A stretch of 64,000 nucleotides of DNA, taken from the NCBI GenBank assembly GCA_037146775.1, contig JBAWWL010000002.1, positions 198,554-262,553 on the forward strand. The letters run 5' to 3'. A program made the position numbers and the translations under genes. This DNA is from Candidatus Omnitrophota bacterium. GTDB lineage: Bacteria; Omnitrophota; Gorgyraeia; Duberdicusellales; 4484-171. Position 1 is the first letter of the stretch. Each line of letters begins with the position of its first letter. Shown here one piece after another: positions 1-64,000 of this stretch. A model generated the notes under the pieces. That model had not been told where the DNA came from. It saw only the letters and a list, made by a program, of their open reading frames with translations, and did no database searches.

Positions 1-1
1 T

Positions 2-1375
2 AAAGTATTAAAACAAAAAGAAAAAGATTATATTTTCCTGGAATTAACCCGCTCAATCTGCCCAGTATGTAAGAAAACTATTGATGCGCAGATCCGGGTT
101 AGGGATGAGAAAGTATTCATGTTCAAACGCTGTTTTGAGCATGGCGAATTTGAATCGCTTATTTCTTCGGATATCAATCTATACAAACACAGTCTCTCTT
201 TTAACAAGCCGGGAAAAGCCCCGCAGGAATACGGAACCGAGGTAGCCCGGGGTTGTCCGGATGATTGCGGAATCTGCCCTGACCATCAGCAACATACTTG
301 CATTGCGCTTTTAGAGATAACCGACGGCTGTAACCTGTGTTGTGGCAGTTGCTATGCTAAAGCTACCGGTAGTGCATTTCTTGATCTTACGACCATAGAT
401 TTTATGCTCAACCAATACGTTCGTTATGAAGGGCATCCCGAAGTTTTACAGATCAGCGGAGGAGAACCAACGCTGCATCCGCAATTATTCAATATAATCG
501 AATTAGCTCATTCCAAAAAAATCCGCCACGTGATGGTTAACACTAATGGTATTAGATTAGCCGAGGATGAAAGTTTTGCCAGAGAACTCTCGCACCAAGA
601 TATCGAATTGTATCTTCAGTTTGATGGTTTTGCGCCGAAGGCCTATGAGTTTTTAAGAGGCAGTACGGCAGTCTTACCGTTAAAACAAAAGGCTTTAGAG
701 GTTATCGCCAAATACAATATCCCTGCGACCTTGGTGGTTACTTTGGTCAAAGATCTCAATGACCAGCAGATAGGCCAGGTTATTGATTTCGCCATAAAAA
801 ACAGGTTTGTAAAAGGAGTAACTTTTCAGCCGATTATCTACCTAAACGATAGCGTGAGATTTGATCCTATGGATAGATTGACACTTCCCGATATCGTTAA
901 GGCTATAGAAAGCCAAACCAAATCTTTATTTAAGATATCTGATTTTATCCCTTTGCCTTGCTCGTATCCTACCTGCTGCAGCCTTACCTATGCTTTTCTT
1001 AAAGACGGCGCCGTGACTCCCATAACCAGAAAGGTTGATGTCGAGAAATACCTGGATTATTTCTGTAACAGAATCATTACCAGTCCCGCAGCTTTGCTTA
1101 GGAAGTCTTTAGAAAATTTGTGGTCTGCTTCGGCTACGCTCAACGCGCAACAGGTATTAAAGGATTTTACTTGTGTGTGCGGCTTGCCTTTTACGCCGGG
1201 CATATTGGACGAACTAAAGAACAATGTGTTCAGAATAGTGGTTAAACCTTTTATGGACGCGTATACTTTTGATTATAAAAGAGCGATGAAATGCTGTGTC
1301 CATGTGTTGCGTCCTAACGGCAAGCTGATTCCTTTCTGTGTGTATAACAATATATATCGCACTAAAGGGCTATGA
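2..1375 (+). CDS. Radical SAM enzyme with an N-terminal Cys-rich (zinc-ribbon/ferredoxin-like) region; 5' end truncated by the window edge
   Basis: The frame is open from position 2. CxxxCxxC is present (C-NLC-C-GS-C in ITDGCNLCCGSCYA), as is GGEPTLHP. The N-terminus has CPVC...C..H and CPDDCGICPDHQQHTC cysteine clusters. It overlaps the next gene by 4 bp. Confidence 0.6.
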   Translation, partial: KVLKQKEKDYIFLELTRSICPVCKKTIDAQIRVRDEKVFMFKRCFEHGEFESLISSDINLYKHSLSFNKPGKAPQEYGTEVARGCPDDCGICPDHQQHTCIALLEITDGCNLCCGSCYAKATGSAFLDLTTIDFMLNQYVRYEGHPEVLQISGGEPTLHPQLFNIIELAHSKKIRHVMVNTNGIRLAEDESFARELSHQDIELYLQFDGFAPKAYEFLRGSTAVLPLKQKALEVIAKYNIPATLVVTLVKDLNDQQIGQVIDFAIKNRFVKGVTFQPIIYLNDSVRFDPMDRLTLPDIVKAIESQTKSLFKISDFIPLPCSYPTCCSLTYAFLKDGAVTPITRKVDVEKYLDYFCNRIITSPAALLRKSLENLWSASATLNAQQVLKDFTCVCGLPFTPGILDELKNNVFRIVVKPFMDAYTFDYKRAMKCCVHVLRPNGKLIPFCVYNNIYRTKGL

Positions 1376-2241
1376 ACAAAATGCTTATAAGTTTTTTTGA
1401 ATTCTTCGTTGTCTTAAGCGTTATGTTTTTGATATTTTCTTTTCTTTCTCACCTTATCATGAGAAAAATATCTTTTAGGGAGTGGTTTTTGTTCTTACAC
1501 AACAAAATCTATGGGTTAGGGAATGTGGCGTCATCGCTTATCGGAGCAGTGACTCCTTTTTGTGTCTGCACCACTATACCGATATTCACCGGCATGATAC
1601 AAATGGGAATTAAAACTAATATCGCAATATCGTTTTTATTTTCTTCCCCGCTGATTAGTGTGTCGGCGGCAGTGCTCCTGTATTTCTTGTTTGGGATAAA
1701 ATTTTCTGTTTATTACATTGTTGCCGCGCTTATTTTCTCCGTGGTTGGGGGTTTACTGGTAGGCTGGTTGCGGCTCGATGACGCAATAAGCGAAGAATTA
1801 AAAAACAATACTGTTACCGGGCCAAAAAACGCCAATATATATCGTAACGCCGCCAGCTCTTCTTTTCGTTTATTTAGAGACCTTTTTATTCCTTTGGCGC
1901 TGGGAGCAATTATTGCGGGGTTCATCCATAATTATGTACCGGTTAAAGCGATCGAGGCTATAAACGCGTATCCTTTATGGATAACTATTCCTTTAGTAGC
2001 TTGTATTGGTTTTCCCATATACTCCAACATTATGGTGTTGGCGCCGATTTGTTTTGCATTAGCCAACAAAGGAATGAATCAAGGCGCAGTTATGACTTTT
2101 ATGATGTCGGGAGCAGGAATCAGTTTTCCTACCGTGATAGTATTAAGAAGTTTGTTGAAGACCAGGCTTTTTATATATTATGTGTTTTACACATTCATTT
2201 CTTATTGCATGATCGGTTTTATTTTTAACCTATTACGATAA
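1372..2241 (+). CDS. DUF318 / ArsP-family permease
   Basis: Polytopic membrane protein with a TPFCVCTTIP motif resembling the conserved TPFcSC motif of ArsP/DUF318 permeases. ATGA start overlap with the upstream radical SAM gene. Confidence 0.5.
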   Translation: MNKMLISFFEFFVVLSVMFLIFSFLSHLIMRKISFREWFLFLHNKIYGLGNVASSLIGAVTPFCVCTTIPIFTGMIQMGIKTNIAISFLFSSPLISVSAAVLLYFLFGIKFSVYYIVAALIFSVVGGLLVGWLRLDDAISEELKNNTVTGPKNANIYRNAASSSFRLFRDLFIPLALGAIIAGFIHNYVPVKAIEAINAYPLWITIPLVACIGFPIYSNIMVLAPICFALANKGMNQGAVMTFMMSGAGISFPTVIVLRSLLKTRLFIYYVFYTFISYCMIGFIFNLLR

Positions 2242-2243
2242 TT

Positions 2244-2783
2244 ATGTTTGAAGCATTGAAAAGATTATTTGCCCGGAAATACGAAAAGCCCAAAGGGATA
2301 CTTTTGTACGCAAGTGTGCAGGAAGTTATCCAGACCCAGAAAATGTTAGAGACCGAAGGGTTTCAGGTAAGGCTGGTGGCGCCGCCTCCGGAAGTAAGGC
2401 TGGGCTGTGATTTGGCTATTGAGTTTAATCTTATTGAGCAGGAGGCCATAGAAACCACAATAAAAAATGAAAAAAGCACTCCCTACAGAATAGTTTCAAC
2501 GAAAGAAATGCTTCCGGATATTCTTAAGCGTTCTTTAATCGTCGACATTGACGGGTATGTGATGTGTAAAGCCGGGAATATGAAGATTACCATAGATAAA
2601 AGAGAACATCGAATCGTAAATATTTCCGGAGGCGGCTGTCCCGATATCCCTTATGTCGCCGAACAGCTGCATAACCAAAGGATTGAAGAGGCGAAGAATC
2701 CCATTGAAATAGGAAATAGCCTTTGTTCGTATCTGCTGCAGATAGCTTTTGACTCGTTAAAGAAAAAGGTGATAAGCAAATGA
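2244..2783 (+). CDS. Hypothetical protein; the N-terminal ~90 aa resemble DUF3343 (small putative S/Se-carrier-like proteins found next to YedE/YeeE)
   Basis: Genomic context with a YeeE/YedE gene two genes downstream. Weak similarity judged by eye only. Confidence 0.25.
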   Translation: MFEALKRLFARKYEKPKGILLYASVQEVIQTQKMLETEGFQVRLVAPPPEVRLGCDLAIEFNLIEQEAIETTIKNEKSTPYRIVSTKEMLPDILKRSLIVDIDGYVMCKAGNMKITIDKREHRIVNISGGGCPDIPYVAEQLHNQRIEEAKNPIEIGNSLCSYLLQIAFDSLKKKVISK

Positions 2784-3634
2784 TTGTGCTAGTAGGCACG
2801 GTTCCCTATAAAACTGGTTTGTATGTGGGTAAGGCCGCTATCCAAGGCGGGGTTTTGCAGATAGGTAGCGGTTCTTTTTCTATTGAGCGAGGAACTGCGG
2901 CAATGGCAGCTTCGTGCGTGCAGGTGTGCAGTTTTTATAATACAGAGATGCCTTTATGTATTTTTGGAGGAGATATTTCCGACGGAAAAGGAACGGACTT
3001 GATGTTTCAAGAAGTAAATACCAATATCGATGCCTACAAGCCCGATCTGGTTACGCTGCATTATATGTTTCCGAAAGTTAAGTATGGTCAGCCGTTTATA
3101 AATAAAATTGAATCTTTGCAAAAAAAACCACAACTTATAGCTGACGCCGGCGGCATGTATTTGATGAAAACCATCAATAAGGCGCATTTTTTTGATGTGT
3201 TTACTCCGGATTGGGGAGAGTTGTATTTTTTAGCCGACGAATTTGCGCCGCACCCCTTATACGTAAGGAGCGAATTACTCGAGAAAAATGTTTCCTTGCA
3301 ATCTTTGGTGGATGCCGCTTACAAAAAGAATAATACTGCTAAAACCACTATCGTTAAGGGTGTCGTAGATCATCTGTATGCTGATAATATTAAAATAAAG
3401 GAGCTTTCCCAGCCCAACATCCCGGCAATGGAAGCGATAGGCGGTACCGGAGATACTATTACCGGTATGCTTTCTGCGTTAAGGTATATGGGATGCTCCG
3501 ACGCGGATTACAAGGCGCTTACGATAAATCGTCTTATTGGCGAAGAAATCAAATGTAGTCCGGCAACCCAAATAGCCGAATTTATAACAGCGATTCCGAA
3601 AGTTTTAGCTCAGTATGAAAAAAAGATATCTTAG
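2780..3634 (+). CDS. Hypothetical protein with a GGTGDTITGML motif reminiscent of YjeF_C / ribokinase-fold carbohydrate kinases
   Basis: AIGGTGDTITGMLSALRYMG resembles the GGsGDvLaG nucleotide-binding loop. 4-bp overlap with the upstream gene. Confidence 0.25.
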   Translation: MIVLVGTVPYKTGLYVGKAAIQGGVLQIGSGSFSIERGTAAMAASCVQVCSFYNTEMPLCIFGGDISDGKGTDLMFQEVNTNIDAYKPDLVTLHYMFPKVKYGQPFINKIESLQKKPQLIADAGGMYLMKTINKAHFFDVFTPDWGELYFLADEFAPHPLYVRSELLEKNVSLQSLVDAAYKKNNTAKTTIVKGVVDHLYADNIKIKELSQPNIPAMEAIGGTGDTITGMLSALRYMGCSDADYKALTINRLIGEEIKCSPATQIAEFITAIPKVLAQYEKKIS

Positions 3635-4736
3635 ACATTGGTCGTTTCTGGCTACAGGCCCGCTGCTTTCTTTTTTGCTTATTTTGTTTTGGTTCTTTAA
3701 TCAAAATTATTTATCGCAAACAAAAGGGCCTGTCGTGTTGCTGTTGGAAAATCCGCTCATAACCTTTGGCTTGATTATTTTTGGCGCTTTTGTCAGCGCT
3801 TTTATCTTTGGGGAATACAGTATTAAAACCCCGGTTACTTACGAGCCTTTGATTTTTTCATTCATAGGAGGAATATGGATGGGCTGCGGAGCGGTTATCG
3901 CGGCCATGTCTACTCATTCCATTGTGTTGTTTAATTTAGCGGGGATATTTAACCTCACGGCATTTATGATTACTAAAGGCTGGATCTATGCCGCGAGCAT
4001 GATTGTAGGAGGATTCGCAGGGTCAAAAGTATTTTCTTTCCTTATTTTGAAGACTGGCCATCTTAAAAAAGATTTTTTTATTCCGCCCGCATTGATGCTT
4101 AGAAAAAACCAAAAAATTATTTTCTTTGTATTGCTTGGTTTGTTTATTCTTTTTATTTCTGCTGTGGTTTTCTTCTCGGTGCTTACCGCCCAGGAGAAGG
4201 CAGGTTTCCTTTTCGCCGTTATACTGCTTTTTTTGTTCGGCATACTTGTTGAGCGAGGTACTATTTGTATGTCGAGCATGCTAAAAGAGTGGTTCCTCGC
4301 GCATTCTGCTTATGTCTGGCGCAGCGTATTATTTACTGTTATGTGTTTGGCGATTCTTTATCAGGTAGGGCTAAAATTATTTGCGTTTGAGCCGATACAA
4401 TTAGAAAGACATATCCAGAATGTAAGTTTACTCGTGGGAGGGTCTTTTCTTATGGGTTTCGGATTCATATTTGCCGATGGATGCTTCATCGGCAGTTTAT
4501 GGAAAGCCGGGCAGGGCAATATTATAAACATTGTTGGTATTCTGGGAACGTTAATAGGGATAGGGGCGTCAAAGATGGCCGCTAAATTTATCATCATCAA
4601 GCAGCCAGCCGTTCTCGGCCCACAAATTACCAACTATCTTAATATTATTATTCACCCTTTTGTGTTTATTGCCCTCTTGTGGGTTCTGGGCATATTATCG
4701 TTGATAATTTTTAGGCAGAAACACTATCGTTATTGA
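3615..4736 (+). CDS. YeeE/YedE-family (thiosulfate/sulfur-compound) transporter
   Basis: Two-repeat membrane protein with conserved Gly/Cys motifs (FIGGIWMGCGAVIAAMS and FIFADGCFIGSLWKAG), as in YeeE/YedE. Confidence 0.55.
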   Translation: MKKRYLRHWSFLATGPLLSFLLILFWFFNQNYLSQTKGPVVLLLENPLITFGLIIFGAFVSAFIFGEYSIKTPVTYEPLIFSFIGGIWMGCGAVIAAMSTHSIVLFNLAGIFNLTAFMITKGWIYAASMIVGGFAGSKVFSFLILKTGHLKKDFFIPPALMLRKNQKIIFFVLLGLFILFISAVVFFSVLTAQEKAGFLFAVILLFLFGILVERGTICMSSMLKEWFLAHSAYVWRSVLFTVMCLAILYQVGLKLFAFEPIQLERHIQNVSLLVGGSFLMGFGFIFADGCFIGSLWKAGQGNIINIVGILGTLIGIGASKMAAKFIIIKQPAVLGPQITNYLNIIIHPFVFIALLWVLGILSLIIFRQKHYRY

Positions 4737-4777
4737 ACTGCGTGTGATATCGTATTCTTATAGCAAGGAGGTTTGAA

Positions 4778-5521
4778 ATGATCGTTTCCGGACTTAAAGC
4801 TTTTCTGACAACGCTGGAGCACTTTTTATTAGCCGCCTGCCTTTATATTTTTGCCATAGTAACCACCGGTTTAGCGCTTTTCCCCAGCGTATTGTTCATA
4901 CATTACGTATGGACACACACTCTTGGCTATTATTTTATTGTGCGTTTATTGCTGATTTGCTTCAGTCTGGCGGCAGCTTATTTTGTATATGGTTTCAGCT
5001 TGATCTTAATAGTCGGTTTTTTAAGGACCGCGTTAAGGCTAAATCTCAAAGAAGGGGAGTATCATGTAACTTCAATGGGCATGATGAAATGGATGTTTGT
5101 TAACGCACTTTATATACTGGTAGCAATTACTTTTATGGATTTTATTCTCCTTACGCCTTTTGCGGCATTTTTCTTTCGCATTATGGGAGCCAAGGTTGGA
5201 CGCAACGTCCAAATCAATTCTAAAAATTGTGCAGATGTATCTTTACTTGAGATTGGCGACAATACCGTTATCGGCGGCCACGCCACAGTGATCTGTCATT
5301 CTTTTGAGCGTGGCAGGTTGATATTACGCAGAGTAAAGATTGGCAAAAATGTGGTTATAGGGCTAAACTCGGTAATTTTGCCTGGCGCCGATATCGGAGA
5401 CGGCTCCTTTATTACCGCAGGCGCGGTGCTGGGCAAAAATAAACAAGTTGAGCCGCATAGCGTTTATGCGGGAGTTCCTGCTGAATCGACAAAAGAAAGA
5501 AGAGAGCACGACAAACAATGA
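4778..5521 (+). CDS. Membrane-anchored hexapeptide-repeat (left-handed beta-helix) acyltransferase
   Basis: N-terminal TM helices followed by hexapeptide repeats (IGDNTVIGGHATV, IGKNVVIGLNSVI, IGDGSFITAGAVLG). Confidence 0.5.
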   Translation: MIVSGLKAFLTTLEHFLLAACLYIFAIVTTGLALFPSVLFIHYVWTHTLGYYFIVRLLLICFSLAAAYFVYGFSLILIVGFLRTALRLNLKEGEYHVTSMGMMKWMFVNALYILVAITFMDFILLTPFAAFFFRIMGAKVGRNVQINSKNCADVSLLEIGDNTVIGGHATVICHSFERGRLILRRVKIGKNVVIGLNSVILPGADIGDGSFITAGAVLGKNKQVEPHSVYAGVPAESTKERREHDKQ

Positions 5522-7230
5522 AAAAAAGAGTAAGTTTAAAAACCATCACTATTATTGACATCATGGAGGCCATAAATAAAAACTATGGCGATATTACTGC
5601 CGTGCAGATGAAAGAAAAAGACGGAACATTTAGAAAGATCTCTTATGTGGAATTAGGCAGGAGAACGGTTGACGTTTCTTCCCATCTTATTAAGTTGGGT
5701 ATAGGCAAGGGCGACAGGGTTGCAATATATTCAGAGAACAGGCCGGAATGGCCTGTGGCTTTTTTTGGAGCTATTTCTGCCGCGGCCATAGTTGTGCCTA
5801 TAGATAGCAAATTGAGCGAAGCCGAAGTGCGGTTTATTTTAAGCAATAGCCAGGCTAAGTGCATATTTGTTGGCGGAAAATATCTAAGCGTTATCGATAC
5901 CATAAAGACGGGCTTACCGGATTTAAAATATATCGTTACCTTAGATAGCAGTAGCCGGCAAGATATCATTAAGTTGGAAGATTTAAAGCTGGTAAGCGAA
6001 GAAAACAAGAATCGTCCTTTGCACGAAGAGGATACCGCGCTCATAATCTATACCTCCGGTACTACCGGCGTAGCCAAAGGGGTTGAACTTACGTACCGCA
6101 ATCTTATGTTTCAGGTGAGGTGTTTGAGCGAAATAATAGATTACAAGATTCAGGACCAATTTCTTTCCATTTTACCCTTAAACCACACGCTCGAATTAAC
6201 CGGCGGGCTCATCGCTCCGTTGTATGCCGGAGGATGTATCACGTATTGCGATAGCCTAAAGCCCACACATATGCTTTCTTTGATGCAGCACACGCATACC
6301 GTTATGATGATTTGTGTGCCCCTGGTCATCAAAATGCTGCACGAGGGTATTATGGGCCAGATTGCCAAGATGTCTTCTTATAAACAGAAAATATTTAACC
6401 GGTTGTTATGTGTGTCCAAATGGTTATTAAAATATAATATCAGGGTAGGACGTATATTATTTTTTGGGCTGCACAAGCAATTTGGCGGACGGCTGCGTGG
6501 TTTTGTAAGCGGAGGTGCTCCGTTAGATAAAGAAGTCGAGATAAATTTTAACGCCCTGGGTTTCCGGGTATTGCAGGGCTATGGGCTTACCGAAACATCG
6601 CCGGTCATAGCAGTCAACACATACAAAGTTTACAGGTTTGGTTCCGTAGGAAAGCCTTTGCCGGGCGCCCAGGTAAGTATAGTAAAAGAAAATAGTACGT
6701 CGCAGGAAGGCGAAATTATCACCAAGGGAGATCATATAATGAAGGGTTATTTTCAAAATGCCGACAAAACCGTCGAAGTTATCAAAGACGGATGGCTGCA
6801 TACCGGAGATATCGGCCACTTGGATAGAGACGGTTTTCTTTATATAACAGGCAGAATAAGAAATCTTATTGTGCTTGGTGCGGGCAAGAAAGTATTTCCG
6901 GAAGAAGTCGAGCAGGTGATGTCGCAAAGCCCGTTCATAAAAGAAATCTGTGTTTTGAGCAGGATTGCTACGAAAGGTTTACGCAAGGGATGTGAGGAGG
7001 TTTACGCTGTTATCGTCCCAAATCTGGATGCATTTGGAAAACTTGAGCGTGCGAATGAGCAGACAATCAAGGAGGCAATCGCCCAAGAGCTTTCCCGTCT
7101 TGGCGGAAATTTAGCAGAATACAAGCGAATAATGGATTTCGATGTGTGGGATGGGGAGTTGCCAAAAACAGCCACCAAGAAGGTTAAAAGACAAGTTTTG
7201 CTCGAAATGATTAACAAATCCGTAACTTGA
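5518..7230 (+). CDS. AMP-dependent acyl-CoA synthetase/ligase (long-chain fatty-acid-CoA ligase-like)
   Basis: AMP-binding signature IYTSGTTGVAKGV, a GYGLTETS motif and a C-terminal lid domain. 4-bp overlap with the upstream gene. Confidence 0.8.
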   Translation: MKKRVSLKTITIIDIMEAINKNYGDITAVQMKEKDGTFRKISYVELGRRTVDVSSHLIKLGIGKGDRVAIYSENRPEWPVAFFGAISAAAIVVPIDSKLSEAEVRFILSNSQAKCIFVGGKYLSVIDTIKTGLPDLKYIVTLDSSSRQDIIKLEDLKLVSEENKNRPLHEEDTALIIYTSGTTGVAKGVELTYRNLMFQVRCLSEIIDYKIQDQFLSILPLNHTLELTGGLIAPLYAGGCITYCDSLKPTHMLSLMQHTHTVMMICVPLVIKMLHEGIMGQIAKMSSYKQKIFNRLLCVSKWLLKYNIRVGRILFFGLHKQFGGRLRGFVSGGAPLDKEVEINFNALGFRVLQGYGLTETSPVIAVNTYKVYRFGSVGKPLPGAQVSIVKENSTSQEGEIITKGDHIMKGYFQNADKTVEVIKDGWLHTGDIGHLDRDGFLYITGRIRNLIVLGAGKKVFPEEVEQVMSQSPFIKEICVLSRIATKGLRKGCEEVYAVIVPNLDAFGKLERANEQTIKEAIAQELSRLGGNLAEYKRIMDFDVWDGELPKTATKKVKRQVLLEMINKSVT

Positions 7231-7379
7231 AAATTACCACTTTTGTAAAAGACAAAAATCAATAACATAATGTTATTCTGTATACAGAGGATTATCCAGA
7301 TGATATAATTTTGTTTACGAATCACGTTCCTCGGCCCACGAGAATTAATTTTTAAGACCAGGTAGGAGGGAGAACATAG

Positions 7380-8435
7380 ATGCCTAAAATAGGTATTCTT
7401 ACGAATCGTTCAGATACGTCTTACGTTTTCATGCACAGTGTGTACGACTTTGAAGATTGCATTGTGAAGGCCACGGGGGGCGAATTAGTTTACGTTCCGC
7501 CGAGAAAGTACGATCTTGTGAACAAATGTAAACGCAAAGTTAAATTAGACGGTGTTCGCCTAAAAGATTCCTATGATGTGTTGTTTTGCGTGAGCCTTAA
7601 TTTTGGCACGGCCCTGGAAGATGTTCTTAACTGGCGTGACCGCTGCAAGTACTGTATATGCTATATTTACGATACCTGGCCGAATATTACTAAATATGAT
7701 GAGGCAGCTATACGCCGTACTCTGAAGCATGTTGACCTATTGTGTTTTTCTTTCCCGGAATCTATCAGTTATTTTAAAATCTTACTTAACCCTCTTCCTT
7801 TCTGGGTTCCCCAGGCTATCAATCCGGACAGATTCTACTATGTTCCCAAGCTTGATCGCGGGGTCGGTGTGTATATGTTTGGCAGACAACCGCAAGGTGT
7901 CTTTGAGAAAGTGAAATCTTACTGTATGAGCCGTAATTTTTTGATGATGCAGCATAATAGGTTGCCTTTCCCCGAAGGAAAAGTGTTGGATTGGGAAGAT
8001 GCCTACACTATGCATGCCCAGCTGCTGTTGCACGCGAAAGTTACTTTAAACTGGACAATGCAGTTAACCCATCCTTCGAGAATAATTTCTTCGACCACCA
8101 CGAGGTGGTTTGAGCCGGCTGCCACCGGCTGTTTGGTGATAGGCAACGAGCCCAGCGATGGAGAGTTCCAAAAGCTTTTTCCTATCCCCGGATTTGTCCG
8201 CAAAGTAGATAACGATTTTGGAAACCTAACTGCGCTCATAGAAGAAGCGATCCAGGATAAAGACAGCGAAGATCTTCGCAGACAATTGGCTGAGCATACC
8301 AGAAACCATCATACGTGGTATCATCGAATTGCGCGTATGCTTAACAGGGCTAAGTTAAGCCATTTGCTCAAGTCCGAATATCAGAAATATCTGACAGAAG
8401 ATGGCTTGGGAAATATAGCCGGCCCCCAAGATTAA
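7380..8435 (+). CDS. Putative glycosyltransferase (CgeB-like GT-B C-terminal domain)
   Basis: Strong SD (AGGAGGGAG) upstream. The C-terminal TRWFEPAATGCLVIGN resembles the Glyco_trans_1_2 (CgeB) motif. Confidence 0.3.
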   Translation: MPKIGILTNRSDTSYVFMHSVYDFEDCIVKATGGELVYVPPRKYDLVNKCKRKVKLDGVRLKDSYDVLFCVSLNFGTALEDVLNWRDRCKYCICYIYDTWPNITKYDEAAIRRTLKHVDLLCFSFPESISYFKILLNPLPFWVPQAINPDRFYYVPKLDRGVGVYMFGRQPQGVFEKVKSYCMSRNFLMMQHNRLPFPEGKVLDWEDAYTMHAQLLLHAKVTLNWTMQLTHPSRIISSTTTRWFEPAATGCLVIGNEPSDGEFQKLFPIPGFVRKVDNDFGNLTALIEEAIQDKDSEDLRRQLAEHTRNHHTWYHRIARMLNRAKLSHLLKSEYQKYLTEDGLGNIAGPQD

Positions 8436-8453
8436 AAAGCATCAATTTTTAAA

Positions 8454-9161
8454 ATGAAAATACGTACCATGAAAGTCTTTTTTTCGTTAAGTATTTTCTT
8501 GGCCTGTTTTTTATGGCCCGGTTATCTCGTGGCCCAGGACGCCGCAGAGAAGATTGTGTATGAGGTATCTCCGCTTTTAGGAGTCTCGGAATATCAGGAC
8601 ATGGGCTTGGTTGATTTTCATGGACGGCGGGTGAACCTGACAATTTTCTATACCAATGTAGCAGGCTTAAAAGATACGGAAAAAATCTACAGCGATCCCA
8701 AGACTAACCTGCCGCTGTGGGTAGAGCGGGATGTCTCTTTGTGGTTGAGGAGGGAATATCTGACCGAAGAGTACGTTTCCTCTGAAAACCGATTAACCAT
8801 AACCAAATTTGTAAGAGGTAAAGAAATAGCAAAATATTCATATCAGGGAAAAGGCCCGATACATAACGCAATACTTCTTCCCTTTGTACTGCGCAAGATG
8901 CCCGAATTGAAACCCGGTTGGTCGTGTAAGATAAGGTTCCCCAATGAATTTACGGTAAAGTTCGTTGGCATAGAGGATGTGAGTGTTCCTGCGGGAAAAT
9001 TTAAAGCCTATCATATTACCAGCACGCCGCATCAATTCGAGATTTGGATCAGCGCCGATAAAGAGCGGTTGCCGGTGAAAATAAAAGGCATCGGAGTATT
9101 TTCTTATACTTTGGCGATGAAACAGCGTATTGTTGGAACGAAAGAGGGGCAGGCGCGTTGA
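8454..9161 (+). CDS. Secreted hypothetical protein (signal peptide)
   Basis: N-terminal signal peptide MKIRTMKVFFSLSIFLACFLWPGYLVAQD. No recognisable catalytic motif. Confidence 0.3.
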   Translation: MKIRTMKVFFSLSIFLACFLWPGYLVAQDAAEKIVYEVSPLLGVSEYQDMGLVDFHGRRVNLTIFYTNVAGLKDTEKIYSDPKTNLPLWVERDVSLWLRREYLTEEYVSSENRLTITKFVRGKEIAKYSYQGKGPIHNAILLPFVLRKMPELKPGWSCKIRFPNEFTVKFVGIEDVSVPAGKFKAYHITSTPHQFEIWISADKERLPVKIKGIGVFSYTLAMKQRIVGTKEGQAR

Positions 9162-9631
9162 AATGGAAGTTTAAGAAAATTCTTGTCCGATTGTTCAAGT
9201 TGAATAATACGCCGCAGGAAATTGCACTGGGAACCGCGATAGGAGTTTTTATCGCCATTCTGCCGGTTTACGGGCTGCATACCGTGATGGTCATTGTTGC
9301 TGCTATCCTGGTCAGGCCAGCCAATAAAATCGCTATTCTTTTAGGAACGAACATTTCTTTACCCCCGACCGTTCCTTTTATAACCTGGGCAGGCTATGAA
9401 ATCGGTAGGCTTATCTTAAAGGGTAATTACGAACCCTTGGCCTGGTCGGATTTCAAAAATATAACATTCAAAAATATCTCCAGCCACTATAAACCGCTAT
9501 TTTTAGGCAGCGTAATTCTAGGGATTATCTGTGCGATTGTATTTTACTTTCTCATCTTTTTTTTAGTGCGGAAGATAAAAAACAGAAAGAAGCATGCCCG
9601 AAGAACCAAAAATACATATCAGAAAGTTTGA
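9158..9631 (+). CDS. DUF2062 family membrane protein
   Basis: The N-terminus with TPQEIALGTAIGVFIAILPVYGLHT is the hallmark of DUF2062. Confidence 0.5.
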   Translation: MKWKFKKILVRLFKLNNTPQEIALGTAIGVFIAILPVYGLHTVMVIVAAILVRPANKIAILLGTNISLPPTVPFITWAGYEIGRLILKGNYEPLAWSDFKNITFKNISSHYKPLFLGSVILGIICAIVFYFLIFFLVRKIKNRKKHARRTKNTYQKV

Positions 9632-10247
9632 AGTAAAAGACCGCCAAGTCGTCAGGTCTATCATCCATGATGCTGCGCTTATGGGAGATTCTGCCTCGCT
9701 GTTTTTCGAAGGAAGGGAGATTATCAGCGATGCGCTTAGCCTGTACTTCACCGATTACGAGCCGGAGTCTTGTTTTGTCGCCGAGGTTAACTCGGTTGTC
9801 GCCGGCTGCTTAATTGGTGCGAAAAATAAAACTGTTTCGGAAAAAGTCATTGCCGTAAAAATTTCTCCTCGTTTATTTTGGAAAGCCTTGAATATGGGCG
9901 CTTTCTTACAGAAGAAAAATATTATTTTTATCTTTCGCTGTGTGTCCGGATTATTTACCGACGGCCTGAAGACTCCGGATGTGACCAAAGAATATCCGGC
10001 TACCTTGCATATCAATATAAAAAAAGAATTCCGCGGCCTTCACGTTGGTTCAAACCTGATGGGCGCTTTCCTGGAGTATCTTAAAGAAAATAAAATTTCC
10101 GGTGTGCATTTAGCTACGATGTCCGATGCGGCGGCGAACTTTTTCTCTAAACATGGTTTTGAGTTGCTTTATAAAGGTAAGAGATCTTATTTTCGGCACA
10201 TATTGCACAGAGATGTGCCTCTTTATCTGTACGGCAAGAAGCTATAA
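9594..10247 (+). CDS. GNAT-family N-acetyltransferase
   Basis: The N-terminal IRKFEVKD start and an acetyl-CoA-binding-like region (LHINIKKEFRGLHVGSNLMGAFLEYLKENKISGVHLAT). Confidence 0.4.
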   Translation: MPEEPKIHIRKFEVKDRQVVRSIIHDAALMGDSASLFFEGREIISDALSLYFTDYEPESCFVAEVNSVVAGCLIGAKNKTVSEKVIAVKISPRLFWKALNMGAFLQKKNIIFIFRCVSGLFTDGLKTPDVTKEYPATLHINIKKEFRGLHVGSNLMGAFLEYLKENKISGVHLATMSDAAANFFSKHGFELLYKGKRSYFRHILHRDVPLYLYGKKL

Positions 10248-10274
10248 AATTTTCAAACATAAAAAGATGCGTTT

Positions 10275-11405
10275 ATGAAAATATCCAGGTTAGCTTTTTG
10301 TGCGGTTATAATAGCTTTGGTATTATACGCGTCTGTTGTTAACGTTAGCGTGCAATGTCCAGTTGTCTCCCGGATGGCTATGCCAAAGGGCTCGGAAATT
10401 TTAAAGGTCAAGCCGGCTCAAGTATGCAAATTTCTATCTTTTTCAACTATTGTCTACGCTCAAGAAACAGGAATAAATCAGGAAGAAGCTTTTCTTAAAA
10501 AGATGCCGCAGGATATTTTAGAAAGAATCGCCGAAAAGGGCCGGCCCGACGTAAGGGGTATGCTTGATCGTAATCGTCAAGGCTGGTTGCATCCCAGATT
10601 CCAGATGCCTGCGGCATTGTATCTTATTGTTGCTGCGTCTCAAGGTTCAGAGAGCCGCGCCAATGACGCCTGGCGGGCAATCGACGCGGTATTTGAGCGT
10701 CAAACAGAAGCGGGGAATTTTCAGCTTGGCTCTTTCAACGGGAAAAAGCCGGGCAGAATGGATGATTTATCCGGAGTTTCTTTTTGGCTCAACAGCCTTT
10801 GCCATGCTATTTTAGTGGTTCAGCAAAGCGACATGGCTGCGGCTTTTGATGAACGCATTAAAGTGTTGATGCCGAAGATCAAGAAAACAGCATATTGGCT
10901 GGCTGACGGATGCGACGAGCTTAAGAGCTATGACGTTCAGGCGGCAAATCGTCTTTTTCATGATGCGAATGCTTTCGGCTTTTCCGGGCTCTTGCTTAAT
11001 GACGAAAATCTTAAAAGTATAGGTAGAGATTTTTTGGAAGCAGGCTTAAAACTTCAACGTGAAGACGGCGTGTTTATGGAGAAGGGAGGGCATGATTCCG
11101 GTTACCAAGCGGTTTCTCTTATGTTGTTGCAATCCTATGCCATATATTTTCCGGAAGAAAGACTCAACCAGGCTATAGAACGGGGTATTAAGTGGGAGTT
11201 AAGCCGCGTAAAAGATAACGGCGAAATAGAAGTCGCAGGCAACACACGTACCGGATTAGGGCAGGAAGAATTCTTTGGAAAAATTAAAGATGTTAGTTAT
11301 GAATCGGCAGTCTTGGCATTTTTATATTATGCCGGCCGCACCGGCAGCCAAGATACAACCGCTACGGCAGAACGGATATATAAGTATGTTACACTGAAAA
11401 GATAG
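10275..11405 (+). CDS. Secreted hypothetical protein
   Basis: Signal peptide. No motif assigned. Confidence 0.3.
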   Translation: MKISRLAFCAVIIALVLYASVVNVSVQCPVVSRMAMPKGSEILKVKPAQVCKFLSFSTIVYAQETGINQEEAFLKKMPQDILERIAEKGRPDVRGMLDRNRQGWLHPRFQMPAALYLIVAASQGSESRANDAWRAIDAVFERQTEAGNFQLGSFNGKKPGRMDDLSGVSFWLNSLCHAILVVQQSDMAAAFDERIKVLMPKIKKTAYWLADGCDELKSYDVQAANRLFHDANAFGFSGLLLNDENLKSIGRDFLEAGLKLQREDGVFMEKGGHDSGYQAVSLMLLQSYAIYFPEERLNQAIERGIKWELSRVKDNGEIEVAGNTRTGLGQEEFFGKIKDVSYESAVLAFLYYAGRTGSQDTTATAERIYKYVTLKR

Positions 11406-11530
11406 GCACGGCTTTCAGTGGTGAAACGCTTTTAGCTTCCAATCAGTTGTCCGATTTCTAGCCCGCAACAACAGAAATAATTAGACCGCAAGATAGCCAG
11501 GATAAACCTTTCTTCTGGCCGTAAATATTC

Positions 11531-11559
11531 TTGCTATCACCACGCATCCTGGATATAAT
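11531..11559 (+). promoter_or_regulatory. Sigma70-like promoter (TTGCTA-17 nt-TATAAT) feeding a ~230-nt leader before the DUF4126 gene
   Basis: TTGCTA at 11531-11536, a 17-nt spacer, TATAAT at 11554-11559. Confidence 0.35.
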
Positions 11560-11794
11560 TAATTTATAAGTGCAGAGAGTAAGTATTTTTAGAAAAGTAT
11601 TTTGTTATTGTTCGATATCGTAGGGAGAGGAATTTGACCGCAAACTCCAGCGTACGTAACGGTAAAGAGTTTATCAAAATTGCTGCTTTTTCCATCAGCC
11701 CCGTGCGGAATTTCAAAATTTTAATTTCTAACCATAGGATAAGCGTGTTTCCAAAATTACGTTTCTGCCTTAAAGCCGGTTGGCGAGGTCTGTG

Positions 11795-12403
11795 ATGGAT
11801 GTGTTGAGCTCTGTCGGTGTTTTGTTGGGTAGCTCCTGGGCATCAGGCATCAATCTTTACATGACCGTCGCCGGTTTAGGTATCGCCCAGCGCATGCATT
11901 GGATTAATTTGCCCGGAGAGATGAATGTACTGGGTAACCCTTTGATTATTCTGGTGGCAGCAGCCATGTATGTGGTGGAATTTGTGGCAGATAAGATCCC
12001 TTTATTCGATTCAGTCTGGGATAGTGTACATACTTTTATCCGTCCTGTCGGCGCAGCAGCCCTTGGTTACATGGCTACTTCTAATATCGGCCCGGCGGCC
12101 CAGATTCCTGTCGCCTTGGTTAGCGGAGCGGTATCGCTTGACGCACATTTAACTAAAGCTACCTCGCGCGTCGCAGTTAACAGCACGATTCCCCTGGGAG
12201 TTAACTCGGTGGTCAGCCTCGGCGAAGACGCTTTTGTTTTAGGCGTACTTTATCTGATTATTAAGCACCCCGTTATTGCCGCGATATCGGTTATTCTCTT
12301 CATTATATTTTCTATCTGGTTTTTAATCATGATGTTTAAATTTTTAAAGAAAGTATTGCGTTTCATCTTCAGGTCAGGCGAGAAACCATATCAACCCGCA
12401 TGA
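11795..12403 (+). CDS. DUF4126 family membrane protein
   Basis: MDVLSSVGVLLGSSWASGINLYMTVAGLGIA... is typical of DUF4126. The ATG at 11795 is preferred over the TTG at 11780. Confidence 0.5.
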   Translation: MDVLSSVGVLLGSSWASGINLYMTVAGLGIAQRMHWINLPGEMNVLGNPLIILVAAAMYVVEFVADKIPLFDSVWDSVHTFIRPVGAAALGYMATSNIGPAAQIPVALVSGAVSLDAHLTKATSRVAVNSTIPLGVNSVVSLGEDAFVLGVLYLIIKHPVIAAISVILFIIFSIWFLIMMFKFLKKVLRFIFRSGEKPYQPA

Positions 12404-13347
12404 GAAAATATATTTTGACTGTGACGTTGAATCCCGCCATAGATAAGACCGCCAGAGTAGATCGTCTTCGATTGGGCCGTGACCACAGGGAAGAGGAACT
12501 GCATGTAAGTGCCGGCGGTAAAGGGGTCAATGTTTCTCGTTCGCTGGCTATATTAGGAGAGCCTACTTTAGCCACAGGTATTGTGGGGGGCCATACCGGC
12601 AAGTACCTGATCGCGCAATTAACAAAAGAAGGCATTAGAAATGATTTCCTCGAAACCGAAGGCGAGACCAGGGTAAATCTTACCGTTATTGATTCTTCTT
12701 CGTACGCTATTACCCGTATTATAGAGCGCGGCGTGCCGGTTACGCAGAAGATATTCGCGGCGTTTAAAGAGAAATACAAAAAACTTGTGCAACGAGCGAG
12801 CTATGTTGTTTTCTGCGGGGCTAACGCGTATGGTTTAGACGATAGAGCCTACGGTGAGCTTATCGCCATCGCGCATCGAGCGGATGTGGCGACAGCTCTG
12901 GATACACGCGGTGAATCTTTAATAGCCGGCCTTGCGTCGAAGCCTTTTATGGTAAAGCCTAATATTGAAGAAGCCGGATATATCGTGGGCGAAAAGCTTA
13001 CTACTCTTTCAAAAATAAAGAAAGCAGCGCGCTCTATAGCGGAGCAAGGTGTGCAGATAGTGCTTATCACTATGGGCTCAAGGGGTGCGCTGGCTTATAA
13101 TGGGAAAGAGGTGATATATGCTGCTCCCGGAGCTCTGACTTGTGTTAACCATGTCGGCTGCGGAGACGCTTTTCTCGCGGGGTTCATATCTTCACACAAA
13201 AGTCGGCTGTCTTTTAAGGATTCGCTCCGGAGGGCAGTAGCTGTTGGCTCAGCCAGCGCTTTGACTAAACAGCCCGGAGATTTTCGGATGAATGATGCTA
13301 AAGAAATTTTTGCCAAAATAAGAGTAAATACGCGGTTGTGTGCGTAA
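12400..13347 (+). CDS. PfkB-family sugar kinase, 1-phosphofructokinase/tagatose-6-P kinase-like
   Basis: N-terminal TVTLNPAIDKT, GGKGVNVS, and C-terminal GCGDAFLAGF anion-hole/ATP motif. Confidence 0.75.
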   Translation: MRKYILTVTLNPAIDKTARVDRLRLGRDHREEELHVSAGGKGVNVSRSLAILGEPTLATGIVGGHTGKYLIAQLTKEGIRNDFLETEGETRVNLTVIDSSSYAITRIIERGVPVTQKIFAAFKEKYKKLVQRASYVVFCGANAYGLDDRAYGELIAIAHRADVATALDTRGESLIAGLASKPFMVKPNIEEAGYIVGEKLTTLSKIKKAARSIAEQGVQIVLITMGSRGALAYNGKEVIYAAPGALTCVNHVGCGDAFLAGFISSHKSRLSFKDSLRRAVAVGSASALTKQPGDFRMNDAKEIFAKIRVNTRLCA

Positions 13348-13397
13348 TGTTTTGTGGCAAATTTTTTAGAAGATTGTTTCTGTAAAAAGAGGTTTTT

Positions 13398-14189
13398 ATG
13401 AGAAATTTTAGAAAAACCACGCAGCCTATTTTTGTATTATTTCTTATTTTGGTTTTAATTTCAATTTTTCTATGGCAGTTATCCCGGGAAAATAACAGGG
13501 ATATTCTTTATCAGGTTTCCATGATCGGCGCTCTAATGAAAGGCGGCTACGACACAGCGGCAGATATAAAAACACTAAAGAGCCATGGGGATTTTGGGAT
13601 AGGTACGTTTGATGCTCTTGATGGAGAAATGGTCGCCTTAGCCGGAAATTTTTACCAAGTCAGATCTGATGGCAGCGTTCATGTGGTGCTTGATGCTGCC
13701 AAAACCCCCTTTGCTTTAGTTACCTTTTTTGACGTTGACAGAAAAACCGTATTAGATAAACCGCTTGATTTGGAAAACATGAAAAAGTTTATCGACGGCC
13801 TTCTTCCTACCAAAAATATTCCCTATGCAATTAAAATCGAGGGCAGGTTTGATCACGTTAAAACCCGTAGCGTCCCGCGCCAGGAAAAACCCTATCGTGG
13901 CCTGAATGAGGCAGTTAACGAGCAGTCTGTTTTTGAATTATCTAACGTCGAGGGTGTTGTTGTTGGTTTTATAATCCCCGGTTATATGCAGGGGCTGCAT
14001 CCTTGCGGATACCACTTACATTTTTTAAGCGCAGACAGAAGATTCGGGGGTCACCTCCTGGAAGCAAAGCTTGCCCGCGGCGTTGTCAGTATCGATGATA
14101 CGTATCAGTATCACGTTACGCTGCCGAAAAATAACCAGTTTTCGCAGCTTGACCTTTCTGTCACCGACGCAGCTGCAGTAGAAAAATAG
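13398..14189 (+). CDS. Alpha-acetolactate decarboxylase
   Basis: QVSMIGALMKGGYDT..GDFGIGTFDALDGEMVAL signature of the ALDC family. Confidence 0.8.
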   Translation: MRNFRKTTQPIFVLFLILVLISIFLWQLSRENNRDILYQVSMIGALMKGGYDTAADIKTLKSHGDFGIGTFDALDGEMVALAGNFYQVRSDGSVHVVLDAAKTPFALVTFFDVDRKTVLDKPLDLENMKKFIDGLLPTKNIPYAIKIEGRFDHVKTRSVPRQEKPYRGLNEAVNEQSVFELSNVEGVVVGFIIPGYMQGLHPCGYHLHFLSADRRFGGHLLEAKLARGVVSIDDTYQYHVTLPKNNQFSQLDLSVTDAAAVEK

Positions 14190-14226
14190 ATTTTTCTTAT
14201 TAGAATTTTTTCATTAAGCTTAATTT

Positions 14227-15048
14227 ATGTGCGTTAAATCTCGGATATATCTTACTGCTTTATTAGTCTTGGTAATGGGTTGTGCAACTCTACCTAATGC
14301 CGGTCAGTTTGCCCAGTCCCATGGATTTGAGAAAAAATACCTCAAAACAACGCACTTTAGCCTCGCGTCTCAATACCGTTTCGCTAAAGTCGGTGAGCCT
14401 ATTACTATTTATATCGAAGGCGATGGCTGCGCCTGGGTTAACCGCAATCAGGTATCAAGCGACCCTACTCCTAAGAATCAATTAGTCTTAGCGCTTGCTG
14501 CGATAGACCCCGCAAGCAACGTAGCTTATCTGGCCAGGCCAGGGCAATATCCTGAATCCGGAAAGCCGGATTGCGCTTTAACCTACTGGACTGATAAACG
14601 TTTTTCGGAAGAGGTGGTTAGCTCGATGAACGAGGCTATAGATCAGCTTGCGTTCCGTGTTCAGGCAAATAAAATAAATCTTGTGGGGTATTCGGGAGGA
14701 GCGGCAGTGGCTGTTCTGATAGCTTCAAGGCGTAACGACGTTATAAGTTTGCGGACCATAGCGGGTAACCTCGATCCCAACGCCCTAAACCGTTATCATA
14801 AGGTGAGTGAACTTAAAAATGCGCTTAATCCTATGGATGTGGCAGAAAAAGTAAAAAATATACCACAACGTCACTTTGTAGGCTCACAGGATAAGATTGT
14901 ACCTGTTTTTATCGCGGAATCTTTTGTGAAGCGTATGGGCGAAAAAAATATACTGCTTGTTATCGTGGTCGATGGTGCTACCCATGCAACGGGCTGGCTC
15001 AAGCAATGGAAAAAACTTCTCGATTATCCTCTTGGAGAAGCGTGGTAG
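14227..15048 (+). CDS. Lipoprotein, alpha/beta-hydrolase fold
   Basis: Lipobox LVMGC. GxSxG nucleophile elbow (GYSGGAAVAV). Confidence 0.45.
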   Translation: MCVKSRIYLTALLVLVMGCATLPNAGQFAQSHGFEKKYLKTTHFSLASQYRFAKVGEPITIYIEGDGCAWVNRNQVSSDPTPKNQLVLALAAIDPASNVAYLARPGQYPESGKPDCALTYWTDKRFSEEVVSSMNEAIDQLAFRVQANKINLVGYSGGAAVAVLIASRRNDVISLRTIAGNLDPNALNRYHKVSELKNALNPMDVAEKVKNIPQRHFVGSQDKIVPVFIAESFVKRMGEKNILLVIVVDGATHATGWLKQWKKLLDYPLGEAW

Positions 15049-15194
15049 TCGCAGGGTCGTTATCCGGAGATTTCTATTTTGACATCTTTCTAATTCCGCA
15101 GTAAAGTAGATAATATATAGCTTTTTTAAACTAAGCTTTCCACGATAGGCAGACAAAGCTAAGCATTTAAACAAATCATAAAGGAGATTGCCAG

Positions 15195-16235
15195 ATGACA
15201 GCAAAGGAAAAATTAGATTTATCCGCCATCGCCGAAGAAGAGCTTTTGAAGCTGCGCGTAAAAGACTTGCCTTTAAGTATAGAGGGTACCTGGCTTGCCG
15301 ATTGCGTTCAGCAGTTTTACCAGGAACTAGAATCAAAAGGTATAAAATTTAAGCCTGTTTGTTATCTGGCTGATGAATGGTTTGCTCCTGATCAAGAGCC
15401 GGAAATCAGCATACCGTTCTTTTTGGCCCACCCCGCGCTTATAAAACTTGAAAAGAAAATGATGCGTGAGGCTGAAGGAGAAACCAAGTCTTGGTGTATG
15501 CAGCTTTTACGCCATGAAGCCGGACACGCTATCAACTATGCGTATAAATTATATCAATTACCGGAATGGAAAAAAATATTCGGCCAGTTTTCCAAAGAGT
15601 ATGGAGATGCGTACAGGTTTCGGCCTTACAGTAAGAGTTTTGTCAGGCATTTGGAAAAGTATTATGCACAATGCCATCCCGACGAGGATTTTGCCGAAAC
15701 CTTTGCGGTGTGGCTTACTCCGGGTTTGGATTGGCAAAATCAGTATAAAGGCTGGAAGGCTTTAGGTAAGCTCCAGTATGTTGACAGAATTGTGCAGGAA
15801 ATTAAAGACAAGCCGCCTCTGGTTAAAAAAGGCCAAAAATACCGCAAGGCGTCTTTGTTGAAACTTACCTTGGCGAATTATTATAAAAAGAAAAAACATA
15901 TTTATGCCGAAGATTTTCCTGATTTTCACGACAGCAACCTCACCAAGATATTTTTTGATCAGCATAAGGATGATACGAAACTTCCCTATGCTTACAGCAT
16001 AATCAAAAAGTATAAAGATACAATCGGCGATAACGTTTCAATCTGGACCGGAGAAAAAAAATTCATCATAAACGATTTGCTCGAGACATTGATCGCAAGG
16101 TGCAGGCATCTCGGTTTGTTGAATCCGATTTCTGAGCAGCAGGCAATACTTAAGGTTTCGGTTTACGTTACCGCGCTGATAATGAACTATGTGCATACCG
16201 GAAGATTTTTGAGGAAAGAATGGAAAAGAAGTTAA
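15195..16235 (+). CDS. Putative zinc-dependent metallopeptidase-like protein (HExxH)
   Basis: HEAGHAINYAY motif. No other assignable features. Confidence 0.35.
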   Translation: MTAKEKLDLSAIAEEELLKLRVKDLPLSIEGTWLADCVQQFYQELESKGIKFKPVCYLADEWFAPDQEPEISIPFFLAHPALIKLEKKMMREAEGETKSWCMQLLRHEAGHAINYAYKLYQLPEWKKIFGQFSKEYGDAYRFRPYSKSFVRHLEKYYAQCHPDEDFAETFAVWLTPGLDWQNQYKGWKALGKLQYVDRIVQEIKDKPPLVKKGQKYRKASLLKLTLANYYKKKKHIYAEDFPDFHDSNLTKIFFDQHKDDTKLPYAYSIIKKYKDTIGDNVSIWTGEKKFIINDLLETLIARCRHLGLLNPISEQQAILKVSVYVTALIMNYVHTGRFLRKEWKRS

Positions 16236-17242
16236 AAGTCCTCTTGGTTTTTGACTGTCCTTATCATACCGAGCGCGGTTATGACTTTGCCAAGGAATTC
16301 AAAGAACCGGATTGGGATACCCAGCTTAATGTGTACGAGGCGCTCAAAGAAAACGGCCACGAGGTAAGCTTGCTTGGGGTGCACGACGATACCATCGTAT
16401 TGGTTGAAGAAATACGCCAGAATAAACCCGACGTGGTGTTTAATATTATGGAGGGATTTAGAAAAAAAACCAATCTTGAAAGAAATGCTGCCTGGTTGCT
16501 TGAGATGCTGAATCTTCCTTTCACTGGCGCAGGAGCGAGCGCGCTTCTTATTTGTAACGATAAAGCTATCAGTAAAAAGATCTTAAGTTTTCATAAAATA
16601 CGCGTGCCGAATTTCCATACTTTTTATCGAAACAGAAAAGTAAAGCCCATCAAGCGGCCTAAGCTGCCTTTGATTGTTAAGCCTTTATGTGAAGAGGCTT
16701 CTGTGGGTATATCACAGGCGTCGGTGGTAGACAGCACGGAGGCCTGTGTTGAGAGGATAAAATTCATTCATGAAAAAAATAACATGGATGCTATTGTGGA
16801 AGAATATATTGCCGGAAGAGAATTCTACGTAAGTGTGGTAGGCAATAAAATGCTTGAAGTTTTGCCCATACGGGAAATGAAATTCGGCGAGATCGCCGAA
16901 CCGGAAAGTAGAATTGCCACCTACAAGGCAAAGTGGGACAATGATTACCGCAAAAAATGGGGGATACAAAATGTTTTTGCCAATAACATGCCTGAAGGGT
17001 TAGAAAAAAAGCTTACGCATATTTGCAAAACTGCCTACCGGGCGTTACAACTGAATTCTTATGCCCGCTTTGATGTGAGAGTTACCGCTGACGGGCGTAT
17101 TTATGTTTTAGAGGCCAACGCCAATCCTTGTCTGGCTAAAGATGATGAGATAGCCCAGTCTGCGGAGAAAAGCGGCACCCCCTACAATAAACTCATCCAG
17201 AAAATAGTCTCCCTCGCGTTAAATAATATCGATAATGCGTAA
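16220..17242 (+). CDS. ATP-grasp enzyme of the D-alanine-D-alanine ligase family
   Basis: A Ddl-like N-terminal domain and an ATP-grasp C-terminus (FDVRVTADGRIYVLEANANPCL). Confidence 0.55.
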   Translation: MEKKLKVLLVFDCPYHTERGYDFAKEFKEPDWDTQLNVYEALKENGHEVSLLGVHDDTIVLVEEIRQNKPDVVFNIMEGFRKKTNLERNAAWLLEMLNLPFTGAGASALLICNDKAISKKILSFHKIRVPNFHTFYRNRKVKPIKRPKLPLIVKPLCEEASVGISQASVVDSTEACVERIKFIHEKNNMDAIVEEYIAGREFYVSVVGNKMLEVLPIREMKFGEIAEPESRIATYKAKWDNDYRKKWGIQNVFANNMPEGLEKKLTHICKTAYRALQLNSYARFDVRVTADGRIYVLEANANPCLAKDDEIAQSAEKSGTPYNKLIQKIVSLALNNIDNA

Positions 17243-17374
17243 TCCCTGATGTGTGCATACAATCTCTTTGCGTGAGAATATTTTTTTCAAAAAGCGGTGT
17301 TTATGGCGCAGGTATTACGCGCGGGGTTATTGCGGCGAATTTTTCTGTTACGTGTATTTAAAGAAATATAATAT

Positions 17375-18382
17375 ATGGAGATGAACCAACCAGGTAGTAA
17401 TAATCGAGACGGGCAGATGATGATTAAGGGTTTTGTAACGCCCGAAAAAGCTAAATTACAGGCAGAAACGCTGGCGAATAGTCTTCGTAAGAGGCTCAAG
17501 CATTTATCTAAACGCTTCAAGCGTGAGGGGATTGATTGTTTTAGGCTTTATGATTGGGATAGTCCGGATATTCGTGTGGTTGTTGACTGGTATGCGGGGC
17601 ATATAGTTGTTGCGGAGTACGAGCGTACCCAAACCGGCCCCGAATATCTGCCTCAGATGGCTCTTGCGGCGGCAGAAGCTCTGTGCGTTTCGCCGGACAA
17701 GGTTCATATTAAGCGCCGGCATACAAATATCGAGCACGGCCCCCGTTATACGAGGATGGATTCTCGTGGACAACGTTTCGTAGTACGCGAAAGGAATCTG
17801 CGGTTTTGGGTAAATATGAGCGATTTTCTCGATACCGGTCTTTTTTCCGATCATCGCGATACACGTGTTATTATCGGTAAACTTGCCCAGGGTAAAGATT
17901 TCTTAAATTTATTTGCGTATACGGGAACGTTTACATGTGCGGCAGCGTCAGGCGGAGCGCGGACAACCGTGACCGTTGATCGTTCTAAGACTTACATTGA
18001 TTGGGCTAAAGAAAATCTTTTGTTAAACGGACTTTCGGGAGAACAGCATACATTCACTCAGTCGGACGTAATGAAGTATGTATCGAATGCGTTTGGCCAT
18101 ACGCGGCGTTTCACTTTGGCGTTTATTGACCCGCCATCTTTTTTTAAAGACCAGAATGCGCGGGTATCATTTGATATAAACCGCGACCATCCCGCATTGC
18201 TTCGCAATGTTGTAAAACTTATGAAGCCGGGTTCCGATGTATTTTTCTCGACAAATCACCAGCGTTTCCAGCCTCGCTTTAATGAAATTACGGTGAAAGA
18301 AATCATTGCCTTGACTCCTAAAACAATACCCGAAGATTATCGTAATCGCGGTATTCATGCGTGTTGGCACATGAAAGTATAA
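17375..18382 (+). CDS. Class I SAM-dependent RNA methyltransferase (RlmI/RlmK-like)
   Basis: NLFAYTGTFTCAAASGGA (motif I), the FIDPPSF (DPP) motif, and the usual domain order of RlmI/RlmK/YccW enzymes. Confidence 0.5.
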   Translation: MEMNQPGSNNRDGQMMIKGFVTPEKAKLQAETLANSLRKRLKHLSKRFKREGIDCFRLYDWDSPDIRVVVDWYAGHIVVAEYERTQTGPEYLPQMALAAAEALCVSPDKVHIKRRHTNIEHGPRYTRMDSRGQRFVVRERNLRFWVNMSDFLDTGLFSDHRDTRVIIGKLAQGKDFLNLFAYTGTFTCAAASGGARTTVTVDRSKTYIDWAKENLLLNGLSGEQHTFTQSDVMKYVSNAFGHTRRFTLAFIDPPSFFKDQNARVSFDINRDHPALLRNVVKLMKPGSDVFFSTNHQRFQPRFNEITVKEIIALTPKTIPEDYRNRGIHACWHMKV

Positions 18383-18457
18383 TGATTGGCAGATTCAGTT
18401 TACAAATAAAAATTTGCAGGGGGTTGAGAGCCGGTATCAACAAAAGAGGAGGAGAGG

Positions 18458-18898
18458 ATGAATAGGATAATTCTTTTTCCACTCGGTATTTTTTTGATGG
18501 CGTGTATGTCTTTGCAGGTATTGGGCAAGGCAATGCCCGTGGCAGATCTTGTCGAAGAGTACGGCCTTGGCGATACCAATAAAGTGACTGTGAGCGCGGT
18601 TGTATTGATTACGAAATTAAAAAACGTCGAAAAACCGCACGTGATCGAGATAGACAAGAATGATATACCTTTACTGTTGGCTGCCTTGCATAAAGTATCT
18701 TTTGAGCAAGGCGTTTACCACAAATGTTTAGGCGATTACAATGTCAGTTTTTATAGCGAGAAAGGCACACATATTTTAAATCTCGGCCATAAAACCATGA
18801 TTCAAACACAAAAGGGGATATACCATCTTGGCGATGATTTCGTAGCGATAATGAAAAAATATTTACCGCAATACTATTTAGATAAGGAGGCAAAATGA
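18458..18898 (+). CDS. Secreted hypothetical protein
   Basis: Signal peptide. SD GAGGAGAGG upstream. Confidence 0.3.
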   Translation: MNRIILFPLGIFLMACMSLQVLGKAMPVADLVEEYGLGDTNKVTVSAVVLITKLKNVEKPHVIEIDKNDIPLLLAALHKVSFEQGVYHKCLGDYNVSFYSEKGTHILNLGHKTMIQTQKGIYHLGDDFVAIMKKYLPQYYLDKEAK

Positions 18899-19320
18899 AA
18901 CGAGTAACCAAGGCGGCCCTTGTAATAAGTTTTGTCGTAGTGTTAAGTTTGCCTGTCTATGCGCGCAGTTTCATAGGTATAGGCACAGTAGGTATTTTTG
19001 AGCCGCAGATAGAGCCGGAATTACTTGCTCCTGTTACTGAAGAGGTTGATCTTTCCGGGAAAGATTCACTCGAGTTCAAATGGTTGCGCCGGTCATTGAT
19101 AGGCGTTGACCATTATGATTTTAGATTGTACAAAGGATATGATATGTATGGTTCGAATTTAATTCTTCAAGAAAAAGTACCGTACAATGCAGGCTCAATC
19201 AAGGTCAAGGCAGATTTATTTGAGATAGATCAAGTGTATACCTGGTCTCTGGTGCGCGTTGCGGATAACGGCAATAAAAGCGAGAAGAGTTTCTACTCAT
19301 TTAGGGTAGCGAAGAAATAA
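18895..19320 (+). CDS. Secreted hypothetical protein
   Basis: Signal peptide ending in the AxA-like site VYARS. 4-bp overlap with the upstream gene. Confidence 0.3.
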   Translation: MKRVTKAALVISFVVVLSLPVYARSFIGIGTVGIFEPQIEPELLAPVTEEVDLSGKDSLEFKWLRRSLIGVDHYDFRLYKGYDMYGSNLILQEKVPYNAGSIKVKADLFEIDQVYTWSLVRVADNGNKSEKSFYSFRVAKK

Positions 19321-19351
19321 GAATAAAATACGGAGCAGTTGAAATTGCTCC

Positions 19352-19474
19352 GGGTAGTTAAAGGGGTCAGACCCATAATTAAAGGGGTCAGATCTTCAGA
19401 TGTCAGATAAATTGCGGAAGGTAGTTAAAGTAATTAAAGGGGTCAGACCTTCAGATGTCAGATAAATTGCGGAA
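19352..19474 (+). repeat. Tandem (~57-bp unit x2, first copy shortened) REP-like element containing the 30-nt core AAAGGGGTCAGACCTTCAGATGTCAGATAAATTG
   Basis: Core copies at 19358-19374 (partial), 19381-19417 (one mismatch) and 19436-19472. The same core recurs at 24280-24313 (+) and 29981-30008 (-). It contains the small palindrome GGTCaGACC. Confidence 0.6.
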
Positions 19475-19500
19475 AGGTAATGTTTTCCTAGGTAGTTCTT

Positions 19501-19529
19501 TTGACAGATTTTCCATTTCGCGGTATATT
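19501..19529 (+). promoter_or_regulatory. Sigma70-like promoter TTGACA-17-TATATT directly downstream of the REP-like repeats
   Basis: TTGACA at 19501-19506, a 17-nt spacer, TATATT at 19524-19529, about 8 nt before the ATG at 19538. Confidence 0.35.
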
Positions 19530-19537
19530 TAAGAATC

Positions 19538-19876
19538 ATGAATGGATCCAAACATCAGTGGTTGCGCGCGTTTGTCCTGGGCGCTATGCTTAGCTTCCTG
19601 CTAATAATTGCTATAATTCTTTTGTGGCGGGTACGTACAAGCGGTTTTGCATTTACAGGTACAGGCATAAAACATTTCGGCGAATTGTTTCAGGGAAACC
19701 TACTCCTGCATATTTTTCTTGGTTTTTTTATTTCAGTTTTTAGCTCCACCATTTTTGTTTATTTTCTGGGCTGGTTTATTATAATTAGTATAGGAAAGTA
19801 TATTGTGAGGTCCTCGCAAAGATGTTGTGGGTTAAATTTATGGCTTACTATCACACGATTTCTACGTATCCTTTAA
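19538..19876 (+). CDS. Small hypothetical membrane protein (doubtful)
   Basis: The ORF follows a good promoter but has no SD and no similarity I can recognise. Confidence 0.2.
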   Translation: MNGSKHQWLRAFVLGAMLSFLLIIAIILLWRVRTSGFAFTGTGIKHFGELFQGNLLLHIFLGFFISVFSSTIFVYFLGWFIIISIGKYIVRSSQRCCGLNLWLTITRFLRIL

Positions 19877-19889
19877 GGATAAGTAGCTT

Positions 19890-20369
19890 ATGAAACGTGA
19901 TTATCGTTATTTAAAAGAAATTGCAGAGAAAGGTGTCTTCAAAGAAGGCCAGGAGGTAGAGGCAGTGGTATATGCTTTTACTGACTTAGGCGTCAAGGTT
20001 GCAATTAATGATATGTATAGCGGGCTTGCTTACAAAAATGAAATTTTTGACGATCTCGACTGTGGCCAACAGCTAAAGGCCTTTATAAAATGTATAAGAG
20101 AAGACGGTAGGATTGATGTTTCGCTGCGGCCGCGGGAAGGAAAGCAAGTTTTGGATACGGCAGGGAAAATTCTCAAATTGCTTAATGAAGCGGGTGGGCG
20201 ATTATCATTTAATGATAAGAGTTCCCCCGAGGATATTAAAAAGCACTTTCAAACAAGTAAGAAAGTTTTTAAAAAAGCAATCGGAGTGCTCTATAAACAG
20301 CGCAGAATAAAAATCACAACCACCGGCATTGAAATGGTTCCTGCGAGTAATTGTGATCGGCAAAAATGA
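19890..20369 (+). CDS. S1-like RNA-binding domain plus C-terminal winged-helix protein (short CvfB/YitL-like)
   Basis: The C-terminal SKKVFKKAIGVLYKQRRIKI resembles the CvfB winged helix. N-terminal S1-like beta-barrel region. Confidence 0.4.
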   Translation: MKRDYRYLKEIAEKGVFKEGQEVEAVVYAFTDLGVKVAINDMYSGLAYKNEIFDDLDCGQQLKAFIKCIREDGRIDVSLRPREGKQVLDTAGKILKLLNEAGGRLSFNDKSSPEDIKKHFQTSKKVFKKAIGVLYKQRRIKITTTGIEMVPASNCDRQK

Positions 20370-20427
20370 TATTGAACGTCTATGCAGGAAAGATTAAAAC
20401 CCCGTTGCGTACAGCGAGGCAAAGTGA

Positions 20428-21159
20428 ATGGATATGCCAGAAGATCAAGCTCATCTAGGCGGTTATTTTAAAGGGGATCCGAATGCGTGGTGTCCGGATC
20501 TTTGGAATCTTGTGCATGATAAGCTGCATGTGAAATCGGTTTTGGATGTCGGCTGTGGCATAGGACGCTCTACGGCTTATTTTAAAAAGATAGGTTGTGA
20601 AGTGTTGGGGGTTGACGGCAGCCCCGAAGCCAAGCACGAAAGTCTGATCCCGGAGTTTCATATAGTCCATGATTTTACCAAAGGCCCCTTTATCCCGCCC
20701 AAAAAATATGACTTGATTTGGTCCTGCGAATTTGTAGAACACGTGGAAGAGCCATGTCTGGATAATATCCTTCAAACATTTGGCAGTAGTAACAAATATA
20801 TAATGATGACGCATGCGCAGCCGGGGCAAATGGGTTATCATCATGTGAATTGTCGGTCCGGAGTGTATTGGATAACAAAATTATATAAAATCGGATTTAA
20901 GATCGATTTTTGTTTAACAAAGGAAGCCAGGAAGGTGGCCGGCCATGGTTATTTTAAAAAAGACGGTTTAGTCTTTATCAGGCAGCAAGGCGCGACGGGA
21001 TCAGTTCCTGTGGTTTTTTATGTGTCAGTATTATTGCACCAGTGTATCTGGTATATGCAATATATTATTAGTTTCTGTAAAGAAAAAGGGTTCCCGGAGA
21101 CAATAAGAAAATTATACGGTAGGTTGTTGAGGGTAGGTTTTCTATGTTCCCAAAAGTAG
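20428..21159 (+). CDS. Class I SAM-dependent methyltransferase
   Basis: Motif I VLDVGCGIGRST and an acidic residue after beta-2 (VLGVDGS). Confidence 0.55.
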   Translation: MDMPEDQAHLGGYFKGDPNAWCPDLWNLVHDKLHVKSVLDVGCGIGRSTAYFKKIGCEVLGVDGSPEAKHESLIPEFHIVHDFTKGPFIPPKKYDLIWSCEFVEHVEEPCLDNILQTFGSSNKYIMMTHAQPGQMGYHHVNCRSGVYWITKLYKIGFKIDFCLTKEARKVAGHGYFKKDGLVFIRQQGATGSVPVVFYVSVLLHQCIWYMQYIISFCKEKGFPETIRKLYGRLLRVGFLCSQK

Positions 21160-22823
21160 CGGTTATCATCCTTAATTATAACGGTAAAGACGATACCTTG
21201 GAATGCTTGGAGTCCGTTGATAAGATCGATTATCCCCATCTTGAAGTGGTTGTCGCGGATAACGGTTCGGCCGATGGATCCCTCGAGGCTATCCGCCATA
21301 AATTTCCGCAAACAAAAAACATTGCTCATAACGTAAATTTAGGATATGCCGAAGGAAATAACCGTGCAATTCTTGATGCGGTGTCACGGGGCGCCGAGTA
21401 CATTCTTCTTTTAAATAATGATGTCGTTGTCGATGCGGGAATCGTCGGTTATTTGATGCACGCGATAGAAAAGTTGCCTCAAGCAGCGTTTCTAAGCCCG
21501 AAAATATATTATTTTGCAGAGCCAAATAGAATTTGGTTTGCCGGTGGGTACTGGTCATCTAGGTGCGCTAATATTATTTCATCGGGATACCAACAAATAG
21601 ATGATTGCGTCAGTTGGGAGGAAACCAAAGAAACGGAATTTGTATTTGGCTGCGCCATGTTTTTTAAGGCCGATATTATCAAACATATTAATTTAATGTC
21701 TTCGGAATATTTCTTGGTGTGGGAGGAAAGCGATTGGTGCATGCGGGCCAGAAAGTTAGGATATAAGTGTTATATTGTGCCGGCGGCCAAAGCCTGGCAC
21801 AAGATTGAAGCTTCTTTCCGGAAGGCATCCGATGGGCTCTTACGGTATTATTTTTGGAATAGAAATCGGCTGCTTTGGATGGAACGAAATATTTCATGGT
21901 CAGAAAGACTATATGTTTTATCGGTAATTGTTATACCCCAAATATTTAAAAATTTCGTTGGACTGTTTGACTTTCAAGCCTGGTCGCTGAGGCGGCTACG
22001 TTGTAAGGTTTATATGTGTGCGGTACATGACTATGTATTTCGCAGATTCGGCGATGCTCCGGGTGAGCTTTACAAGATGCTAAAAAACTTTATTGCCCAG
22101 AAGCCCGAAACTTTGATTATTATAACACCTACATATCCGCGTGCTAATCGGATTGCTTGTCTCGATCGATGTGCAAATGTTTTTAAAAAAGTTGATGAAT
22201 TATTATGGATTGTTATCGAGGACGGAGCTGCCTTGAATGAGGAAGTTACGCAGCTGCTTAAACAAAGCGGCATCAACCATATATATCTGCATTTTGGTCC
22301 GACGCGTTGTTGGGGCAATGAACAACGTAATCATGCTCTGGAATATATCAGAGATAATAACATAAAAGGTATTGTGTACCTGGCCGATGACGATAACTAT
22401 TATGATCCTCGTTTGTTTACCGAGATTAGAAAAACAAAAAAAGTTTCCATTTTTCCTGTCGGTAATCTCGGTCCCAATGGTATAGAACGGCCGGTTATCT
22501 CGGGCGGAAAAATAATTGGCTGGGATGCCCATTGGCTAGACCGTAAGTTCCCCGTTGATATGGCTGGTTTTGCATTTAACGCTGATATACTGCAAGGTTT
22601 AGAAGGACAACCTTGGAATTATTGTCCAGCAGATAAAAGACGCGGCGGGGAAAGTGAGTTCCTGGAGCGGCTGGTTGCTACAAGCGATGAATTGGAGGTG
22701 CTGTGCGACTCATGTACAAGGTGCTATGCGTGGCATAATTTACCGCTTGACGTGAATCCACTATGGGCTGTTATTCATGCGCGATTATGGAAATTTCTGA
22801 AGCGCATGATTTCTAAGATGTGA
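21144..22823 (+). CDS. Bidomain glycosyltransferase: N-terminal GT2 (GT-A) fused to a C-terminal GT43-like (beta-1,3-glucuronyltransferase-like) domain
   Basis: GT2 signature: VAVIILNYNGKDDTLECLESV..VVVADNGSADGS. The C-terminal half has IIITPTYPRANR, WIVIEDG and VYLADDDNYYDPRLFTEIR, which closely mirror the GT43 motifs (I.VVTPTY.R, WIVVED, FADDDNTYS..LF). Confidence 0.6.
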   Translation: MFPKVAVIILNYNGKDDTLECLESVDKIDYPHLEVVVADNGSADGSLEAIRHKFPQTKNIAHNVNLGYAEGNNRAILDAVSRGAEYILLLNNDVVVDAGIVGYLMHAIEKLPQAAFLSPKIYYFAEPNRIWFAGGYWSSRCANIISSGYQQIDDCVSWEETKETEFVFGCAMFFKADIIKHINLMSSEYFLVWEESDWCMRARKLGYKCYIVPAAKAWHKIEASFRKASDGLLRYYFWNRNRLLWMERNISWSERLYVLSVIVIPQIFKNFVGLFDFQAWSLRRLRCKVYMCAVHDYVFRRFGDAPGELYKMLKNFIAQKPETLIIITPTYPRANRIACLDRCANVFKKVDELLWIVIEDGAALNEEVTQLLKQSGINHIYLHFGPTRCWGNEQRNHALEYIRDNNIKGIVYLADDDNYYDPRLFTEIRKTKKVSIFPVGNLGPNGIERPVISGGKIIGWDAHWLDRKFPVDMAGFAFNADILQGLEGQPWNYCPADKRRGGESEFLERLVATSDELEVLCDSCTRCYAWHNLPLDVNPLWAVIHARLWKFLKRMISKM

Positions 22824-22904
22824 AAATGGATAGCAGGACGAAACCACGCGAAAAAATCATAAACGATACCGTCTTTGTTAAATTATATACAAAAATAGAT
22901 TGAA

Positions 22905-24309
22905 ATGGCAAGAATATTATTGATTTCAGTATATGATATTAATGCAGAGGGGTTGAGAAGCCTATCTGCTCTGTTGAAGAGTAAAGGACATCAACCGTAT
23001 ATCGTATTCCTTAAGCGATACGGAAAAAGCGGCTCTTTTGTCTTTAATTGGCGAGGTCAAGCCTGAGCTTATCGGTATTTCAGTAACAACGCCGTTAAGA
23101 AAAAAGGCAGTCGAAATATCGCTATTGATAAAGAACATATATGCTATACCGATTGTTTGGGGAGGTCCAGATCCAACTATAAGCGCACAAGATTGCTTAG
23201 CGTATTGTGACTTCGTATGTGTCGGTGAGGGAGAAAAAACTATTATTGATATTGCTTCGGCGCTTGATGTAAAGGATGACATCAAGAAAGTGAATAATAT
23301 CGCGTATATGGCAGCTGATAGATGTGTTCGAAATCCTCTGAATCCTTTGGTAATCGATTTAGATAGTCTTCCTTTTAAAGATATAGATAAGGATAATAAG
23401 TTTTTGATAGAAGATAATATGTTGATAAGAAATTTCCATGAAGTAAGCAACACATTAAATTATAAATATCATCTGATAGGTGCGCGAGGGTGCCCCTATG
23501 GCTGTTCGTATTGTTGCGAAGATTTCTATAAAAAATTGTACGATAAACAAGTTTTTTTAAGAAGAAGGTCTGTTTCTCACATAATACAAGAATTAGAAGA
23601 AGCAAAGATAATACGCTACAAATTTGTTCAATTTGAAGATGAAGTTTTTTCTTATGACTATGATTGGTTATTGGAATTTAAAGATAGGTATAAAAGCGAG
23701 ATTAACCTTCCATTCACATGTTATATTTATCCAAATAAAAATATCGAAAGGCAATTGAAAATTTTGAAAGAAACAGGTCTCACTCGCACATGCTTGGCAT
23801 TGCAATCAGGTAGTGGTAGGATAAACAAACAAATATTTAATAGAGTTTTCGATAGAGAACTTTTTATAAAAACAGCTAGGTTGCTGAAATCAATGGATAT
23901 AGAGTATTACGTTGATGTTATAACGTTTAATCCTTTCGAGACAGAGGAAGACCTGCGGTTAACCTTGGACGTTCTCAATGAACTGCCGAGGCCATTCTGG
24001 TTGTGTATTAACAAGCTATATGTTCTCAAAGGTACAAAAATATATACTTTGCTTAAAGATTATAAAAAAACAATAAAGAGTGCGATTCCGGAAAGACTTT
24101 TTACCTACTACAGCCTTCTATTTTGGCGGACAACAGAGTATCATAAAAACCTGGTCAAGTTTATATATGCGATAAGAATATTTAAGTATTTTCCAGCTTT
24201 GTTTAATTATACATCAAAAATATATTCCTGTATTCGTAATCCCAGAGATATTCCTAAAAGAATAAAACGAAAGTTCATCAAAGGGGTCAGACCTTCAGAT
24301 GTCAGATAA
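22905..24309 (+). pseudogene. B12-binding radical SAM enzyme interrupted by a +1 frameshift in a T-run (~23036-23039), with its C-terminus replaced by a REP-like repeat
   Basis: The ATG at 22905 encodes MARILLISVYDINAEGLRSLSALLKSKGHQPYIVFL..., a typical B12-binding-domain start, and stops at 23055. Frame +1 from TTG 23038 continues with ..KPELIGISVTT.. and the radical SAM CPYGCSYC motif. The last 9 codons (KGVRPSDVR*) are encoded by the 30-nt repeat at 24280-24309. Confidence 0.5.
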
Positions 24310-24313
24310 ATTG
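24280..24313 (+). repeat. REP-like 30-nt element copy (AAAGGGGTCAGACCTTCAGATGTCAGATAAATTG) immediately upstream of the transposase gene
   Basis: Exact match to the core at 19436-19472. Lies 32 bp upstream of the transposase (RAYT-like) start. Confidence 0.6.
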
Positions 24314-24344
24314 ACAAAGCATTAACAAATGTTATCATACGTTC

Positions 24345-25289
24345 ATGGCAAGACCTTATAGAATCCAAGGTGAAAATTGTCTTTACCATATAACCAGCCG
24401 CGGCGATGACCGCAAGAAAATTTTTATCAGCGAAGTAGACTACACAAAATTCCTCGAATATTTAAAGTCAGCTCAAGCAAAATTCAAATTTTATCTTTAC
24501 GCCTATTGTTTGATGGACAATCATTACCATCTTTTCCTGGAAACCGCTCAGGCTAATCTTTCAAGGATAATGCAATATATCAATACTTCCTATACTGTGT
24601 ATTACAACGTAAAACGTAAGAAATGCGGGCATTTGTTTCAGGGGAGGTATAAATCTATCCTGGTGGAGGCAGACAGTTATTTTCTCGAATTAACCCGCTA
24701 CATTCACTTAAATCCAGTCAGGGCTAAAATAGTTACTGATCCGGAAGCATACAGGTGGTCGAGCTATAACGAATATATCAAAAAAACAAAAGATAACCGT
24801 ATAGACAAAGAACAGCTACGCAAATATTATAAGCTATCTTGTGGTAGCTATAAAACATTTATACTTGATGGCATAAATAAAGAAGAATCGCCTCTTAGTA
24901 ACTTATATGCCGGCTGCATCCTGGGAAAAGAAAAATTCATCAAAGATACGCTTGCTGCTTTAAAAATTACTGTCGAGAGCAAAGATTTTTCTCATAAGAA
25001 GACACTCAGTGGTGTAGATCCAAAAATAATAATTCAAGAAGTTGCTGACTATTACAAAAAAGAGCCCGAGGTGTTATATAAAGCCGCAAAGAAACCTGTG
25101 TTGGCAAAAAAGATAGCAGTATATTTATTGAAAAAATTAACCGGTTTAACCAATAAAGAAATAGGTGATATGTTTGGTATAGGATATTCTGGGGTAAGTT
25201 GGATTGCCCAGAACGTTGAGGGAATAATAAGCCGAGACACTAAGGTAAAAGAAGACATCGCGAGACTTATCTTACGTCTGAAGGCCTGA
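24345..25289 (+). CDS. HUH (Y1) transposase of the IS200/IS605-TnpA/RAYT type with a C-terminal DnaA-domain-IV-like HTH
   Basis: HUH motif in CLMDNHYHLFLE. The N-terminal MARPYRIQGENCLYHITSRG is typical of TnpA_IS200/RAYT. The C-terminal KIAVYLLKKLTGLTNKEIGDMFGIGYSGVS resembles the DnaA C-terminal HTH. Confidence 0.65.
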   Translation: MARPYRIQGENCLYHITSRGDDRKKIFISEVDYTKFLEYLKSAQAKFKFYLYAYCLMDNHYHLFLETAQANLSRIMQYINTSYTVYYNVKRKKCGHLFQGRYKSILVEADSYFLELTRYIHLNPVRAKIVTDPEAYRWSSYNEYIKKTKDNRIDKEQLRKYYKLSCGSYKTFILDGINKEESPLSNLYAGCILGKEKFIKDTLAALKITVESKDFSHKKTLSGVDPKIIIQEVADYYKKEPEVLYKAAKKPVLAKKIAVYLLKKLTGLTNKEIGDMFGIGYSGVSWIAQNVEGIISRDTKVKEDIARLILRLKA

Positions 25290-25321
25290 TCCCGCGGGTG
25301 CAAACTTTTCAATAACAACTC

Positions 25322-26305
25322 ATGTCTAAAAGAATTAAGAATTTATTAAAAAAAATCATAAGGAGCAATCCTGCGGTATTTAATTTTTATAGTTCCATCT
25401 ATCGTAAAATAAACCCCTTACAAGTTGAGTATGGATGGGGAGCATTGCCAAAATTAGTAATGATTGAACCTACAAACGTTTGTAATTTTTCTTGCGTTAT
25501 GTGTCCAGGCAAATTAATGAAACGCAAGCGCGGTTTTATGGAATTAAAACTATTCAAGTTGGTCCTTGATAAGGTCCAGGAAGCAGGAATTTCTCACATT
25601 ATCCTTCATACTGTAGGAGAGCCCTTAATGCACCCAAAATTTTTAGAAATGCTGAAGCTTTCTGTTTTGTGTCCTACGATTAAAAAAGTAGAATTCTACA
25701 CAAACGGGTCATTATTGGATGAAACATATATGAAAGAGATATTGAATATGAAGATATGCAGAGTTTATGTTTCATTCAGCGGCTGGGATAAGAAAAGTTA
25801 CGAAACGAGATATTGCGGCGGAGTGTTTGAAGATATAGTTAAGAAGCTAACAATGTTTAATCAAATGATACGTGCTTACGGGGCACCCTTGCAAACACTT
25901 ATGATAAGCGGGCTGGTGGATGAAGAATGGGAAAAAGAGAAAGTAATAATTTTTTTAAAAAATATCGGCTTGGAAACCAGTCAAGTCAGTCTTTTGCATC
26001 CTTTCAATTGGATTGGTTTTATTTTGAACAGCTATAACTGTAGCATTGACGGGCACGACAATACTAAAAGTAAACAGCGAGCCTGTTATTTTATCCGTGA
26101 TAACCCCGGCATTTTGCATGATGGTAAAGTAACAGCATGTGGTTGCCATGATATTAATGGCGAGCTTCTTATCGGCGATATTCAAAAACAAAGTATATCG
26201 GAAATCAGGAAAGGAGCATATTTTAAAGAAATTGTATGTAAACTTAAGCAAGGGAATTTGGGCGGTCTGGTTTGTCACAAGTGTGACGCTGTTGAAAGAT
26301 GGTGA
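25322..26305 (+). CDS. Radical SAM enzyme with a C-terminal SPASM/twitch-like Cys cluster
   Basis: CNFSCVMC (CxxxCxxC). Glycine-rich GEPLMHP. C-terminal cysteines ACGCHD...CHKCD. Confidence 0.7.
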   Translation: MSKRIKNLLKKIIRSNPAVFNFYSSIYRKINPLQVEYGWGALPKLVMIEPTNVCNFSCVMCPGKLMKRKRGFMELKLFKLVLDKVQEAGISHIILHTVGEPLMHPKFLEMLKLSVLCPTIKKVEFYTNGSLLDETYMKEILNMKICRVYVSFSGWDKKSYETRYCGGVFEDIVKKLTMFNQMIRAYGAPLQTLMISGLVDEEWEKEKVIIFLKNIGLETSQVSLLHPFNWIGFILNSYNCSIDGHDNTKSKQRACYFIRDNPGILHDGKVTACGCHDINGELLIGDIQKQSISEIRKGAYFKEIVCKLKQGNLGGLVCHKCDAVERW

Positions 26306-26461
26306 TAGCCAGGGTTAGCGGAATTATGGGTAAGCAAATATTAAAGGGATTTATGTATCCCGAAAATCTACCGCTTTTGATATACCGATGGATGTGAATC
26401 TGTGGAGGATTACAAGGGTTCGACGTAGCTGGCCACCAGAGAGATTGAAAAGGAGAAGGCG

Positions 26462-27967
26462 ATGAAAGTAACATTAATTTACCCAAATATAAATAATATT
26501 CCGAGTTATAGTTTTGGATTGGGCATTATTGCCGCTTACTTGAAGCAAAACGGCCACAAGGTCCAGGGGTTCTATATAGATTCAGAGACAGAAGAAGATA
26601 TCGACTTGGTGAATATTGAAAAACAGATAAAGAAATTCAATCCAGGGTTAATAGGATTTTCATCTGTCTCCAACCAATATAACTTTGTAAAACTGATCGC
26701 AAGGCACTTAAAGCGTAGTGGCATAAATGCGAAGATTATCGTTGGGGGGGCTCATCCCACGATTGCTCCCGAGGAAGTTATAAAAGAAAATTTTATTGAT
26801 ATGGTTTGTGTGGGCGAAGGAGAAGACGCAATCCTCGAATTAGTTAATAAATTAGACAAAAAAGAGGATATCTCGAATGTAAGAAATATTTGGTTAAAGA
26901 AGGGTGATAGAGTATTAAGAAATGGCTTAAGGCCTTTGATTAAAGATCTAGGGAGGCTGCCTTTCGCCGACAGAAATTTATTTGATTTCAGAAATATTTT
27001 AGAAAAAAGGAGAGGTTGGGTCAATATTTTAGTTAGCCGCGGTTGCCCATTTCAGTGCAGTTATTGTATTAACCATTATCTTGGAAAGATAAATAAAGAA
27101 AAATTCACAATTAGGATGAGGCCGATTGATCATGTTTTGTCAGAAATTGCTGAGATTGAGAAAGGGCAGGAAATAAAAATGGTTAACTTTGCCGACGATG
27201 CCTTTACGGTCAACAAAGAATGGACATTGAAATTTTGTAAAGAATATCCTAAAAAGTTTAAAAAATACCCTTTTGCGTGTAATGCGAGGACAACCAACTT
27301 TGATGAAACATTAGCATGTGCTCTGAAAAAAGCCGGATGTGCTGAAGTTAAGATGGGTCTTGAGTCCGGTTCAGGAAGGGTAAGAGAGGAGATTTTGAAT
27401 AGATCTATGACGAATGGACAGATTGAAAAAGCATTTAGTGTAGCAAAAAAATTTGGGATAAGAACATGGGCATTCAATATGATTGGAATACCTACGGAAA
27501 CAAAAAATGAATTATTAGAAACAATTAAGTTAAATGCTAAGATAAGACCCTACATATTATGGTGCTCCATACTATTTCCATATAAAGGTACAAAGCTTTA
27601 TGAGCGGTGTCTTAAAGAAGGGATAATTGATAAAAATAAACAATTTAAATATACTTCCTATTTTAACGGAACAATATTAAAATTGAAAGATTTCACCGAG
27701 GCCGATATTGTGAGATATAAAACAATGTTTAGGTGGTATGTTGATGCCTACAGTAATATTGAGGTTGCGCCCCTTTACAAAGGGCTTGTAAGTTTGTTCG
27801 AGGCCTTACCAAGTAAAATGTGGATGACTAAAGAAGCCCAGAAATTATTCAAGGAGCTAGATGGTAATGTCGATGATTTATTAAAAATATTAAAAAAAGA
27901 ACATTATAGTTCAAGGGGTCATCTTTATTTAAATTTTTCTGCGGCAACGAATTGGGAGTTGCCCTAG
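26462..27967 (+). CDS. B12-binding radical SAM enzyme (class B radical SAM family)
   Basis: N-terminal B12-binding domain (MKVTLIYPN..GLGIIAAYLKQNGHKV..GFSSVSNQ). Radical SAM VSRGCPFQCSYC. Confidence 0.75.
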   Translation: MKVTLIYPNINNIPSYSFGLGIIAAYLKQNGHKVQGFYIDSETEEDIDLVNIEKQIKKFNPGLIGFSSVSNQYNFVKLIARHLKRSGINAKIIVGGAHPTIAPEEVIKENFIDMVCVGEGEDAILELVNKLDKKEDISNVRNIWLKKGDRVLRNGLRPLIKDLGRLPFADRNLFDFRNILEKRRGWVNILVSRGCPFQCSYCINHYLGKINKEKFTIRMRPIDHVLSEIAEIEKGQEIKMVNFADDAFTVNKEWTLKFCKEYPKKFKKYPFACNARTTNFDETLACALKKAGCAEVKMGLESGSGRVREEILNRSMTNGQIEKAFSVAKKFGIRTWAFNMIGIPTETKNELLETIKLNAKIRPYILWCSILFPYKGTKLYERCLKEGIIDKNKQFKYTSYFNGTILKLKDFTEADIVRYKTMFRWYVDAYSNIEVAPLYKGLVSLFEALPSKMWMTKEAQKLFKELDGNVDDLLKILKKEHYSSRGHLYLNFSAATNWELP

Positions 27968-28173
27968 TTTTCTGTCGTTTAGAGACCAAGATTTTCTTGT
28001 TGAAATAGAAGTAGATGCAGTGGGTATAATCTAAAAGAATCGAAATCTTGCAAAAATGTGCTTAAGAAAGTCTGTATCCGGGCATCCGGCCGGTGATTGA
28101 TTGTAATGGCGCAAGATGATTAGTCTATCTGCAGCCGATTGCAAAAAATAAAGTTATAAAAGAAAAAAGGGAG

Positions 28174-29838
28174 ATGTCTATGCAAAAAAACCGTAAGTCC
28201 ACCGTTGCTACCTATCTTATAAAGCGTCTTGAGCAAGCAGGGCTAAAGCATATCTTTGGTGTCCCGGGAGATTATGTGCTCACGTTTTTTGATTATCTTG
28301 AAAAGAGCAATCTGAAGGTGGTTTGTAATTGTAATGAACTGAACGCCGGCTACGCGGCTGATGCTTACGGACGGTTAAGCGGCCTATCGGCTGTTTGCGT
28401 TACATATGGCGTAGGTGGGTTTAGTCTTTTTAACGCGGTTGTGGGCGCATTTGCAGAGCGTATACCACTTGTTGTTATAAGCGGAGCACCAAGGATTTTC
28501 GAACGGGCTCATCATCACCTGTTGCACCATACTACCGGCGACATAAATCTTCAGTACAGCATGTACGAAAAAGTAACCGTTGCCTCATGTGTGTTGACCA
28601 ATCCAGAACAAGCTCCCGCCCAAATTGATAAGACTATTGAGGCTTGTTTGAAGTTTAAGCGTCCGGTTTATATCGAAGTCCCTATTGATATTGTTCATTG
28701 TGCGTGTCCAGAACCGGGGTCGTTTGCTATGGATACAATTATCACAAGCGATAGGCCATCTCTTGACGAAGCCGTTTCCGAGGCAGTCACGTTACTCCAG
28801 GAGGCCGCACAGCCGGTGATTCTTGCTGGCGTCGAGACTCATCGTTTTAGAATTCAGCGCCAACTGCAAAATCTTATAGAGCATAGCGGGTATCCATTTG
28901 CTTCGTCGTTATTAGGAAAAACGGTCCTCCCCGAAGAGCATCCGCAATTTGTAGGTGTGTATGGAGGGGTTGCCAGCTGGGAAAGTGCGCGTAAAATAGT
29001 TCAGCGGGCAGATATTATTTTGTGTTTGGGTACGATCATGACTGATATAGAAATAGGAGGATGTAAACCTTTGCTTGATCCCGGCCGGATGATCATCGCT
29101 AATTCCGACAAGGTCCGCATTAAACACCATGTGTATAATCACATAAGTCTCAAGGATTTTATGGTCGGCTTGAAGAGTAAGCTAAAAAAAGGTAAAGTCG
29201 TTAAAGTTTCAAATTCTTACCATCCGTCCAGCGCACTGAAAACGGAATATAAGGTGCAGTCCGGACAGAAAATTACGGTGAAGCGTTTTTATCAAAGGAT
29301 GAATAGTTTCATAGACAGGAAATCGATTGTACTTGGGGAATCGGGAGATTCTTTATTTAATGTAGCAAGCCTCTTTTTACCGAAAGGAGCATCTTGTATT
29401 GATCAGGCGTTTTATCTTTCTATCGGTTATACTGTGCCCGGTACGCTTGGTGCCGGCCTTGCCGCCCCGGATTCGAGGGTAATAACTTTTGTGGGAGACG
29501 GCGCGTTCCAGATGACTGCCCAGGAAGTGTCCACGATTATCAGAGAGAAGTTAAATCCTATTATTTTTGTTATGAATAACGATGGGTATACCATTGAGCG
29601 TGTCATGGTTGATGGCGCCTTTAACGATATTCAGATGTGGAAGTATTCCGAACTGCCAACTGTTTTTGGCGGCGGGTGGGGGTGTGTTGTCAAAACAGAA
29701 GATGATCTTGAAGCTGCTTTATTGGAAGCAAGGCGGCGCAAAAACGAGTTCGCGCTTATCGAGGTGCGGTTGGATAAATTTGATTGTTCTGAGGCCGTAC
29801 GAATGTATGGTATAAAATACAAAGCAGCAAAGCAGTAA
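28174..29838 (+). CDS. Thiamine-diphosphate-dependent 2-keto-acid decarboxylase (pyruvate/indolepyruvate decarboxylase family)
   Basis: N-terminal GVPGDYVLTFFD (PYR domain). C-terminal TPP motif GDGAFQMTAQE...NNDGYTIER. No FAD-binding middle domain typical of acetolactate synthase. Confidence 0.75.
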   Translation: MSMQKNRKSTVATYLIKRLEQAGLKHIFGVPGDYVLTFFDYLEKSNLKVVCNCNELNAGYAADAYGRLSGLSAVCVTYGVGGFSLFNAVVGAFAERIPLVVISGAPRIFERAHHHLLHHTTGDINLQYSMYEKVTVASCVLTNPEQAPAQIDKTIEACLKFKRPVYIEVPIDIVHCACPEPGSFAMDTIITSDRPSLDEAVSEAVTLLQEAAQPVILAGVETHRFRIQRQLQNLIEHSGYPFASSLLGKTVLPEEHPQFVGVYGGVASWESARKIVQRADIILCLGTIMTDIEIGGCKPLLDPGRMIIANSDKVRIKHHVYNHISLKDFMVGLKSKLKKGKVVKVSNSYHPSSALKTEYKVQSGQKITVKRFYQRMNSFIDRKSIVLGESGDSLFNVASLFLPKGASCIDQAFYLSIGYTVPGTLGAGLAAPDSRVITFVGDGAFQMTAQEVSTIIREKLNPIIFVMNNDGYTIERVMVDGAFNDIQMWKYSELPTVFGGGWGCVVKTEDDLEAALLEARRRKNEFALIEVRLDKFDCSEAVRMYGIKYKAAKQ

Positions 29839-29980
29839 ACAGATAAAGACAGTAATTGAAAATCAGGAAGGAATTGCTGCCGAAGAATGATCTTAATTTA
29901 TCAAGAAATAATGAATAATTGGTCGGCTGTTACGCGTGGCGAGCCAATGCAACAGCATGGAAAATAAAGGCGTTTTAGGG

Positions 29981-30008
29981 TTTATCTGACATCTGAAGGT
30001 CTGACCCC
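29981..30008 (-). repeat. REP-like 30-nt element copy in inverted orientation
   Basis: TTTATCTGACATCTGAAGGTCTGACCCC is the reverse complement of the core GGGGTCAGACCTTCAGATGTCAGATAAA. Confidence 0.6.
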
Positions 30009-30042
30009 AAAGCCAAAGTAGGACACTAGTGAAAGTAGGAAG

Positions 30043-31089
30043 ATGATGTATAAAGCAAAAATGAGTGATTATAAACCGCGAGTTGAGAAAGGTGGCCAAA
30101 GACTTGGTGCGCCTTTCTTCGCGAGAATAGCGGTATTTTTAATCATAGGATTGGCATTAAGTATGGCTGTCTCCGGTCTTTATAAAAATCAGCGTCACGG
30201 AAAGGTTCGGCATACCATAGGCCGTAACTCGGAGAGAACTTTTGTATCGCCGGGACCTCGTCATAGAGAACAAAATGCACAATCCCTGCATCTGGCCGCG
30301 AAATCTTTAATAAATCAGGGCAGGTATCAAGAAGCAGAACGCCAAGCCCAAAAAGCTTTAAGCATTGATAACAGGTTTTACCGGGCATACATGGATTTAG
30401 GCGTTGTTTATTCAAGCTACGGCGATTATATAAAAGCAGAGAAAGCATTTAAGTCAGCGCTTGAATTTGTCGGTAATGATATTTTCGATCTTGAGATTAT
30501 TTACGCAGATTTTGGTCTGCTTTACTATGTTGAAAAAAGATTCGATGAAGCATGGGAATATTTGCGCAAAGCTTACGAAAGGAAAAATTATCTGGGGAAA
30601 AACTTTTGGGCTGATCACCGATTGATATATGTCGTCAAAAACGACAAAAACAAATTTATCGAACAGGCGATGAACGATAAAAAGCTTCCCCGCGAAATAT
30701 ATCAAAGGAAACAAAGAGTGAGCGCTTTTTTGGGAAGAAATAACGATGCAGCAATACGAGATTGTGAACAATTTATAACCGATAACCCCGGCTCCGTGTA
30801 TACGTATGTATTCCGCTCGATCATCGTAACGGCGCTGGAGAGAAAACAGGAGTATGAAAAAGCGCTTGATGAGCTCAGGTTGGTCGAGGCAGCAAATGTG
30901 CCGCCACACTATATTCCCTGGATAAAACATACCTATGCGTATATATACGATGCGAAAGGGGAAAAGCAAAGGGCCATTGATTATTTAAAAGATATTATTG
31001 CACATCATCCTGATTATGAATCGTTAGATAGAGTCAAAGAGAGATTGCATGAGTTGGAGGGTGAACATGGAGTCAAAAAAACCGACTAG
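30043..31089 (+). CDS. TPR-repeat protein with an N-terminal transmembrane anchor
   Basis: TM helix (AVFLIIGLALSMAVSGL) followed by several TPR-like units (AYMDLGVVYSSYGDYIKAEKAFKSALE...). Confidence 0.5.
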   Translation: MMYKAKMSDYKPRVEKGGQRLGAPFFARIAVFLIIGLALSMAVSGLYKNQRHGKVRHTIGRNSERTFVSPGPRHREQNAQSLHLAAKSLINQGRYQEAERQAQKALSIDNRFYRAYMDLGVVYSSYGDYIKAEKAFKSALEFVGNDIFDLEIIYADFGLLYYVEKRFDEAWEYLRKAYERKNYLGKNFWADHRLIYVVKNDKNKFIEQAMNDKKLPREIYQRKQRVSAFLGRNNDAAIRDCEQFITDNPGSVYTYVFRSIIVTALERKQEYEKALDELRLVEAANVPPHYIPWIKHTYAYIYDAKGEKQRAIDYLKDIIAHHPDYESLDRVKERLHELEGEHGVKKTD

Positions 31090-32182
31090 CCTGAAAGTCG
31101 CAGGCATAGCTGCAATTGTCTATGGCCTGGTTGTTGCCTGGTTAATCTTTGGTTTTATGTCGGGAGAAAGAGGACACGCTTCTTATGTACACTTTGCGCC
31201 GCTGGTGGCACTTTATATTATTGGGGGTATAGAGATATTATTTGTACGGAATTGGGCGAGAAAACTTCTGGTTTGGTCTTTTCCGATTTCCGTTTTTTTG
31301 CTGCTCATATTTTGTTTCGGCAGTGCGGGAATTACAAAAGGTTTAGCGCTTTTTGCCTTAGCCATGTTTGTGGTATGCATAAATCCTTTATTGGTTGGTC
31401 CGCCAGTAGTATTTTTAATCTATTTTTCCCGAAAGCAGGTGAAAAAAATTTTTCTTCAACAGAAACAAAATGCACCAACAACACAAAAACAATTACCTAC
31501 CACAGAAATCGCATTAATTGTATTAGTGAGCGCAGGAACGTATCTTTTCTTTTCTTCGATGCATTCAGCAGTTGTTGAACACGATCTTTGCAGGTTACGC
31601 GCTTCTGACTTTAGGCCGGCAGAGTTCCCCGGTGATTATAGGGTTATCGAGGTTATAGACGGCAAGACCCTGAAACTTTCAAACGGCGAGACCGTAAGTC
31701 TTGCAGGTGTTATGGCCCCCATGATCAAACTGAGAGGAGAAAAGAGAATGGGCCAAGATTTGGATCAGGTAGTTCGCATGGGCCGCGAATCAAAAAGGTT
31801 TGTCGAGGAATTGATAAAAGGTAAGAAAGTTAGTTTATCCTATGAAGATAAAAAACGAGATGACAATGGATATTTGTTAACTAAGGTGTATATCGTCGGG
31901 TTTACCAAAGATGAGATAGTAAAACTAATCGGCCGCGGCACCGTATCTTATGAATGTCTTATTGATGACAGTATGGATACATCCGGATTAAGCAGAAAAG
32001 AAAAATTGCAACATGCCAGTTTTCGGGTCGATCTCAACAACACCATATTAAGCTCAGGCTATGCCGTTACCTCAAGTGATGCTTCTGAGGAACAAAAGTC
32101 TTACTCCCAACAAGCGTGTGAGGACAAAATAGGATTATGGAAAAGAAACGACCTTGAGAGTATCATTTATGGAAAAAAATAG
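31049..32182 (+). CDS. Polytopic membrane protein with a C-terminal thermonuclease (SNase)-like domain
   Basis: About four N-terminal TM helices. VIEVIDGKTLKLSNGETVSLAGVMAP resembles the SNase motif (V.DGDT..v....vRL.GIDAPE). Confidence 0.4.
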   Translation: MSWRVNMESKKPTSLKVAGIAAIVYGLVVAWLIFGFMSGERGHASYVHFAPLVALYIIGGIEILFVRNWARKLLVWSFPISVFLLLIFCFGSAGITKGLALFALAMFVVCINPLLVGPPVVFLIYFSRKQVKKIFLQQKQNAPTTQKQLPTTEIALIVLVSAGTYLFFSSMHSAVVEHDLCRLRASDFRPAEFPGDYRVIEVIDGKTLKLSNGETVSLAGVMAPMIKLRGEKRMGQDLDQVVRMGRESKRFVEELIKGKKVSLSYEDKKRDDNGYLLTKVYIVGFTKDEIVKLIGRGTVSYECLIDDSMDTSGLSRKEKLQHASFRVDLNNTILSSGYAVTSSDASEEQKSYSQQACEDKIGLWKRNDLESIIYGKK

Positions 32183-32438
32183 CGATACTGCCCACGCCGC
32201 TCACTTTCATTACCCTTGCGAATGGGAATATCGGATTATCGGCCCTAGCGAACAGGCGCTTAAGTCCGCAGTATCGCAGATTTTCTGTACCAAGAAATGC
32301 GATTTGTCCTTTTCGCACAAAAGCAGTACCGGAAAATATATTTCTCTGATACTGAAAACAGTTGTTGAAAGCGAAAATGAGCGTAACAATATTTATATTG
32401 CATTACGTAAACACGCGGCCATAAAGAGCGTGCTATAA
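32154..32438 (+). CDS. DUF493 / YbeD-family small protein
   Basis: FHYPCEWEYRIIGPS and the C-terminal ...GKYISLILKTVVESENERNNIYIALRKHAAIKSVL align well by eye with E. coli YbeD (LEFPTPFTYKVMG ... [35 protein letters not shown]). Confidence 0.5.
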   Translation: MRVSFMEKNSDTAHAAHFHYPCEWEYRIIGPSEQALKSAVSQIFCTKKCDLSFSHKSSTGKYISLILKTVVESENERNNIYIALRKHAAIKSVL

Positions 32439-32481
32439 AAATATTTATAGTTAACGATAGTAATACATAGGGAGGTATCGT

Positions 32482-33723
32482 ATGAAACATTCTTTTGGAG
32501 TTAAGCAATTTAGCTCAGGCTCCTGCTATTCTTATATTATTTCATCAGAAAACCAAGCCTTAATCATTGACCCGCATATCAGTTTATTTACAGAATATAG
32601 CGGCTATTTGAAAAAAAATAAATTACAACCCGTGTACGTTCTTGATACCCATACCCACGCAGACCATTTTTCTCTCGCCGCAGTGTTAAAGAAAGAATTT
32701 AAAGTTCCGGTATTAATGTATCAGAAGGCCATCTCAGAGGTAGTTAGCCGGCGCCTCAACGACAACGAAGAAATCAAGCTTGGGGCAGGTAGTTTCAAAG
32801 TTTTATACTCCCCGGGCCACACCGACGATTCCGTAAGTATCTATTGCACAGGTATGTTATTTACCGGTGATGTGCTTTTGATCGGCAGTGTCGGCCGGAC
32901 AGACTTCCAAAACGGTTCCCCTGAATCTATGTGTGATACTCTAGAGAGGTTAAAAACTTTGCCGCAAGAGACAATACTATACCCCGGTCACGATTATCAT
33001 GGTATGCGTTCTTCTGTATTGCGCAAAGAGAAGGAAATCAATCCTTTCTTGCGTGAGACAAATAGAGAAGCGTTTGTCAAAAATATGCGCGCTAAAATTA
33101 TACCTAAACCATTCAATATCGATAATATCGTTCGCGTAAACCAGAAAGGCGAGGCCGTATCCTTAGAGATGATCTCGCCTCGCAACGCGCAAGAGTTGCG
33201 CGTCAAAGATGCAAGTGTAAAGTTTTTGGATGTACGCTCTGCATTGGAATTTACTCAAGTTCATATTAAAGATTCCGTGAATGTCCCCATTGATCTGCTC
33301 ACGGCAAAATTAAACGAACTTTCTAACCAAAAGCAAACCTATATTGTATTCTGCCGTACCGGCAACCGTTCTCCTATGGCCGCGGACATGCTTATGCAGT
33401 CGGGGATCCATCCGGTAAAAATAATGAGCGGCGGCATTACCCGTTGGCAAAAAGAAAAACTGCCTGTCATAAAAGGAGAAGGCGGGATGTCCTTAGAACG
33501 GCAAGTACGAGCTATTGCGGGAAGCCTGGTCTTGCTTGGAATACTATTGTCTTGGTTTATCCACCCCTGGTTTATTGGTATTTCTATTTTTGTTGCCTGT
33601 GGGCTTATGTATGCGGGATTAACCGATAATTGTTTGATGGGAATGTTACTGATGAAACTTCCTTACAACAAAAAATTATACAAAACAAAATTAGGCGGCG
33701 GAACATGTTCCGTGGGTAACTAA
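32482..33723 (+). CDS. Fusion of a metallo-beta-lactamase-fold persulfide-dioxygenase-like domain, a rhodanese domain and a C-terminal DUF2892 (YgaP-like) TM domain
   Basis: LDTHTHADH metal-binding motif. Rhodanese active-site loop CRTGNRS. Two C-terminal TM helices with a conserved Cys (FVACGLMYAGLTDNC). Confidence 0.65.
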   Translation: MKHSFGVKQFSSGSCYSYIISSENQALIIDPHISLFTEYSGYLKKNKLQPVYVLDTHTHADHFSLAAVLKKEFKVPVLMYQKAISEVVSRRLNDNEEIKLGAGSFKVLYSPGHTDDSVSIYCTGMLFTGDVLLIGSVGRTDFQNGSPESMCDTLERLKTLPQETILYPGHDYHGMRSSVLRKEKEINPFLRETNREAFVKNMRAKIIPKPFNIDNIVRVNQKGEAVSLEMISPRNAQELRVKDASVKFLDVRSALEFTQVHIKDSVNVPIDLLTAKLNELSNQKQTYIVFCRTGNRSPMAADMLMQSGIHPVKIMSGGITRWQKEKLPVIKGEGGMSLERQVRAIAGSLVLLGILLSWFIHPWFIGISIFVACGLMYAGLTDNCLMGMLLMKLPYNKKLYKTKLGGGTCSVGN

Positions 33724-33761
33724 AAAATGTAATAACGTGATTCGAGAATCATTTACGCGCT

Positions 33762-34055
33762 ATGCCGGTATACATAATAATCGAAATCAAGATCAAAGAT
33801 AAAAAACCGTATCTTAAGTACATTGCGCAGGTCCGTTCTATAGTGGAGAAATATAAAGGCCGTTACCTGGTGCGAGGCGGCAAGATTACCCCGCTTTTTA
33901 ATAGTTGGAATCCTGAGAGGATCATTGTTATTGAATTTCCTTCCAGCCAGGACGTGAGCTGCTGGTTGAACTCCCCGGAATATAAAGCGATCGCTGGATT
34001 ACGGCAAGATTCTACCGTAACTAAAGCGATTATGGTTGAAGGCTGCGATAGGTAG
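33762..34055 (+). CDS. DUF1330 family protein
   Basis: MPVYIIIEIKIKD...YLVRGG is typical of the DUF1330 family, which has a dimeric alpha/beta-barrel fold. Confidence 0.5.
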   Translation: MPVYIIIEIKIKDKKPYLKYIAQVRSIVEKYKGRYLVRGGKITPLFNSWNPERIIVIEFPSSQDVSCWLNSPEYKAIAGLRQDSTVTKAIMVEGCDR

Positions 34056-34145
34056 GCATTTTCAGGCAGCTGCAAGTTTGATTGTATTTTTTCTTTCTCG
34101 CAGTACAATATATTCGTAAAGGGAGCCGGCAATAAGGAGGAGAAT

Positions 34146-34493
34146 ATGAAATGTCCGATGTATGTTGATTATACACGAGGGTGTCTTGAAAAAATAGACT
34201 TCCTGCCGCAGAATACTCTTGCCTATTGTGAAACAGCCAAGCACAAAGAATGCCCATTTTATAGAACTTTAAATAACGTAGGTTTGTGCTGCGAATATAT
34301 TCGAACATGCGCCGCCTATAAGCATTTTGGTATACATGATTTTGAACAGTTTGTAAAAACAGCGAAAGAGTATTGTCTTTCCGAAAACAATCTTAAGTGT
34401 GAACGGTTTAAGCTTAAGAAAGCCGGTAAAACCGTTTCGGAAGTGCTGCTCCCGGACGGAAATACCATAGAAAAGAGGCGCAGGCAAGATTAG
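34146..34493 (+). CDS. Small Cys-rich hypothetical protein
   Basis: Ten cysteines in 115 aa (CPMYVDYTRGC...CETAKHKECPFY...LCCEYIRTC). SD AGGAGGAG upstream. Confidence 0.3.
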   Translation: MKCPMYVDYTRGCLEKIDFLPQNTLAYCETAKHKECPFYRTLNNVGLCCEYIRTCAAYKHFGIHDFEQFVKTAKEYCLSENNLKCERFKLKKAGKTVSEVLLPDGNTIEKRRRQD

Positions 34494-34781
34494 AAAGTAT
34501 TCTTCTTCGGCTCATCCGCACGCAGCATATTCTTCCACAAAAGAATTACTTCCCAGAAAGAAACCGCTCATTTCTCGAAACTTTCAGTAGAAAAATCGAA
34601 GTAGTTCAAGATATTCCATGATCGCTAGTTGCATTTTTCTGTCTTCTATTTTATAATTTATATATTTGCAAGACTAAGAAAGTACGTAGTATATAGTACA
34701 GCGTATATAGTATGGAATTGATTGTGTATCTTCGCGATATACGATATACGATGTACTCCTTTTGTTAAGTAAGGTAAAAAA

Positions 34782-36206
34782 ATGACTAAAAATCAAATCT
34801 GGATTCTTGGCGGGGTCGCTTTCTACATGCTTGCGATGCTGCTTATTGGATACTGGGCAAGCAAAAGGGTGAAGAACGCCAGAGATTATATAGTTGCCGG
34901 CGGAAGGCTTGGCTGGATGCTTTCTGTCGGTACTATCTTTGCGACATGGTTTGGCGCGGAAACCTGCATGGGTTCTTCCGGTACTGCTTTTAAAAAAGGA
35001 ATCCTTGGTGTCATCGTCGATCCTTTCGGTGCAGGGCTTTGTCTTATCATATCGGGGTTATTCTTCGCGAAATATTTTCGCAAGCTAAACATCGAAACAA
35101 TCGTTGATTATTTCGAAATGCGTTACGGCAAGCGTGTATCTTGGTTTTTGGGGCTTATTTATATCCCTGTATATTTAGGCTGGATAGGTGCACAACTTCT
35201 TGCTTTTGGTTATATCCTGAATTCACTTACCGGACTTTCTCTCGTGATTTCTATTTTGATTTCGACGGCAGTAGTTATCATCTATACGTATTCCGGCGGC
35301 ATGTGGGCGGATACTATGACTGATTTATTCCAAGGCATCTTGCTCATTGTCGGGCTTCTGATTCTATTTCCGATTTTAATAAAAGACATAGGTGGGTTGG
35401 CGTTTGCGAAAGCAAACACACCCCGGGAATTTCTATATTTTTATCCGCATAGTACCTCAAGGCTTGATTGGTTAAATTATTTTCAGGCGTGGATCATTGT
35501 CGGATTAGGGTCTTTACCGGCGCAGGATCTGTTCCAGCGTACCATGGCGGCGAAGAGTGCAAAAGTAGCCAAGTGGGCGTCAATCCTTTCGGGAGTTTTA
35601 TATATCGTTATCGGTCTTATGCCGGTATTTCTTGGCATATTCGGCCGGCTGGCGTTTAAAGAAAGCTCAGGAGAAAATATACTTATCGAATTATCGTTGC
35701 GTTATCTTTCCGCGCCACTGGTGGCTTTGATGGTGGGCGCGCTTTTATCTGCCATCATGAGCAGTGCGGACAGCGCGCTCCTGGCACCCGCGAGTATCAT
35801 CGGGCACAATATCATCCCTTCCTTGAAACCAGACGCGAGCGAAGAGTTGCAGCTTAAATGGTGCAAACTGGGCGTGCCGCTTTTAGCTGTGCTTTCTCTT
35901 GCGCTTGCGCTTTATTTCAAAAATATCTATAAACTTTGCCAGGAATCATGGGGAGTGCTGCTTGTTGGTCTTGTCGCACCGATGATTGCAGGCGTTTATT
36001 GGAAGAAAGCAAATACTCAAGGCGCTATAGCCGGAGCAATAGGCGGCGTGGTGGCATGGATACTGTTTAAAATTTTTACTCCGGAAAATTTTCCGCATAA
36101 TTTATTTGGATTTGCCGTTTCCTGCGCCGTACTATGCGTTGTCAGTCTGCTCACACAAAAGACAAAAAGTTTACTTGAGGTAACAGAAAAAAGCGTGTTG
36201 CGGTGA
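34782..36206 (+). CDS. Sodium:solute symporter family (SSF) transporter
   Basis: The N-terminal ...DYIVAGGRLGWMLSVGTIFATWFGAETCMGSSG and 13 predicted TM helices are typical of SSF. Confidence 0.7.
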   Translation: MTKNQIWILGGVAFYMLAMLLIGYWASKRVKNARDYIVAGGRLGWMLSVGTIFATWFGAETCMGSSGTAFKKGILGVIVDPFGAGLCLIISGLFFAKYFRKLNIETIVDYFEMRYGKRVSWFLGLIYIPVYLGWIGAQLLAFGYILNSLTGLSLVISILISTAVVIIYTYSGGMWADTMTDLFQGILLIVGLLILFPILIKDIGGLAFAKANTPREFLYFYPHSTSRLDWLNYFQAWIIVGLGSLPAQDLFQRTMAAKSAKVAKWASILSGVLYIVIGLMPVFLGIFGRLAFKESSGENILIELSLRYLSAPLVALMVGALLSAIMSSADSALLAPASIIGHNIIPSLKPDASEELQLKWCKLGVPLLAVLSLALALYFKNIYKLCQESWGVLLVGLVAPMIAGVYWKKANTQGAIAGAIGGVVAWILFKIFTPENFPHNLFGFAVSCAVLCVVSLLTQKTKSLLEVTEKSVLR

Positions 36207-36394
36207 TCTCGGAATAATCATTCTTTTGATTACTGGCTAATGAGATTGATTCCTATACTTGGCCTCTATTTTATGGTAATATTATTGATGTAGCAACACC
36301 GCTTGAAATCTAAAAATCCTTTAAGTTTAATCGAAGCATAAAAATTACCGGCCTCTAGGCCCGGGAAATCCATACTAAAAAAATAAAGGCAGGC

Positions 36395-37522
36395 ATGTCC
36401 TCAGAAAAAATTATCTTTGACTATTCCACGCCAAAAACATTGCATCTTAAATTGCAGGGTGATTGGCGGATTACTTCAGGTCTTCCGGCAGTTACACGCA
36501 TTACTTCCGAGCTCAAAGTTCGCAAAGACATCAGCCAGATTACTTTCGATATGTTACAGATGCAGGAGTGGGATAGCGGGTTTGTGTCTTTCCTGTTACA
36601 GCTGTTTAGGGAATGCGAACATAAGAATATTCATATTGCTCGCGAGGGGCTTTCCCAGGGAGCGCAAAAACTGCTTACTCTCGCGTTGGTGGTGCATGAA
36701 AAAAACCTATCTCGTCAAAAAACTCGTGAGCCTTTTTTCGGAAGGGTCACGGATCGTGTTACAAAGACGGAAGAAAATATACGCTTCTTGCTTCATTTTT
36801 TAGGTGAGATTGCTGTTTCTTTTGGCCGCCTGCTGGTGGGTAAAGCTTATTTTCGTTGGGATGAATTTGTTTATATCGTGCAGAGATGCGGAATTGACGC
36901 GCTGCCCTTAGTTTCTTTGATTAGTATGTTGGTGGGCATGATTCTTGCTTTTATCGGAGCCATACAGCTCAAATTATTTGGGGTTCAGATTTTTATCGCT
37001 GACATCGTTGGAATTGCCGCGGTACGCGTAATGGGGGCGGTTATGACCGGTATTCTTATGTCAGGCCGTACCGGAGCTTCGTTCGCGGCGGAGCTCGGGA
37101 TTATGCAGGTGAACGAAGAAATCGACGCGCTTAAAACTTTAGGAGTTTCTCCGATTGATTTTTTAGTCCTGCCGCGTATCTTGGCTTTAGTTGTCATGAT
37201 GCCGCTTTTAACTCTCTATGCCGATCTGATGGGTATCGTGGGCGGTTTTGTTGTCAGTACCGGTATGCTTGGCCTTAATCCGGTAGAATATTTAACGCAC
37301 ACTCATGATGCAATAAAGATCAGTTATCTGTGGGTGGGGCTTGTGCATAGTTTTGTTTTTGGCATCATTATCGCGATTACCGGATGCCTTCGCGGAATTA
37401 AATGTGAGCGTAATGCTGCTGCAGTGGGAGAAGCGACCACCTCGGCGGTGGTTTCCGGGATTACCGCCATAGTGATTGCTACTGCAATTATTACCTTTGT
37501 GTGCCAGGTTTTAGGAGTGTAG
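36395..37522 (+). CDS. MlaE-family ABC permease with an N-terminal STAS (MlaB-like) domain fused
   Basis: An N-terminal ~120 aa STAS-like region. The C-terminal part is an MlaE/YrbE-type permease (DUF140). Confidence 0.65.
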   Translation: MSSEKIIFDYSTPKTLHLKLQGDWRITSGLPAVTRITSELKVRKDISQITFDMLQMQEWDSGFVSFLLQLFRECEHKNIHIAREGLSQGAQKLLTLALVVHEKNLSRQKTREPFFGRVTDRVTKTEENIRFLLHFLGEIAVSFGRLLVGKAYFRWDEFVYIVQRCGIDALPLVSLISMLVGMILAFIGAIQLKLFGVQIFIADIVGIAAVRVMGAVMTGILMSGRTGASFAAELGIMQVNEEIDALKTLGVSPIDFLVLPRILALVVMMPLLTLYADLMGIVGGFVVSTGMLGLNPVEYLTHTHDAIKISYLWVGLVHSFVFGIIIAITGCLRGIKCERNAAAVGEATTSAVVSGITAIVIATAIITFVCQVLGV

Positions 37523-38293
37523 TTGATGGAAGCGACACCGATTATCCAAGTGACTAATCTTGATTTAAGCTACGATGATTATGTAGTGATGCGTAATCTT
37601 TCTTTTTCTGTGTATAGTGGCGACATTTTTATTGTTATGGGCGCAAGCGGCTGCGGCAAGAGCACGTTACTGAAAGCTCTTATTGGGCTTCAGGCTCCAG
37701 TCGGAGGAGAGGTTTTGTACAGCGGCAAGAATTTTTGGCAAGTGCAAGAGCAGGAACAACTGGCTATTATGCGCCGCTTCGGAGTCCTGTATCAAGGCGG
37801 TGCGCTGTGGAGTTCTTTGACTTTGGCCGAGAATGTTGCGCTTCCTCTACGGCTATACTCACATTTATCTTCCGAGCAAATACGGGAAGTGGTGGCGTTG
37901 AAGCTTTCGCTGGTAGGGCTTGGAGGTTACGAAGATTTTTATCCTTCAGACATAAGCGGAGGCATGCGTAAACGTGCCGGCCTTGCGCGGGCCATCGCGC
38001 TTGATCCGGATATCATATTTTTTGATGAGCCATCGGCCGGCCTTGATCCGGTAAGTGCGCGCCTTTTGGATGATTTGATTTTGCAGCTTAGGGACACCCT
38101 AGGCGCGACAATCGTGATTGTCACACATGAGCTCGCCAGTATTTTTACCGTGGGTAATAACGCGATATTTCTTGATGCGGAAAGTAAGACCATGATTGCT
38201 TCCGGCAATCCAAGGGATTTATTGGCTCATTCCAAAGATCCCAGGGTCATTCAGTTCTTAACCAGAGGAGAGAAACAAGGAGTTGGAAGATGA
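37523..38293 (+). CDS. MlaF-like ABC transporter ATP-binding protein
   Basis: Walker A GASGCGKST, signature ISGGMRKRAGLARA, Walker B IIFFDEPSAGLD. 1-bp gap after the MlaE gene. Confidence 0.8.
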   Translation: MMEATPIIQVTNLDLSYDDYVVMRNLSFSVYSGDIFIVMGASGCGKSTLLKALIGLQAPVGGEVLYSGKNFWQVQEQEQLAIMRRFGVLYQGGALWSSLTLAENVALPLRLYSHLSSEQIREVVALKLSLVGLGGYEDFYPSDISGGMRKRAGLARAIALDPDIIFFDEPSAGLDPVSARLLDDLILQLRDTLGATIVIVTHELASIFTVGNNAIFLDAESKTMIASGNPRDLLAHSKDPRVIQFLTRGEKQGVGR

Positions 38294-38994
38294 GTAGAAA
38301 AGCGAACAAAACGGCGATAGGTATGTTTGTGGTAGGGGCGACAGCGCTGCTTGTCGTAGCCATCTTGGCTTTTGGTTCAGGAGCGTTTTTAAAAAAGTCC
38401 GATAAGTATGTTTTATTTTTTGACGGCTCTATCCAGGGCCTGTCTGTGGGCGCGCCGGTAATCTTCCGGGGAGTCAAGATCGGCAATGTTGCCGAAATTA
38501 GCCTGCTGTATGACCCGAAGAGCAAAGAAATCTTAATTCCTGTAGTTGTGGATGTGGAGCTTGCCCGCGTGAAAGGCGCTCCCGAGACATTCGGTTACGC
38601 CAGTTACGAGCAATTCATCCAGGAGGGCCTGCGTGGCCGGCTTGAGGTGGAGAATTTTATCACCGGTCAACTTATGCTTTCTTTTGATTTTTATCCGGAT
38701 AGGCCGGCAAAAATATACGATATTGAAACCGCATATCCGGAGTTGCCCGCGCTTCCTATATCGCCGGATATTTTTAAAGTCATGCGGGATATTCCTATCA
38801 AAGAAATTTCGGATAATTTAGAGCAAGTTGTCGCGGGGATCAATAAATTGATCAGCTCGGACGGTTTTTACGGAGTTAACAGCACGCTTCAGGAAGTTTC
38901 TCAGACCGCGCGTTCTTTGCGTTTGTTCGTGGAATATCTCGAGCAGCATCCGGAAGCATTTTTGAAAGGGAAACCAAATTCTAAAGGAGAGTAA
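38290..38994 (+). CDS. MlaD/PqiB-like MCE-domain protein
   Basis: N-terminal TM anchor then an MCE domain (FDGSIQGLSVGAPVIFRGVKIGNVAEISL). Confidence 0.7.
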   Translation: MSRKANKTAIGMFVVGATALLVVAILAFGSGAFLKKSDKYVLFFDGSIQGLSVGAPVIFRGVKIGNVAEISLLYDPKSKEILIPVVVDVELARVKGAPETFGYASYEQFIQEGLRGRLEVENFITGQLMLSFDFYPDRPAKIYDIETAYPELPALPISPDIFKVMRDIPIKEISDNLEQVVAGINKLISSDGFYGVNSTLQEVSQTARSLRLFVEYLEQHPEAFLKGKPNSKGE

Positions 38995-38995
38995 T

Positions 38996-39655
38996 ATGAA
39001 GCAGAAAAGTTTTGTTTTTTGTGCGGGTGTAGTTTGTGTATTTTTTGTTTTGGCCTTGTATGGATGTATCTCTGTTGCTAATAGTCAAACGCCGCGATTT
39101 TATACGCTTCGTGCCATCGCTGACGACCAAGTAAGTAAAAAATTCAACATTTCTTCCCAAGTGATTATCGGTATAGGCCCGGTCGAAATTCCGGAATATC
39201 TTAATCGGCCGCACATGGTGACTCAGAATAAAGACCGGACGCTTAACTTTGCTCAGTTTGATCGCTGGGGAGAGTCTCTCGACCTTGCTTTCAAGCGCCT
39301 GGTTCACGAAGACTTAAGTGCCATGATCGGTGGAGCAACCTTACAGATGTTTCCCTGGAGTTTTGCTATTCCGGTCAAATATCAGGTGGTTGTGAGTGTC
39401 ATGCAATTAGAAAGCGCGCTTGATAAGGACCTGTTCTTTGTAGCGCAATGGTCGATTATCGATTTGGAAAGAAAAGAAATGGTTTTTACCAAAAGGTCAC
39501 AGTTTCGTCAAGCTATTAACCCCCATTCGTACGCTGGTTTAGCCCAAGCGCTCAGTGAGGTGTGTGTATCGCTTAGTAGTGAGATTGCCGAGGAGCTTGC
39601 TTCGCAAGCAGTTAACACTAATACCAGGAAAAAGAACCCTGCATCCAGAAGATAA
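38996..39655 (+). CDS. Lipoprotein, probable ABC-transport auxiliary component (PqiC/DUF330-like)
   Basis: Lipobox LYGC. Position directly after the MCE gene. Confidence 0.45.
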   Translation: MKQKSFVFCAGVVCVFFVLALYGCISVANSQTPRFYTLRAIADDQVSKKFNISSQVIIGIGPVEIPEYLNRPHMVTQNKDRTLNFAQFDRWGESLDLAFKRLVHEDLSAMIGGATLQMFPWSFAIPVKYQVVVSVMQLESALDKDLFFVAQWSIIDLERKEMVFTKRSQFRQAINPHSYAGLAQALSEVCVSLSSEIAEELASQAVNTNTRKKNPASRR

Positions 39656-39732
39656 GTTTATTTTTTCTTCAAGATAGATGCGTGCTGGCCTTATATATAG
39701 GAAAGAGAAATATTAGCCATTCCCGCCAAAAG

Positions 39733-40575
39733 ATGTTAAAGCGATACATATCAAAAAAAATAATCCAGACTTTACTGCTGTCTTGTATCTGTGGCATTCT
39801 TTGTATCTCCCAGGTACTCGCCGGTGATATTGTTATCTACGGAGATAGCCAGTTTAGTAATGATGCCCAGCGTAAAGTAGTAAGAGCTATCCTAGAATGC
39901 AAGCCCGCAATAGTTTTCCGGGTAGGGGATCTTACGGCAGACGGTCGCAGCCTAAAACAATGGGAAACCTTTCATAAAATCAATGATAAGCTTATACAAA
40001 GTAGCGAATACTTCCCCGCGCTTGGCAATCACGAATATAATTCTGCGCTCTATTTTAGTAATTTTAATCTAGCGCTTGATAAACGGTGGTATTCAGTCCA
40101 GCGCCAAGGCATCCATTTCATTGTCTTAGATAGCAATTCCAGCCTCGATAAAGATTCAGAGCAATACAAGTGGTTAGAGCGAGACTTAAGCAACGTCGGG
40201 AAAGATATCAAATTTCGTATTGCGCTCTTTCATCATCCGTTATTTGATACCGGCTGGCACAAGGAAGACGAGAAAGGGCTAAAGCCTGTTCTTATTCCTT
40301 TATTCGAGAAGTATGGTGTGTCTGTAGTGTTTTCCGGCCATGATCATAATTATCAGCGCTTTAGATATAATGGCATCTTTTATATTATTACCGGCGGAGG
40401 AGGAGCACCTCTTTATGGCCGCCTGCGTAAGAGTTCGTATCTTGAGAAATTCGCTCTCGCATATCATTTTTGTCTGTTGTCTGTAACAGATAATGTGCTG
40501 AAGATTAAAGTGCTTGATACTAAACTGCAAGTTCTTGACGAATTTGATATCAAAGAGAAAGTATATAGTCGATAG
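39733..40575 (+). CDS. Secreted calcineurin-like metallophosphoesterase
   Basis: GDLTADG, GNHEY and FSGHDHNYQR metallophosphoesterase motifs. The ATG at 39733 gives a signal peptide and is preferred over the GTG at 39682. The last codons overlap a GTATATAGT repeat array. Confidence 0.65.
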   Translation: MLKRYISKKIIQTLLLSCICGILCISQVLAGDIVIYGDSQFSNDAQRKVVRAILECKPAIVFRVGDLTADGRSLKQWETFHKINDKLIQSSEYFPALGNHEYNSALYFSNFNLALDKRWYSVQRQGIHFIVLDSNSSLDKDSEQYKWLERDLSNVGKDIKFRIALFHHPLFDTGWHKEDEKGLKPVLIPLFEKYGVSVVFSGHDHNYQRFRYNGIFYIITGGGGAPLYGRLRKSSYLEKFALAYHFCLLSVTDNVLKIKVLDTKLQVLDEFDIKEKVYSR

Positions 40576-40685
40576 TATATAGTCGTGAGTATTGAGTACT
40601 GAGTATATAGTGGGGGAAGGACGTATATAGTATAGAGTACATAGTATATCGTAAACAAACTGGGCGGAGGGTAACGGGGAACTCG

Positions 40686-40764
40686 GTGGACGGTTGCGGT
40701 TACTCGCCTCGATTTGCTCGGCGAAGCGGGCGAAGCTCGTCTCGGTTACGTCTAACGGTAACGT
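40686..40764 (+). repeat. GC-rich ~80-bp element, left copy of an inverted pair bracketing 40.7-45.6 kb
   Basis: ACGGTTGCGGTTACTCGCCTCGATTTGCTCGGCGAAGCGGGCGAAGCTCGTCTCGGTTACGTCTAACGGTAACG is ~90% identical to the reverse complement of 45532-45615. Confidence 0.55.
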
Positions 40765-41065
40765 TTTATAATAAACTCTAAACCAAAATATTTCAAACTC
40801 AAAACACTATTGTTTAGGATTTTGAATTTATGATTTTGGATTTGTTTAGGATTTAGTCCTTCGACTTCGCTCAGGACTAATGGCGAGCACAGTCGAACCA
40901 TTAGAGTTTTCCACCTCCATAATGCACTTATTATGGTGGATCCGCCTAAGTTTTAACGGTGGCGGAAGTGTTTAGGGTTTATTTACCACAACCTCACGAC
41001 TACATACTCTATACTACATACGACATATTATCTCCCTACTGCAATGCTTGACAAGATAATCTGTT

Positions 41066-41644
41066 ATGGTACTTTATTACCATAAACATGGTGACAATAT
41101 GATATCCTTACGTTCAAAAGTGGCAATAAAATTACTGGACTACTATTTTCTTAATCCGGATACTCATGCGTACATCAATGAATTGGCCAGGACATTAGAG
41201 CTTGATCCTAAAAATACCGAAACTAAACTTAAGGAATTTGAGAAAGAAGGCCTTTTTAAAAGCGAATTCCGCGGAAAAGAAAGATATTTCTTTCTCGCAA
41301 AGGATAACCCCGTTTTGGAGCATTACCGCCAGATTTTTCTAAAGACCTATGGTATAGAAAAGAGGCTTCAAGATATGCTGCGGGGGATTAAGGGGCTTAC
41401 GGAAGCATATCTATTCGGTTCATATGCAAGTAACAAGATGAACTCTTCAAGCGATATTGATATCCTAGCTATTGGCACGCACTCTGTTTTAGAATTGCAA
41501 AGATTCATCGCAAAATTGCAGAAAGATGTCGGTAGAGAATTCAATGTAACGAATTTAAACCTAAAGGAATTCGAGGCAAAGAAAAAATGTAAAAACCCTT
41601 TTATAAATAGCGTTTTTAAAACTAAGACTATAAGGCTTATATGA
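41066..41644 (+). CDS. Nucleotidyltransferase (MNT-type antitoxin-like) with an N-terminal winged-helix region
   Basis: The GS...SDIDIL nucleotidyltransferase motif (LFGSYASNKMNSSSDIDILAIG). 4-bp overlap with the downstream HEPN gene. Confidence 0.6.
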   Translation: MVLYYHKHGDNMISLRSKVAIKLLDYYFLNPDTHAYINELARTLELDPKNTETKLKEFEKEGLFKSEFRGKERYFFLAKDNPVLEHYRQIFLKTYGIEKRLQDMLRGIKGLTEAYLFGSYASNKMNSSSDIDILAIGTHSVLELQRFIAKLQKDVGREFNVTNLNLKEFEAKKKCKNPFINSVFKTKTIRLI

Positions 41645-42039
41645 TTAATTTTGAAAGTCAATACTTTCAGAAACTGGCATTTAAAAAGGAGCAAATTGAC
41701 CAATTCGTAAGGTCCGCCCTTCATGATCTTAAGATAGCTCAAAATTCGGATATTGTGGATGTTATCTTTAAGTTCAGTTACGATGCGCTCATAAAATTAG
41801 GTATTGCGCTCATTGCTAAGAAAGGGTACAAAATAAGGAGCACAATCGGTCATCATGTTAAGATACTTGAGAAACTGAGCCAAATACTTGGAGAAGAGGA
41901 TGTCCTCGTGCTTGGCAATAAGATGAGACAGGAACGTAATGTTAATCTTTATGATGGCGGTTTCTTTATTGGAGAGAAAGACAGCCGCGAATATTTGGAT
42001 TTTGTAAAGAAAGTTTTTAAGAAAGCAAGCATAGAATAG
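41641..42039 (+). CDS. HEPN-domain protein (toxin partner of the MNT)
   Basis: Rx4H motif (KIRSTIGHH). All-alpha HEPN-sized protein coupled to the MNT gene. Confidence 0.6.
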   Translation: MINFESQYFQKLAFKKEQIDQFVRSALHDLKIAQNSDIVDVIFKFSYDALIKLGIALIAKKGYKIRSTIGHHVKILEKLSQILGEEDVLVLGNKMRQERNVNLYDGGFFIGEKDSREYLDFVKKVFKKASIE

Positions 42040-42060
42040 TTAGCAAGCACCAACAAGCAT

Positions 42061-42290
42061 TCTTTAATTTTTCTCCCCTTACTATGTACGACATACTCTG
42101 TACTACATACTTTTTTATGTTTAATTTTTCTCCCTCCCATTATCTTTTCCCCGGTTTCAATTTTTAATATTTAATTTTTCTTTTACTCTATACTCATTAC
42201 TCAATGCTCACGACTACATACTATGTACTACATACTCCATGCTACCCATTATTGCCTAATAACCTACCAACATAATAACCTATCAACCAT
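42061..42290 (+). repeat. G-depleted degenerate short-repeat array (TACTACATAC / CCTA(A/C)CAACAT units)
   Basis: ctatgtacgacatactctgtactacatac...cacgactacatactatgtactacatactccatgctacccattattgcctaataacctaccaacataataacctatcaacc. Related arrays occur at 40981-41015, 45340-45480, 45621-45700 and 51170-51250, and on the opposite strand at 34681-34760 and 40561-40655. Confidence 0.5.
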
Positions 42291-42308
42291 TCCAGCTTTC
42301 ATGTTCTC

Positions 42309-42337
42309 TTGACAAAAAGCTACCGTTTATTTACAAT
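42309..42337 (+). promoter_or_regulatory. Sigma70-like promoter TTGACA-17-TACAAT upstream of the P-type ATPase with a ~250-nt structured leader
   Basis: TTGACA at 42309-42314 and TACAAT at 42332-42337. The leader contains hairpins, e.g. GGAACTG-13 nt-CAGTTCC at 42382-42408. Confidence 0.4.
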
Positions 42338-42585
42338 AAACTCCAACAAGGAAGAACAGGTTCTCATGCCGGGTCATTAAATGGAACTGCTGCGTTTCGT
42401 AACAGTTCCTAAATTGGCAGTAGCTTCATGCTACGGGACTTCCTTCAGTTTCAGGTGCCCGGTTTATATATGAGAACAAGTTTTTCCTTTTTATTTTTTA
42501 TCCGCCTTGGTGTAGAAAACTGCAGATATTCATCTTAGCTTTTGCTTGGTGAAGCGGATAAGTTCGTGGAGTTTCATTTAAGTTA

Positions 42586-45177
<2,592 letters not shown>

Positions 45178-45531
45178 AAGAGTGCTTAATATAATAACTA
45201 AAATGGAGTATGCTCCATTATGGTAATACTAATATGGAGGGTGTTTTTACGGGCACTGTGGTCCGGGAAAATAATTTAAGTAGAGGATAGCTGTCCCAAC
45301 CTTTTCTGCATATCAATTCGCTAATCCTTTAACCCTTCCTGTCCTTATATATCCATTTTTAATATTTGATATTTAATATTTAATTTTTCTCCCCCCTTCT
45401 TGCCTAATAACCTATCAACATACCAACCTATCAACCTATATCCTTTTCCCCCCCCTGCTATGTACTACATACGCCATACTACATACGATCTTTCTTTATG
45501 TTTCGCACACGTCATCCGTTATGATGTATGA

Positions 45532-45615
45532 GCCGTTGCCGCTAAACGTAACCGATACGAGCTTCGCCTGCTTCGCCGAGGGAATCGAGGCGAGTAACCG
45601 TAACCGTTCGCCAAG
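45532..45615 (-). repeat. GC-rich ~80-bp element, right (inverted) copy
   Basis: Its reverse complement GCTTGGCGAACGGTTACGGTTACTCGCCTCGATTCCCTCGGCGAAGCAGGCGAAGCTCGTATCGGTTACGTTTAGCGGCAACGG matches 40686-40764. Confidence 0.55.
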
Positions 45616-45919
45616 CTTGCCTACTATGTAATCTATACTCCGTACTACCCATTATTGCCTACTAACCTATCAACATACTCACCTATTAACCATTATAGTT
45701 AATTCATAAAAAAACTATTGACATCTTTTTATATAATGTTAAATTAAAGTAACGGTTTTTTTTAATGAGGCAGCAACTTTTCAAGCCTATAGGCAAAGAA
45801 AAATTGCTTAGCCGAATTAATCCGACGAGGCTGCTAAAATTATGGTAGAGGATTTTAGCGTATGTAAGTCCGAGTCGGGATATGTACAGAAATTATATTA
45901 AGGATAAAAAAGGAGGGGT

Positions 45920-46534
45920 GTGATGATAAAGGGTAATTTAAGGATTGGTTTTGTTTTCTTGTTTGCTTTACTTCTTACCGTAAGCGCTGTGTATGCAGAA
46001 ATTAATCTTTCCACTTCCGGCGGAAAGTTAGGTATTAAAGCCGCAGGTAAAACTACTAATTTAGATAGTAATACCACTGAAACCACCGTTTCCGATTCAT
46101 CAGGAGCAAAAGTTGATATAAATTATAATGCCGCAGAAGGTACTGCTAGTTTAGCTTCTAGCACAGGCACCGCCACCCTCACGTATAATATCGCAAAAAT
46201 ATTTTTAGATAACGGTGAATCTGCTGACGTAGGCCCTACCGGCCCATACGGAAGTTTTTATATTACCAATACTTCAGGTGAGGGAAAGATTGTTGTAATA
46301 TTCCCCGACAACTCGAAAATCACCATGCCTCCAAGTGCGAAAGTTTCTCTCACTTTTCTTGCTGACGACAATTTTAATTTAAAAGTATTAGAGGGAACGG
46401 TTGAATATGTTGACGCGAAAGGTAACGCGCAGATGCTAACGCCAAACTCTCCTGCGATATTCGTAAAGGGTTTCGGCCAGGTTCCTGGCTGGCGTAGCAT
46501 TGAACCTGACAGGTTACATCCTGCAACCCCATAG
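45920..46534 (+). CDS. Secreted Thr/Ser/Gly-rich hypothetical protein
   Basis: Signal peptide. SD AAGGAGGGG upstream. First gene of the glycan locus. Confidence 0.3.
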   Translation: MMIKGNLRIGFVFLFALLLTVSAVYAEINLSTSGGKLGIKAAGKTTNLDSNTTETTVSDSSGAKVDINYNAAEGTASLASSTGTATLTYNIAKIFLDNGESADVGPTGPYGSFYITNTSGEGKIVVIFPDNSKITMPPSAKVSLTFLADDNFNLKVLEGTVEYVDAKGNAQMLTPNSPAIFVKGFGQVPGWRSIEPDRLHPATP

Positions 46535-46600
46535 TTTATTATTTTGTAATTTGAATTTTGTTATTTGTCATTACCAAAGAGGAGGATGAACGTGGAAAAG

Positions 46601-47764
46601 ATGAAGTTAAGTAAATGTTTTATCGTAGTGGCTGTTTTATTATTGCTCGTTGCGCCTTATGCCCGTGCAGAATTTATGGTTAAGCCTGTTAGGGGCACTC
46701 TGCTGGTTTCTGAAGGCATGCTTTATAATAGTAACCCTGGCTATGCTGATGTTGGTGCCCGCGAACATGACTGGGCAAACCAGATGTCTGCAGGGTTATC
46801 TCTTGAAGTTCCTTTTGGCCAGATCCATAAATACACCCTTAATTCAAACACCACATGGATTAAATATTTTACCAATCATAAGTTTAACCAAGTTAATAAT
46901 AATCTTACTCATTCTGTGGATTTTACTTTTAACCGCTGGGCGTTGAATATTCATCAGAATTTTGATGCTAGCTCTGTGCCTGATACTAACGAAATGCCTA
47001 TTGTTTCAAAAGAACTTCTTCGTAAACGTATAAATGCTCCTGGTTTTGCTGTCAGGGGAGATTTAGGTAAACTTAAATTATCCGGCGGTTTTGATTACCA
47101 AGATTATGATACAAACGATGAATATAAAATATTACAGAGAAAAACTTATACACCTTACCTAGAAGGTGCCATGCAGATAACCCCGCTTCTTGATGGTTTT
47201 ATGCGTTATACCTATACTCGCACAATTCGAGCTGAGAATGTGTTAAACAATAGCCATGGTAATGATGTCAAGGTTGGTTTACGTGGAAACTTAACCCCTT
47301 ATCTTACCGGTGAAGTAGGGATTGGCTATGACTGGACTGATTTTAGTCAATCTGGTACTACCGGTGATCAAAGTAATTATCATGGTCTTGTTTACTCAGG
47401 AGGCCTTACTAATCGCCTGTCAAAACACACCACACAAAAGATTTCTTTCTCGCTTGAACCGGAACAAGGTTACAGCGATGCTAACTACTATAAGTGTTGG
47501 ACCACAGAATATATGCTTTCCCATACTTTAAATACCAAAGTTGACGTGAACGCTTCTGTGGGGTATATTCTTAGCAATGAGTCAGGACATGCTTACGATA
47601 TGGAAAAGTCAAATATTTGGCAGTTTGGCACCGGCTTTAATTATCATTTGGCCAAAAATTCAGATTTAGTAGTGGGTTATAATTTTAGTGATAAAAGTTC
47701 TAACAGGCCCGGTAAAAATTACAAACAACACGCTCTCTCTACGAGCGTAAATTACCGATTCTAA
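46601..47764 (+). CDS. Outer-membrane beta-barrel protein
   Basis: Signal peptide, alternating amphipathic beta-strand pattern and a C-terminal ...VNYRF with terminal Phe. Start at ATG 46601 or GTG 46592, after AGGAGG. Confidence 0.5.
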   Translation: MKLSKCFIVVAVLLLLVAPYARAEFMVKPVRGTLLVSEGMLYNSNPGYADVGAREHDWANQMSAGLSLEVPFGQIHKYTLNSNTTWIKYFTNHKFNQVNNNLTHSVDFTFNRWALNIHQNFDASSVPDTNEMPIVSKELLRKRINAPGFAVRGDLGKLKLSGGFDYQDYDTNDEYKILQRKTYTPYLEGAMQITPLLDGFMRYTYTRTIRAENVLNNSHGNDVKVGLRGNLTPYLTGEVGIGYDWTDFSQSGTTGDQSNYHGLVYSGGLTNRLSKHTTQKISFSLEPEQGYSDANYYKCWTTEYMLSHTLNTKVDVNASVGYILSNESGHAYDMEKSNIWQFGTGFNYHLAKNSDLVVGYNFSDKSSNRPGKNYKQHALSTSVNYRF

Positions 47765-47851
47765 ACCCGATTCGGAGTATATGCAGAAAACGCCACTGGA
47801 TATGTTTGTGGCATCTACTTGTCTTCGTTTCGATTAAACTAATAAAAACTA

Positions 47852-48529
47852 ATGCAAGGTTTCTACTACGTGAGAGATTTTTGTTTGAAAATTTTTACCT
47901 ACCTTTTTCTAGGAATAATAGTTCTATATAGTTTAACTTATTTCCTGCCTATTTCTGTTTTTGCCCAAGCTGAGCAAAAACCCAGCCAGGTTATCGCAAA
48001 AGGCGATAAGCTAACCATAAAAGTTTTAGAGCAAGAAGATTTAAACGGAGCATATACAGTTTCTTCCGAGGGTGCAATAGAATTCCCTCTTATCAATGAA
48101 CGCATTCCTGCCGTAGGTCTTACTTATGATGAGCTCGCCCAAAAAATCAAAGAAAAGTTAGAAGAAAAATATTTCTATAAAGCGACAGTCATTGTTTCTG
48201 CTTTTACCGGCGAAGAAATTCGTACTAACAATGCATCTTCTGTTGGAGGAGTTATATATGTATATGGAATGGTGGGTAATCCTGGCGCAATTAATATTCC
48301 GGAAGGAGAAGTGCTGACGGTAAGTAAAGTACTTATTCGTTGTGGCGGATTTAAGGATTTTGCTAATAAAGGAAGAATAAAACTTATTAGAAAATCTCAA
48401 GCAACCGGTAAAGCTCAGATTACTTATCTGAACATGGTAGATATTATAGATAAAGGAAAAGTCGAAAAAGATATTGTAGTACGCGATGGCGATTTAATCG
48501 TAGTTCCTGAGAAATTTTTTAATTTTTAA
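47852..48529 (+). CDS. Polysaccharide export protein (Wza/GumB-like Poly_export + SLBB)
   Basis: IAKGDKLTIKVLEQEDLNGAYTVSSEGAIEFPLI (Poly_export). C-terminal RDGDLIVVPE. Confidence 0.6.
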   Translation: MQGFYYVRDFCLKIFTYLFLGIIVLYSLTYFLPISVFAQAEQKPSQVIAKGDKLTIKVLEQEDLNGAYTVSSEGAIEFPLINERIPAVGLTYDELAQKIKEKLEEKYFYKATVIVSAFTGEEIRTNNASSVGGVIYVYGMVGNPGAINIPEGEVLTVSKVLIRCGGFKDFANKGRIKLIRKSQATGKAQITYLNMVDIIDKGKVEKDIVVRDGDLIVVPEKFFNF

Positions 48530-48551
48530 TTATATTTAATAAAAATTTAAT

Positions 48552-50825
48552 ATGCATTTGCCAGAAGATAATATACTTATAAGTAAGATTGATTTTAAAC
48601 AATATTTAGAAATACTTCTTAACCGCAAAGACGTATTTATTATTTCTGTATTAGTGTGTTTGATTGTGGGGACAGGTTTTGTTTTGGCAACGAAGCCAAC
48701 CTATCGAGCATCGGCGCAACTGCAGGTTAATACCGGCGTTAACATGCCCATTGCTTCTTCTGTTTATCGAGATAGGCCCGAAGATTACTACTATCTTTCT
48801 AACCAAATAGAGCTTTTACAGGGCAAAACCCTGAAAGATAATGTGTTGAGCGCTCTTTCGTCGTGGGTAGATAAGGTTCCAAAGAAATTTTTGGAACCAA
48901 AGCTTAAAGTTGAAACCGCACGTGGTAATGTTATCTCTATATTGGCAGATAGCCCTTATAAGGAATACGCCTTAGCTTATGTTGAAACGTTGATGAAGGA
49001 ATATATGACCTTTAAGACAGGGCAAAAGGAAAAAAGTTCAAGCTTTGCTCTTTCAAATCTTACAAAGCAGGCCAGCCAGTTAAATGATAAGATTACCGGT
49101 ATGCAGAAAGAAATTCTTAAATTTAAAGAACAGCATAATGATATTTTACTTGATGATTATGGTAACTTTTCAAACAGTTATCTCATGACTTTGACTCGGA
49201 AACAATCCGAGATAAGGTCAGAGATGATTTTAATTGAAAAGAAGATCCAGGCGTTAGAAGGGAGCGAAGATCCTTCTTTCTGGATTTCTGTCATTGATGA
49301 TATACAGCGTGGTACCGTGACGCCGACTATTTCAAAGGAGGCTCAGCCGGAAGCAACGCTTAGTTCCATGCCGAGTACCAACTCTAAATTTTACGGTCAA
49401 GGTAAAACCGGAACCCCCAGTCAGTCGGTTAATAGCATTCAAGTTGAACAACTTCCTTTTGTTTTTATTCTTGAAAAAGAACAAAGTAAATATTGGCAAG
49501 ACTTAAAAGTTCGTTACGGAAAATTAAAATCCGAATATGCTCGGATAGCGAAGCTATATAAGCCCGAGCATCCTTACTTAAAACAGGTATCCGATGACTT
49601 AAGTACAGTAAAGCGAGACATGGCATCAGAAGTTGGCTCATTACTTGAGAAATTTAAGGCAAAATATGAAGGGCTAAAACTCGAAGAGCAAGCCGTAGAT
49701 GAAGAGTTAAAACGTTGGCAATCCACATCCCTAACTTCGTCTTCAGTGGTAAACCAATTTTCGGCGCTTAAAGATGAAGAACTCAGGTTGAAGAAATTAT
49801 ATCAGGCGCTTGTGGACAGGATAGAAGAAATATCAGTAACCTCTGATTTTGGTCTTGAAACTGTCCAGATAGTTCAGAACCCGCGGGTTGATCGGCTTCC
49901 TTTTAAAAAACTATTTAATCTCTTAATGGTTATTGTTGTAAGTTTCATGGGTGGATGCGGAGTCGTTTTTGCGGTCGAGTATTTAGATGATTCAATAAAA
50001 TCTTCCGATGATTTAAGAAAATATACAGGATTGGCTGCCCTCGGTATGGTTAATGCTATAGATTGGAATCAGGGTGATGTTGCAGGACACAAAATTACAT
50101 TTTTAAAGGATAGTCATGTTGTGGAGGCGTACCGCTCTATACGTACTAATATTCTTTTAGCCAAGCCCGAAAGCGTTCTTAAAACTATCTTAATTACGAG
50201 TGCGGTTCCATCAGAGGGTAAAACTACCTCTTCGGTGAATACTGCTATAGTGTTAGCGCAAAGTGGGCTTAAAGTACTTTTGATTGACGCGGATATGCGG
50301 CGTCCTACTATCCATAAGGTTTTTAGTCTCAAAGATAAAAATGGATTATCCGCTGTTCTTGCAGAAACTGAGTCATTTGATAGTTGTGTGCAAAAAACTG
50401 ATGTGGAGAATCTGGATTTGTTGCCGGCAGGCCATATTGTGAGTGATCCTCCTAAACTACTTCACGCGAGCAAAATAAAAGAATTATTCCAAGCTCTTTG
50501 TAAGCGCTACGATAGAATAATTATTGACAGTGCCCCTGTGCTAACCGTTACCGATAGTGTTATCTTGAGCGATCTAGTTGATGGAATAATATTTGTTGTT
50601 TATGGTGGTAAAACCTCAAGGCTTGCTCTTATTAGGGCAAAAGAAGTATTGTTAACAAATTCTACTAAAATATTTGGCACAATTATCAATAATCTATCGA
50701 TTAAGAAAATGTCTGGTTATTACTATTCGTATTATGGGTATAAATATAAATACCACTATGGTTACGGTAAAGAGAATTCTTCGAGCAAAAAAGAAGATAA
50801 AAAGACCGAAGAGGTAATATTGTAA
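48552..50825 (+). CDS. Polysaccharide co-polymerase / BY-kinase (Wzc/GumC-like)
   Basis: N-terminal Wzz-type domain with two TM segments, a coiled-coil periplasmic region, a C-terminal P-loop (SEGKTTSSVNTAIVLAQSGLKVLLIDADMRRP) and a C-terminal Tyr cluster YYYSYYGYKYKYHYGYG. Confidence 0.75.
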   Translation: MHLPEDNILISKIDFKQYLEILLNRKDVFIISVLVCLIVGTGFVLATKPTYRASAQLQVNTGVNMPIASSVYRDRPEDYYYLSNQIELLQGKTLKDNVLSALSSWVDKVPKKFLEPKLKVETARGNVISILADSPYKEYALAYVETLMKEYMTFKTGQKEKSSSFALSNLTKQASQLNDKITGMQKEILKFKEQHNDILLDDYGNFSNSYLMTLTRKQSEIRSEMILIEKKIQALEGSEDPSFWISVIDDIQRGTVTPTISKEAQPEATLSSMPSTNSKFYGQGKTGTPSQSVNSIQVEQLPFVFILEKEQSKYWQDLKVRYGKLKSEYARIAKLYKPEHPYLKQVSDDLSTVKRDMASEVGSLLEKFKAKYEGLKLEEQAVDEELKRWQSTSLTSSSVVNQFSALKDEELRLKKLYQALVDRIEEISVTSDFGLETVQIVQNPRVDRLPFKKLFNLLMVIVVSFMGGCGVVFAVEYLDDSIKSSDDLRKYTGLAALGMVNAIDWNQGDVAGHKITFLKDSHVVEAYRSIRTNILLAKPESVLKTILITSAVPSEGKTTSSVNTAIVLAQSGLKVLLIDADMRRPTIHKVFSLKDKNGLSAVLAETESFDSCVQKTDVENLDLLPAGHIVSDPPKLLHASKIKELFQALCKRYDRIIIDSAPVLTVTDSVILSDLVDGIIFVVYGGKTSRLALIRAKEVLLTNSTKIFGTIINNLSIKKMSGYYYSYYGYKYKYHYGYGKENSSSKKEDKKTEEVIL

Positions 50826-50830
50826 ACTGT

Positions 50831-53533
50831 GTGGTGTGCAGAGAAGATTTCAATCAATCCTCACGTAAATCCAATTCTTTCATATTTAAAATCACCTTAT
50901 TCAGTGCTATTCTTCTAATTCCACTTGTTGCCTCTACTGAATATCTTTGGGCAATCAGCTTCATCATTCTTTTAGGAAGTATTACCTTATTGGTGATTGC
51001 CTTGGATATTTTTCATTCCAAGCGCATTGAATTTATTCCAACCTTCATTCTTCCCCTTATTTTATTTTTACTCATCTATTTTCTCATCACCCTAATATCT
51101 CTCCCAGCCTTTATTTTGCAATTTCTCTCCCTCCGTGCCTTCGCTATCTATAGCAACTATTTGCCCCCCGCTTCGCCTACCAACCTACCAACATCTTTGT
51201 ATACCAACATACCAACATATCAACCTACTAACCTATTTACCCTTTATCCTATTAGCCTATACCCACACAATACGCTCGTAGGCTTAGGTGTAGCACTATC
51301 TTTTTTCGCCATATTTCTATTCCTCATTAATAATCTCGACAGTTTTCGTTTAAGGATAAAGATAGTAAAAACAATTATTTTTTCTGCTACTCTCGTAACT
51401 TGCTTAGGAATTATTAATATGCTAATTCAGAATAAAAAATTGTTCTGGTTTATAGATATAATATCCGGTACACCCACAGGCCCTTTTATTAATACCATTC
51501 ACTTCGCCTCATTCGTGGCGCTCTATATACCTTTGGTATTGGGCATATGGGTTGGTAAAATTGATTTTCATATAAAAGATTGTAAATTCGGCAAAGCTAA
51601 GTCAATGCTCTATAAGTTCATAATATTTATAAAAAATTCAATTATCTATTTACTCCCGGCTTTGTTGATGATATTCGCTTTATTTAAGTCGCTTTCCCGC
51701 GGAGCAATGTTAGCTTTTTGTACTTCAATGTTTATCTTTGTATTGCTTATAGCTTTTAAATCAAAAACTCGTCTACGCGCTATCATTCTTCTAGTTTTTA
51801 CTTTTTCGTTTTTAGCTTTGACTTTCTATGTCGACTCGTTTAATATCAAATCCAAAATATTGTCATTAACCAATAGTCAAGGCGAAAACGCCATATTCAA
51901 CCAAGATATAACAGAAAGAATTTCTACACTTAAACACCCGTTGCAAACCGATAGTGCAAAGACGCGTTTTAGTGTTTGGCGTGATACTCTTAAGATATTT
52001 TCTGATTTTCCGTTATTTGGCACAGGCCTAAATACTTTTAGCATTATTTTTCCTAAATATAAGACTATCTATGGTTCTGGAAAAATGTTTTTTACTCACT
52101 CCGAGAATGATTATGTTGAAACTCTATCTGAAGTTGGTTTATTAGGTATAATACCAATATTATTAATCTTGATAATCTTTTTAAGAAACACATTCATAAA
52201 TTTTAAATTAGAAACCGACTCTCTAAAAATTGGTATTATTTCTGGTGGCATCGCTTCCGTTTTTGCGCTTCTTTTTTGCGCATTAACCGATTTTTCTTTC
52301 CATATCCCTTCTGTTAGTTTTATTTTTATGCTTATCTGTTTCGTAATTTGGCCAAAGACAAAAAAAAGAAAAATTATCTCATTTAATGATATGGTGGGCA
52401 GGAAGAAACCTATAGCTATTGTGGTATTGCTATTTTTAGTGGCAATATTTATGTTTATATTTTCTGTTCAACTATTATTAGGCGAAATATATTTCTATAA
52501 ATTTAATTATTCTCAAGATAGCTTTCAGGTTAAACAAAACTATATTAAAAAAGCTGTCTTTTTTAATAATGGTAATGCGGAATATAGGTACTCTTTAGGA
52601 AAAATTTATTTTGATCAAGCGACTTTGCTAAGGAATAAAGATGAAGCTGCAGCTTTAGAGCTTATCAAACAGGCGAAAACAGAATTTGAAAAAGCGATAA
52701 TTTTGCAACCTACTCATTGGAAGTACCATTTTTTTAACGGCTCAGCTGAACTTATTCTTGTTTCTTCTCGGGTCAAGGGCTATTCTTTTAACAATGCTGA
52801 ATCTTCCTTTGAAAAAGCCTTAAGTCTAAATCCTACAGAATACGATATATACGGTTATTTAGCTAATTACTATTTGCCTTTTGATTCAGAAAAAGCATTT
52901 AAGTATTATCGTAAGCTTATCATGCTTAGGCCATATTATTTAGGTAGTATATTAGATACTATTTGGAAAATAAACAATAATCCTGACTTTATCCGAGAAG
53001 CCATTCCCAGTACTCCAAGGTTAATAGCGCAATACGCTGATTTTTTAAAATCTAAAGGTATCAATTCTGCTAAATTCTATAAAGAATCTGCTTTTCTCGC
53101 GTCTCCTTCCGCAAAAAATAAAGAAGACCAACTTGCTATCGCCCAAAAGCTCGCTCTTTCCAATGGTTTCAAGGACGCTTTTGATTATTTCCTTGATTCT
53201 TTACAGTCAAGTAGCTTTTTCCAAAAGAATAAAGAACAATTTATCATCCCGACATATTCTAGTGAACAACTTATAAAAGAAGAGGAGAATGTCAGCACAT
53301 TACAAAAAACACTTTCTCCCGACGATCCTCAGCTAACATATAAATTAGCCCTTTTCCATTATCAGCTAAAGGACTATAATAAAGCTTCTGAATACTTTAT
53401 GAAATTACTAAAAATCTCTCCCAACAACCCCTTTCTGCGCTTCCACCTCGCTATGGCATTGTATAAGAGGGGAGAGCATAAAGAGGCGTACGAGGAGCTC
53501 AGGCAGGCTATTACTTTGATTAATGACAGATGA
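50831..53533 (+). CDS. O-antigen ligase/polymerase-like (Wzy_C) polytopic membrane protein with a C-terminal TPR domain; start uncertain
   Basis: Many TM helices then a TPR-like C-terminus (YFMKLLKISPNNPFLRFHLAMALYKRGEHKEAYEEL). The first ~140 codons include a repeat-derived low-complexity stretch (PTNLPTSLYTNIPTYQPTNL) encoded by the CCAACMTA array at 51170-51250. Confidence 0.55.
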   Translation: MVCREDFNQSSRKSNSFIFKITLFSAILLIPLVASTEYLWAISFIILLGSITLLVIALDIFHSKRIEFIPTFILPLILFLLIYFLITLISLPAFILQFLSLRAFAIYSNYLPPASPTNLPTSLYTNIPTYQPTNLFTLYPISLYPHNTLVGLGVALSFFAIFLFLINNLDSFRLRIKIVKTIIFSATLVTCLGIINMLIQNKKLFWFIDIISGTPTGPFINTIHFASFVALYIPLVLGIWVGKIDFHIKDCKFGKAKSMLYKFIIFIKNSIIYLLPALLMIFALFKSLSRGAMLAFCTSMFIFVLLIAFKSKTRLRAIILLVFTFSFLALTFYVDSFNIKSKILSLTNSQGENAIFNQDITERISTLKHPLQTDSAKTRFSVWRDTLKIFSDFPLFGTGLNTFSIIFPKYKTIYGSGKMFFTHSENDYVETLSEVGLLGIIPILLILIIFLRNTFINFKLETDSLKIGIISGGIASVFALLFCALTDFSFHIPSVSFIFMLICFVIWPKTKKRKIISFNDMVGRKKPIAIVVLLFLVAIFMFIFSVQLLLGEIYFYKFNYSQDSFQVKQNYIKKAVFFNNGNAEYRYSLGKIYFDQATLLRNKDEAAALELIKQAKTEFEKAIILQPTHWKYHFFNGSAELILVSSRVKGYSFNNAESSFEKALSLNPTEYDIYGYLANYYLPFDSEKAFKYYRKLIMLRPYYLGSILDTIWKINNNPDFIREAIPSTPRLIAQYADFLKSKGINSAKFYKESAFLASPSAKNKEDQLAIAQKLALSNGFKDAFDYFLDSLQSSSFFQKNKEQFIIPTYSSEQLIKEEENVSTLQKTLSPDDPQLTYKLALFHYQLKDYNKASEYFMKLLKISPNNPFLRFHLAMALYKRGEHKEAYEELRQAITLINDR

Positions 53534-53542
53534 CAAGATATA

Positions 53543-53566
53543 CAATGACAAATTACAAAGCTCAAA
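53543..53566 (+). repeat. Left arm of a ~24-bp inverted repeat bracketing 4HB gene 1 (partner at ~54016-54039)
   Basis: AATGACAAATTACAAAGCTCAAAT versus the reverse complement of downstream ATTTGAATTTTGTACTTTGTCATT (21/24). Additional ATGACAA copies upstream and TTTGTCAT copies downstream. Confidence 0.5.
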
Positions 53567-53615
53567 TGACAAATAATATCAGACTAACAAAAGTCACTTA
53601 ATAACAAAGGTCAAA

Positions 53616-53987
53616 ATGGAAATGACAAAAGGTATAGTTGGAGATAATAAATTTGACCTTGAAGGTAGAACGTTGATTTTTGCTAAAAATTGCATTGATT
53701 TGTGTAAAATGTTGATGTGCGACACTATAAACAGGGAATTAATAAGCCAGCTTGTAAGGGCTTCTGGCTCAGTAGGTGCAAACTATCGAGAAGCGAACGA
53801 AGCTCTAACAAAAAAAGATTTTTTCCACCGCATTGGAATATGCAGAAAAGAGGCTAAGGAAAGCAAATACTGGTTAGAATTATTGTCACATACTAATCCA
53901 AAGCTTTCTAATAAAATTGAGGTATTAGCTGACGAAGCATTGCAATTAGCGCGTATTTTCTCAGCTATAGTAAAAAAACGCGTCTAG
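53616..53987 (+). CDS. Four-helix-bundle protein (PF05635/TIGR02436 family: 23S rRNA IVS protein / DGR Avd-like)
   Basis: QLVRASGSVGANYREA..KKDF...CRKEAKESKYWLELL matches the family consensus. It is paralogous to 55638-56003 and 57310-57711. Confidence 0.65.
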   Translation: MEMTKGIVGDNKFDLEGRTLIFAKNCIDLCKMLMCDTINRELISQLVRASGSVGANYREANEALTKKDFFHRIGICRKEAKESKYWLELLSHTNPKLSNKIEVLADEALQLARIFSAIVKKRV

Positions 53988-54127
53988 TTTTTCCTTTCGT
54001 ACTTTTTTGTTATTTGAATTTTGTACTTTGTCATTAACCAATATTTGACATTTGAATTTTGTAATTTGTTCTTAGTTCATTTGTCCTTTGTGCTTTGTCA
54101 TTTGTCATTTTAACCGTAGGTTAACCC

Positions 54128-55519
54128 ATGTTCATAAGTAGTCGTAAATCGTTTCTCACCGGCAAGTCCAAGCTTATCTTCATCGATATTCTGGCTCTGT
54201 GTCTTTCTGTTTATTTAGCAACTATTATTCGAATTGGCTGGGAAGACGCAAATCGTTATATCAGCTTAAAGCTCTTGCCTCTTGGTTTCGGTATTTTTAT
54301 CTTTCTTACCTTATTTTATCTTCATGGTTTATATGAACTGCATTTTTTTGATACTTACTTAAAGCTTATCTCACGAGTAATATCTGCAGTTCTCCTTGGT
54401 ATTTTAATCTATACTTTTATTTTTTATGCTGTATTTACGTTTGCTATAGGTAGAGGTGTATTTACCTTAATGGCATTGCTCATCGCTACATTTGTTTTTT
54501 TCCCCAGAATATTTTATATCTCGGTTGCCAAAAGAAATATTTTAGGTGAAAAAGTAATTATAGTAGGTACTGGTGAAGCAGCTTTTGACATCATCAATAT
54601 TATAGATAAGCACCCCACTTGTCCTTATAGAATAATCGGTGTTATTAGTGAAAAAGAAAAAGAAACTATCTCTAGCTTTGGGCACCATCAACTTATGGGT
54701 TCCATTGATGATATTGATCAAATCGCCGAGCAAAATAAAATTGACACAATCATAATTACAACTCTAGAGCCAAGGCGTTCCAAAATATTAAAACATTTAA
54801 GAGTATGTCGTTATCATGGTGTGCGTATTATCGATAGTGTTTCTTTATATGAAGAGATTGAGGGTAGAGTTCCTCTGCAATATATAGATGATGAATGGCT
54901 ATTTTCTTCCAACATGAATTATTCTAACTTTCACATCAAAAAATTAAAAAGGTTAATGGATATTATTGGTTCTTCGATTGGTATTATTCTCGTTTTCCCT
55001 TTATGCCTTGTCGTGAGTATTCTTATCAAGTTTGATTCAATCGGGCCTATTTTCTATCGACAAAAAAGATTAAGTCGAGATGGCAGGATTTTTCGCTTGC
55101 TCAAATTTCGCTCAATGATTCATCGTGCCGAGCGAGGATTGGGCGGTCCGGTGTGGTCACAAACAAATGATAACCGTATCACTCGAGTGGGTAAATGGAT
55201 GCGTAAAACTAGAATTGATGAAATTCCCCAGCTTATTAATGTGTTTTTAGGCCACATGAGTCTAGTGGGTCCTCGACCTGAACGCCCCGCTTTTATTAAA
55301 GAACTATCTGAAAAAATTCCCTTTTACTTAGAAAGGCTTTACGTTCAACCTGGCTTAACCGGCTGGGCGCAAATTAACTATCCTTATACCGCTACAATAG
55401 AGGAGTCAAGAATAAAACTGCAATACGATTTATACTACATCAAACACGTCTCCTTTTTGTTAGACTGCCTTATTCTATTGAAAACCATCAAAATCGTCCT
55501 TCTCAGCCGCGGCCGTTAG
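54128..55519 (+). CDS. Undecaprenyl-phosphate sugar phosphotransferase (WbaP/WcaJ-type priming glycosyltransferase)
   Basis: Five TM helices, then a C-terminal bacterial sugar transferase domain ([25 protein letters not shown]...[21 protein letters not shown]). Confidence 0.8.
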
Positions 55520-55602
55520 CTATTTACCCATATAAACCCTGTCTTATTTCCGACGTGGATTGTATTGACGCATTGTGATATGTTATGATATAATTAAAAC
55601 TT

Positions 55603-55616
55603 AAAAGTAAAAAGTC
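55603..55616 (+). repeat. Left arm of a 14-bp inverted repeat bracketing 4HB gene 2 (partner at ~56022-56036), with further TTTTAACTTTT / TTTACCTTTTTCGTTTTAAC tandem copies downstream to 56180
   Basis: TTAAAAGTAAAAAG upstream. CTTTTTACTTTTAA downstream. Confidence 0.45.
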
Positions 55617-55637
55617 AAAACTAAAAATATAAGTTAA

Positions 55638-56003
55638 ATGGAGAATAAAGTTTACGATTTAAAGAAACGTACGTATGTGTTTGCTTTAGATGTTATTAGG
55701 TTTCTTGAAAGTTTACCAAAGGATTATATTTCTATTGTTATCGGGAAACAGTTGTTACGCTCAGCAACTTCTGTGGGAGCGAATGTGGTCGAGGCGCAGG
55801 CTTCTAGCTCCAAGAAGGATTTTATAAATTTCTATAATTATTCATTAAAATCCGCAAACGAAACAATATTCTGGCTAAGTTTACTTAAGGATGCAAATAG
55901 AGATCCTAATCAGAAAATACCTCTTCTTCTAAGCGAAACACAGCAGCTCTCAAAAATTCTTGCTGCAAGCATTCTGACAATGAAAGGAAAGAGAAAGCCT
56001 TGA
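55638..56003 (+). CDS. Four-helix-bundle protein (PF05635 family), paralogue 2
   Basis: QLLRSATSVGANVVEAQ..SKKDF..NETIFWLSLL. Confidence 0.65.
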   Translation: MENKVYDLKKRTYVFALDVIRFLESLPKDYISIVIGKQLLRSATSVGANVVEAQASSSKKDFINFYNYSLKSANETIFWLSLLKDANRDPNQKIPLLLSETQQLSKILAASILTMKGKRKP

Positions 56004-56182
56004 ATTTAAATTTTCGCTCTAACTTTTTACTTTTAACTTATTTTATTCAGTGGATTACTTTTTCGCGTTTTGATTTTTAACTTTTACCTTTATTTCGTTT
56101 TACCTTTTTCGTTTTAACTTTTAACGTTTCTGTTCAAAGTATTCACTTTTACCTTTTTCGTTTTAACTTTTAACTTAATAAT

Positions 56183-56419
56183 ATGACCGTCAACGATAAT
56201 GAAATCTACACCTTAGAAGAAGCTCAGTCTATATTAAAGATCAGTCGCTCCACCCTATTGCGTCTTATCAAGAAAGGTCTAATTAAAACCGCAAAAGTCG
56301 GCCGTCAATATCGAATCTGGGGTAATGAAATTCTGCACATCATGTCCCCATCTTTAGAAGGCAAAGTCCGTAAAGAGTATAGGAAAAGTAGGGAATGGTT
56401 GTATAAAGGCATAAGTTGA
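56183..56419 (+). CDS. Excisionase-family / MerR-like helix-turn-helix DNA-binding protein
   Basis: YTLEEAQSILKISRSTLLRLIKKGLIKTAKVGRQYRI matches the excisionase-family DNA-binding domain pattern. Confidence 0.5.
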   Translation: MTVNDNEIYTLEEAQSILKISRSTLLRLIKKGLIKTAKVGRQYRIWGNEILHIMSPSLEGKVRKEYRKSREWLYKGIS

Positions 56420-56452
56420 TAGGCCTTATGTTTTTAGGCATAGGAGGTTAAT

Positions 56453-57286
56453 TTGGACAACACTTCGCAAAAAACTATTGTTATCGAAGCAGGCCGGACG
56501 AGGGGATTATATTGGAGAGATCTTTGGCATTATCGTGCATTATTTTATTTCTTATCTTGGCGGGACATTCTTGTCAGGTATAAACAAACAGTTATTGGTA
56601 TTGCTTGGAGCGTTATCAGGCCATTGCTTACCATGGTTGTCTTCACTTTTGTATTCAGCAAATTAGCGAAATTTCCTTCTGAAGGCGTTCCATATCCTAT
56701 CCTGGTCTTTACCGCTATGCTTCCTTGGCAATTTTTTGCGAATGCTCTTAGCGAAAGCAGTAATTCCCTTATTACTAACGCTAATATGCTTACCAAAGTT
56801 TATTTTCCGCGGCTCATCGTTCCCGTAAGCACCATTATCGTTTGTCTAGTTGATTTTATTATATCATTGTTACTTCTTGTTGTGCTTATGGTGATATATA
56901 AGTTTACCCCTTCTTTAAATATTTTAATACTGCCACTATTTCTTCTTCTGTTGCTGATTTTTTCTCTTGGTCTAGGTCTTTATATATCAGCATTAAATGT
57001 AAAGTATAGAGATTTCCGTTACGTCGTTCCTTTTATCGTCCAGTTCGGACTTTATATTTCACCCGTTGGTTTTAGCTCAAGCGTTGTTCCTGATAAGTGG
57101 AAATTATTTTATTATTTGAATCCAATGGTAGGAATAATTGATAGTTTCAGATGGGCAATCCTTGGAGAGAGTGTTCATATCTATTGGCCGGGATTTATCC
57201 TTTCTATTATCTTATCTGTAGTTATTTTCATTTTTGGTTTACTGTATTTTCGTAAAACCGAACGCACGTTTGCTGATATTATATAA
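56453..57286 (+). CDS. ABC-2 type polysaccharide export permease (Wzm/KpsM-like)
   Basis: GLYWRDLWHYRALFYFLSWRDILVRYKQTVIGIAWSVIRPLL and six TM helices. Confidence 0.7.
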   Translation: MDNTSQKTIVIEAGRTRGLYWRDLWHYRALFYFLSWRDILVRYKQTVIGIAWSVIRPLLTMVVFTFVFSKLAKFPSEGVPYPILVFTAMLPWQFFANALSESSNSLITNANMLTKVYFPRLIVPVSTIIVCLVDFIISLLLLVVLMVIYKFTPSLNILILPLFLLLLLIFSLGLGLYISALNVKYRDFRYVVPFIVQFGLYISPVGFSSSVVPDKWKLFYYLNPMVGIIDSFRWAILGESVHIYWPGFILSIILSVVIFIFGLLYFRKTERTFADII

Positions 57287-57300
57287 TGAATTCTTTGTTA

Positions 57301-57326
57301 TAGTTACCAATGTCCAATGAGCTAAT
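57301..57326 (+). repeat. Left arm of a ~25-bp inverted repeat bracketing 4HB gene 3 (partner at ~57757-57781)
   Basis: CAATGTCCAATGAGCTAATGACGAAT versus the reverse complement of downstream ATTCGTCATTCGGATTTGGACATTG, which is CAATGTCCAAATCCGAATGACGAAT. Confidence 0.55.
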
Positions 57327-57711
57327 GACGAATAAAATATCAATGATTCAAGCCAACAATAGTAAATACGATTTACGTGAGCGAACAGCAAAGTTTGGCG
57401 AAAATGTCATTAATTTTGCTAAAAGAATTCCAGAGTCTACTATAAACCGGCCCTTGATAAGTCAGTTAGTAAGAGCGGCTACAAGCGTGGGCGCAAATTA
57501 CTGCGAAGCAGATGATGCTACCACTAAGAAGGATTTCCTATACAGAATTGCTGTGTGCAGAAAGGAGTCTAAAGAGTCCAAGCATTGGTTGCGGATGGTA
57601 ACGATGGCTATTCCGGCGTTGAAGGATGAAGCGAATTTGTTATCTAATGAAGCGCAGGAATTGAATCTTATTTTTTCTGCGATTATCAATAAAGGAAAAG
57701 CTAAATCTTGA
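57310..57711 (+). CDS. Four-helix-bundle protein (PF05635 family), paralogue 3
   Basis: QLVRAATSVGANYCEA..KKDF..CRKESKESKHWLRMV. Confidence 0.65.
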   Translation: MSNELMTNKISMIQANNSKYDLRERTAKFGENVINFAKRIPESTINRPLISQLVRAATSVGANYCEADDATTKKDFLYRIAVCRKESKESKHWLRMVTMAIPALKDEANLLSNEAQELNLIFSAIINKGKAKS

Positions 57712-57810
57712 TAGGCTAATTTGTCATTTTGACTTGTTCATTGGGATTTCAGTATAGTTCATTCGTCATTCGGATTTGGACATTGTGATTTTAGTTTAGA
57801 CTTTAAGTTT

Positions 57811-59070
57811 ATGAGTACGGTCATCAAAGTCGAAAATCTAGGCAAAAGATACGTTATAAGTCACCAAGAGCAACAGCGCTATCGGACTCTTCGTGATGTT
57901 GTTACTAATAAGTTTAAATCATTCGGCAAGAAGACGGCTTCGACCAAAGAGGAAATATGGGCGCTCAAAAATGTTTCGTTTGAAGTAAAGCAAGGAGAAA
58001 GAGTTGGCATTATCGGAAGGAACGGCGCGGGTAAATCCACTCTGTTAAAGCTATTAAGCAGAATAACCGAACCAACGAAAGGTAAGATTGGGCTGTGCGG
58101 CCGTGTGGGGAGCCTTCTTGAGGTTGGCACCGGTTTTCATCCTGAGTTGACCGGGAGGGAGAATATATATCTTAATGGCGCCATCCTAGGTATGTCAAAA
58201 TCGGACATACGCAAGAAATTTGATGATATTGTTGCTTTCGCGGAAATTGATAAATTTCTTGATACGCCAGTTAAGCGGTATTCGTCAGGAATGTATGTCC
58301 GGCTTGCCTTTGCCGTTGCTGCCCACTTGGAACCAGAGATTCTTTTGGTGGATGAAGTTCTTGCCGTTGGTGACGTCTCATTCCAGAAGAAATGTTTAGG
58401 AAAAATGGAGGATGTGTCTCAAGAGGGCCGGACCCTCCTATTTGTAAGCCACGATCTGGTGGCGGTCAGAAAACTTTGTAAAAGAACTATCCTTTTATGT
58501 GATGGAAAAATAGAGAAAGATGGTTTTACCGACAGCGCTATTGATGCATATTTGAATTATTCCAGGAACGCGACAGAAGGATTGTATTGCTGGAATGAGC
58601 CTGCGGGTCGTCAGAAAGTTTGGCCTGTGCAATTAGAGATATTAGATGAATCGATGAATCGAATATCCAATATTCCTTTCGATAGTGCTGTAACCATAGC
58701 GCTAAGAATTAAAGTGTATGAAGCGTTTAGCTTCCAGGTGAGCCTTCGCATCACTAACAATCTTGCGATTCCCATCTTTTCTACTGAGCCAAGTCAAGAG
58801 CTTATGTTTTATAATCGCGGTTATTATAATTTCTCTCTTAAGTTGCCGTTCGCTTTATTGTCGCCAGGTTATTATCGTGTTGCGTTGGGTATCCATGATC
58901 CAGGAACAGAGGTATTTTTTTTCGAAGAGCAGATATTGTCGTGGCAAGTAATCGAGACGGGTACAAATATGGCAAAATACAAGAAATATCATGAAACAGG
59001 AGTAATTATTGTTGATATTCCCTGGGAAATAATTTATAACAAACAGGATGGCAAAATTGAACCGTGTTAA
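57811..59070 (+). CDS. Polysaccharide ABC exporter ATP-binding protein (Wzt-like) with a C-terminal glycan-binding domain, copy 1
   Basis: Walker A GRNGAGKST, signature YSSGMYVRLAFA, Walker B LLVDEVLAVGD, plus a ~200-aa beta-rich C-terminal extension (Wzt_C-like). Confidence 0.8.
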   Translation: MSTVIKVENLGKRYVISHQEQQRYRTLRDVVTNKFKSFGKKTASTKEEIWALKNVSFEVKQGERVGIIGRNGAGKSTLLKLLSRITEPTKGKIGLCGRVGSLLEVGTGFHPELTGRENIYLNGAILGMSKSDIRKKFDDIVAFAEIDKFLDTPVKRYSSGMYVRLAFAVAAHLEPEILLVDEVLAVGDVSFQKKCLGKMEDVSQEGRTLLFVSHDLVAVRKLCKRTILLCDGKIEKDGFTDSAIDAYLNYSRNATEGLYCWNEPAGRQKVWPVQLEILDESMNRISNIPFDSAVTIALRIKVYEAFSFQVSLRITNNLAIPIFSTEPSQELMFYNRGYYNFSLKLPFALLSPGYYRVALGIHDPGTEVFFFEEQILSWQVIETGTNMAKYKKYHETGVIIVDIPWEIIYNKQDGKIEPC

Positions 59071-59145
59071 GTATATCTGCATTCCTCTGTGTTCCAATGT
59101 ATCTGTGTTTAATAAATCTGCGCCAATCTGTGTTTTAAAAAAGGT

Positions 59146-60390
59146 ATGTCAGTAGTCATCAAAGTCGAAAATCTAGGCAAAAGATACGTTATAAGTCACC
59201 AAGAGCAACAGCGCTATCGGACTCTTCGTGATGTTGTTACTAATAAGTTTAAATCATTCGGCAAGAAGACGGCTTCGACCAAAGAGGAAATATGGGCGCT
59301 CAAAAATGTTTCGTTTGAAGTAAAGCAAGGAGAAAGAGTTGGCATTATCGGAAGGAACGGCGCGGGTAAATCCACTCTGTTAAAGCTATTAAGCAGAATA
59401 ACCGAACCAACGAAAGGTAAGATTGGGCTGTGCGGCCGTGTGGGGAGCCTTCTTGAGGTTGGCACCGGTTTTCATCCTGAGTTGACCGGGAGGGAGAATA
59501 TATATCTTAATGGCGCCATCCTAGGTATGTCAAAATCGGACATACGCAAGAAATTTGATGATATTGTTGCTTTCGCGGAAATTGATAAATTTCTTGATAC
59601 GCCAGTTAAGCGGTATTCGTCAGGAATGTATGTCCGGCTTGCCTTTGCCGTTGCTGCCCACTTGGAACCAGAGATTCTTTTGGTGGATGAAGTTCTTGCC
59701 GTTGGTGACGTCTCATTCCAGAAGAAATGTTTAGGAAAAATGGAGGATGTGGCGAGGCAGGGAATGACCGTTATTTTCGTAAGCCATAATATGGGAGCAA
59801 TTGAGAATTTATGCCAACGTACTATATTGATTGACGCCGGAGCGGTGAAAAGGGACGATGATACATCGACAACGATTGCGTTATATTTAGAAAATATTTC
59901 TACGAATATTTCAACTGTGTCGCTGTTGGAGCGTAAAGATCGCTCAGGATCAGGAATCGTTAAATTCTCTGATTTTCGAATAGAAGATTTGCTGGGTAAT
60001 TCGTTGAATGTTGTTCATAGTGGGCAAGATATTGTCTTTATTTTTGATTTTGCCTCGACAAATTCCGCAAACTCGCTTAACGTAGATGTCGGTTTTGGTG
60101 TTTTTTCTCCCATGGGTCAACTTCTTTTTGTTCTTTATAGTAGCTATACTGGAGAAGAATTTAAAGAGCTTGCCATACAAGGGAGTTTTTGTTGCAGAGT
60201 TAATAAATTACCATTGATACCTGGACGGTATAGAGTAGGGGCACGAATTGTGGTGGGGCAGGATGAGTCTGATTGGCCGGCCGACGGTATCGGTTATTTC
60301 GATGTTGAGGCTGGTGATTTTTACGGTACAGGGAGTATGGGGTTTGGCCAGTGTCCGATATTAGTTGACGGTTCGTGGTTTTTGAAATAA
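59146..60390 (+). CDS. Wzt-like ABC ATP-binding protein, copy 2 (5' 610 bp identical to copy 1, different C-terminal domain)
   Basis: Nucleotides 59152-59762 are identical to 57817-58427. Divergence begins after ...KKCLGKMEDV. Distinct C-terminal beta-rich domain. Confidence 0.8.
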   Translation: MSVVIKVENLGKRYVISHQEQQRYRTLRDVVTNKFKSFGKKTASTKEEIWALKNVSFEVKQGERVGIIGRNGAGKSTLLKLLSRITEPTKGKIGLCGRVGSLLEVGTGFHPELTGRENIYLNGAILGMSKSDIRKKFDDIVAFAEIDKFLDTPVKRYSSGMYVRLAFAVAAHLEPEILLVDEVLAVGDVSFQKKCLGKMEDVARQGMTVIFVSHNMGAIENLCQRTILIDAGAVKRDDDTSTTIALYLENISTNISTVSLLERKDRSGSGIVKFSDFRIEDLLGNSLNVVHSGQDIVFIFDFASTNSANSLNVDVGFGVFSPMGQLLFVLYSSYTGEEFKELAIQGSFCCRVNKLPLIPGRYRVGARIVVGQDESDWPADGIGYFDVEAGDFYGTGSMGFGQCPILVDGSWFLK

Positions 60391-61079
60391 ACACAAATTG
60401 TGTTATGGTAATACTTGGTGTTTTAAGGAAAAAAATTACAAAGATATGGCGCAATATTTTAAAGCATATCCCGTTTACCACTTTGAATAGTTTTGGCAAA
60501 GCTTATTCGAAGATAAGCCCTATTAAGGGATTTCTTACTCCAGGGCAGGAAGAATGGATGTTTACAGTAGCGAAGAGACTTCCTCCATCAGCGAATATTT
60601 TAGAAATTGGTTGTTATCTTGGTCGGTCGACCGCGAGTTTTGCTTCAGGATGTGTTGGTACCAATAAGCGGGTTTATTCTATTGATATTTTTGGCGGTTT
60701 GTATCAGGATGTGATTAATGACTCTGACCTTAGGGAGGCATTTGGTTCTGATTTCTTTGAGAAATGGCGGCGCAACATGAAAGATGCGGGGGTCGCGGAT
60801 TACGTCTTACCCTTAAAGGGGGATTCAAAGAATATTGCACAGATTTGGCGTGCGCCAATACATCTTTTATTTATTGATGGCTCTCATGTTTACGACGATA
60901 TCATCGCTGATTTTAATAATTTTTTTACGTATGTCGTATCGGGTGGTATCGTCGCTTTCCATGACGTGCTTCCAGCGTGGTCAGGTGTGTATAAGGTGTG
61001 GCATGATGTTGCGAAATATCAATTGGTACGAATAGGCAATTGTGATTCGATTTGTTATGGTAGTAAACCGAGCGAATAA
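60375..61079 (+). CDS. Class I SAM-dependent methyltransferase (CmcI/TylF-like, Methyltransf_24-type)
   Basis: LEIGCYLGRSTASFASG (motif I) and the FIDGSHVYDDIIADF pattern. The start may be ATG 60405 rather than 60375. Confidence 0.55.
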   Translation: MVFEINTNCVMVILGVLRKKITKIWRNILKHIPFTTLNSFGKAYSKISPIKGFLTPGQEEWMFTVAKRLPPSANILEIGCYLGRSTASFASGCVGTNKRVYSIDIFGGLYQDVINDSDLREAFGSDFFEKWRRNMKDAGVADYVLPLKGDSKNIAQIWRAPIHLLFIDGSHVYDDIIADFNNFFTYVVSGGIVAFHDVLPAWSGVYKVWHDVAKYQLVRIGNCDSICYGSKPSE

Positions 61080-61085
61080 ATACTG

Positions 61086-61964
61086 ATGAGAAAGCGAATA
61101 GCTGCTATTTTTAGACAGGCGATGGGTGTGGCGAAGATGAAGCTATTTGTGATTGGAATTTACCTTAAAAGATTATTCAGGCGGCATGCGATTGTTGTTG
61201 AGGATGTTTATGACATTAAATTTATATATTATCCATGGGAAAAGAGGTCCTTACGCACGTTGCTTCGTAAGGAGTATTACAGGGAAGAATTTCAGGCATT
61301 GGAGAAGTTGATTCGTCCTAAAGACACAGTGTTCGATGTTGGTGCTAATGTTGGAATATTCAGTGTTTTCTTAAGTCGTTTAGCGATGGAGGGCGGGAAG
61401 GTTTTTGCTTTTGAACCTGTCCCTGAGACGTATTGGCGGTTACGTGAGAATCTTGCGCTTAACCGGTGTTTAAATGTACTGTCTATCCAGATGGCAGTTT
61501 CTGACAGAGAGGGTGTGGTGGCGATGAACATATTCCCTAAAGAATATTCAGATTGGAATACGATGGGTAAGCCTGTTATGTCCAGTCCAGAAGGCGACAT
61601 CGTTCCCTGTGAATCTACCGCCGTTACTGCTGTTACGCTAGATGATTTCTGTAAGAAAGAAAATATTGATCATATAGATTTTCTTAAGGTTGACGTAGAA
61701 GGTTTTGAAAAAAATGTATTTCTTGGCGCGCGGCAGCTTTTAAGAGAAAAGCGCATCGGTTATATTTGTTTTGAGATATCAGAAGAGCCACTTAAGGGTG
61801 CCGGCATTGCCGCCCGCGATGTGTTTGCTCTTCTTGAGAGTTATGAGTATCTTGTTTATAAATTTGATCATGCACACGATGTCTTTCAAGGGCCTATCCA
61901 TAGTTCCAGTGAGTATTATGCGAATTATTTCGCTTCATGGAAAAATTTGAATGAGGTAAGGTAA
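61086..61964 (+). CDS. FkbM-family methyltransferase
   Basis: VFDVGANVGIFSVFLS...GKVFAFEPVPETY and FLKVDVEGFE are typical of Methyltransf_21 (FkbM). Confidence 0.65.
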   Translation: MRKRIAAIFRQAMGVAKMKLFVIGIYLKRLFRRHAIVVEDVYDIKFIYYPWEKRSLRTLLRKEYYREEFQALEKLIRPKDTVFDVGANVGIFSVFLSRLAMEGGKVFAFEPVPETYWRLRENLALNRCLNVLSIQMAVSDREGVVAMNIFPKEYSDWNTMGKPVMSSPEGDIVPCESTAVTAVTLDDFCKKENIDHIDFLKVDVEGFEKNVFLGARQLLREKRIGYICFEISEEPLKGAGIAARDVFALLESYEYLVYKFDHAHDVFQGPIHSSSEYYANYFASWKNLNEVR

Positions 61965-61973
61965 CCATTTAAC

Positions 61974-64000
61974 ATGCGATTAATGTTAATATACCATCAC
62001 GGAGCGTTAAAAAGTTCGATGTTTCTTTATGACGCATTGGCAAATATTGCTGGCATTGAACTGTTTGTTGTCGTTCCAGAAAAAATAAAAGTAGATACAG
62101 TTTACGAGGCAACCGAATGGCTAACTCCAGCCCATGTGCGCAGTCATCAAAGATATGAGTTAATTTCCGTTCCATTAAAAGACCCGGCTCGGTATAATTT
62201 GGGCTTTGATAATAAAAAGATGTGGCTGGCAATTCGAGCCAAAAAGCCAGATATCATACATGTATTGGATGAACCATATTCACAATTTCTCTTTGAGACA
62301 ATTTTTCTTAAGCTGACCGCTTGTTTTCGTTCGCGGGTCATTTTTTATGGATATGACAATCTTCCCTTGCAGATTGCTGGCTTGAGATCTTCGTTACGAT
62401 GGAGATTCGTGCGTTCTCAGCTCGCTGGAGGTGTCGTTGCTAACAAAGAGGCTTTAGAGAATATTAGAAAGGAAGGATTTTCCAAGGATAAACCTCTTGA
62501 GCGCATTTTTTGGGGTGTGCCTACAGAACTATTTAAACCAATGGACAAGGAGGTATTACGCAAAGAACTATCTCTTAATCATGAATTTATAATAGGTTAT
62601 ATCGGCAGGCTCTTGTCGGAAAAGGGGATTTCAGTTTTACTGGAAGCGATGAGGCAATTGTCGCACGGTATGGTTTGTTTGATTATTGGTAATGGTGTGA
62701 TGAAGAGTGAACTTAAAGAGCGGGCTAAAGAACCTATCTTGCAGGGAAGAGTTTTAATATGTGACGCTATGGAACCGGAACGATTAGTGAAATATTTGAA
62801 TTGTATGGATGTGTTGGTTTTACCATCACTTACTACATCACAATGGAAGGAGCAATATGGGCGCGTAATTAGTGAGGCGATGGCTTGCGGTATTCCGGTG
62901 GTAGGCTCTGACTCGGGGGCTATCCCTGAAGTTATCGGTAATTGCGGTTTTGTTACTCGGGAAAACGACGCGGTAGCCTTAGCGGCCGCGATTCTAAAAA
63001 TTATTGAGGATCATGATTTACGTAAGCTGTTTATCAAGAAATCACTGGTACGTGTCGAGACGGAATTATCAACTCAAGTCATGAGCAATAAGTTTAACAT
63101 TTTTTATCAGAGTATTTTAAGGCAGCCACTATTTCGATTACACAGTATAATTTATCCGTTTCGCATTATAAAATATATCATACGTTATGTTTATCGAATT
63201 ACAGTCAACTATAGCAGGTATTTTGTGATTATGCCGATTAGGAGGTTTATCGAACGAAAATATTTCCGCGCTATCAAACGTAGCTATCGTGAGCAATGTT
63301 GGTGTGGCGGCGATATTATTCCGTTTGTATACCATGGTAGTTATAGTGTGTGTAAGATTTGTGGAACATATGTAAATCAGCACCCACCGATGCTGCACGA
63401 ATTAAAAAAGCTTTATACTTTCGATTTGTATTGGCACACAAAGCAAAGATTTAAAGGCCATCCTACAATAGAGAAACGTACCAAGTATGACCGTGTTGAC
63501 GGACGGTTGGAATATTGGTTAAATTTAATCGCACGATATGTGCCACTGGGATGTAACGTGATTGAAGTTGGGTGTGCACATGGTGCTTTGTTGGTAGAAT
63601 TAAATAAGCTGGGCTACAGATGTATTGGGATTGAACCTGATGAATGTACTGTTCAGTGGGTTAGAAAGAATACAGGATTAGATATCCGAGGGGGATTTTT
63701 CCCCCATGTCGATCTACCGCCATGCGATTTGTTTCTTGCTTTCGATGTTCTTGAACACGCTCCTGAGCCTGAAATCTTTATGCGGGGCGTCGCGCGTTTA
63801 TTAAGACCAGGTGGAACAGCTATTATCCAGGCCCCGACTGACAGAAGCGATTCCAGGCCTCCTTTTGGACGTTGTTTTAGGGATACCTTCGATGATACAG
63901 AGCACTTGTTTATTTATACCGACCAGGCAATGAAGGAGTTAGCAAAGAGATCAGGATTGTATGTTGTGAGCTTAACTGAACGATTATCGGTGCATCAAGA
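61974..64000 (+). CDS. GT4-family (GT-B) glycosyltransferase fused to a Cys4 zinc-ribbon and a C-terminal class I SAM methyltransferase; 3' end beyond window (absent from the ORF track because there is no stop)
   Basis: Manual translation from ATG 61974 is open to the window end. EAMACGIPVVGSDSGAIPEVIG (Glycos_transf_1), CWCGG...CKICG, then VIEVGCAHGALLVELNKLGYRCIGIEPDE (motif I) and FDVLEHAPEPE..LLRPGGTAII. Confidence 0.6.
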   Translation, partial: MRLMLIYHHGALKSSMFLYDALANIAGIELFVVVPEKIKVDTVYEATEWLTPAHVRSHQRYELISVPLKDPARYNLGFDNKKMWLAIRAKKPDIIHVLDEPYSQFLFETIFLKLTACFRSRVIFYGYDNLPLQIAGLRSSLRWRFVRSQLAGGVVANKEALENIRKEGFSKDKPLERIFWGVPTELFKPMDKEVLRKELSLNHEFIIGYIGRLLSEKGISVLLEAMRQLSHGMVCLIIGNGVMKSELKERAKEPILQGRVLICDAMEPERLVKYLNCMDVLVLPSLTTSQWKEQYGRVISEAMACGIPVVGSDSGAIPEVIGNCGFVTRENDAVALAAAILKIIEDHDLRKLFIKKSLVRVETELSTQVMSNKFNIFYQSILRQPLFRLHSIIYPFRIIKYIIRYVYRITVNYSRYFVIMPIRRFIERKYFRAIKRSYREQCWCGGDIIPFVYHGSYSVCKICGTYVNQHPPMLHELKKLYTFDLYWHTKQRFKGHPTIEKRTKYDRVDGRLEYWLNLIARYVPLGCNVIEVGCAHGALLVELNKLGYRCIGIEPDECTVQWVRKNTGLDIRGGFFPHVDLPPCDLFLAFDVLEHAPEPEIFMRGVARLLRPGGTAIIQAPTDRSDSRPPFGRCFRDTFDDTEHLFIYTDQAMKELAKRSGLYVVSLTERLSVHQ

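Follow-up and report, generated by a model that had tools for sequence, protein, structure and literature searches.

Three small genes in the spacers of a glycan locus

What are three small genes for four-helix-bundle (4HB) proteins doing between the cistrons of a glycan locus? A first-pass annotation of the window (the whole 64 kb stretch of DNA analyzed here) had noted three small ORFs in these spacers and assigned them to PF05635, an observation that we confirmed as a whole. All three ORFs are present at the positions given, and an HMM search placed each of them above the cut-offs for PF05635 (33.8 bits, Pfam) and TIGR02436 (24 bits, NCBIfam): c1 (53616-53987, plus strand, 123 aa; 53.1 and 75 bits, respectively), c2 (55638-56003, plus strand, 121 aa; 75.4 and 91 bits) and c3 (57340-57711, plus strand; 46.5 and 66 bits). 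The longest c3 ORF opens at 57310; its initial 30 nt belong to the upstream arm described below, and alignment of the N-termini indicates that the protein probably starts at the ATG at 57340 ('MIQANN'). The neighboring genes are those that had been described, with c1 located after the Wzy_C O-antigen-ligase/TPR gene, c2 after the Bac_transf priming transferase gene and c3 after wzm (ABC2_membrane), and with two ABC_tran/Wzt products also encoded. An HMM built from c1-c3 detected no fourth 4HB copy in the 64 kb window.

The AlphaFold model of the c1 protein (pLDDT 89.7) has four helices, with 2RLD as the closest fold (TM 0.75-0.85), and an exact copy of the c2 protein is found in an Omnitrophota MAG at NCBI, where it is named 'four helix bundle protein'. 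The proteins are under strong purifying selection (dN/dS ~0.08; 0.07-0.10 for c2 compared to its relatives) and must therefore be made at some point.

Given the fold, the genes could be DGR remnants, namely Avd genes that persisted after loss of the reverse transcriptase (RT). Avd (PF22296) likewise is a four-helix bundle of ~110-125 aa with pentameric relatives, the folds resemble each other (TM 0.69/0.77 for 4DWL and 0.69/0.76 for 8UB7), and one relative of the window genes has a bAvd gene on one side and an RT on the other. However, sequence similarity to Avd is absent (0.4% probability in an hhalign profile comparison with a bAvd), PDB sequence matches are limited to 2RLD and 2GSC, and relatives were not found in viral contigs. 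The window also has no template/variable repeat pair and no RT or bAvd homolog (tblastn E > 0.9), bearing out the annotation's view that this is not a canonical DGR. We consider a DGR origin exceedingly improbable.

Each gene lies between mirrored arrays of heptamers

The annotation had described each gene as bracketed by a copy-specific inverted repeat of 14-25 bp. Inverted repeats are present, but they span 17-59 nt with 71-88% complementarity and lie within mirrored heptamer arrays of 45-125 nt, and the arms are specific to subfamilies rather than to copies, with c2-type arms recurring in other genomes. The c1 upstream arm (53517-53615, plus strand, as for all arms below) opens within the final five codons of the Wzy_C/TPR gene (stop at 53531-53533) and consists of degenerate heptamers (GACAGAT, GACAAGAT, ..., GACAAAT, TACAAAG, CTCAAAT, GACAAAT) that reach the start codon. 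This arm contains the inverted repeats I1, I2, I4, I6 and I8 and shows a lag-7 autocorrelation excess of 0.10; a periodicity scan flags 53516-53676. The c1 downstream arm (53988-54112; lag-7 excess 0.24) is built of T-rich heptamers (ATTTGTC, CTTTGT...) with inverted repeats and the direct family D3, and is made up of three degenerate copies (54006-54036, 54044-54074 and 54080-54110), all of which can pair with the upstream arm by complementarity. It stops just short of the conserved 'AACCGTAGGTTA' leader of the priming-transferase gene, a boundary set by comparison with the orthologous locus L176.

For c2, the upstream arm (55595-55637) carries A-rich heptamers (AAAACTT, AAAAGT, AAAAAGT, CAAAACT; inverted repeats I3, I5 and I7; lag-7 excess 0.22), runs to the ATG without a Shine-Dalgarno sequence, and has homologs among the arms of c2-type cassettes from other genomes. 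The T-rich heptamers of the proximal downstream arm (56004-56048) are eroded: I3 covers 40 nt at 75% complementarity, identity to the arms of relatives is near null, and the own-arm duplex of -18 kcal/mol is the weakest among seven subfamily members. Extra downstream arrays (56061-56180) of c2-type heptamers (CTTTTAC, GTTTTAA; D1, D2, I5 and I7) contain a doubled unit (56091-56125 and 56140-56174, 91% identical) and end 2 nt ahead of the start of the HTH gene (56183), with the periodicity scan flagging 56064-56203; no 4HB pseudogene signal was detected within 56061-56180. The c3 upstream arm (57287-57339; CCAATGT, CCAATGA, GCTAATGA, CGAATAA; I24; lag-7 excess 0.18) takes up the gap between the stop codon of wzm and the probable start codon of c3, and the downstream arm (57712-57810; TTCATTC, GTCATTC, GGATTTG, GACATTG; I24) reaches the wzt start codon (57811), with periodicity flagged at 57730-57813.

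To assess pairing, we computed the energy of the RNA duplex formed by each upstream spacer with its downstream counterpart and compared it to 300 dinucleotide shuffles. The stem proposed earlier for all three genes stood up for c1 (-45.2 kcal/mol, z -4.9) and c3 (-33.6 kcal/mol, z -3.5), for which 0/300 shuffles were as good, but was weak for c2 (-31.2 kcal/mol, z -1.8, 16/300 shuffles as good). A long terminal stem also closes the minimum-energy folds of the whole c1 and c3 cassettes. Folds and flank duplexes together support the suggestion of a layout like that of rRNA intervening sequences (IVSs), in which a long stem closes around the ORF as its loop.

The architecture is the norm for the family

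What might have been taken as a peculiarity of this locus is found across the family. For 94 copies from many phyla, all away from 23S rRNA motifs, flank complementarity had a median z of -2.8, and 66% of copies fell below -2, compared to 2.7% of control genes of the same loci (n = 110; Mann-Whitney p = 1e-22). In about a third of the family, flank complementarity is not significant, and the arrays of some Flavobacterium copies run in direct orientation. The 7-nt periodicity is strong in both flanks (lag-7 excess of 0.12 versus 0.015-0.02 in controls), with 7 being the best lag in 48/62 upstream and 41/62 downstream arms, and the arms adjoin the start and stop codons across the family. Mirrored arrays in which variant heptamers are mirrored as well were seen in Planctomycetes, Verrucomicrobia, the candidate phyla radiation (CPR), Flavobacterium and Nostoc punctiforme.

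Differences in the heptamer word follow the protein phylogeny (Mantel r 0.275, p <= 0.0005). Among c2-type copies at unrelated loci, similarity covers the ORF and ~55 nt of each arm and then stops, and arm identity is as high as 92% where synonymous sites differ by 61%. At the level of sequence, these comparisons show that the ORF and its arms are inherited jointly as one unit. Both neighboring genes are co-oriented in 82% of the 4HB cases versus 64.5% of controls (p = 0.0013). 23S motifs were detected in none of 173 loci, and no rRNA was found in the window by Rfam.

Cassettes are present or absent at orthologous junctions

Comparison with orthologous loci revealed empty junctions. In L176, whose PGT, HTH and Wzm proteins are 71%, 87% and 76% identical to those of the window, the wzm-wzt spacer is 6 nt, and in L177 it is 12 nt, compared to the 524-nt c3 cassette in the window. 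The promoter-HTH junction occupied by c2 likewise is empty in L176, which has ~85 nt at this position, and L177 also is without a cassette at the orthologous junction. A similar difference was observed elsewhere, with the atpH-atpA junction holding a cassette in L173 but not in L167.

The three genes had been called paralogs, but they are not local ones: c1 and c3 are 50% and c1 and c2 37% identical, while c1 and c2 are 62% and 76% identical, respectively, to copies in other genomes. Since c1, c2 and c3 fall in different clades, they represent independent insertions and not local duplicates. The closest relatives lie in unrelated contexts (ATP-synthase, pilus, two-component, CRISPR and DGR), which, together with the empty junctions, supports the annotation's alternative suggestion of small mobile modules.

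The cassettes could also be parts of the glycan locus that benefit the host, acting as regulators or as RNA-processing 'punctuation' by which the ratios of ligase, priming transferase and the Wzm/Wzt transporter are set. The clustering of three copies in 4.3 kb with no further copy in the 64 kb window, all in sense orientation at cistron boundaries, would fit such a role. Yet the orthologous locus works without cassettes, the close relatives lie in the other contexts listed above, and the wzm-wzt junction of Brocadia is occupied by a HEPN/nucleotidyltransferase pair instead. A special tie to glycan loci also does not hold up, as 80 other PGT-containing loci (694 kb) contained no 4HB cassette. 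This role is thus assigned a very low probability.

Cassettes in a protein-coding transcript

c1, c2 and c3 are sense-oriented and exactly span stop-to-start (or promoter-to-start) gaps. Because no terminator-like site was found within 53300-58000 (3.3 expected), the cassettes must, as judged from the sequence, be co-transcribed with the glycan genes. A putative sigma-70-like promoter directly upstream of the c2 cassette (55565-55594, plus strand; TTGACG-18-TATAAT, with TG) matches the consensus at 11/12 positions and is context, not part of the cassette; it is kept in L176 (GTATTGACACATTATGACACATTATGATAC), there ~85 nt ahead of the HTH gene.

We think it probable that c1-c3 are three independent insertions of a ~0.5 kb cassette that shares its element type with the ORF-bearing IVSs of 23S rRNA but is located between the genes of a protein-coding transcription unit. 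Its plan is a degenerate heptamer array, a 4HB ORF without its own Shine-Dalgarno sequence, and a reverse-complementary array. In the transcript, the two arrays would pair into a long imperfect duplex enclosing the ORF and its start codon and, because the arms repeat one 7-nt word, could do so in several registers, such that the stem would survive slippage. By analogy with rRNA IVSs, this duplex probably is cut by RNase III, making excision of the cassettes plausible. The cut would free the cassette RNA and part the cistrons on either side with little harm to the host, and operon spacers and a few rRNA helices might therefore tolerate the element. As for the 4HB protein, which is pentameric and related to the RNA-binding Avd, its probable targets are the arrays or the stem, and it likely serves the maintenance or spread of the element itself, not glycan synthesis.

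Alternatively, the element might act at the level of DNA, with the mirrored arrays being multi-site ends like the repeated subterminal binding sites of some transposons. Recognition of these ends, either by the 4HB pentamer or by a recombination or replication factor of the host, would then move or copy the cassette, with the RNA hairpin being a by-product. In line with this possibility, a G·U wobble test, the cleanest sequence-level test of selection on the RNA, was negative, with no asymmetry between sense (154) and antisense (143, p = 0.56), arm-arm mismatches are random in type (transitions:transversions 1:2), and arm sequence is kept far beyond synonymous sites. The word AATGAC(N), common to Omnitrophota, Planctomycetes and Verrucomicrobia and present in rotated form in the Coxiella IVS, points to sequence-specific recognition, and both the existence of solo and direct-orientation arrays and the presence or absence of cassettes at orthologous junctions are as expected for a DNA element. 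However, no catalytic motif and no recombinase fold are known for the 4HB family, neither a target-site duplication nor a fixed terminal sequence was seen in the comparison of orthologous junctions, and the sense bias and flush fit to stop and start codons are more easily explained by constraints on the transcript. In addition, the heptamer words vary widely among subfamilies, whereas the invariant residues of the protein do not, and the only members studied experimentally undergo RNA processing. We regard a DNA-level element as possible, though rather unlikely. Counting against the RNA duplex that we favor, RNAalifold did not recover a consensus stem, since repeat arrays can pair in more than one register.

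The pairing could instead serve as a translational and stability switch for the 4HB mRNA itself, in which 5´-3´ pairing hides the start codon and protects a small RNA, as in hok-type fold-back inhibition, making the cassette an ordinary, tightly regulated accessory gene and not an element excised by RNase III. In most copies, the upstream arm lies within ~10 nt of the start codon or overlaps it and no Shine-Dalgarno sequence is present, the purifying selection implies that the protein is made at some point, and processing in Coxiella removes the Shine-Dalgarno region, with the protein not detected. Such a switch leaves unexplained the spread to unrelated junctions, the empty orthologous sites and the array hairpins that have no ORF, and the family has no known toxicity or regulator function; we judge this explanation improbable.

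Relation to known elements

The insertions that we favor most resemble the 23S rRNA IVSs of Leptospira, Coxiella burnetii, Xanthomonas and Brucella ('S23p'), which also encode a PF05635 protein within ~0.43-0.5 kb. Their complementary termini form a long stem that has the ORF as its loop, and the ORF is in sense orientation in the host transcript, with a poor or absent Shine-Dalgarno sequence. In Coxiella, the IVS combines an S23p ORF with a 28-bp terminal stem, RNase III cleavage in vitro and two to three tandem copies of GACAGAT before the start codon, the copy number varying with the strain (PMC4990558); the c1 arm similarly opens with GACAGAT-GACAAGAT followed by GACAAAT units. In contrast to these IVSs, the host RNA here is an mRNA operon spacer and not 23S helix 9, 25 or 45, and the ORFs are intact and evolve under purifying selection, while decay has been reported for the ORF of Coxiella. 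Excision by RNase III has been shown experimentally for rRNA IVSs and is extended to the window cassettes by analogy. The old rRNA "intervening sequence" thus appears to be one instance of a compact mobile cassette that is widespread, with ~100 copies of this design from many bacterial phyla. Binding of RNA by the 4HB protein would have a parallel in Avd, which works bound to structured RNA (8UB7 is an RNA-protein complex that includes Avd).

Hairpins between the cistrons of polycistronic RNA, which are cleaved or stabilize the flanking RNA, are known from the intercistronic RNase III sites R1-R5 of phage T7 early mRNA and the REP/BIME palindromes of enterobacterial operons. These are short, non-coding and of host or phage regulatory design, unlike the horizontally spreading, ORF-bearing modules described here. 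Correia elements also are small, inverted-repeat-bounded and intergenic, are co-transcribed with their neighbors and fold into hairpins that are RNase III substrates, a property that the window cassettes may share by analogy. However, they are 100-155 bp and non-coding, end in fixed repeats of 26 bp and duplicate a TA target, whereas the cassettes have a conserved ORF and heptamer ends of variable word and length, with no duplication seen.

Tandem 7-nt units of varying copy number in the spacers of co-oriented genes have been described as intergenic repeats (cyanobacterial STRR, Xanthomonas GGGAATC, Nostoc GGGGA(T/C)T and Beggiatoaceae TAACTGA), and ~70 convergent (inverted) array pairs were reported for Xanthomonas (PMC4692102). 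PF05635 genes are not mentioned in the publications on those repeats, which we liken to the window arrays by description; the mirrored pairs here, in contrast, surround a 4HB gene. Heptamer arrays may nevertheless be a more general intergenic feature, since 20/42 tracts are without any 4HB gene and arrays also surround a nucleotidyltransferase module in the window.

Three IVS-family genes in a glycan operon

Three small ORFs at 53616-53987, 55638-56003 and 57310-57711 had been assigned to the four-helix-bundle (4HB) family PF05635 and placed between glycan genes in a first-pass annotation of the window. All three were present as given, and they matched PF05635 with 53.1, 75.4 and 46.5 bits (cut-off 33.8) and TIGR02436 with 75, 91 and 66 bits (curated cut-off 24) for the genes of cassettes c1, c2 and c3, respectively. 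An HMM built from c1-c3 detected no fourth copy in the 64 kb window. The neighbours indeed encode glycan functions: Poly_export, Wzz/tyrosine-kinase-like and Wzy_C ligase-like proteins, the last with TPRs, a Bac_transf priming transferase (PGT), an ABC-2 permease and two Wzt-type ATPases. Identical c2 and Wzm proteins are on record in a Candidatus Omnitrophota MAG.

We know of no function for the PF05635 family other than that of its distant relative Avd, the accessory protein of diversity-generating retroelements (DGRs), which to our knowledge is the sole relative of known function and acts in an RNA-protein complex. A PDB profile search with c1-c3 plus nine relatives as the query matched 2RLD (Bacteroides BT_0352, E = 1.7e-27) and 2GSC (Xanthomonas XCC0516, E = 0.005), and both crystal entries contain five chains. 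AlphaFold confidently predicts a four-helix bundle for c1 (pLDDT 89.7; helices 15-31, 37-61, 66-93 and 95-120), for which Foldseek returned the same two structures as top matches (TM 0.75-0.85 for 2RLD and 0.76-0.83 for 2GSC). Matches to phage Avd (4DWL) and to the Avd of a DGR ribonucleoprotein (8UB7) had TM scores of 0.69-0.77, non-significant E values and 7-10% identity; hhalign against a genuine bAvd gave 0.4% probability, and c1-c3 did not match PF22296 (bAvd) at E < 0.01. Since 2RLD and 2GSC are the best matches, the Avd matches are non-significant and the bAvd profile reaches only 0.4%, the profiles and the predicted fold place the three proteins in the branch of proteins encoded by 23S rRNA intervening sequences (IVSs), outside Avd proper. 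The earlier statement that no DGR reverse transcriptase is present also held: tblastn of DGR reverse transcriptase and bAvd against the window gave best E values of 0.9-3. As to a template and variable repeat pair, repeat finding in 53400-57900 showed heptamer arrays only.

Purifying selection on the 4HB protein is strong (dN/dS 0.07-0.10, 61-83% of synonymous sites being different), and each window cassette carries an intact, selected ORF and hence is not non-coding. The family is large, with 17,500 representatives at 50% identity (E <= 1e-3), nearly all of them stand-alone proteins of 115-135 aa; no relatives were found on viral contigs.

The genes are framed by mirrored heptamer arrays

Repeat finding around each window ORF detected inverted repeats of 17-59 nt with 71-88% complementarity, with the downstream word present as several tandem degenerate copies. 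By eye and by autocorrelation, these arms are degenerate heptamer arrays. In c1 (53517-54112), the upstream arm reads GACAGAT, GACAAAT, TACAAAG and CTCAAAT and the downstream arm CATTTGT, CCTTTGT and GCTTTGT; in c2 (55595-56180), AAAAGTA-type words precede the ORF and CTTTTAC-type words follow it; in c3 (57287-57810), the words are CCAATGT, CCAATGA and AATGACG upstream and TTCATTC, GTCATTC and GACATTG downstream. The cassettes thus end in mirrored repeat arrays, that is, in terminal inverted repeats without one fixed terminal repeat.

The inverted repeats had been expected to fold into a stem when compared with shuffled controls. RNA duplex energies of the two spacers flanking each ORF were compared with those of 300 dinucleotide shuffles. 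The expectation was borne out for c1 (-45.2 kcal/mol, z -4.9) and c3 (-33.6 kcal/mol, z -3.5), both better than all 300 shuffles, but not for c2, for which the signal was weak (z -1.8, 16/300 shuffles equally good) and the arms are eroded. The whole-cassette folds of c1 and c3 close in a long terminal stem that takes in the start-codon region.

The same architecture was found across the family. A scan of one genome per species gave 80 loci with relatives, spanning Omnitrophota, CPR (Patescibacteria), Dehalococcoidia, Flavobacteriia, Planctomycetes, Verrucomicrobia, Gammaproteobacteria and others. For the 94 4HB genes with full flanks, the median z of the flank duplex was -2.8, with 66% below -2 and 48% below -3, compared to a median of -0.14 and 2.7% below -2 for 110 other genes at the same loci (Mann-Whitney p = 1e-22); about a third of the family copies are without significant flank complementarity. 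The dinucleotide shuffles together with these matched control genes rule out chance or a low-complexity artefact as the source of the arms. The upstream arm ends no more than about 10 nt from the start codon, and the downstream arm mostly begins within 10 nt past the stop. A 7-nt periodicity is sharp in both flanks (lag-7 excess 0.12 and lag-14 excess 0.07, versus 0.015-0.02 in controls), lag 7 being the best lag in 48/62 upstream and 41/62 downstream arms. Even variant units can be mirrored, as in a Pirellulaceae locus with AATGACC, AATGACC, AAGCACC and AATGACC upstream and GGTGCTT, GGTCATT and GGTCATT downstream (L033). Other mirrored arrays include AATGACG x4 and CGTCATT x4 in a verrucomicrobial locus (L080) and, in the cultured model organism Nostoc punctiforme PCC 73102, GTCGGAG/GTCGGAA x4 upstream and CGACCTC/CGACTTC x5 downstream of NPUN_RS34315. 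Motifs of the 23S rRNA sarcin-ricin loop or peptidyl-transferase centre were absent from all 173 fetched loci, and all these copies therefore lie outside rRNA.

Five Flavobacterium loci (L037, L050, L051, L063 and L065) are arranged otherwise. Their upstream array uses the word AATTTGG, whereas pairing would call for its reverse complement, so the two arrays are direct repeats and the flanks show no complementarity (z about 0).

ORF and arms form one unit found in unrelated contexts

In other Omnitrophota, c2-type cassettes were found ahead of an ATP-synthase operon, among pilin genes and between the members of three gene pairs (AdoHcyase and archease, response regulator and histidine kinase, bAvd and reverse transcriptase). 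Copies at different loci share the ORF plus about 55 nt per side, where the similarity ends. Heptamer words and protein phylogeny are correlated (Mantel r 0.275, p <= 0.0005). In the c2 subfamily, pairing is stronger between the two arms of a cassette than between arms of sister cassettes (exact permutation p = 0.035). One heptamer of this subfamily exists as CCACAAG, GCACAAG or GTACAAG, and each variant is accompanied by its complement. Downstream arms are 85-92% identical in some pairs whose synonymous sites differ strongly (61-83%). Covariation analysis of the c2-subfamily arms with RNAalifold recovered no more than a 10-bp A·U helix, as the alignment register of repeat arrays is ambiguous.

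Several of these surroundings have features of their own. At the locus where the cassette lies between bAvd and reverse transcriptase genes (L173, 127-2604), the bAvd gene is itself preceded by a heptamer array (127-247). On plasmid pANACY.01 of Anabaena cylindrica PCC 7122 (L175, 1027-3118), cas2 and cas1 flank a 4HB gene that is encoded on the opposite strand and followed by c2-type GTAAAAA heptamers. A figure legend of a large CRISPR survey lists '23S rRNA IVP' in the context of CRISPR-associated protein domains (PMC10910872), a link that might simply reflect insertions like that in Anabaena. In two near-identical contigs from different samples (L001, 8667-8903, and L003), a small GIY-YIG gene is present in one and absent from the other at a site adjoining a response regulator and a 4HB gene.

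Presence and absence of cassettes at orthologous junctions

We compared the window with L176, a locus orthologous to its glycan locus, in which the gene order HTH-Wzm-Wzt is the same and the products are similar (PGT 71% identical over all 463 residues, HTH 87%, Wzm 76% and Wzt 54-59%). The wzm-wzt spacer is 6 nt in L176 and 12 nt in another such locus, L177, versus 524 nt with c3 in the window, and the alignment of the coding sequences runs to the stop codon and resumes at the start codon. A promoter-like element at 55565-55594 (11/12 consensus positions) has a counterpart in L176, where it lies about 85 nt from the HTH gene, compared to 588 nt including c2 in the window. Directly downstream of c1, the sequence AACCGTAGGTTA...ATG corresponds to the leader of the PGT gene in L176. 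Likewise, a cassette with GC-rich heptamers occupies the atpH-atpA junction of the ATP-synthase operon in L173, and L167 has no cassette at this junction. These empty junctions, together with the close copies in unrelated contexts, favour the suggestion that the cassettes are small mobile modules. No target-site duplication was visible at the c2 and c3 junctions in comparison with the empty sites, though in genomes this diverged short duplications could escape notice.

The three genes had been described as local paralogues. However, they fall in three different clades (c1-c3 50% identical, c1-c2 37%) and have closer relatives outside, with c1 62% identical to the copies of two other loci (L007/L008) and c2 76% identical to the copy P0002 from another genome. 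The description was thus incorrect, and local tandem duplication of one gene is ruled out, as each copy has closer relatives in other genomes than in the window. The three clades therefore indicate independent acquisitions of c1, c2 and c3.

There is no link between the 4HB cassettes and glycan loci as such, because 80 PGT loci (694 kb) contained no 4HB gene. A metagenome scan with the priming transferase gave no PGT relative above 39% identity; the empty sites were reached through Wzm. In a Candidatus Brocadia locus with a 75% identical Wzm (L178, 1804-2615), the wzm-wzt junction carries a HEPN and nucleotidyltransferase pair whose flanks are without heptamer periodicity. Insertion of small accessory modules seems to be tolerated at this junction.

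The arms in the transcript and comparison with rRNA IVSs

Both neighbours are co-oriented for 82% of the 4HB genes versus 64.5% of controls (p = 0.0013), the median gaps around the 4HB genes (62 and 87 nt) match the arm lengths, and no terminator-like site occurs in 53300-58000, where 3.3 were expected. The cassettes therefore lie in the operon transcript, where the arms are able to pair.

The origin and purpose of bacterial rRNA IVSs have been a question since about 1990. These elements lie inside 23S rRNA (helix 9, 25 or 45), in contrast to the window cassettes, which lie between protein-coding genes; no Rfam family was found in the cassette region or the whole window. What the two have in common is complementary termini that form a long enclosing stem, clear in c1 and c3 and weak in c2. 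The rRNA IVSs are excised from the precursor by RNase III at the terminal stem, without religation, and the Coxiella IVS has tandem GACAGAT heptamers, variable in number between strains, before its start codon (PMC4990558). GACAGAT is also the opening word of the c1 upstream arm. By analogy, RNase III processing would be the most likely fate of the cassette stems, given that rRNA IVSs of the same protein family are excised in this way and that Coxiella shares this word.

Whether the arms act as RNA or as DNA is less clear-cut. Duplex energies favoured the sense over the antisense strand (39 vs 23, p = 0.0025), as expected were pairing selected in RNA. We did not rely on this result because the cleaner count of wobble-compatible mismatches gave no confirmation: 154 in sense versus 143 in antisense (p = 0.56), with random mismatch types, that is, no RNA-strand signal, in line with a DNA-level role. 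RNA-level selection of arm pairing is thus weakly supported, and action of the arrays as DNA remains a serious rival to pairing and processing in the transcript.

Heptamer arrays without 4HB genes

In the Omnitrophota loci, 20/42 heptamer tracts are without a 4HB gene, ORF-less hairpins among them. Inverted-heptamer hairpins without an ORF lie in operon spacers of L171 (15142-15250) and L173 (2872-2956), and in L167 c2-type upstream and downstream arms (15145-15206 and 16654-16702) bracket a T2SSF gene. Short ORF-less IVSs exist in enterobacterial rRNA and, by analogy, these hairpins and T2SSF-bracketing arms may be cassettes that lost their ORF. No signal of a decayed 4HB gene was detected in the ORF-less units of the window at 40657-40992, 45150-45950 and 56000-56190.

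Heptamer arrays also bracket a module of another kind, with a nucleotidyltransferase, at 40560-42250 in the window. AGTATAT/AGTCGTG-type arrays (40560-40656) are complementary to ACTACAT/TATACTC-type arrays at 40993-41022, 42080-42103 and 42185-42236 (52 nt at 87%). The arrays enclose an ORF-less GC-rich stretch of 336 nt as well as the nucleotidyltransferase gene (41066-41644), which overlaps a 132-aa ORF with an RSTIGHH motif, possibly a HEPN protein. The window also contains T-rich and ACTACAT-type arrays at 45349-45486, and a solo array at 46516-46571 (TTTGTAATTTGAATTTTGTTATTTGTCAT) with the words of the c1 downstream arm and no adjoining 4HB gene. Within the ligase-like ORF, a stretch encoding a transmembrane helix (51773-51828, CTAGTTTTTACTTTTTCGTTTTTAGCTTTGACTTTC) resembles the c2-type downstream arm of L167 (by eye about 29/31), a similarity that may have arisen by chance in T-rich coding sequence or may mark a captured arm.

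A broader class of cassettes

The literature so far covers IVSs in rRNA, Avd, 'four helix bundle protein' as a name in genome lists, and an unexplained excess of intergenic heptamers. In the searchable literature, which most subscription journals lie outside, we found no link between heptamer arrays and PF05635 and no IVS-type cassette in operon spacers. The heptamer excess includes about 70 convergent array pairs of Xanthomonas (PMC4692102).

The rRNA IVS appears to be one of the sites at which a widespread element has landed, since about 100 non-rRNA copies in many phyla as a rule share the cassette design, heptamer arrays included, and orthologous junctions differ in whether they carry a cassette. 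The cyanobacterial STRR are intergenic heptamer repeats with a possible link to the cassettes. On a wider and tentative reading, which we consider possible but doubtful as a whole, ORF-bearing rRNA IVSs would be a rare case of a very large pan-bacterial class of compact, so far unrecognised cassettes that settle in operon spacers, each a gene for a PF05635 pentamer framed by mirrored heptamer arrays. By acting on the arrays, as RNA or DNA, the 4HB protein would process, protect or propagate the element, and the class with its ORF-less derivatives would explain a good part of the long-noted intergenic heptamer excess, including STRR and the convergent Xanthomonas arrays. This is a concrete candidate explanation for part of that excess, and the cultured carriers Nostoc punctiforme PCC 73102 (NPUN_RS34315) and Bacteroides thetaiotaomicron (BT_0352) allow RNase III processing, protein-array binding and mobility to be tested directly. 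In annotation, a 'four helix bundle protein' gene within an operon should be taken for a passenger insertion and not for a component of the pathway.

Other genes of the locus

The two Wzt-type ATPase genes (57811-59070 and 59146-60390) are in tandem, and their products are almost identical over about the first 200 residues and wholly divergent thereafter, with a Wzt_C domain match in the second only. Judged from this pattern, the pair looks like a recent partial duplication or a recombination swapping the glycan-binding C-terminus. Just upstream of wzm, a small HTH_17/excisionase-like protein is encoded at 56183-56419, with an 87% identical copy in L176 (4634-4951). Its gene is preceded by a conserved promoter-like element, and its match to the MamR model is sub-threshold (42 bits). 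The protein may serve specifically to regulate the transporter genes.

Follow-up and report, generated by a model that had tools for sequence, protein, structure and literature searches.

The 4HB gene and its flanking arrays

The window, that is, the whole 64-kb stretch of DNA analysed from an Omnitrophota MAG, carries at ∼53517-54112 a four-helix-bundle (4HB) gene of the TIGR02436/PF05635 family that is flanked on both sides by arrays of heptad words, a unit that we call cassette 1; its parts and those of the other gene-bearing cassettes of the window given below lie on the + strand. Upstream, a host gene encoding a Wzy_C/O-antigen-ligase-like protein with TPR (50831-53533; ORF list and domain searches) ends at a TGA stop codon (53531-53533) inside the second ATGACAA word, in agreement with the first-pass annotation, which had the ligase-like ORF ending among the first words. 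Its orthologue at locus L173 terminates alike (…INDK versus …INDR before the stop). The 5′ arm (53517-53629), delimited by word positions, heptad register, inverted repeats and TRF, is A-rich (52% A), is made of CAAA+NNN heptads with five ATGACA(A/G) words and includes the codons at which the upstream host gene stops and the 4HB gene starts. All five words, listed previously with the first coordinate off by 1 nt, are on the + strand (53523, 53530, 53545, 53566 and 53622). The 4HB gene itself (53616-53987; 123 aa; 23S_rRNA_IVP by ORF, HMMs, AF2 and Foldseek) probably begins at the second ATG, at 53622 (MTKG…), within the final word of the 5′ arm; the 4HB homologue of locus L002 begins MTKG.

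The 3′ arm (53995-54112; word positions, inverted repeats and TRF) is T-rich (58% T) and is the complement of the 5′ array, with NNN+TTTG heptads and TTGTCAT present three times. As had been noticed before, it contains three copies of TTTGTCAT (54027, 54094 and 54101, all within 121 nt of the stop codon) and a duplicated ATTTGAATTTTGTA (54012 and 54050). Three ∼37-nt units make up this arm (54006-54036, 54044-54074 and 54080-54110), each complementary to 53544-53576. TRF assigned period 7 to both arms (53522-53574, 7.4 copies; 54043-54110, 9.6 copies), the heptad arrays of the window being degenerate, with 65-74% matches. The right junction (54108-54137; sequence and inverted repeats) holds the short palindromic sequence TTAACCGTAGGTTAAC together with position 54128, where the next host gene, coding for an EPS polyprenyl glycosylphosphotransferase, starts; locus L173 keeps the last 45 nt of the arm plus the junction.

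Complementarity of the arms exceeds composition

A search of the whole window for inverted repeats of 30 nt or longer within 2 kb gave just 7, three of them in cassette 1, one in cassette 2 and one in the NTase/HEPN cassette described below. The paired arms found in cassette 1 were 53544-53576/54003-54035 (33 nt, 85%), 53541-53583/54070-54112 (43 nt, 81%) and 53517-53575/54042-54100 (59 nt, 71%). The five ATGACA(A/G) words fall within 106 nt, where 0.011 would be expected (Poisson P ∼1e-12), and 6 of the 8 copies of ATGACAAA in the window lie in the two flanks of the cassette. The duplex energy of these flanks was -70.8 kcal/mol, versus -38.7 ± 4.6 for dinucleotide shuffles (z = -7.0; 0/300), and RNAfold of 53516-54127, a check that the first-pass annotation had proposed, gave z = -5.5, with the arms forming a predicted closing stem (∼53522-53640 with ∼53990-54108). 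The segment 53543-53566 had been described as complementary to 54016-54039 at 21/24 positions; this could not be reproduced (5/24), the actual partner being 54013-54036 (20/24). The overall reading, a 4HB gene with a word array on its 5′ side and the reverse complement on its 3′ side, was borne out by gene family and flank complementarity. The objection raised with it, that complementarity might be no better than expected for AT-rich sequence, fails because flank complementarity goes well beyond such composition.

It could still be argued that the arrays are functionless, slippage-prone simple-sequence repeats in AT-rich intergenic DNA, complementary by compositional accident. Bacterial intergenic regions are known to hold more heptamer simple-sequence repeats than expected, perhaps owing to polymerase slippage (PMC4692102), and Bernardetia contains 18 perfect TTAGTGA units. 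However, not one of 300 shuffles matched the pairing of cassette 1, nor that of cassette 3, described next.

Sister cassettes in the window

Three 4HB cassettes lie within 4.2 kb of one operon, flanked by genes for Wzz, Wzy_C, a sugar transferase, HTH_17 and an ABC transporter (an EPS neighbourhood). Cassette 2 (55596-56182; ORF, HMMs, TRF and inverted repeat) immediately follows a conserved promoter-like host site (55565-55594) and consists of a 5′ arm of GTAAAAG-type words (55598-55637), the 4HB gene (55638-56003) and a long run of 3′ CTTTTAC/TTTTAAC heptads (56004-56182). The single inverted repeat found in it (40 nt, 75%) abuts the ORF, its duplex energy gave a z of just -1.6 to -1.8, and the fold of the whole cassette was not better than shuffles (z = +0.35), a result that favours compositional accident. 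Cassette 3 (57289-57810; ORF, HMMs, fold, duplex energy and the orthologous locus L175) comprises a 5′ arm, CCAATGTCCAA…AATGACGAAT, a 4HB gene that starts at 57310 or 57343 and ends at 57711, and a 3′ arm, …ATTCGTCATT…TTTGGACATTG…; its duplex z was -3.5 (0/300 shuffles) and its fold showed a predicted closing stem (z = -3.0). No recent burst is visible, because the three cassettes are just 36-50% identical, each with different words.

The same architecture with other cargo was found at 40555-42250 (TRF, inverted repeat and duplex energy), where an NTase gene (41066-41644) and a 132-aa ORF with a faint HEPN match (41641-42039) lie between complementary arrays at 40555-40660 (AGTATAT type) and 42060-42250 (ACTACAT type). 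The arrays contain one inverted repeat of 52 nt (87%), and their duplex z was -9.9 (0/300). Gene-less hairpins that use the same word vocabulary are present at 34687-34756 and 40777-40856.

The 4HB protein

The gene of cassette 1 is a bona fide TIGR02436/PF05635 four-helix-bundle gene: the three window 4HB genes scored 75.0, 91.1 and 66.0 bits with TIGR02436 (cut-off 24) and 53.1, 75.4 and 46.5 bits with PF05635 (cut-off 33.8). This family is Avd-like and includes the proteins of 23S rRNA intervening sequences (IVSs). The AF2 model of 4HB protein 1 (pLDDT 91) has four helices and was matched by Foldseek to the four-helix up-down bundles 2RLD and 2GSC (TMt 0.78-0.85), 2RLD being also found by phmmer (6.5e-15); the solved relatives are pentamers. 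With Avd of diversity-generating retroelements (4DWL/8UBE; TMt 0.74-0.77, TMq 0.67-0.68) it shares the fold and distant homology, at just 7-9% identity. The resemblance of PF05635 to Avd has been reported, as has the occurrence of Avd in a ribonucleoprotein with DGR RNA (PMC10053308). We rejected a diversity-generating retroelement component, since the neighbours are EPS genes and neither a reverse transcriptase nor template/variable repeats were seen adjoining the three cassettes.

Arm pairing across homologous loci

We then surveyed 79 homologous loci from Omnitrophota, Patescibacteria, Planctomycetota, Bacteroidota, Desulfobacterota and others. Flank complementarity reached a median z of -2.7, with 43% of the loci below -3, against medians of 0.0 in shifted controls (1.4% below -3; Mann-Whitney P = 2.6e-20) and -0.06 in the flanks of neighbouring genes (5.9% below -3). 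Pairing was cassette-specific: the 5′ arm paired best with the 3′ arm of its own cassette in 20/82 cases, and in 42/82 that arm ranked in the top 5%. Flank autocorrelation at lag 7 was 0.41/0.39 versus a background of 0.26, with peaks at lags 7 and 14. In 52 cassettes, the median 5′ arm spanned -52 to 0 relative to the ATG and the median 3′ arm +13 to +64 past the stop codon, the outer ends lying 5 nt past the host stop and 21 nt ahead of the host start. Cassettes are sense-oriented and fill almost exactly the space from the stop codon of one host gene to the start codon of the next, with same-strand neighbours upstream in 75/79 loci and downstream in 66/78. No Rfam family reached its gathering score anywhere in the window, and rRNA was absent from the window and from the 16 loci checked.

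These data extend the first-pass annotation in three respects: the heptad nature of the words, the family-wide occurrence of the design, and its match to both rRNA intervening sequences and the heptamer hairpins known as STRRs. The interpretation that we favour, with a probability of about one half, is that cassette 1 is a promoterless, mobile IVS-type gene cassette in an mRNA operon, with an Avd-like 4HB ORF in the loop of a heptad-repeat hairpin. Several observations count against it. Cassette 2 does not rise above shuffles, z exceeds -2 in 35% of the 79 loci (at least three of these with mis-called genes), and the polarity of an A-rich 5′ and a T-rich 3′ arm, present in 64/85 cassettes, is not universal. 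In addition, the arms bear no RNA-specific signature in the form of a G.U excess: G.U-type mismatches equalled A.C-type ones (88 versus 91 overall; 20 versus 25 isolated), therefore a symmetry at the DNA level fits as well or better.

Insertion between cistrons and the case for arms acting in DNA

Cassette 1 is absent from an orthologous operon, and near relatives occur in unrelated operons. Locus L175, whose sugar transferase is 71% identical, lacks the cassettes and has at the position of cassette 3 a 6-nt spacer, TGA-AAAAAT-ATG, while L176 has a 20-nt gap at the position of cassette 1. Conversely, 4HB genes of 75-78% identity were found in the gap between plsY and an RHS toxin gene, in a Tad pilus operon and ahead of an aminotransferase gene, with conserved termini (TTAATGACAAATG…CATTTGTCATTAA). 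The label cassette is justified because an orthologous operon without cassettes and close homologues in unrelated operons with conserved termini both exist.

The mismatch symmetry and the conserved termini also favour a reading in which the arms act only in DNA, as terminal inverted repeats or homology arms for mobility, the RNA stem being a by-product. Movement would then depend on a putative trans-acting recombinase or on homologous recombination with resident gene-less heptad hairpins sharing the word, such as those in the window. Further support comes from nested or composite arms whose outer layer is built of different words (L162 and L165) and from a different insert at the same intercistronic site in Nostoc C057 and C052. 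The cassette encodes neither a transposase (its sole ORF is the four-helix bundle) nor a recombinase, and no clear target-site duplication was seen at cassette ends; we also list the lack of the first and third in favour of this alternative. TTAA or TAA…TTA occurs at many ends, as a palindromic part of the arm, and the sole filled/empty pair is 29% diverged. On the other hand, the strong sense-orientation bias and arms that cover the start codon would be superfluous for DNA mobility, the low identity among the window cassettes does not suit it, the empty site of L175 has no hairpin, degenerate words in arms of 30-60 nt would make poor recombinase sites, and neither excision junctions nor circles were seen as a direct sign of movement. 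We consider a purely DNA-level role rather unlikely.

Cassettes and heptamer arrays in cultured bacteria

The 4HB cassettes of cultured Nostocales have arms that are perfect heptamer microsatellites of the STRR type. Cassettes of Nostoc flagelliforme and Dolichospermum reside in different contexts and their homology ends exactly at the array ends, which favours a DNA-level role. Arms and ORF move together, which speaks against slippage. Between them the ORF is 76% identical and third codon positions 52%, whereas the two arms show 100% identity and the same copy number, 4. In this one cross-genus comparison, the arms were kept intact while synonymous sites in the ORF were near saturation. Together with the excess over two types of control and the cassette-specific pairing, this conservation already contradicts the slippage account, which we regard as highly improbable.

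Conservation of the Nostocales arms in sequence, not merely in complementarity, also counts against our reading and points to sequence-specific constraint or homogenisation. A further alternative is that the heptads are iteron-like sites, in double-stranded DNA or in an RNA duplex, to which the 4HB oligomer or a host protein binds sequence-specifically. By binding the arrays on both sides of the gene, much as the omega repressor does with heptad arrays, this factor would keep the cassette under autoregulation or package it. The strict 7-nt periodicity, words and copy number perfectly conserved across genera despite ORF divergence, the symmetric mismatch spectrum and an Avd-like protein with pentameric relatives and a link to ribonucleoprotein are in line with such a factor. 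Yet words differ widely within one protein subfamily of 58-78% identity (ATGACAA, AAGACAA, AATAACC and AAGTACC), the unrelated NTase/HEPN cargo has the same architecture, heptad arrays exist without any 4HB gene, and the family has no known DNA-binding motif. A dedicated binding factor seems to us improbable.

Arrays of (TTACGAA)n are scattered through Nostocales plasmids, which again agrees with arms acting in DNA, and in Tolypothrix PCC 7601 the cassette 1 words AATGACAAATGACAAATGACC adjoin such an array, ATGACAA/TGACCAA words being present in arrays of this strain. Heptad arrays with 4HB genes were also found inside cas operons; this location may explain the CRISPR-associated label that the family has received in large screens. 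In Anabaena, one cassette runs antisense to the cas operon that holds it, which is at odds with a cassette read in sense from the host transcript.

Discussion

The best reading of cassette 1 is that of an operon counterpart of an rRNA intervening sequence, which would form an RNA stem and be processed by RNase III. Its loop protein belongs to the family of the S23p/PF05635 ORFs found in the 23S rRNA IVSs of Leptospira and Coxiella burnetii. In Coxiella, a 28-bp stem cut by RNase III borders the S23p ORF, and the IVS, which is sporadic and long suspected to be mobile, has no promoter of its own and lies in sense within the host transcript (PMC4990558). Cassette 1 is likewise promoterless, in sense within a host transcript and bordered by complementary termini, which are predicted to form a stem. 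In contrast, it lies between protein-coding cistrons and not in helix 9, 25 or 45 of 23S rRNA, its arms are heptad arrays of 50-120 nt instead of a unique 28-bp stem, three copies share 4.2 kb of one operon, and its excision by RNase III is a prediction. An IVS inside a 23S rRNA gene was ruled out by the lack of any Rfam match in the window and by the EPS protein-gene neighbours.

The second resemblance is to STRRs, 7-bp repeats that form hairpins between operon genes and for which roles in transcript stability or translational coupling have been proposed (PMC2670836), and to other bacterial heptamers such as GGGAATC of Xanthomonas (70-75 convergent pairs) and TAACTGA of Beggiatoaceae (PMC4692102; PMC4679880). 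Tandem 7-bp intercistronic units with hairpin potential and enigmatic function are common to these repeats and cassette 1 (PMC2670836; PMC4692102; PMC4679880). Unlike them, the arrays of cassette 1 are degenerate instead of perfect, and its host is far from cyanobacteria. The same three accounts (PMC2670836, PMC4692102 and PMC4679880) describe repeats or gene-less hairpins and mention no 4HB/S23 gene between inverted arrays.

Integron gene cassettes are likewise small promoterless sense ORFs read from a host promoter, with presence/absence polymorphism and a structural recombination element of varied sequence and conserved shape. This identity was ruled out: the inverted repeat of cassette 1 is split around the ORF instead of forming one 3′ attC, no RYYYAAC/GTTRRRY core sites were seen by eye at its ends, and the cassettes are scattered in ordinary operons with EPS neighbours, not arrayed beside intI/attI. 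MITEs and REP/RAYT elements (REPtron) also have inverted repeats around a small intergenic unit, with gene-less hairpins beside gene-bearing copies. Cassette 1 does have terminal inverted repeats, but its cargo is a four-helix bundle without transposase or HUH fold, target-site duplication is not demonstrable, and in place of a near-identical multi-copy family the window holds the divergent copies described above; we therefore did not assign it to IS/MITE elements.

In the reading that we prefer, the hairpin arms would be the inverted arrays (CAAANNN)n and (NNNTTTG)n, of the same kind as cyanobacterial STRR repeats. Read-through from the host operon would transcribe the cassette, and in the transcript the A/C-rich 5′ arm, with the host stop and the 4HB start, would pair with the U/G-rich 3′ arm. 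This pairing may loop the ORF out, occlude the 4HB start and bring the two host cistrons side by side again. The long duplex would be a substrate of RNase III, by analogy with the rRNA-borne relatives, for which experiments have demonstrated this, and for this reason a transcribed region of any kind might tolerate the insertion. These arms would probably also help movement between sites, as homology or hairpin arms.

A far broader proposal, speculative and to our mind unlikely, is that 4HB heptad-arm cassettes are a widespread, undescribed class of transposase-less mobile elements that hop between operon junctions and rRNA helices, where they would be known as IVSs. STRR-like heptamers in cyanobacteria, Xanthomonas, Beggiatoaceae and many uncultured phyla would stem from the arms and gene-less remnants of these elements, and the 4HB protein would be the nucleic-acid partner of the element.

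Since carriers exist among cultured bacteria (Nostoc punctiforme, with NPUN_RS34315 on pNPUN01; N. flagelliforme, with COO91_RS42395 on pNFSY06; Planktothrix; and Bacteroides thetaiotaomicron, with BT_0352), both the RNA-stem/RNase III and the mobility hypotheses are directly testable. If our reading is true, three loose ends would merge, namely, the role of the ORF in rRNA IVSs, the scattered multi-copy 4HB genes and the role of intercistronic STRR-type heptamers. A design that tolerates insertion exactly between translationally adjacent cistrons would bear on the ways in which operons take up new genes and selfish genes are carried along by host transcription.

Complementary heptad arms enclose a four-helix-bundle gene

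Cassette 1, at about 53517-54112, consists of a four-helix-bundle (4HB) gene placed between a 5′ arm of heptad words and a 3′ arm of their complements. Five ATGACA(A/G) copies had been reported around the gene start, and all five were found on the plus strand, at 53523 (not at 53524, as initially given), 53530, 53545, 53566 and 53622, the expectation for five words in 106 nt being 0.011 (P about 1e-12). The complement word TTTGTCAT, of which at least three copies had been noticed after the stop codon, was located at 54027, 54094 and 54101, and the duplicated downstream word proved to be ATTTGAATTTTGTA, at 54012 and 54050. The upstream ligase-like ORF, which encodes 900 aa with a Wzy_C O-antigen-ligase domain and TPR, ends in the first words as described, its TGA (53531-53533) falling inside the second one. 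The complementarity claimed by the first-pass annotation between 53543-53566 and 54016-54039 (21/24) had to be corrected: it amounts to 5/24, and the actual partner is 54013-54036, with 20/24.

Base composition, which the annotation had named as a possible source of the complementarity, did not account for it: the flank duplex reached -70.8 kcal/mol, compared with -38.7 ± 4.6 kcal/mol in dinucleotide shuffles (z = -7.0, 0/300). The check then proposed, folding 53516-54127 with RNAfold, gave z = -5.5 and a closing stem between about 53522-53640 and about 53990-54108. The word and pairing signal of cassette 1 is not due to chance. Inverted repeats of at least 30 nt lying within 2 kb of each other number seven in the whole 64-kb window, and five of them are found in cassettes of this type. 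Read in register, the 5′ arm is made of CAAA+NNN heptads (CAAATTA CAAAGCT CAAATGA CAAATAA …) and the 3′ arm of NNN+TTTG heptads (TTATTTG AATTTTG TACTTTG … TGCTTTG TCATTTG). Both arms are period-7 arrays according to TRF, and the 3′ arm contains three units of roughly 37 nt, all complementary to one 5′ segment. The protein encoded between them belongs to TIGR02436/PF05635; its AlphaFold model (pLDDT 91) has four helices and superposes on 2RLD, 2GSC and the diversity-generating retroelement (DGR) protein Avd. Its start codon is likely 53622 (MTKG…, as in the homologous locus L002), within the last 5′-arm word.

The same operon carries two sister cassettes. Cassette 2 (55596-56182) has GTAAAAG / CTTTTAC words in arms that abut the ORF and that, being so A/U-rich, pair no better than shuffles. 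Cassette 3 (57289-57810) has AATGACG / CGTCATT and CCAATGTCCAA / TTTGGACATTG words, a duplex z of -3.5 (0/300 shuffles) and a fold z of -3.0 with a closing stem. The 4HB proteins of the three cassettes are just 36-50% identical and the words differ per cassette, and the comparison indicates that their common property is complementarity, not sequence.

Word arrays also occur elsewhere in the window, where TRF detected more than 20 period-7 arrays, nearly all intergenic. At 40555-42250, an NTase gene (41066-41644, PF01909) overlaps an ORF of 132 aa that faintly resembles HEPN (E = 0.068), and the two are bracketed by complementary arrays at 40555-40660 and 42060-42250 (duplex z -9.9, 0/300 shuffles), one arm pair extending over 52 nt at 87%; judged by its layout, this is the 4HB-cassette architecture with a toxin-antitoxin-like cargo. 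A GC-rich inverted repeat of 89 nt with GGTAACG-type words (40682-40770 / 45527-45615, 84% complementary, arms 4.7 kb apart) surrounds the NTase/HEPN pair together with a P-type ATPase gene (42586-45177), and word-array blocks are directly repeated over 43-73 nt at 42068-42291, 45367-45486 and 45622-45694. In the leader of about 290 nt 5′ of the ATPase gene (42300-42585), a promoter-like TTGACA…TACAAT is accompanied by GC-rich sequence that appears to be structured; all Rfam riboswitch families fell below threshold in this leader. Gene-less heptad-word hairpins lie at 34687-34756 and 40777-40856, with the words AGTATAT… / …ATATACG and CAAA words directly followed by TTTAGGA/TTTG words. These hairpins may represent solo arms or what is left of cassettes.

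Orthologous operons identify the cassette as an insertion

The window derives from a Candidatus Omnitrophota MAG, and orthologous operons were found through a protein database search. Their comparison indicates that the cassette is an insertion, present or absent among orthologous operons, and it is shown to be inserted in sense exactly between cistrons. In L175, an orthologous EPS operon whose sugar transferase is 71% identical, 4HB genes are absent altogether, and the distance from the ABC-2 permease stop to the Wzt ATPase start, 522 nt in the window owing to cassette 3, is TGA-AAAAAT-ATG in L175; this is the single clean filled/empty pair, 29% diverged. In two other orthologous operons, L176 and L177 (68% identical), 20 nt separate the Wzy gene from the sugar transferase gene. 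Since Wzy there is also without its C-terminal TPR part, they document the absence of cassette 1 and not a precise empty site. L174 was discarded as an empty site because its contig begins within the 4HB gene, and a search for empty sites in metagenomes with the sugar transferase as query was uninformative, the best match being just 39% identical. The orthologue L173 (83% identical) retains cassette 1, including 45 conserved nt at the outer end of the 3′ arm, and about 275 nt of GC-rich sequence interrupt its 4HB gene; this apparently structured insert occupies positions 115-390 of L173, in place of the inner 5′ arm and the first 4HB codons.

Accessory genes of other kinds are also found in these operons. 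NTase/NTase_sub_bind (MNT-HEPN-like) genes occur at 6493-7700 of L176 and 4263-4992 of L173, and a 4HB gene of another subtype, degraded and flanked by GGTAACG / CGTTACC words, is found in L176 at the position of cassette 2 in the window. On this comparison, the cassette-2 site seems to be a hot spot where small accessory genes collect.

The proteins closest to that of cassette 1 (75-78% identical) are encoded in unrelated operons: one gene separates plsY from an RHS toxin gene, another belongs to a Tad/T2SSF pilus operon and a third precedes an aminotransferase gene. All are sense-oriented, their arms are homologous and their ends conserved (TTAATGACAAATG … CATTTGTCATTAA). L165 and L171 have identical 4HB proteins and identical left contexts; the right context is a T2SSF gene in the former vs a purE-like gene in the latter, and the switch begins directly after the 3′-arm end (…TTTGACATTAAA). 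Either the arm end was the site of a rearrangement or the repeated arm gave rise to an assembly chimera, and the pair was left out of the evidence.

The cassette encodes no transposase and no target-site duplication could be established at its ends. AT-rich cassette ends suggest a TTAA/TA duplication, which other ends (L049, L071) lack and which is inseparable from the palindrome at the arm end. A DNA-level role of the arms in mobility, recombination with resident gene-less heptad hairpins included, would account for the lack of a transposase and of a target duplication. Such a role would also account for the nested arms of L162 and L165 and for the solo hairpins in the window; we regard it as possible, though doubtful.

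As for transcription, no terminator-like site was found in 53300-58000, and the sole good promoter-like site of this region, at 55565-55594, is host-conserved and lies outside any cassette. By all signs, then, the arm-ORF-arm unit is promoterless. The site is strong and sigma-70-like (TTGACG-18-TATAAT with TG, 11/12), stands directly past the sugar transferase gene and is kept in L176 as TTGACA…TACAAT. As a putative internal operon promoter, it would serve cassette 2 together with the HTH_17/ABC transporter genes downstream.

Paired heptad flanks are a family-wide property of 4HB genes

Scanning one genome per species for relatives of the 4HB gene yielded 80 loci from Omnitrophota, Patescibacteria, Planctomycetota, Bacteroidota, Desulfobacterota, Verrucomicrobiota and others. 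Pairing of the 145 nt 5′ with the 150 nt 3′ of each 4HB gene gave a median z of -2.7, with 43% of the values below -3, compared with a median of 0.0 and 1.4% below -3 for sequence shifted by ±1300 nt (P = 2.6e-20) and a median of -0.06 and 5.9% for the flanks of neighbouring genes. Gene starts were called automatically, and gene calls were wrong at L012, L046 and L081, so the 43% is conservative and the true share higher. The flanks are 7-nt periodic (identity 0.41/0.39 at lag 7 and 0.36 at lag 14, background 0.26), AATGAC is 25-fold enriched upstream of 4HB genes and its complement is enriched downstream. The own 3′ arm was the best partner of the 5′ arm in 20 out of 82 cassettes, with about 1 expected, and ranked in the top 5% in 42 of the 82; arms of different cassettes cross-pair because they share vocabulary. 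Heptads could alternatively serve as iteron-like binding sites for a 4HB oligomer or a host factor, which we consider improbable.

In the 52 well-defined cassettes, the median 5′ arm spans -52 to 0, counted from the ATG, and the median 3′ arm +13 to +64 past the stop, the outer ends lying 5 nt past the upstream host stop and 21 nt ahead of the downstream host start. Neighbouring genes share the strand of the 4HB gene upstream in 75/79 loci and downstream in 66/78, and 64/85 cassettes combine an A-rich 5′ flank with a T-rich 3′ flank. Two-layer arms were observed in L162 and L165, where an inner ATGACAA-type pair lies within an outer pair of different words (AAAGCGC / GCGCTTT and CCGTAAT / ATTACGG, respectively); this looks like nested insertion or chimeric arms. 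A link of 4HB genes to EPS loci was rejected (0 4HB genes in 80 sugar-transferase loci, 471 kb in total), as was phage carriage (no relative in IMG/VR, no PHROG match), and the single PADLOC match was a marginal REase_II.

Plasmid cassettes of cultured organisms

A tblastn search against plasmids returned 24 records with 4HB relatives, mostly from Nostocales, whose arms are perfect heptamer microsatellites in inverted orientation. N. flagelliforme pNFSY06 has 5′ (TAATTCG)x4 and 3′ (TTACGAA)x4 (duplex z -7.4); Planktothrix, 5′ (CCCCAAT)x4 (CGTAAAT)x3 and their 3′ complement (-7.9); N. punctiforme pNPUN01, 5′ (GGAGGTC/GGAAGTC)n and the 3′ complement (-6.7); Nostoc ATCC 53789, about 3 GTCG[GC]A[GA]-type units 5′ and (CTTGCGA)x20 3′ (-6.1); and Bernardetia, 18 perfect TTAGTGA units 5′ and TCACTAA-type words 3′ (-2.6). 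The 4HB gene is NPUN_RS34315 in N. punctiforme PCC 73102 pNPUN01 and COO91_RS42395 in N. flagelliforme pNFSY06; B. thetaiotaomicron, with BT_0352, is a further cultured carrier. The host operons are of helicase-methyltransferase, cas and hypothetical genes. Within CRISPR-cas operons, 4HB genes occur in Anabaena cylindrica PCC 7122 pANACY.01 and Pseudanabaena galeata pPg_04, one antisense in a cas2/cas1 gap and the other sense in a csx2/cas1 gap. Such genes may account for the CRISPR-associated label that "23S rRNA IVP" received in a large screen by clustering (PMC10910872).

The cassettes of N. flagelliforme and Dolichospermum have different surroundings, and their homology ends exactly at the array ends. 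The ORFs are 76% identical (second codon positions 93%, third 52%) and both arms are 100% identical, including the copy number of four; conservation of the arms is thus shown in the one cross-genus comparison made. Identical arms despite ORF divergence imply strong constraint or homogenisation in this pair, not decaying relics. That the arrays are functionless slippage products is very unlikely, as it is contradicted by these identical arms next to diverged third codon positions, by the family-wide pairing excess over both controls and by the cassette-specific arm partners. At the intercistronic site of the N. flagelliforme cassette, the plasmids of Nostoc sp. C057 and C052 have instead about 290 nt of unrelated sequence, in which a 65-aa ORF runs antisense; C057 and C052B were rejected as its empty site, since both flanks match around a different segment, that is, a replacement.

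Relation to known systems and a proposed role of the arms

The cassette arms have the form that defines tandem heptamer repeats and STRR-type hairpins. The cassette-1 words (AATGACAAATGACAAATGACC) adjoin (TTACGAA)n in Tolypothrix PCC 7601. STRR are 7-bp tandem repeats of filamentous cyanobacteria that form hairpins between operon genes, with proposed roles in transcript stability or translational coupling (PMC2670836). Heptamer repeats have also been reported from Xanthomonas, as 70-75 convergent pairs (PMC4692102), and from Beggiatoaceae (PMC4679880); neither these two papers nor the other literature searched links heptamer arrays to PF05635 genes. In Coxiella, the rRNA intervening sequence (IVS) carries a gene of the same family between a 28-bp stem that is cut by RNase III (PMC4990558). 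Our cassette resembles an IVS but does not share its defining rRNA location, no rRNA having been found in the window or in 16 loci; Rfam matches were likewise absent from the window, these loci and the GC-rich L173 insert. The features tested do not fit cassette 1 to an integron cassette, a MITE/IS or a DGR. The gene family, the IVS stems and the heptamer hairpins were already known separately, and what appears to be undescribed in the literature searched is the arm-gene-arm combination, its generality across phyla and its precise intercistronic position.

From the sequence data, we infer a function of the arms in the transcript, to which we assign about even odds (roughly 0.5). Against an RNA stem stand the non-significant folding of cassette 2 and the Nostocales arms, which are conserved in sequence and not covarying; mismatches also gave no signal of RNA-level selection, with no excess of G.U over A.C (88 vs 91 overall, 20 vs 25 isolated). 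In the RNA-level reading, the cassette would be transcribed by read-through from the host operon, with the 5′ arm bearing both the host stop and the 4HB start. By the precedent of the Coxiella IVS, the arm duplex would be cut by RNase III, and pairing of the arms in the transcript would loop out the ORF and make the two host cistrons adjacent again.

Follow-up and report, generated by a model that had tools for sequence, protein, structure and literature searches.

The locus lies in a window of 64,000 nucleotides, the whole stretch of Candidatus Omnitrophota DNA that was analysed, and belongs to an HTH-wzm-wzt operon for polysaccharide export. The native promoter of this operon (55565–55594, + strand; TTGACG, an 18-nt spacer with TG, and TATAAT) is the best promoter-like site in 53300–58000, with 11 of 12 matches. 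Its native first gene (56183–56419, +) encodes a protein of the HTH_17/excisionase family (PF12728, E=1e-11). The element described here as cassette 2 (55595–56176) is placed between the -10 box and this gene, so that the promoter forms its left boundary and the HTH gene its right boundary, both outside of it. Because of this position, cassette 2 would be transcribed as the leader of the operon.

Cassette 2 carries one cargo gene (55638–56003, +) for a 121-aa protein. The assignment of this gene to the four-helix-bundle proteins, made in the original prediction, was confirmed by profile scores of the S23p/Avd-like family: 75.4 bits for PF05635 (cut-off 33.8) and 91.1 bits for TIGR02436 (cut-off 24). 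The protein was also matched by PDB 2RLD with E=1e-16. The motif R-x3-S-x3-N-x2-E, which is conserved in the PF05635/TIGR02436 family (PMC3936711), is present, and R41, S45, N49 and E52 are invariant in the protein alignment. The AlphaFold model, with a pLDDT of 92.3, consists of four helices and gave TM-scores of 0.79–0.89 to 2RLD, 0.80 to 2GSC and 0.73–0.80 to bAvd (4DWL); the protein is thus modelled as a four-helix up-down bundle like 2RLD and 2GSC. Similarity to the bAvd sequence was undetectable by profile search. The dN/dS of the gene against its relatives (0.04–0.10) showed what is, judged by this ratio, strong purifying selection on the protein. A 132-aa ORF at 41641 was considered as another family member and rejected (hhalign probability 0.8%).

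The history of the locus was approached by comparison with a cassette-free operon, L162, which shares with the window the promoter, the start of the HTH gene, wzm and wzt. The promoter aligns with TTGACA-18-TACAAT located 5' of the HTH gene in L162, and there the HTH homologue (~90% of the amino acids identical where the two overlap, as estimated by eye) lies directly 5' of wzm, without a four-helix-bundle gene. The Wzm proteins of the two operons are 77% identical. The leader measures 64 nt in L162 and 582 nt in the window, and the wzm-wzt gap, which holds cassette 3 in the window, is 6 nt in L162 and 6–12 nt across L162 and L163. Since L162 keeps the promoter, the HTH gene, wzm and wzt but has no cassettes, the comparison showed cassettes 2 and 3 to be insertions relative to the cassette-free operon. 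On the same grounds, the HTH gene is to be regarded as a native gene and not as part of cassette 2. The word GTGGATT, present at 55555 and 56050, was considered as a target-site duplication and dismissed, since what separates its two copies is the native promoter.

The left arm of cassette 2 (55595–55637, +) extends up to the ATG and is composed of the A-rich heptamers AAAACTT, AAAAGTA, AAAAGTC, AAAACTA and AAAATAT, with A at 27 of its 43 bases; AAAACTTAAAAGTAAAAAGTCAAAAC starts in this arm at 55596. The word TTAAAAGTAAAAAG at 55601 has its exact reverse complement, CTTTTTACTTTTAA, at 56023, on the other side of the gene. The inverted words had been recognised in the original prediction, and its description of the gene together with these words as a cassette was correct and turned out to be central. 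Between the two flanks, exact inverted matches extend to 15 nt at most, a length that was reached in 10 of 2000 composition-preserving shuffles. An inverted pair (I1) obtained in the repeat search has 40-nt arms at 55598–55637 and 56000–56039, which are 75% complementary and adjoin the start codon and the stop codon exactly.

The tract downstream of the gene (56004–56182, 179 nt) consists of 56% T, 21% A, 16% C and 7% G, and its strand asymmetry, richness in T and poverty in G were therefore rightly described before, as was its position directly before the HTH gene. The self-identity of the tract is 0.53, 0.52, 0.48 and 0.46 at lags 7, 14, 21 and 28, compared with 0.24–0.32 at lags 3–4 and 10–11. 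Tandem Repeats Finder, the check suggested at the outset, detected period 7 on both sides of the gene, with 4.6 copies at 55596–55627 in the left arm and 14.3 copies (62% matches) at 56075–56176. The downstream tandem array, as first described, stands only in part. A near-identical repeat is indeed present twice, as the 28-mer TTTTACCTTTTTCGTTTTAACTTTTAAC has exactly two occurrences (56098 and 56147), but these start 49 nt apart and do not form a head-to-tail array; what is repeated is a degenerate heptamer. In 500 shuffles, no direct repeat was longer than 15 nt, as against the 28 nt observed, and both the 28-nt repeat and the inverted match exceed chance.

On the heptamer lattice, the tract shows a higher-order structure of four 35-nt modules of five heptamers (at 56010, 56053, 56091 and 56140), and the two copies of the 28-mer are parts of two of four reiterated right arms, all on the + strand. 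Copy 1 (56004–56044) includes the 15 nt that are exactly complementary to the left arm. Copy 2 (56053–56087) is a degenerate 35-nt module that shares 66% identity with copy 3 (56091–56125, with the 28-mer at 56098), the reference copy of their repeat family, D1. Copy 4 (56140–56174, with the 28-mer at 56147) is 91% identical to copy 3 and ends 8 nt before the HTH start codon. When aligned by eye, copy 3 and the single right arm of a relative (L002) agree at 26 of 28 positions. Each arm of cassette 2 comprises five units.

Two further explanations of the tract arise from its composition and position. Its G-poor character, with C exceeding G, suggested a Rho-loading (rut) site, which was rejected as a general explanation because the downstream flanks contain 14% C and 16% G family-wide. 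The tract has the promoter on one side and the first gene of an operon for surface polysaccharide on the other, and its length (182 nt) is the second greatest of 138, at the 99th percentile of a family in which lengths differ greatly between relatives (median 56 nt); with heptamer numbers known to differ between Coxiella strains (PMC4990558), this would suit a phase-variable simple-sequence repeat switching expression of the HTH-wzm-wzt operon by its length. Phase variation, which the original prediction had named among its checks, found no support and is extremely unlikely, given that the units are imperfect, as the 62% matches show, that no run of identical units occurs, that two assemblies agree completely, and that the same architecture is found beside unrelated genes at ~150 loci. 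The second of these assemblies, the Logan assembly of SRR12676968, has a 12-kb contig equal to window positions 45638–57633 with 0 mismatches, its reads possibly being shared with the window's own assembly; an assembly artefact, which had been named as the finding that would undo the array, is unlikely.

The folding of the transcript, also suggested as a check, gave no stability signal for the whole cassette (596 nt; z = 0.16 against shuffles). The best duplex of cassette 2 calculated with RNAduplex joins the left arm (55600–55635) to right arm copy 1 (56004–56037) at -15.3 kcal/mol, and the alternatives with copy 3 (-14.2 kcal/mol) and copy 4 (-14.0 kcal/mol) are close to it. With 90-nt flanks, the value is -25.8 kcal/mol, no better than the cross-locus median. 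The arm pairing of cassette 2, taken alone, is weak. No intrinsic terminators were predicted in 53300–58000, and Rfam gave no matches in the window at gathering thresholds or at E ≤ 1; the window contains no rRNA.

Stronger pairing was calculated for the two sister cassettes, which lie on the same strand. Cassette 1 (53521–54110, +) is composed of an AATGACA-type left arm (53521–53613), a four-helix-bundle ORF (53616–53987) and a TGTCATT-type right arm (53998–54110), and its arms pair at -59.3 kcal/mol in RNAduplex. Cassette 3 (57286–57806, +), located between wzm and wzt, has its left arm at 57286–57334, overlapping the start of the ORF (57310–57711), and its right arm at 57760–57806, with a pairing energy of -32.2 kcal/mol. 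The three cassettes of the window lie within 4.3 kb, and their proteins are only ~37% identical. A surface-polysaccharide export operon of this genome carries three such insertions, and its leader holds one of them. The window also contains a solo T-array (46531–46572), which agrees at 31 of 36 positions with the left arm of cassette 1.

The same anatomy is conserved family-wide. At ~150 homologous loci from at least 10 phyla, purine-rich heptamers occur 5' of the gene and their complement 3' of it, irrespective of the neighbouring gene, and the polarity follows the ORF: the purine-rich array is upstream at 146 of 152 loci and the pyrimidine-rich array downstream at 140 of 152. The self-identity of 73 flank pairs peaks at lags 7, 14 and 21, with 44% A in the upstream flank and 44% T in the downstream flank. 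A period-7 tract is present in 67% of the gaps adjoining family genes and in 16% of the other gaps at the same loci (odds ratio 10.8, p=1e-25), a signal specific to lag 7. The arms occupy gaps of ~41 nt upstream and ~57 nt downstream, and the arrays have a median length of 30–31 nt, most often 4–5 units, with a range from 2 to 13. Most neighbours are co-directional with the gene (115 of 123 upstream and 107 of 125 downstream).

The complementarity of the arms was assessed by comparing own-locus with cross-locus arms rather than by covariation analysis, because the register in which heptamer repeats align is ambiguous. Own-locus arms align better than cross-locus arms (median score 32 vs. 21, p=6e-9, 73 pairs). 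Likewise, the median RNAduplex energy of 153 pairs is -31.0 kcal/mol for own arms, -25.6 kcal/mol for cross-locus arms (p=1e-14) and -23.1 kcal/mol for shuffles, so the complementarity is specific to the locus. Part of it is nevertheless due to composition alone, as one strand is A-rich and the other U-rich. Pairing is more stable for the sense than for the antisense strand in 101 of 153 pairs (p=2e-7), a difference that flank composition could cause. Mismatches compatible with G-U pairing are in excess of A-C mismatches (216 vs. 153, raw p = 0.001), but this is no proof of selection at the RNA level, since the excess shrinks after allowing for flank composition (ratio of 1.41 observed and 1.21 expected).

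These results bear on the possibility that each array acts as a translation leader in its own right, the A-rich one as an unstructured, SD-free initiation region of the four-helix-bundle gene and the U-rich one as the leader of the next gene, with their complementarity being incidental. No visible Shine-Dalgarno sequence precedes either the four-helix-bundle gene or the HTH gene, the arrays adjoin the start codons, and a translational function of heptamers has been put forward for Beggiatoaceae (PMC4679880) and Nostoc. However, own-locus arms are significantly more complementary than cross-locus arms of equal composition, and composition alone does not predict the perfect arms of balanced composition that are found in cyanobacteria. 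We consider this explanation very unlikely.

The cyanobacterial arms are perfect reverse complements, e.g., AATTCGC/GCGAATT. On the Nostoc flagelliforme plasmid pNFSY06, all five annotated four-helix-bundle genes lie between perfect inverted heptamer arrays of ~4 units, with a distinct unit for each gene, and one of them is surrounded by TTTTGAA/TTCAAAA arrays. The zone within 200 nt of these genes covers 1.6% of the plasmid and contains 12 of its 34 heptamer tracts (p=1e-13). Of the 22 solo tracts, at least 11 share their unit with an array beside a four-helix-bundle gene. Arm pairs without an ORF occur at 114496/114656, 155748/155920 and 174392/174499. Inverted heptamer arrays likewise surround four-helix-bundle genes in N. 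punctiforme, Planktothrix, Bernardetia and Chlorohelix. Cultured bearers of such cassettes include N. punctiforme PCC 73102 (pNPUN02, 59135–59506), Bacteroides thetaiotaomicron (BT_0352) and Chitinophagaceae LGM1 (nuoF|nuoG).

Intergenic tandem repeats of heptamers were reportedly described in cyanobacteria as STRR by Mazel et al. in 1990. As in cassette 2, the STRR, the Nostoc 7120 repeats and the Beggiatoaceae repeats are tandem 7-nt intergenic units that often touch start codons; STRR-type repeats differ in being described as direct repeats 5' of assorted genes, and the units of cassette 2 are degenerate rather than perfect. For the TTTTGAA/TTCAAAA repeats of Nostoc 7120, a translational role has been proposed (10.1101/2022.06.06.494920), and the TAACTGA heptamers of Beggiatoaceae, located just 5' of start codons, are the proposed translational elements mentioned above (PMC4679880). 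In most of the bacterial genomes surveyed, heptamers have been reported to outnumber every other class of long simple repeats, according to a summary passage in PMC4679880. In the searchable papers on STRR-type repeats, these are connected neither with four-helix-bundle genes nor with inverted pairing. In full-text literature searches, nothing beyond a note on Coxiella connected these proteins with heptamer repeats, but an earlier description may exist.

That note concerns the intervening sequence (IVS) in helix 45 of the Coxiella 23S rRNA, in which three GACAGAT heptamers and one degenerate copy stand directly before the ATG of an S23p ORF, and terminal inverted repeats enclose the ORF with a stem of ~28 bp (PMC4990558). 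This IVS is cleaved by RNase III in vitro, RACE places the ends mid-stem, and the ORF is apparently decaying and untranslated; rRNA IVSs are regarded as selfish elements that were acquired horizontally (PMC4990558). The cassettes resemble the S23p-type IVSs of Coxiella burnetii and Leptospira in the PF05635 ORF, the enclosing inverted repeats and the heptamers before the ATG, the last corresponding to the 4.6 copies of period 7 directly upstream of the ORF in cassette 2. They differ in location, as the known IVSs lie inside an rRNA helix, with excision by RNase III shown, whereas the cassettes lie in an mRNA leader or in operon gaps. Moreover, the ORF of cassette 2 is under strong purifying selection, unlike the seemingly decaying ORF of Coxiella, and the arms of cassette 2 are AU-rich and degenerate, with the right one reiterated four times.

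We propose, with a probability of about 0.5, that the T-rich tract is the right arm, reiterated four times, of an intervening-sequence-type cassette that lives in mRNA, its two sides pairing with each other once transcribed. In this RNA, the A-rich 5' arm would pair with one of the U-rich 3' arms, forming an AU-rich stem of roughly 15–40 bp that is closed at the start and stop codons and leaves the ORF looped out. RNase III acts on such a stem in the homologous rRNA elements, and a cut at this locus would detach the RNA of the cassette from the host message. The formation of the stem would also mask the initiation region of the ORF. Heptamer arms should still pair after a slip by whole units, and the reiteration of the arm in cassette 2 would be explained because heptamer arrays can gain or lose units by slippage. 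Such changes in length are real for this type of element, since Coxiella strains have either 2 or 3 heptamer copies in the 23S rRNA element (PMC4990558). The pairing in RNA, the cutting by RNase III and any effect on the operon are inferred.

The reuse of units by solo arrays suggests another role for the heptamers, namely as putative binding sites of the encoded protein, a pentameric, positively charged ring, which would regulate its own gene and act on solo arrays in trans, with arm pairing being secondary. Members of the family form pentameric toroids (five chains in the 2RLD structure; a homopentamer in the case of Xcc0516, PMC4990558), Avd binds an RNA stem-loop (10.1101/2023.10.23.563531), and a protein binding TTTTGAA/TTCAAAA has been postulated in Nostoc 7120 (10.1101/2022.06.06.494920). 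The gene-specific units of pNFSY06, which recur in its solo tracts, and the likeness of the solo array at 46531–46572 to the left arm of cassette 1 are consistent with such recognition. However, co-inheritance of a gene with its arms explains the matching of units without it. The arms of closer relatives (64–93% identical) are more alike than 4-fold degenerate sites (21–66%), but the low-complexity baseline of unrelated arms is already 60%. Furthermore, the array lengths, peaking at 4–5 units and ranging from 2 to 13, fit poorly with a fixed stoichiometry of five, and the need for a second array in reverse complement is left unexplained. We regard this role as rather improbable. A fixed number of five heptamers matching the pentamer was rejected, as the family mode of 4–5 has a wide spread and the Nostoc arrays have ~4 units.

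The insertion relative to the cassette-free operon could also indicate that the arms are terminal inverted repeats at the DNA level, arising from or serving the movement or recombination of a selfish element, with no role in RNA. One protein subfamily (45–64% identity) is present in at least 10 phyla, three cassettes are gathered in 4.3 kb, and ORF-less arm pairs, which are MITE-like, occur at three loci (L010, L011 and L028) and on pNFSY06; a transposon origin has also long been proposed in the IVS literature. Nevertheless, no transposase is encoded, and near-identical copies or a clear target-site duplication were not found in the window. A shared trans-acting enzyme is hard to picture because arm sequences differ between cassettes. 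Related taxa share insertion sites such as cysD|cysN, nuoF|nuoG and the one 5' of a lolC/E-like gene, with the form of the arms preserved, and the strict polarity relative to the ORF, together with the co-directional neighbours, points to a constraint at the level of the transcript. An exclusively DNA-level role is therefore unlikely in our view.

REP/BIME are transcribed palindromic elements in operon gaps, mobilised by RAYT transposases. Like the cassettes, they are short inverted repeats between co-directional genes that are co-transcribed and may form RNA stems; they differ in having no ORF, no heptamers and dedicated RAYT transposases. The protein itself is comparable to Avd, with which it would share the four-helix-bundle fold according to the model. 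bAvd is a pentameric basic barrel, and Avd acts in the DGR ribonucleoprotein, the RNA of which has a long-range duplex across the template repeat (10.1101/2023.10.23.563531). Unlike Avd, the 121-aa protein is encoded by a gene that stands alone, without a reverse transcriptase. None was found in window 46.5–64 kb, where all ORFs are polysaccharide-pathway or four-helix-bundle genes, and membership of a DGR was rejected on this basis.

The design of the cassettes ties together two old puzzles, the rRNA intervening-sequence proteins and the bacterial heptamer repeats. We know of no function of PF05635 proteins outside DGRs, and the cyanobacterial heptamer repeats have, to our knowledge, gone without explanation for decades. 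Both would gain a testable model, whether an RNase III-processed RNA stem, a cognate pair of protein and repeat, or both. In a broader and decidedly speculative form, S23p/Avd-like proteins would be trans-acting partners of bacterial heptamer repeats, each paralogue recognising its own 7-nt unit, the one that forms the arrays on both sides of its gene; where the unit stands as a solo array in another gene's leader, it would then mark a post-transcriptional regulon or be a mobilisable ORF-less derivative. If this were true, the 23S rRNA intervening sequences, the cyanobacterial STRR and the bacterial excess of heptamers would be facets of one widespread system. The cassettes may account for the occurrence of these genes inside cas, DISARM/BREX and polysaccharide operons to which they do not belong, which is relevant to gene discovery based on guilt by association, and heptamer arrays could be used as a signature for annotating such insertions. 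Phage carriers were represented by only two weak matches. PF05635 proteins are very numerous: of 1.84 billion cluster representatives, 18,218 match the profile at E ≤ 0.001.

The window derives from a metagenome-assembled genome of Candidatus Omnitrophota, and an NCBI protein so named is 100% identical to the protein encoded by cassette 2 (55595-56176). A strong sigma-70-like promoter (55565-55594) is followed by an A-rich tract (55595-55637), a 121-aa ORF encoding a four-helix-bundle protein (55638-56003) and a T-rich tract of 179 nt (56004-56182) that runs up to the start codon (ATG) of a 78-aa HTH_17/excisionase-family gene. The repeat words quoted in the original prediction were all found where it had placed them. 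The exact inverted match between the two flanks is 15 nt long, a length equalled in only 10 of 2000 shuffles, and the downstream tract contains two exact copies of a 28-mer (shuffle maximum 15 nt). The tract had been described as a tandem array; the 28-mer repeat is genuine, but it does not form a head-to-tail array; the underlying lattice is 7 nt. Self-identity of the tract peaks at lags 7, 14, 21 and 28, and Tandem Repeats Finder gave a period of 7 with 14.3 copies and 62% matches. Four 35-nt modules lie on this lattice (56010, 56053, 56091 and 56140), and any one of them is predicted to form a duplex of about -14 to -15 kcal/mol with the one left arm. In the comparison across the family, the downstream tract (182 nt) was the second longest of 138 (median 56 nt), while the left arm is ordinary. 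The Logan assembly of run SRR12676968 is identical to the window over 12 kb. Phase variation, suggested originally as a check, found no support, and it is very improbable that the tract is a phase-variable repeat.

The product of the ORF matches the PF05635/TIGR02436 four-helix-bundle profile and the structures PDB 2RLD (E=1e-16; 4e-28 with a profile) and Xcc0516 (PDB 2GSC). Its AlphaFold model (pLDDT 92.3) is a four-helix bundle, with TM-scores of 0.79-0.89 to 2RLD, ~0.80 to 2GSC and 0.73-0.80 to the DGR protein bAvd. The dN/dS ratio against the closest relatives was 0.04-0.10 with synonymous sites near saturation; therefore, the protein is maintained by selection.

Relatives were sampled from 80 loci in metagenomes and 80 in GTDB genomes, the latter belonging to Omnitrophota, Planctomycetota, Patescibacteria, Zixibacteria, Atribacterota, Chloroflexota, Verrucomicrobiota, Ignavibacteria and Chitinophagaceae, with others that bear the label Gammaproteobacteria. 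Inspection by eye showed CAAAAGT-type units upstream and ACTTTTG-type units downstream in nearly all sampled loci, the arrays spanning from the stop codon of the neighbour to the ribosome-binding site of the next gene. Across the family, flank self-identity peaks at lags 7, 14 and 21 on both sides, and the flanks contain 44% A upstream and 44% T downstream. A period-7 tract was present in 67% of the gaps adjoining four-helix-bundle genes and in 16% of other gaps of the same loci (odds ratio 10.8, p=1e-25), while lags 5, 6, 8 and 9 gave almost no signal. The arrays most often contain 4-5 units and have a median length of 30-31 nt, and the neighbouring gene runs in the same direction in 93% of cases on the upstream side and in 86% on the downstream side. 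Polarity is strict in the subfamily of cassette 2, with purine-rich arrays upstream in 146/152 cases and pyrimidine-rich arrays downstream in 140/152; more divergent family members in the same loci are built alike from other units, in some cases with the polarity reversed. The arms are complementary in a locus-specific manner, as the alignment score was 32 for arms of the same locus and 21 across loci (p=6e-9), and the duplex energies were -31.0 and -25.6 kcal/mol, respectively (p=1e-14). It is unlikely that the two arrays are independent translation leaders, since this would leave such complementarity unexplained.

Several insertion sites recur, with neighbours identified by eye from translated ends: cysD|cysN in eight loci, nuoF|nuoG in four and a site upstream of a lolC/E-like gene in six. 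The arm sequences differ between related genomes sharing one site. This pattern suggests that the cassettes have long been inherited vertically while their heptamer units turned over.

The window contains three four-helix-bundle genes within 4.3 kb (53616-53987, 55638-56003 and 57310-57711), and each has a heptamer-type array on one side and the reverse complement of the same array on the other. Cassette 1 (53521-54110) carries an AATGACA-type array and its TGTCATT-type complement in arms of ~93 and 113 nt, while cassette 3 (57286-57806) lies between wzm and wzt, and the first 25 nt of its ORF fall within its left arm. The predicted arm duplexes of cassettes 1, 2 and 3 are -59.3, -15.3 and -32.2 kcal/mol, that of cassette 1 being far stronger than that of cassette 2. 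Taken alone, the energetic evidence for cassette 2 is weak. Across the family, the excess seen in a G-U-compatible mismatch test shrinks once composition is allowed for.

The related locus L162, whose Wzm is 77% identical, has the order Bac_transf ... HTH_17, wzm, wzt, and no four-helix-bundle genes were present on its contig. Its HTH protein is ~90% identical to that of the window (by eye, over the shared region only), and the sequence upstream, TTGACA-18-TACAAT, aligns with the window promoter TTGACG-18-TATAAT. After the -10 box, the leader of L162 is 64 nt long, whereas arm, ORF and arms take up 582 nt in the window; similarity picks up again at TAAWAATATG and runs on into the HTH coding sequence. 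Likewise, wzm and wzt are 6-12 nt apart in L162 and a second comparison locus, L163, and 524 nt apart in the window, where cassette 3 lies between them. Therefore, the HTH gene and its promoter are native, and on this comparison the cassettes are additions to non-coding gaps of the operon. Some sampled loci contain arm pairs without an ORF between them. Such derivatives and the insertion evidence would fit arms that are solely DNA-level terminal inverted repeats, a doubtful reading given the absence of a transposase and of recent copies, the diversity of arm sequences and a polarity strictly tied to the ORF.

Experimental work exists on a single relative, the 23S rRNA intervening sequence of Coxiella, which contains an S23p ORF whose ATG is directly preceded by three GACAGAT heptamers and a degenerate copy (2 or 3 copies by strain), and terminal inverted repeats forming a 28-bp stem; RNase III cuts the element in vitro, and the RACE ends fall mid-stem (PMC4990558). 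This stem equals four heptamers, the typical arm length across the family. On this precedent and the 28-bp match, we therefore read the window cassettes as intervening-sequence-type elements living in mRNA, with a probability of about one half. The sequences show the anatomy and its conservation, the locus-specific complementarity of the arms and the insertion, from which we infer RNA pairing, cleavage and any regulatory effect. The arms would pair in the transcript, looping out the ORF and probably presenting a substrate for RNase III, and the stem would let the element reside in an operon or rRNA with limited damage. Heptamer arrays can pair in any whole-unit register and can grow by slippage, a plausible origin of the four right arms of cassette 2.

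Among plasmids searched with tblastn, genes annotated as "four helix bundle protein" were mainly cyanobacterial. The gene on N. punctiforme pNPUN02 is flanked by (AATTCGC)x4 and (GCGAATT)x4, that of Planktothrix has drmD and pglX as neighbours and CCCCAAT/CGTAAAT arrays with their complements around it, and that of Bernardetia follows (TTAGTGA)x17. The N. flagelliforme plasmid pNFSY06 was scanned whole (239 kb). Each of its five annotated genes is bracketed by perfect inverted arrays of ~4 units, with a unit of its own (AGCAGGG; TTCAAAA/TTTTGAA; AATTCGC; AATTCGT; GCAGATT), and the 1.6% of the plasmid within 200 nt of these genes contains 12 of its 34 heptamer tracts (p=1e-13). Several solo tracts make up ORF-less inverted array pairs 100-170 nt apart, at 14496-14700 of the plasmid locus L174 and at 5748-5969 and 24392-24533 of L175; their units, AATTCAA/TTTTGAA and AATTCGC/GCGAATT, are the same as in arrays around the four-helix-bundle genes of the plasmid. 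Of the 22 solo tracts, at least 11 are built from a unit that also flanks one of these genes. This sharing of units with resident genes, the basic pentameric rings formed by the family and the binding of an RNA stem-loop by Avd (10.1101/2023.10.23.563531) would agree with a putative binding of each four-helix-bundle protein to its own arrays. We regard this only as a tentative possibility, because co-inheritance accounts for the same data and the second array need not be a complement under such a model. For TTTTGAA/TTCAAAA, a study of Nostoc 7120 postulates an unidentified binding protein (10.1101/2022.06.06.494920), and heptamers are reportedly the most frequent class of long simple repeat in the majority of surveyed bacterial genomes, without an accepted explanation (PMC4679880).

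Cassettes also occur in defence operons: between drmD and pglX in Planktothrix (DISARM/BREX), between cas2 and cas1 in Anabaena cylindrica (CRISPR adaptation) and between a helicase and a methylase gene in a restriction-modification-like operon of Chlorohelix. Stray 23S_rRNA_IVP genes within cas loci are already known (PMC3936711; PMC10910872), and the published 'associations' may be insertions, not a functional partnership. S23p ORFs in rRNA intervening sequences with inverted-repeat stems and the Coxiella heptamers are likewise known. Full-text searches of about 8 million papers returned no generalisation of inverted heptamer arrays bracketing these genes across phyla, no treatment of four-helix-bundle genes as intervening-sequence-like insertions in mRNA leaders or operon gaps, and no link between them and cyanobacterial heptamer repeats, though subscription literature or database notes may contain an earlier mention.

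Other repeats were observed in the window. Between inverted heptamer arms of AGTATAT/ACTACAT (40560-40611 and 42185-42236, also 40993-41022; 52 nt, 87% complementary) lie a nucleotidyltransferase gene (PF01909) and a weak HEPN-like ORF (41066-42039) in place of a four-helix-bundle gene; arms of this kind may carry other cargo. An inner arm pair encloses 330 nt without an ORF. A GC-rich inverted repeat (40682-40770 and 45527-45615; 89 nt, 84% complementary) brackets 4.7 kb with the nucleotidyltransferase/HEPN-like pair and a P-type ATPase, and composite repeat modules of 42068-42291 are seen again at 45352-45694. A T-rich heptamer array stands alone in an intergenic gap without a four-helix-bundle neighbour (46531-46572); read as the reverse complement, it agrees with the cassette 1 left arm at 31/36 positions. 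Two tandem wzt genes (57811-58420 and 59146-59755) are almost identical over their first ~610 nt (100% at offsets 100-600) and unrelated beyond, sharing the ATPase domain with different Wzt_C carbohydrate-binding ends. The gap before the second (59070-59145) contains an ATCTGTG/ATCTGCG motif at irregular 10-15 nt spacing, also present in the leader and HTH-wzm spacer of L162 (3930-4000 and 3660-3715). Period-8 repeats CCTACCAAC/ATACCAAC, encoding PTNLPTSLYTNIPTYQPTNL inside a 900-aa Wzy_C-TPR ORF (51176-51236), may be a repeat insertion within coding sequence; they look like the intergenic arrays at 42257-42291, 45409-45439 and 45660-45690.
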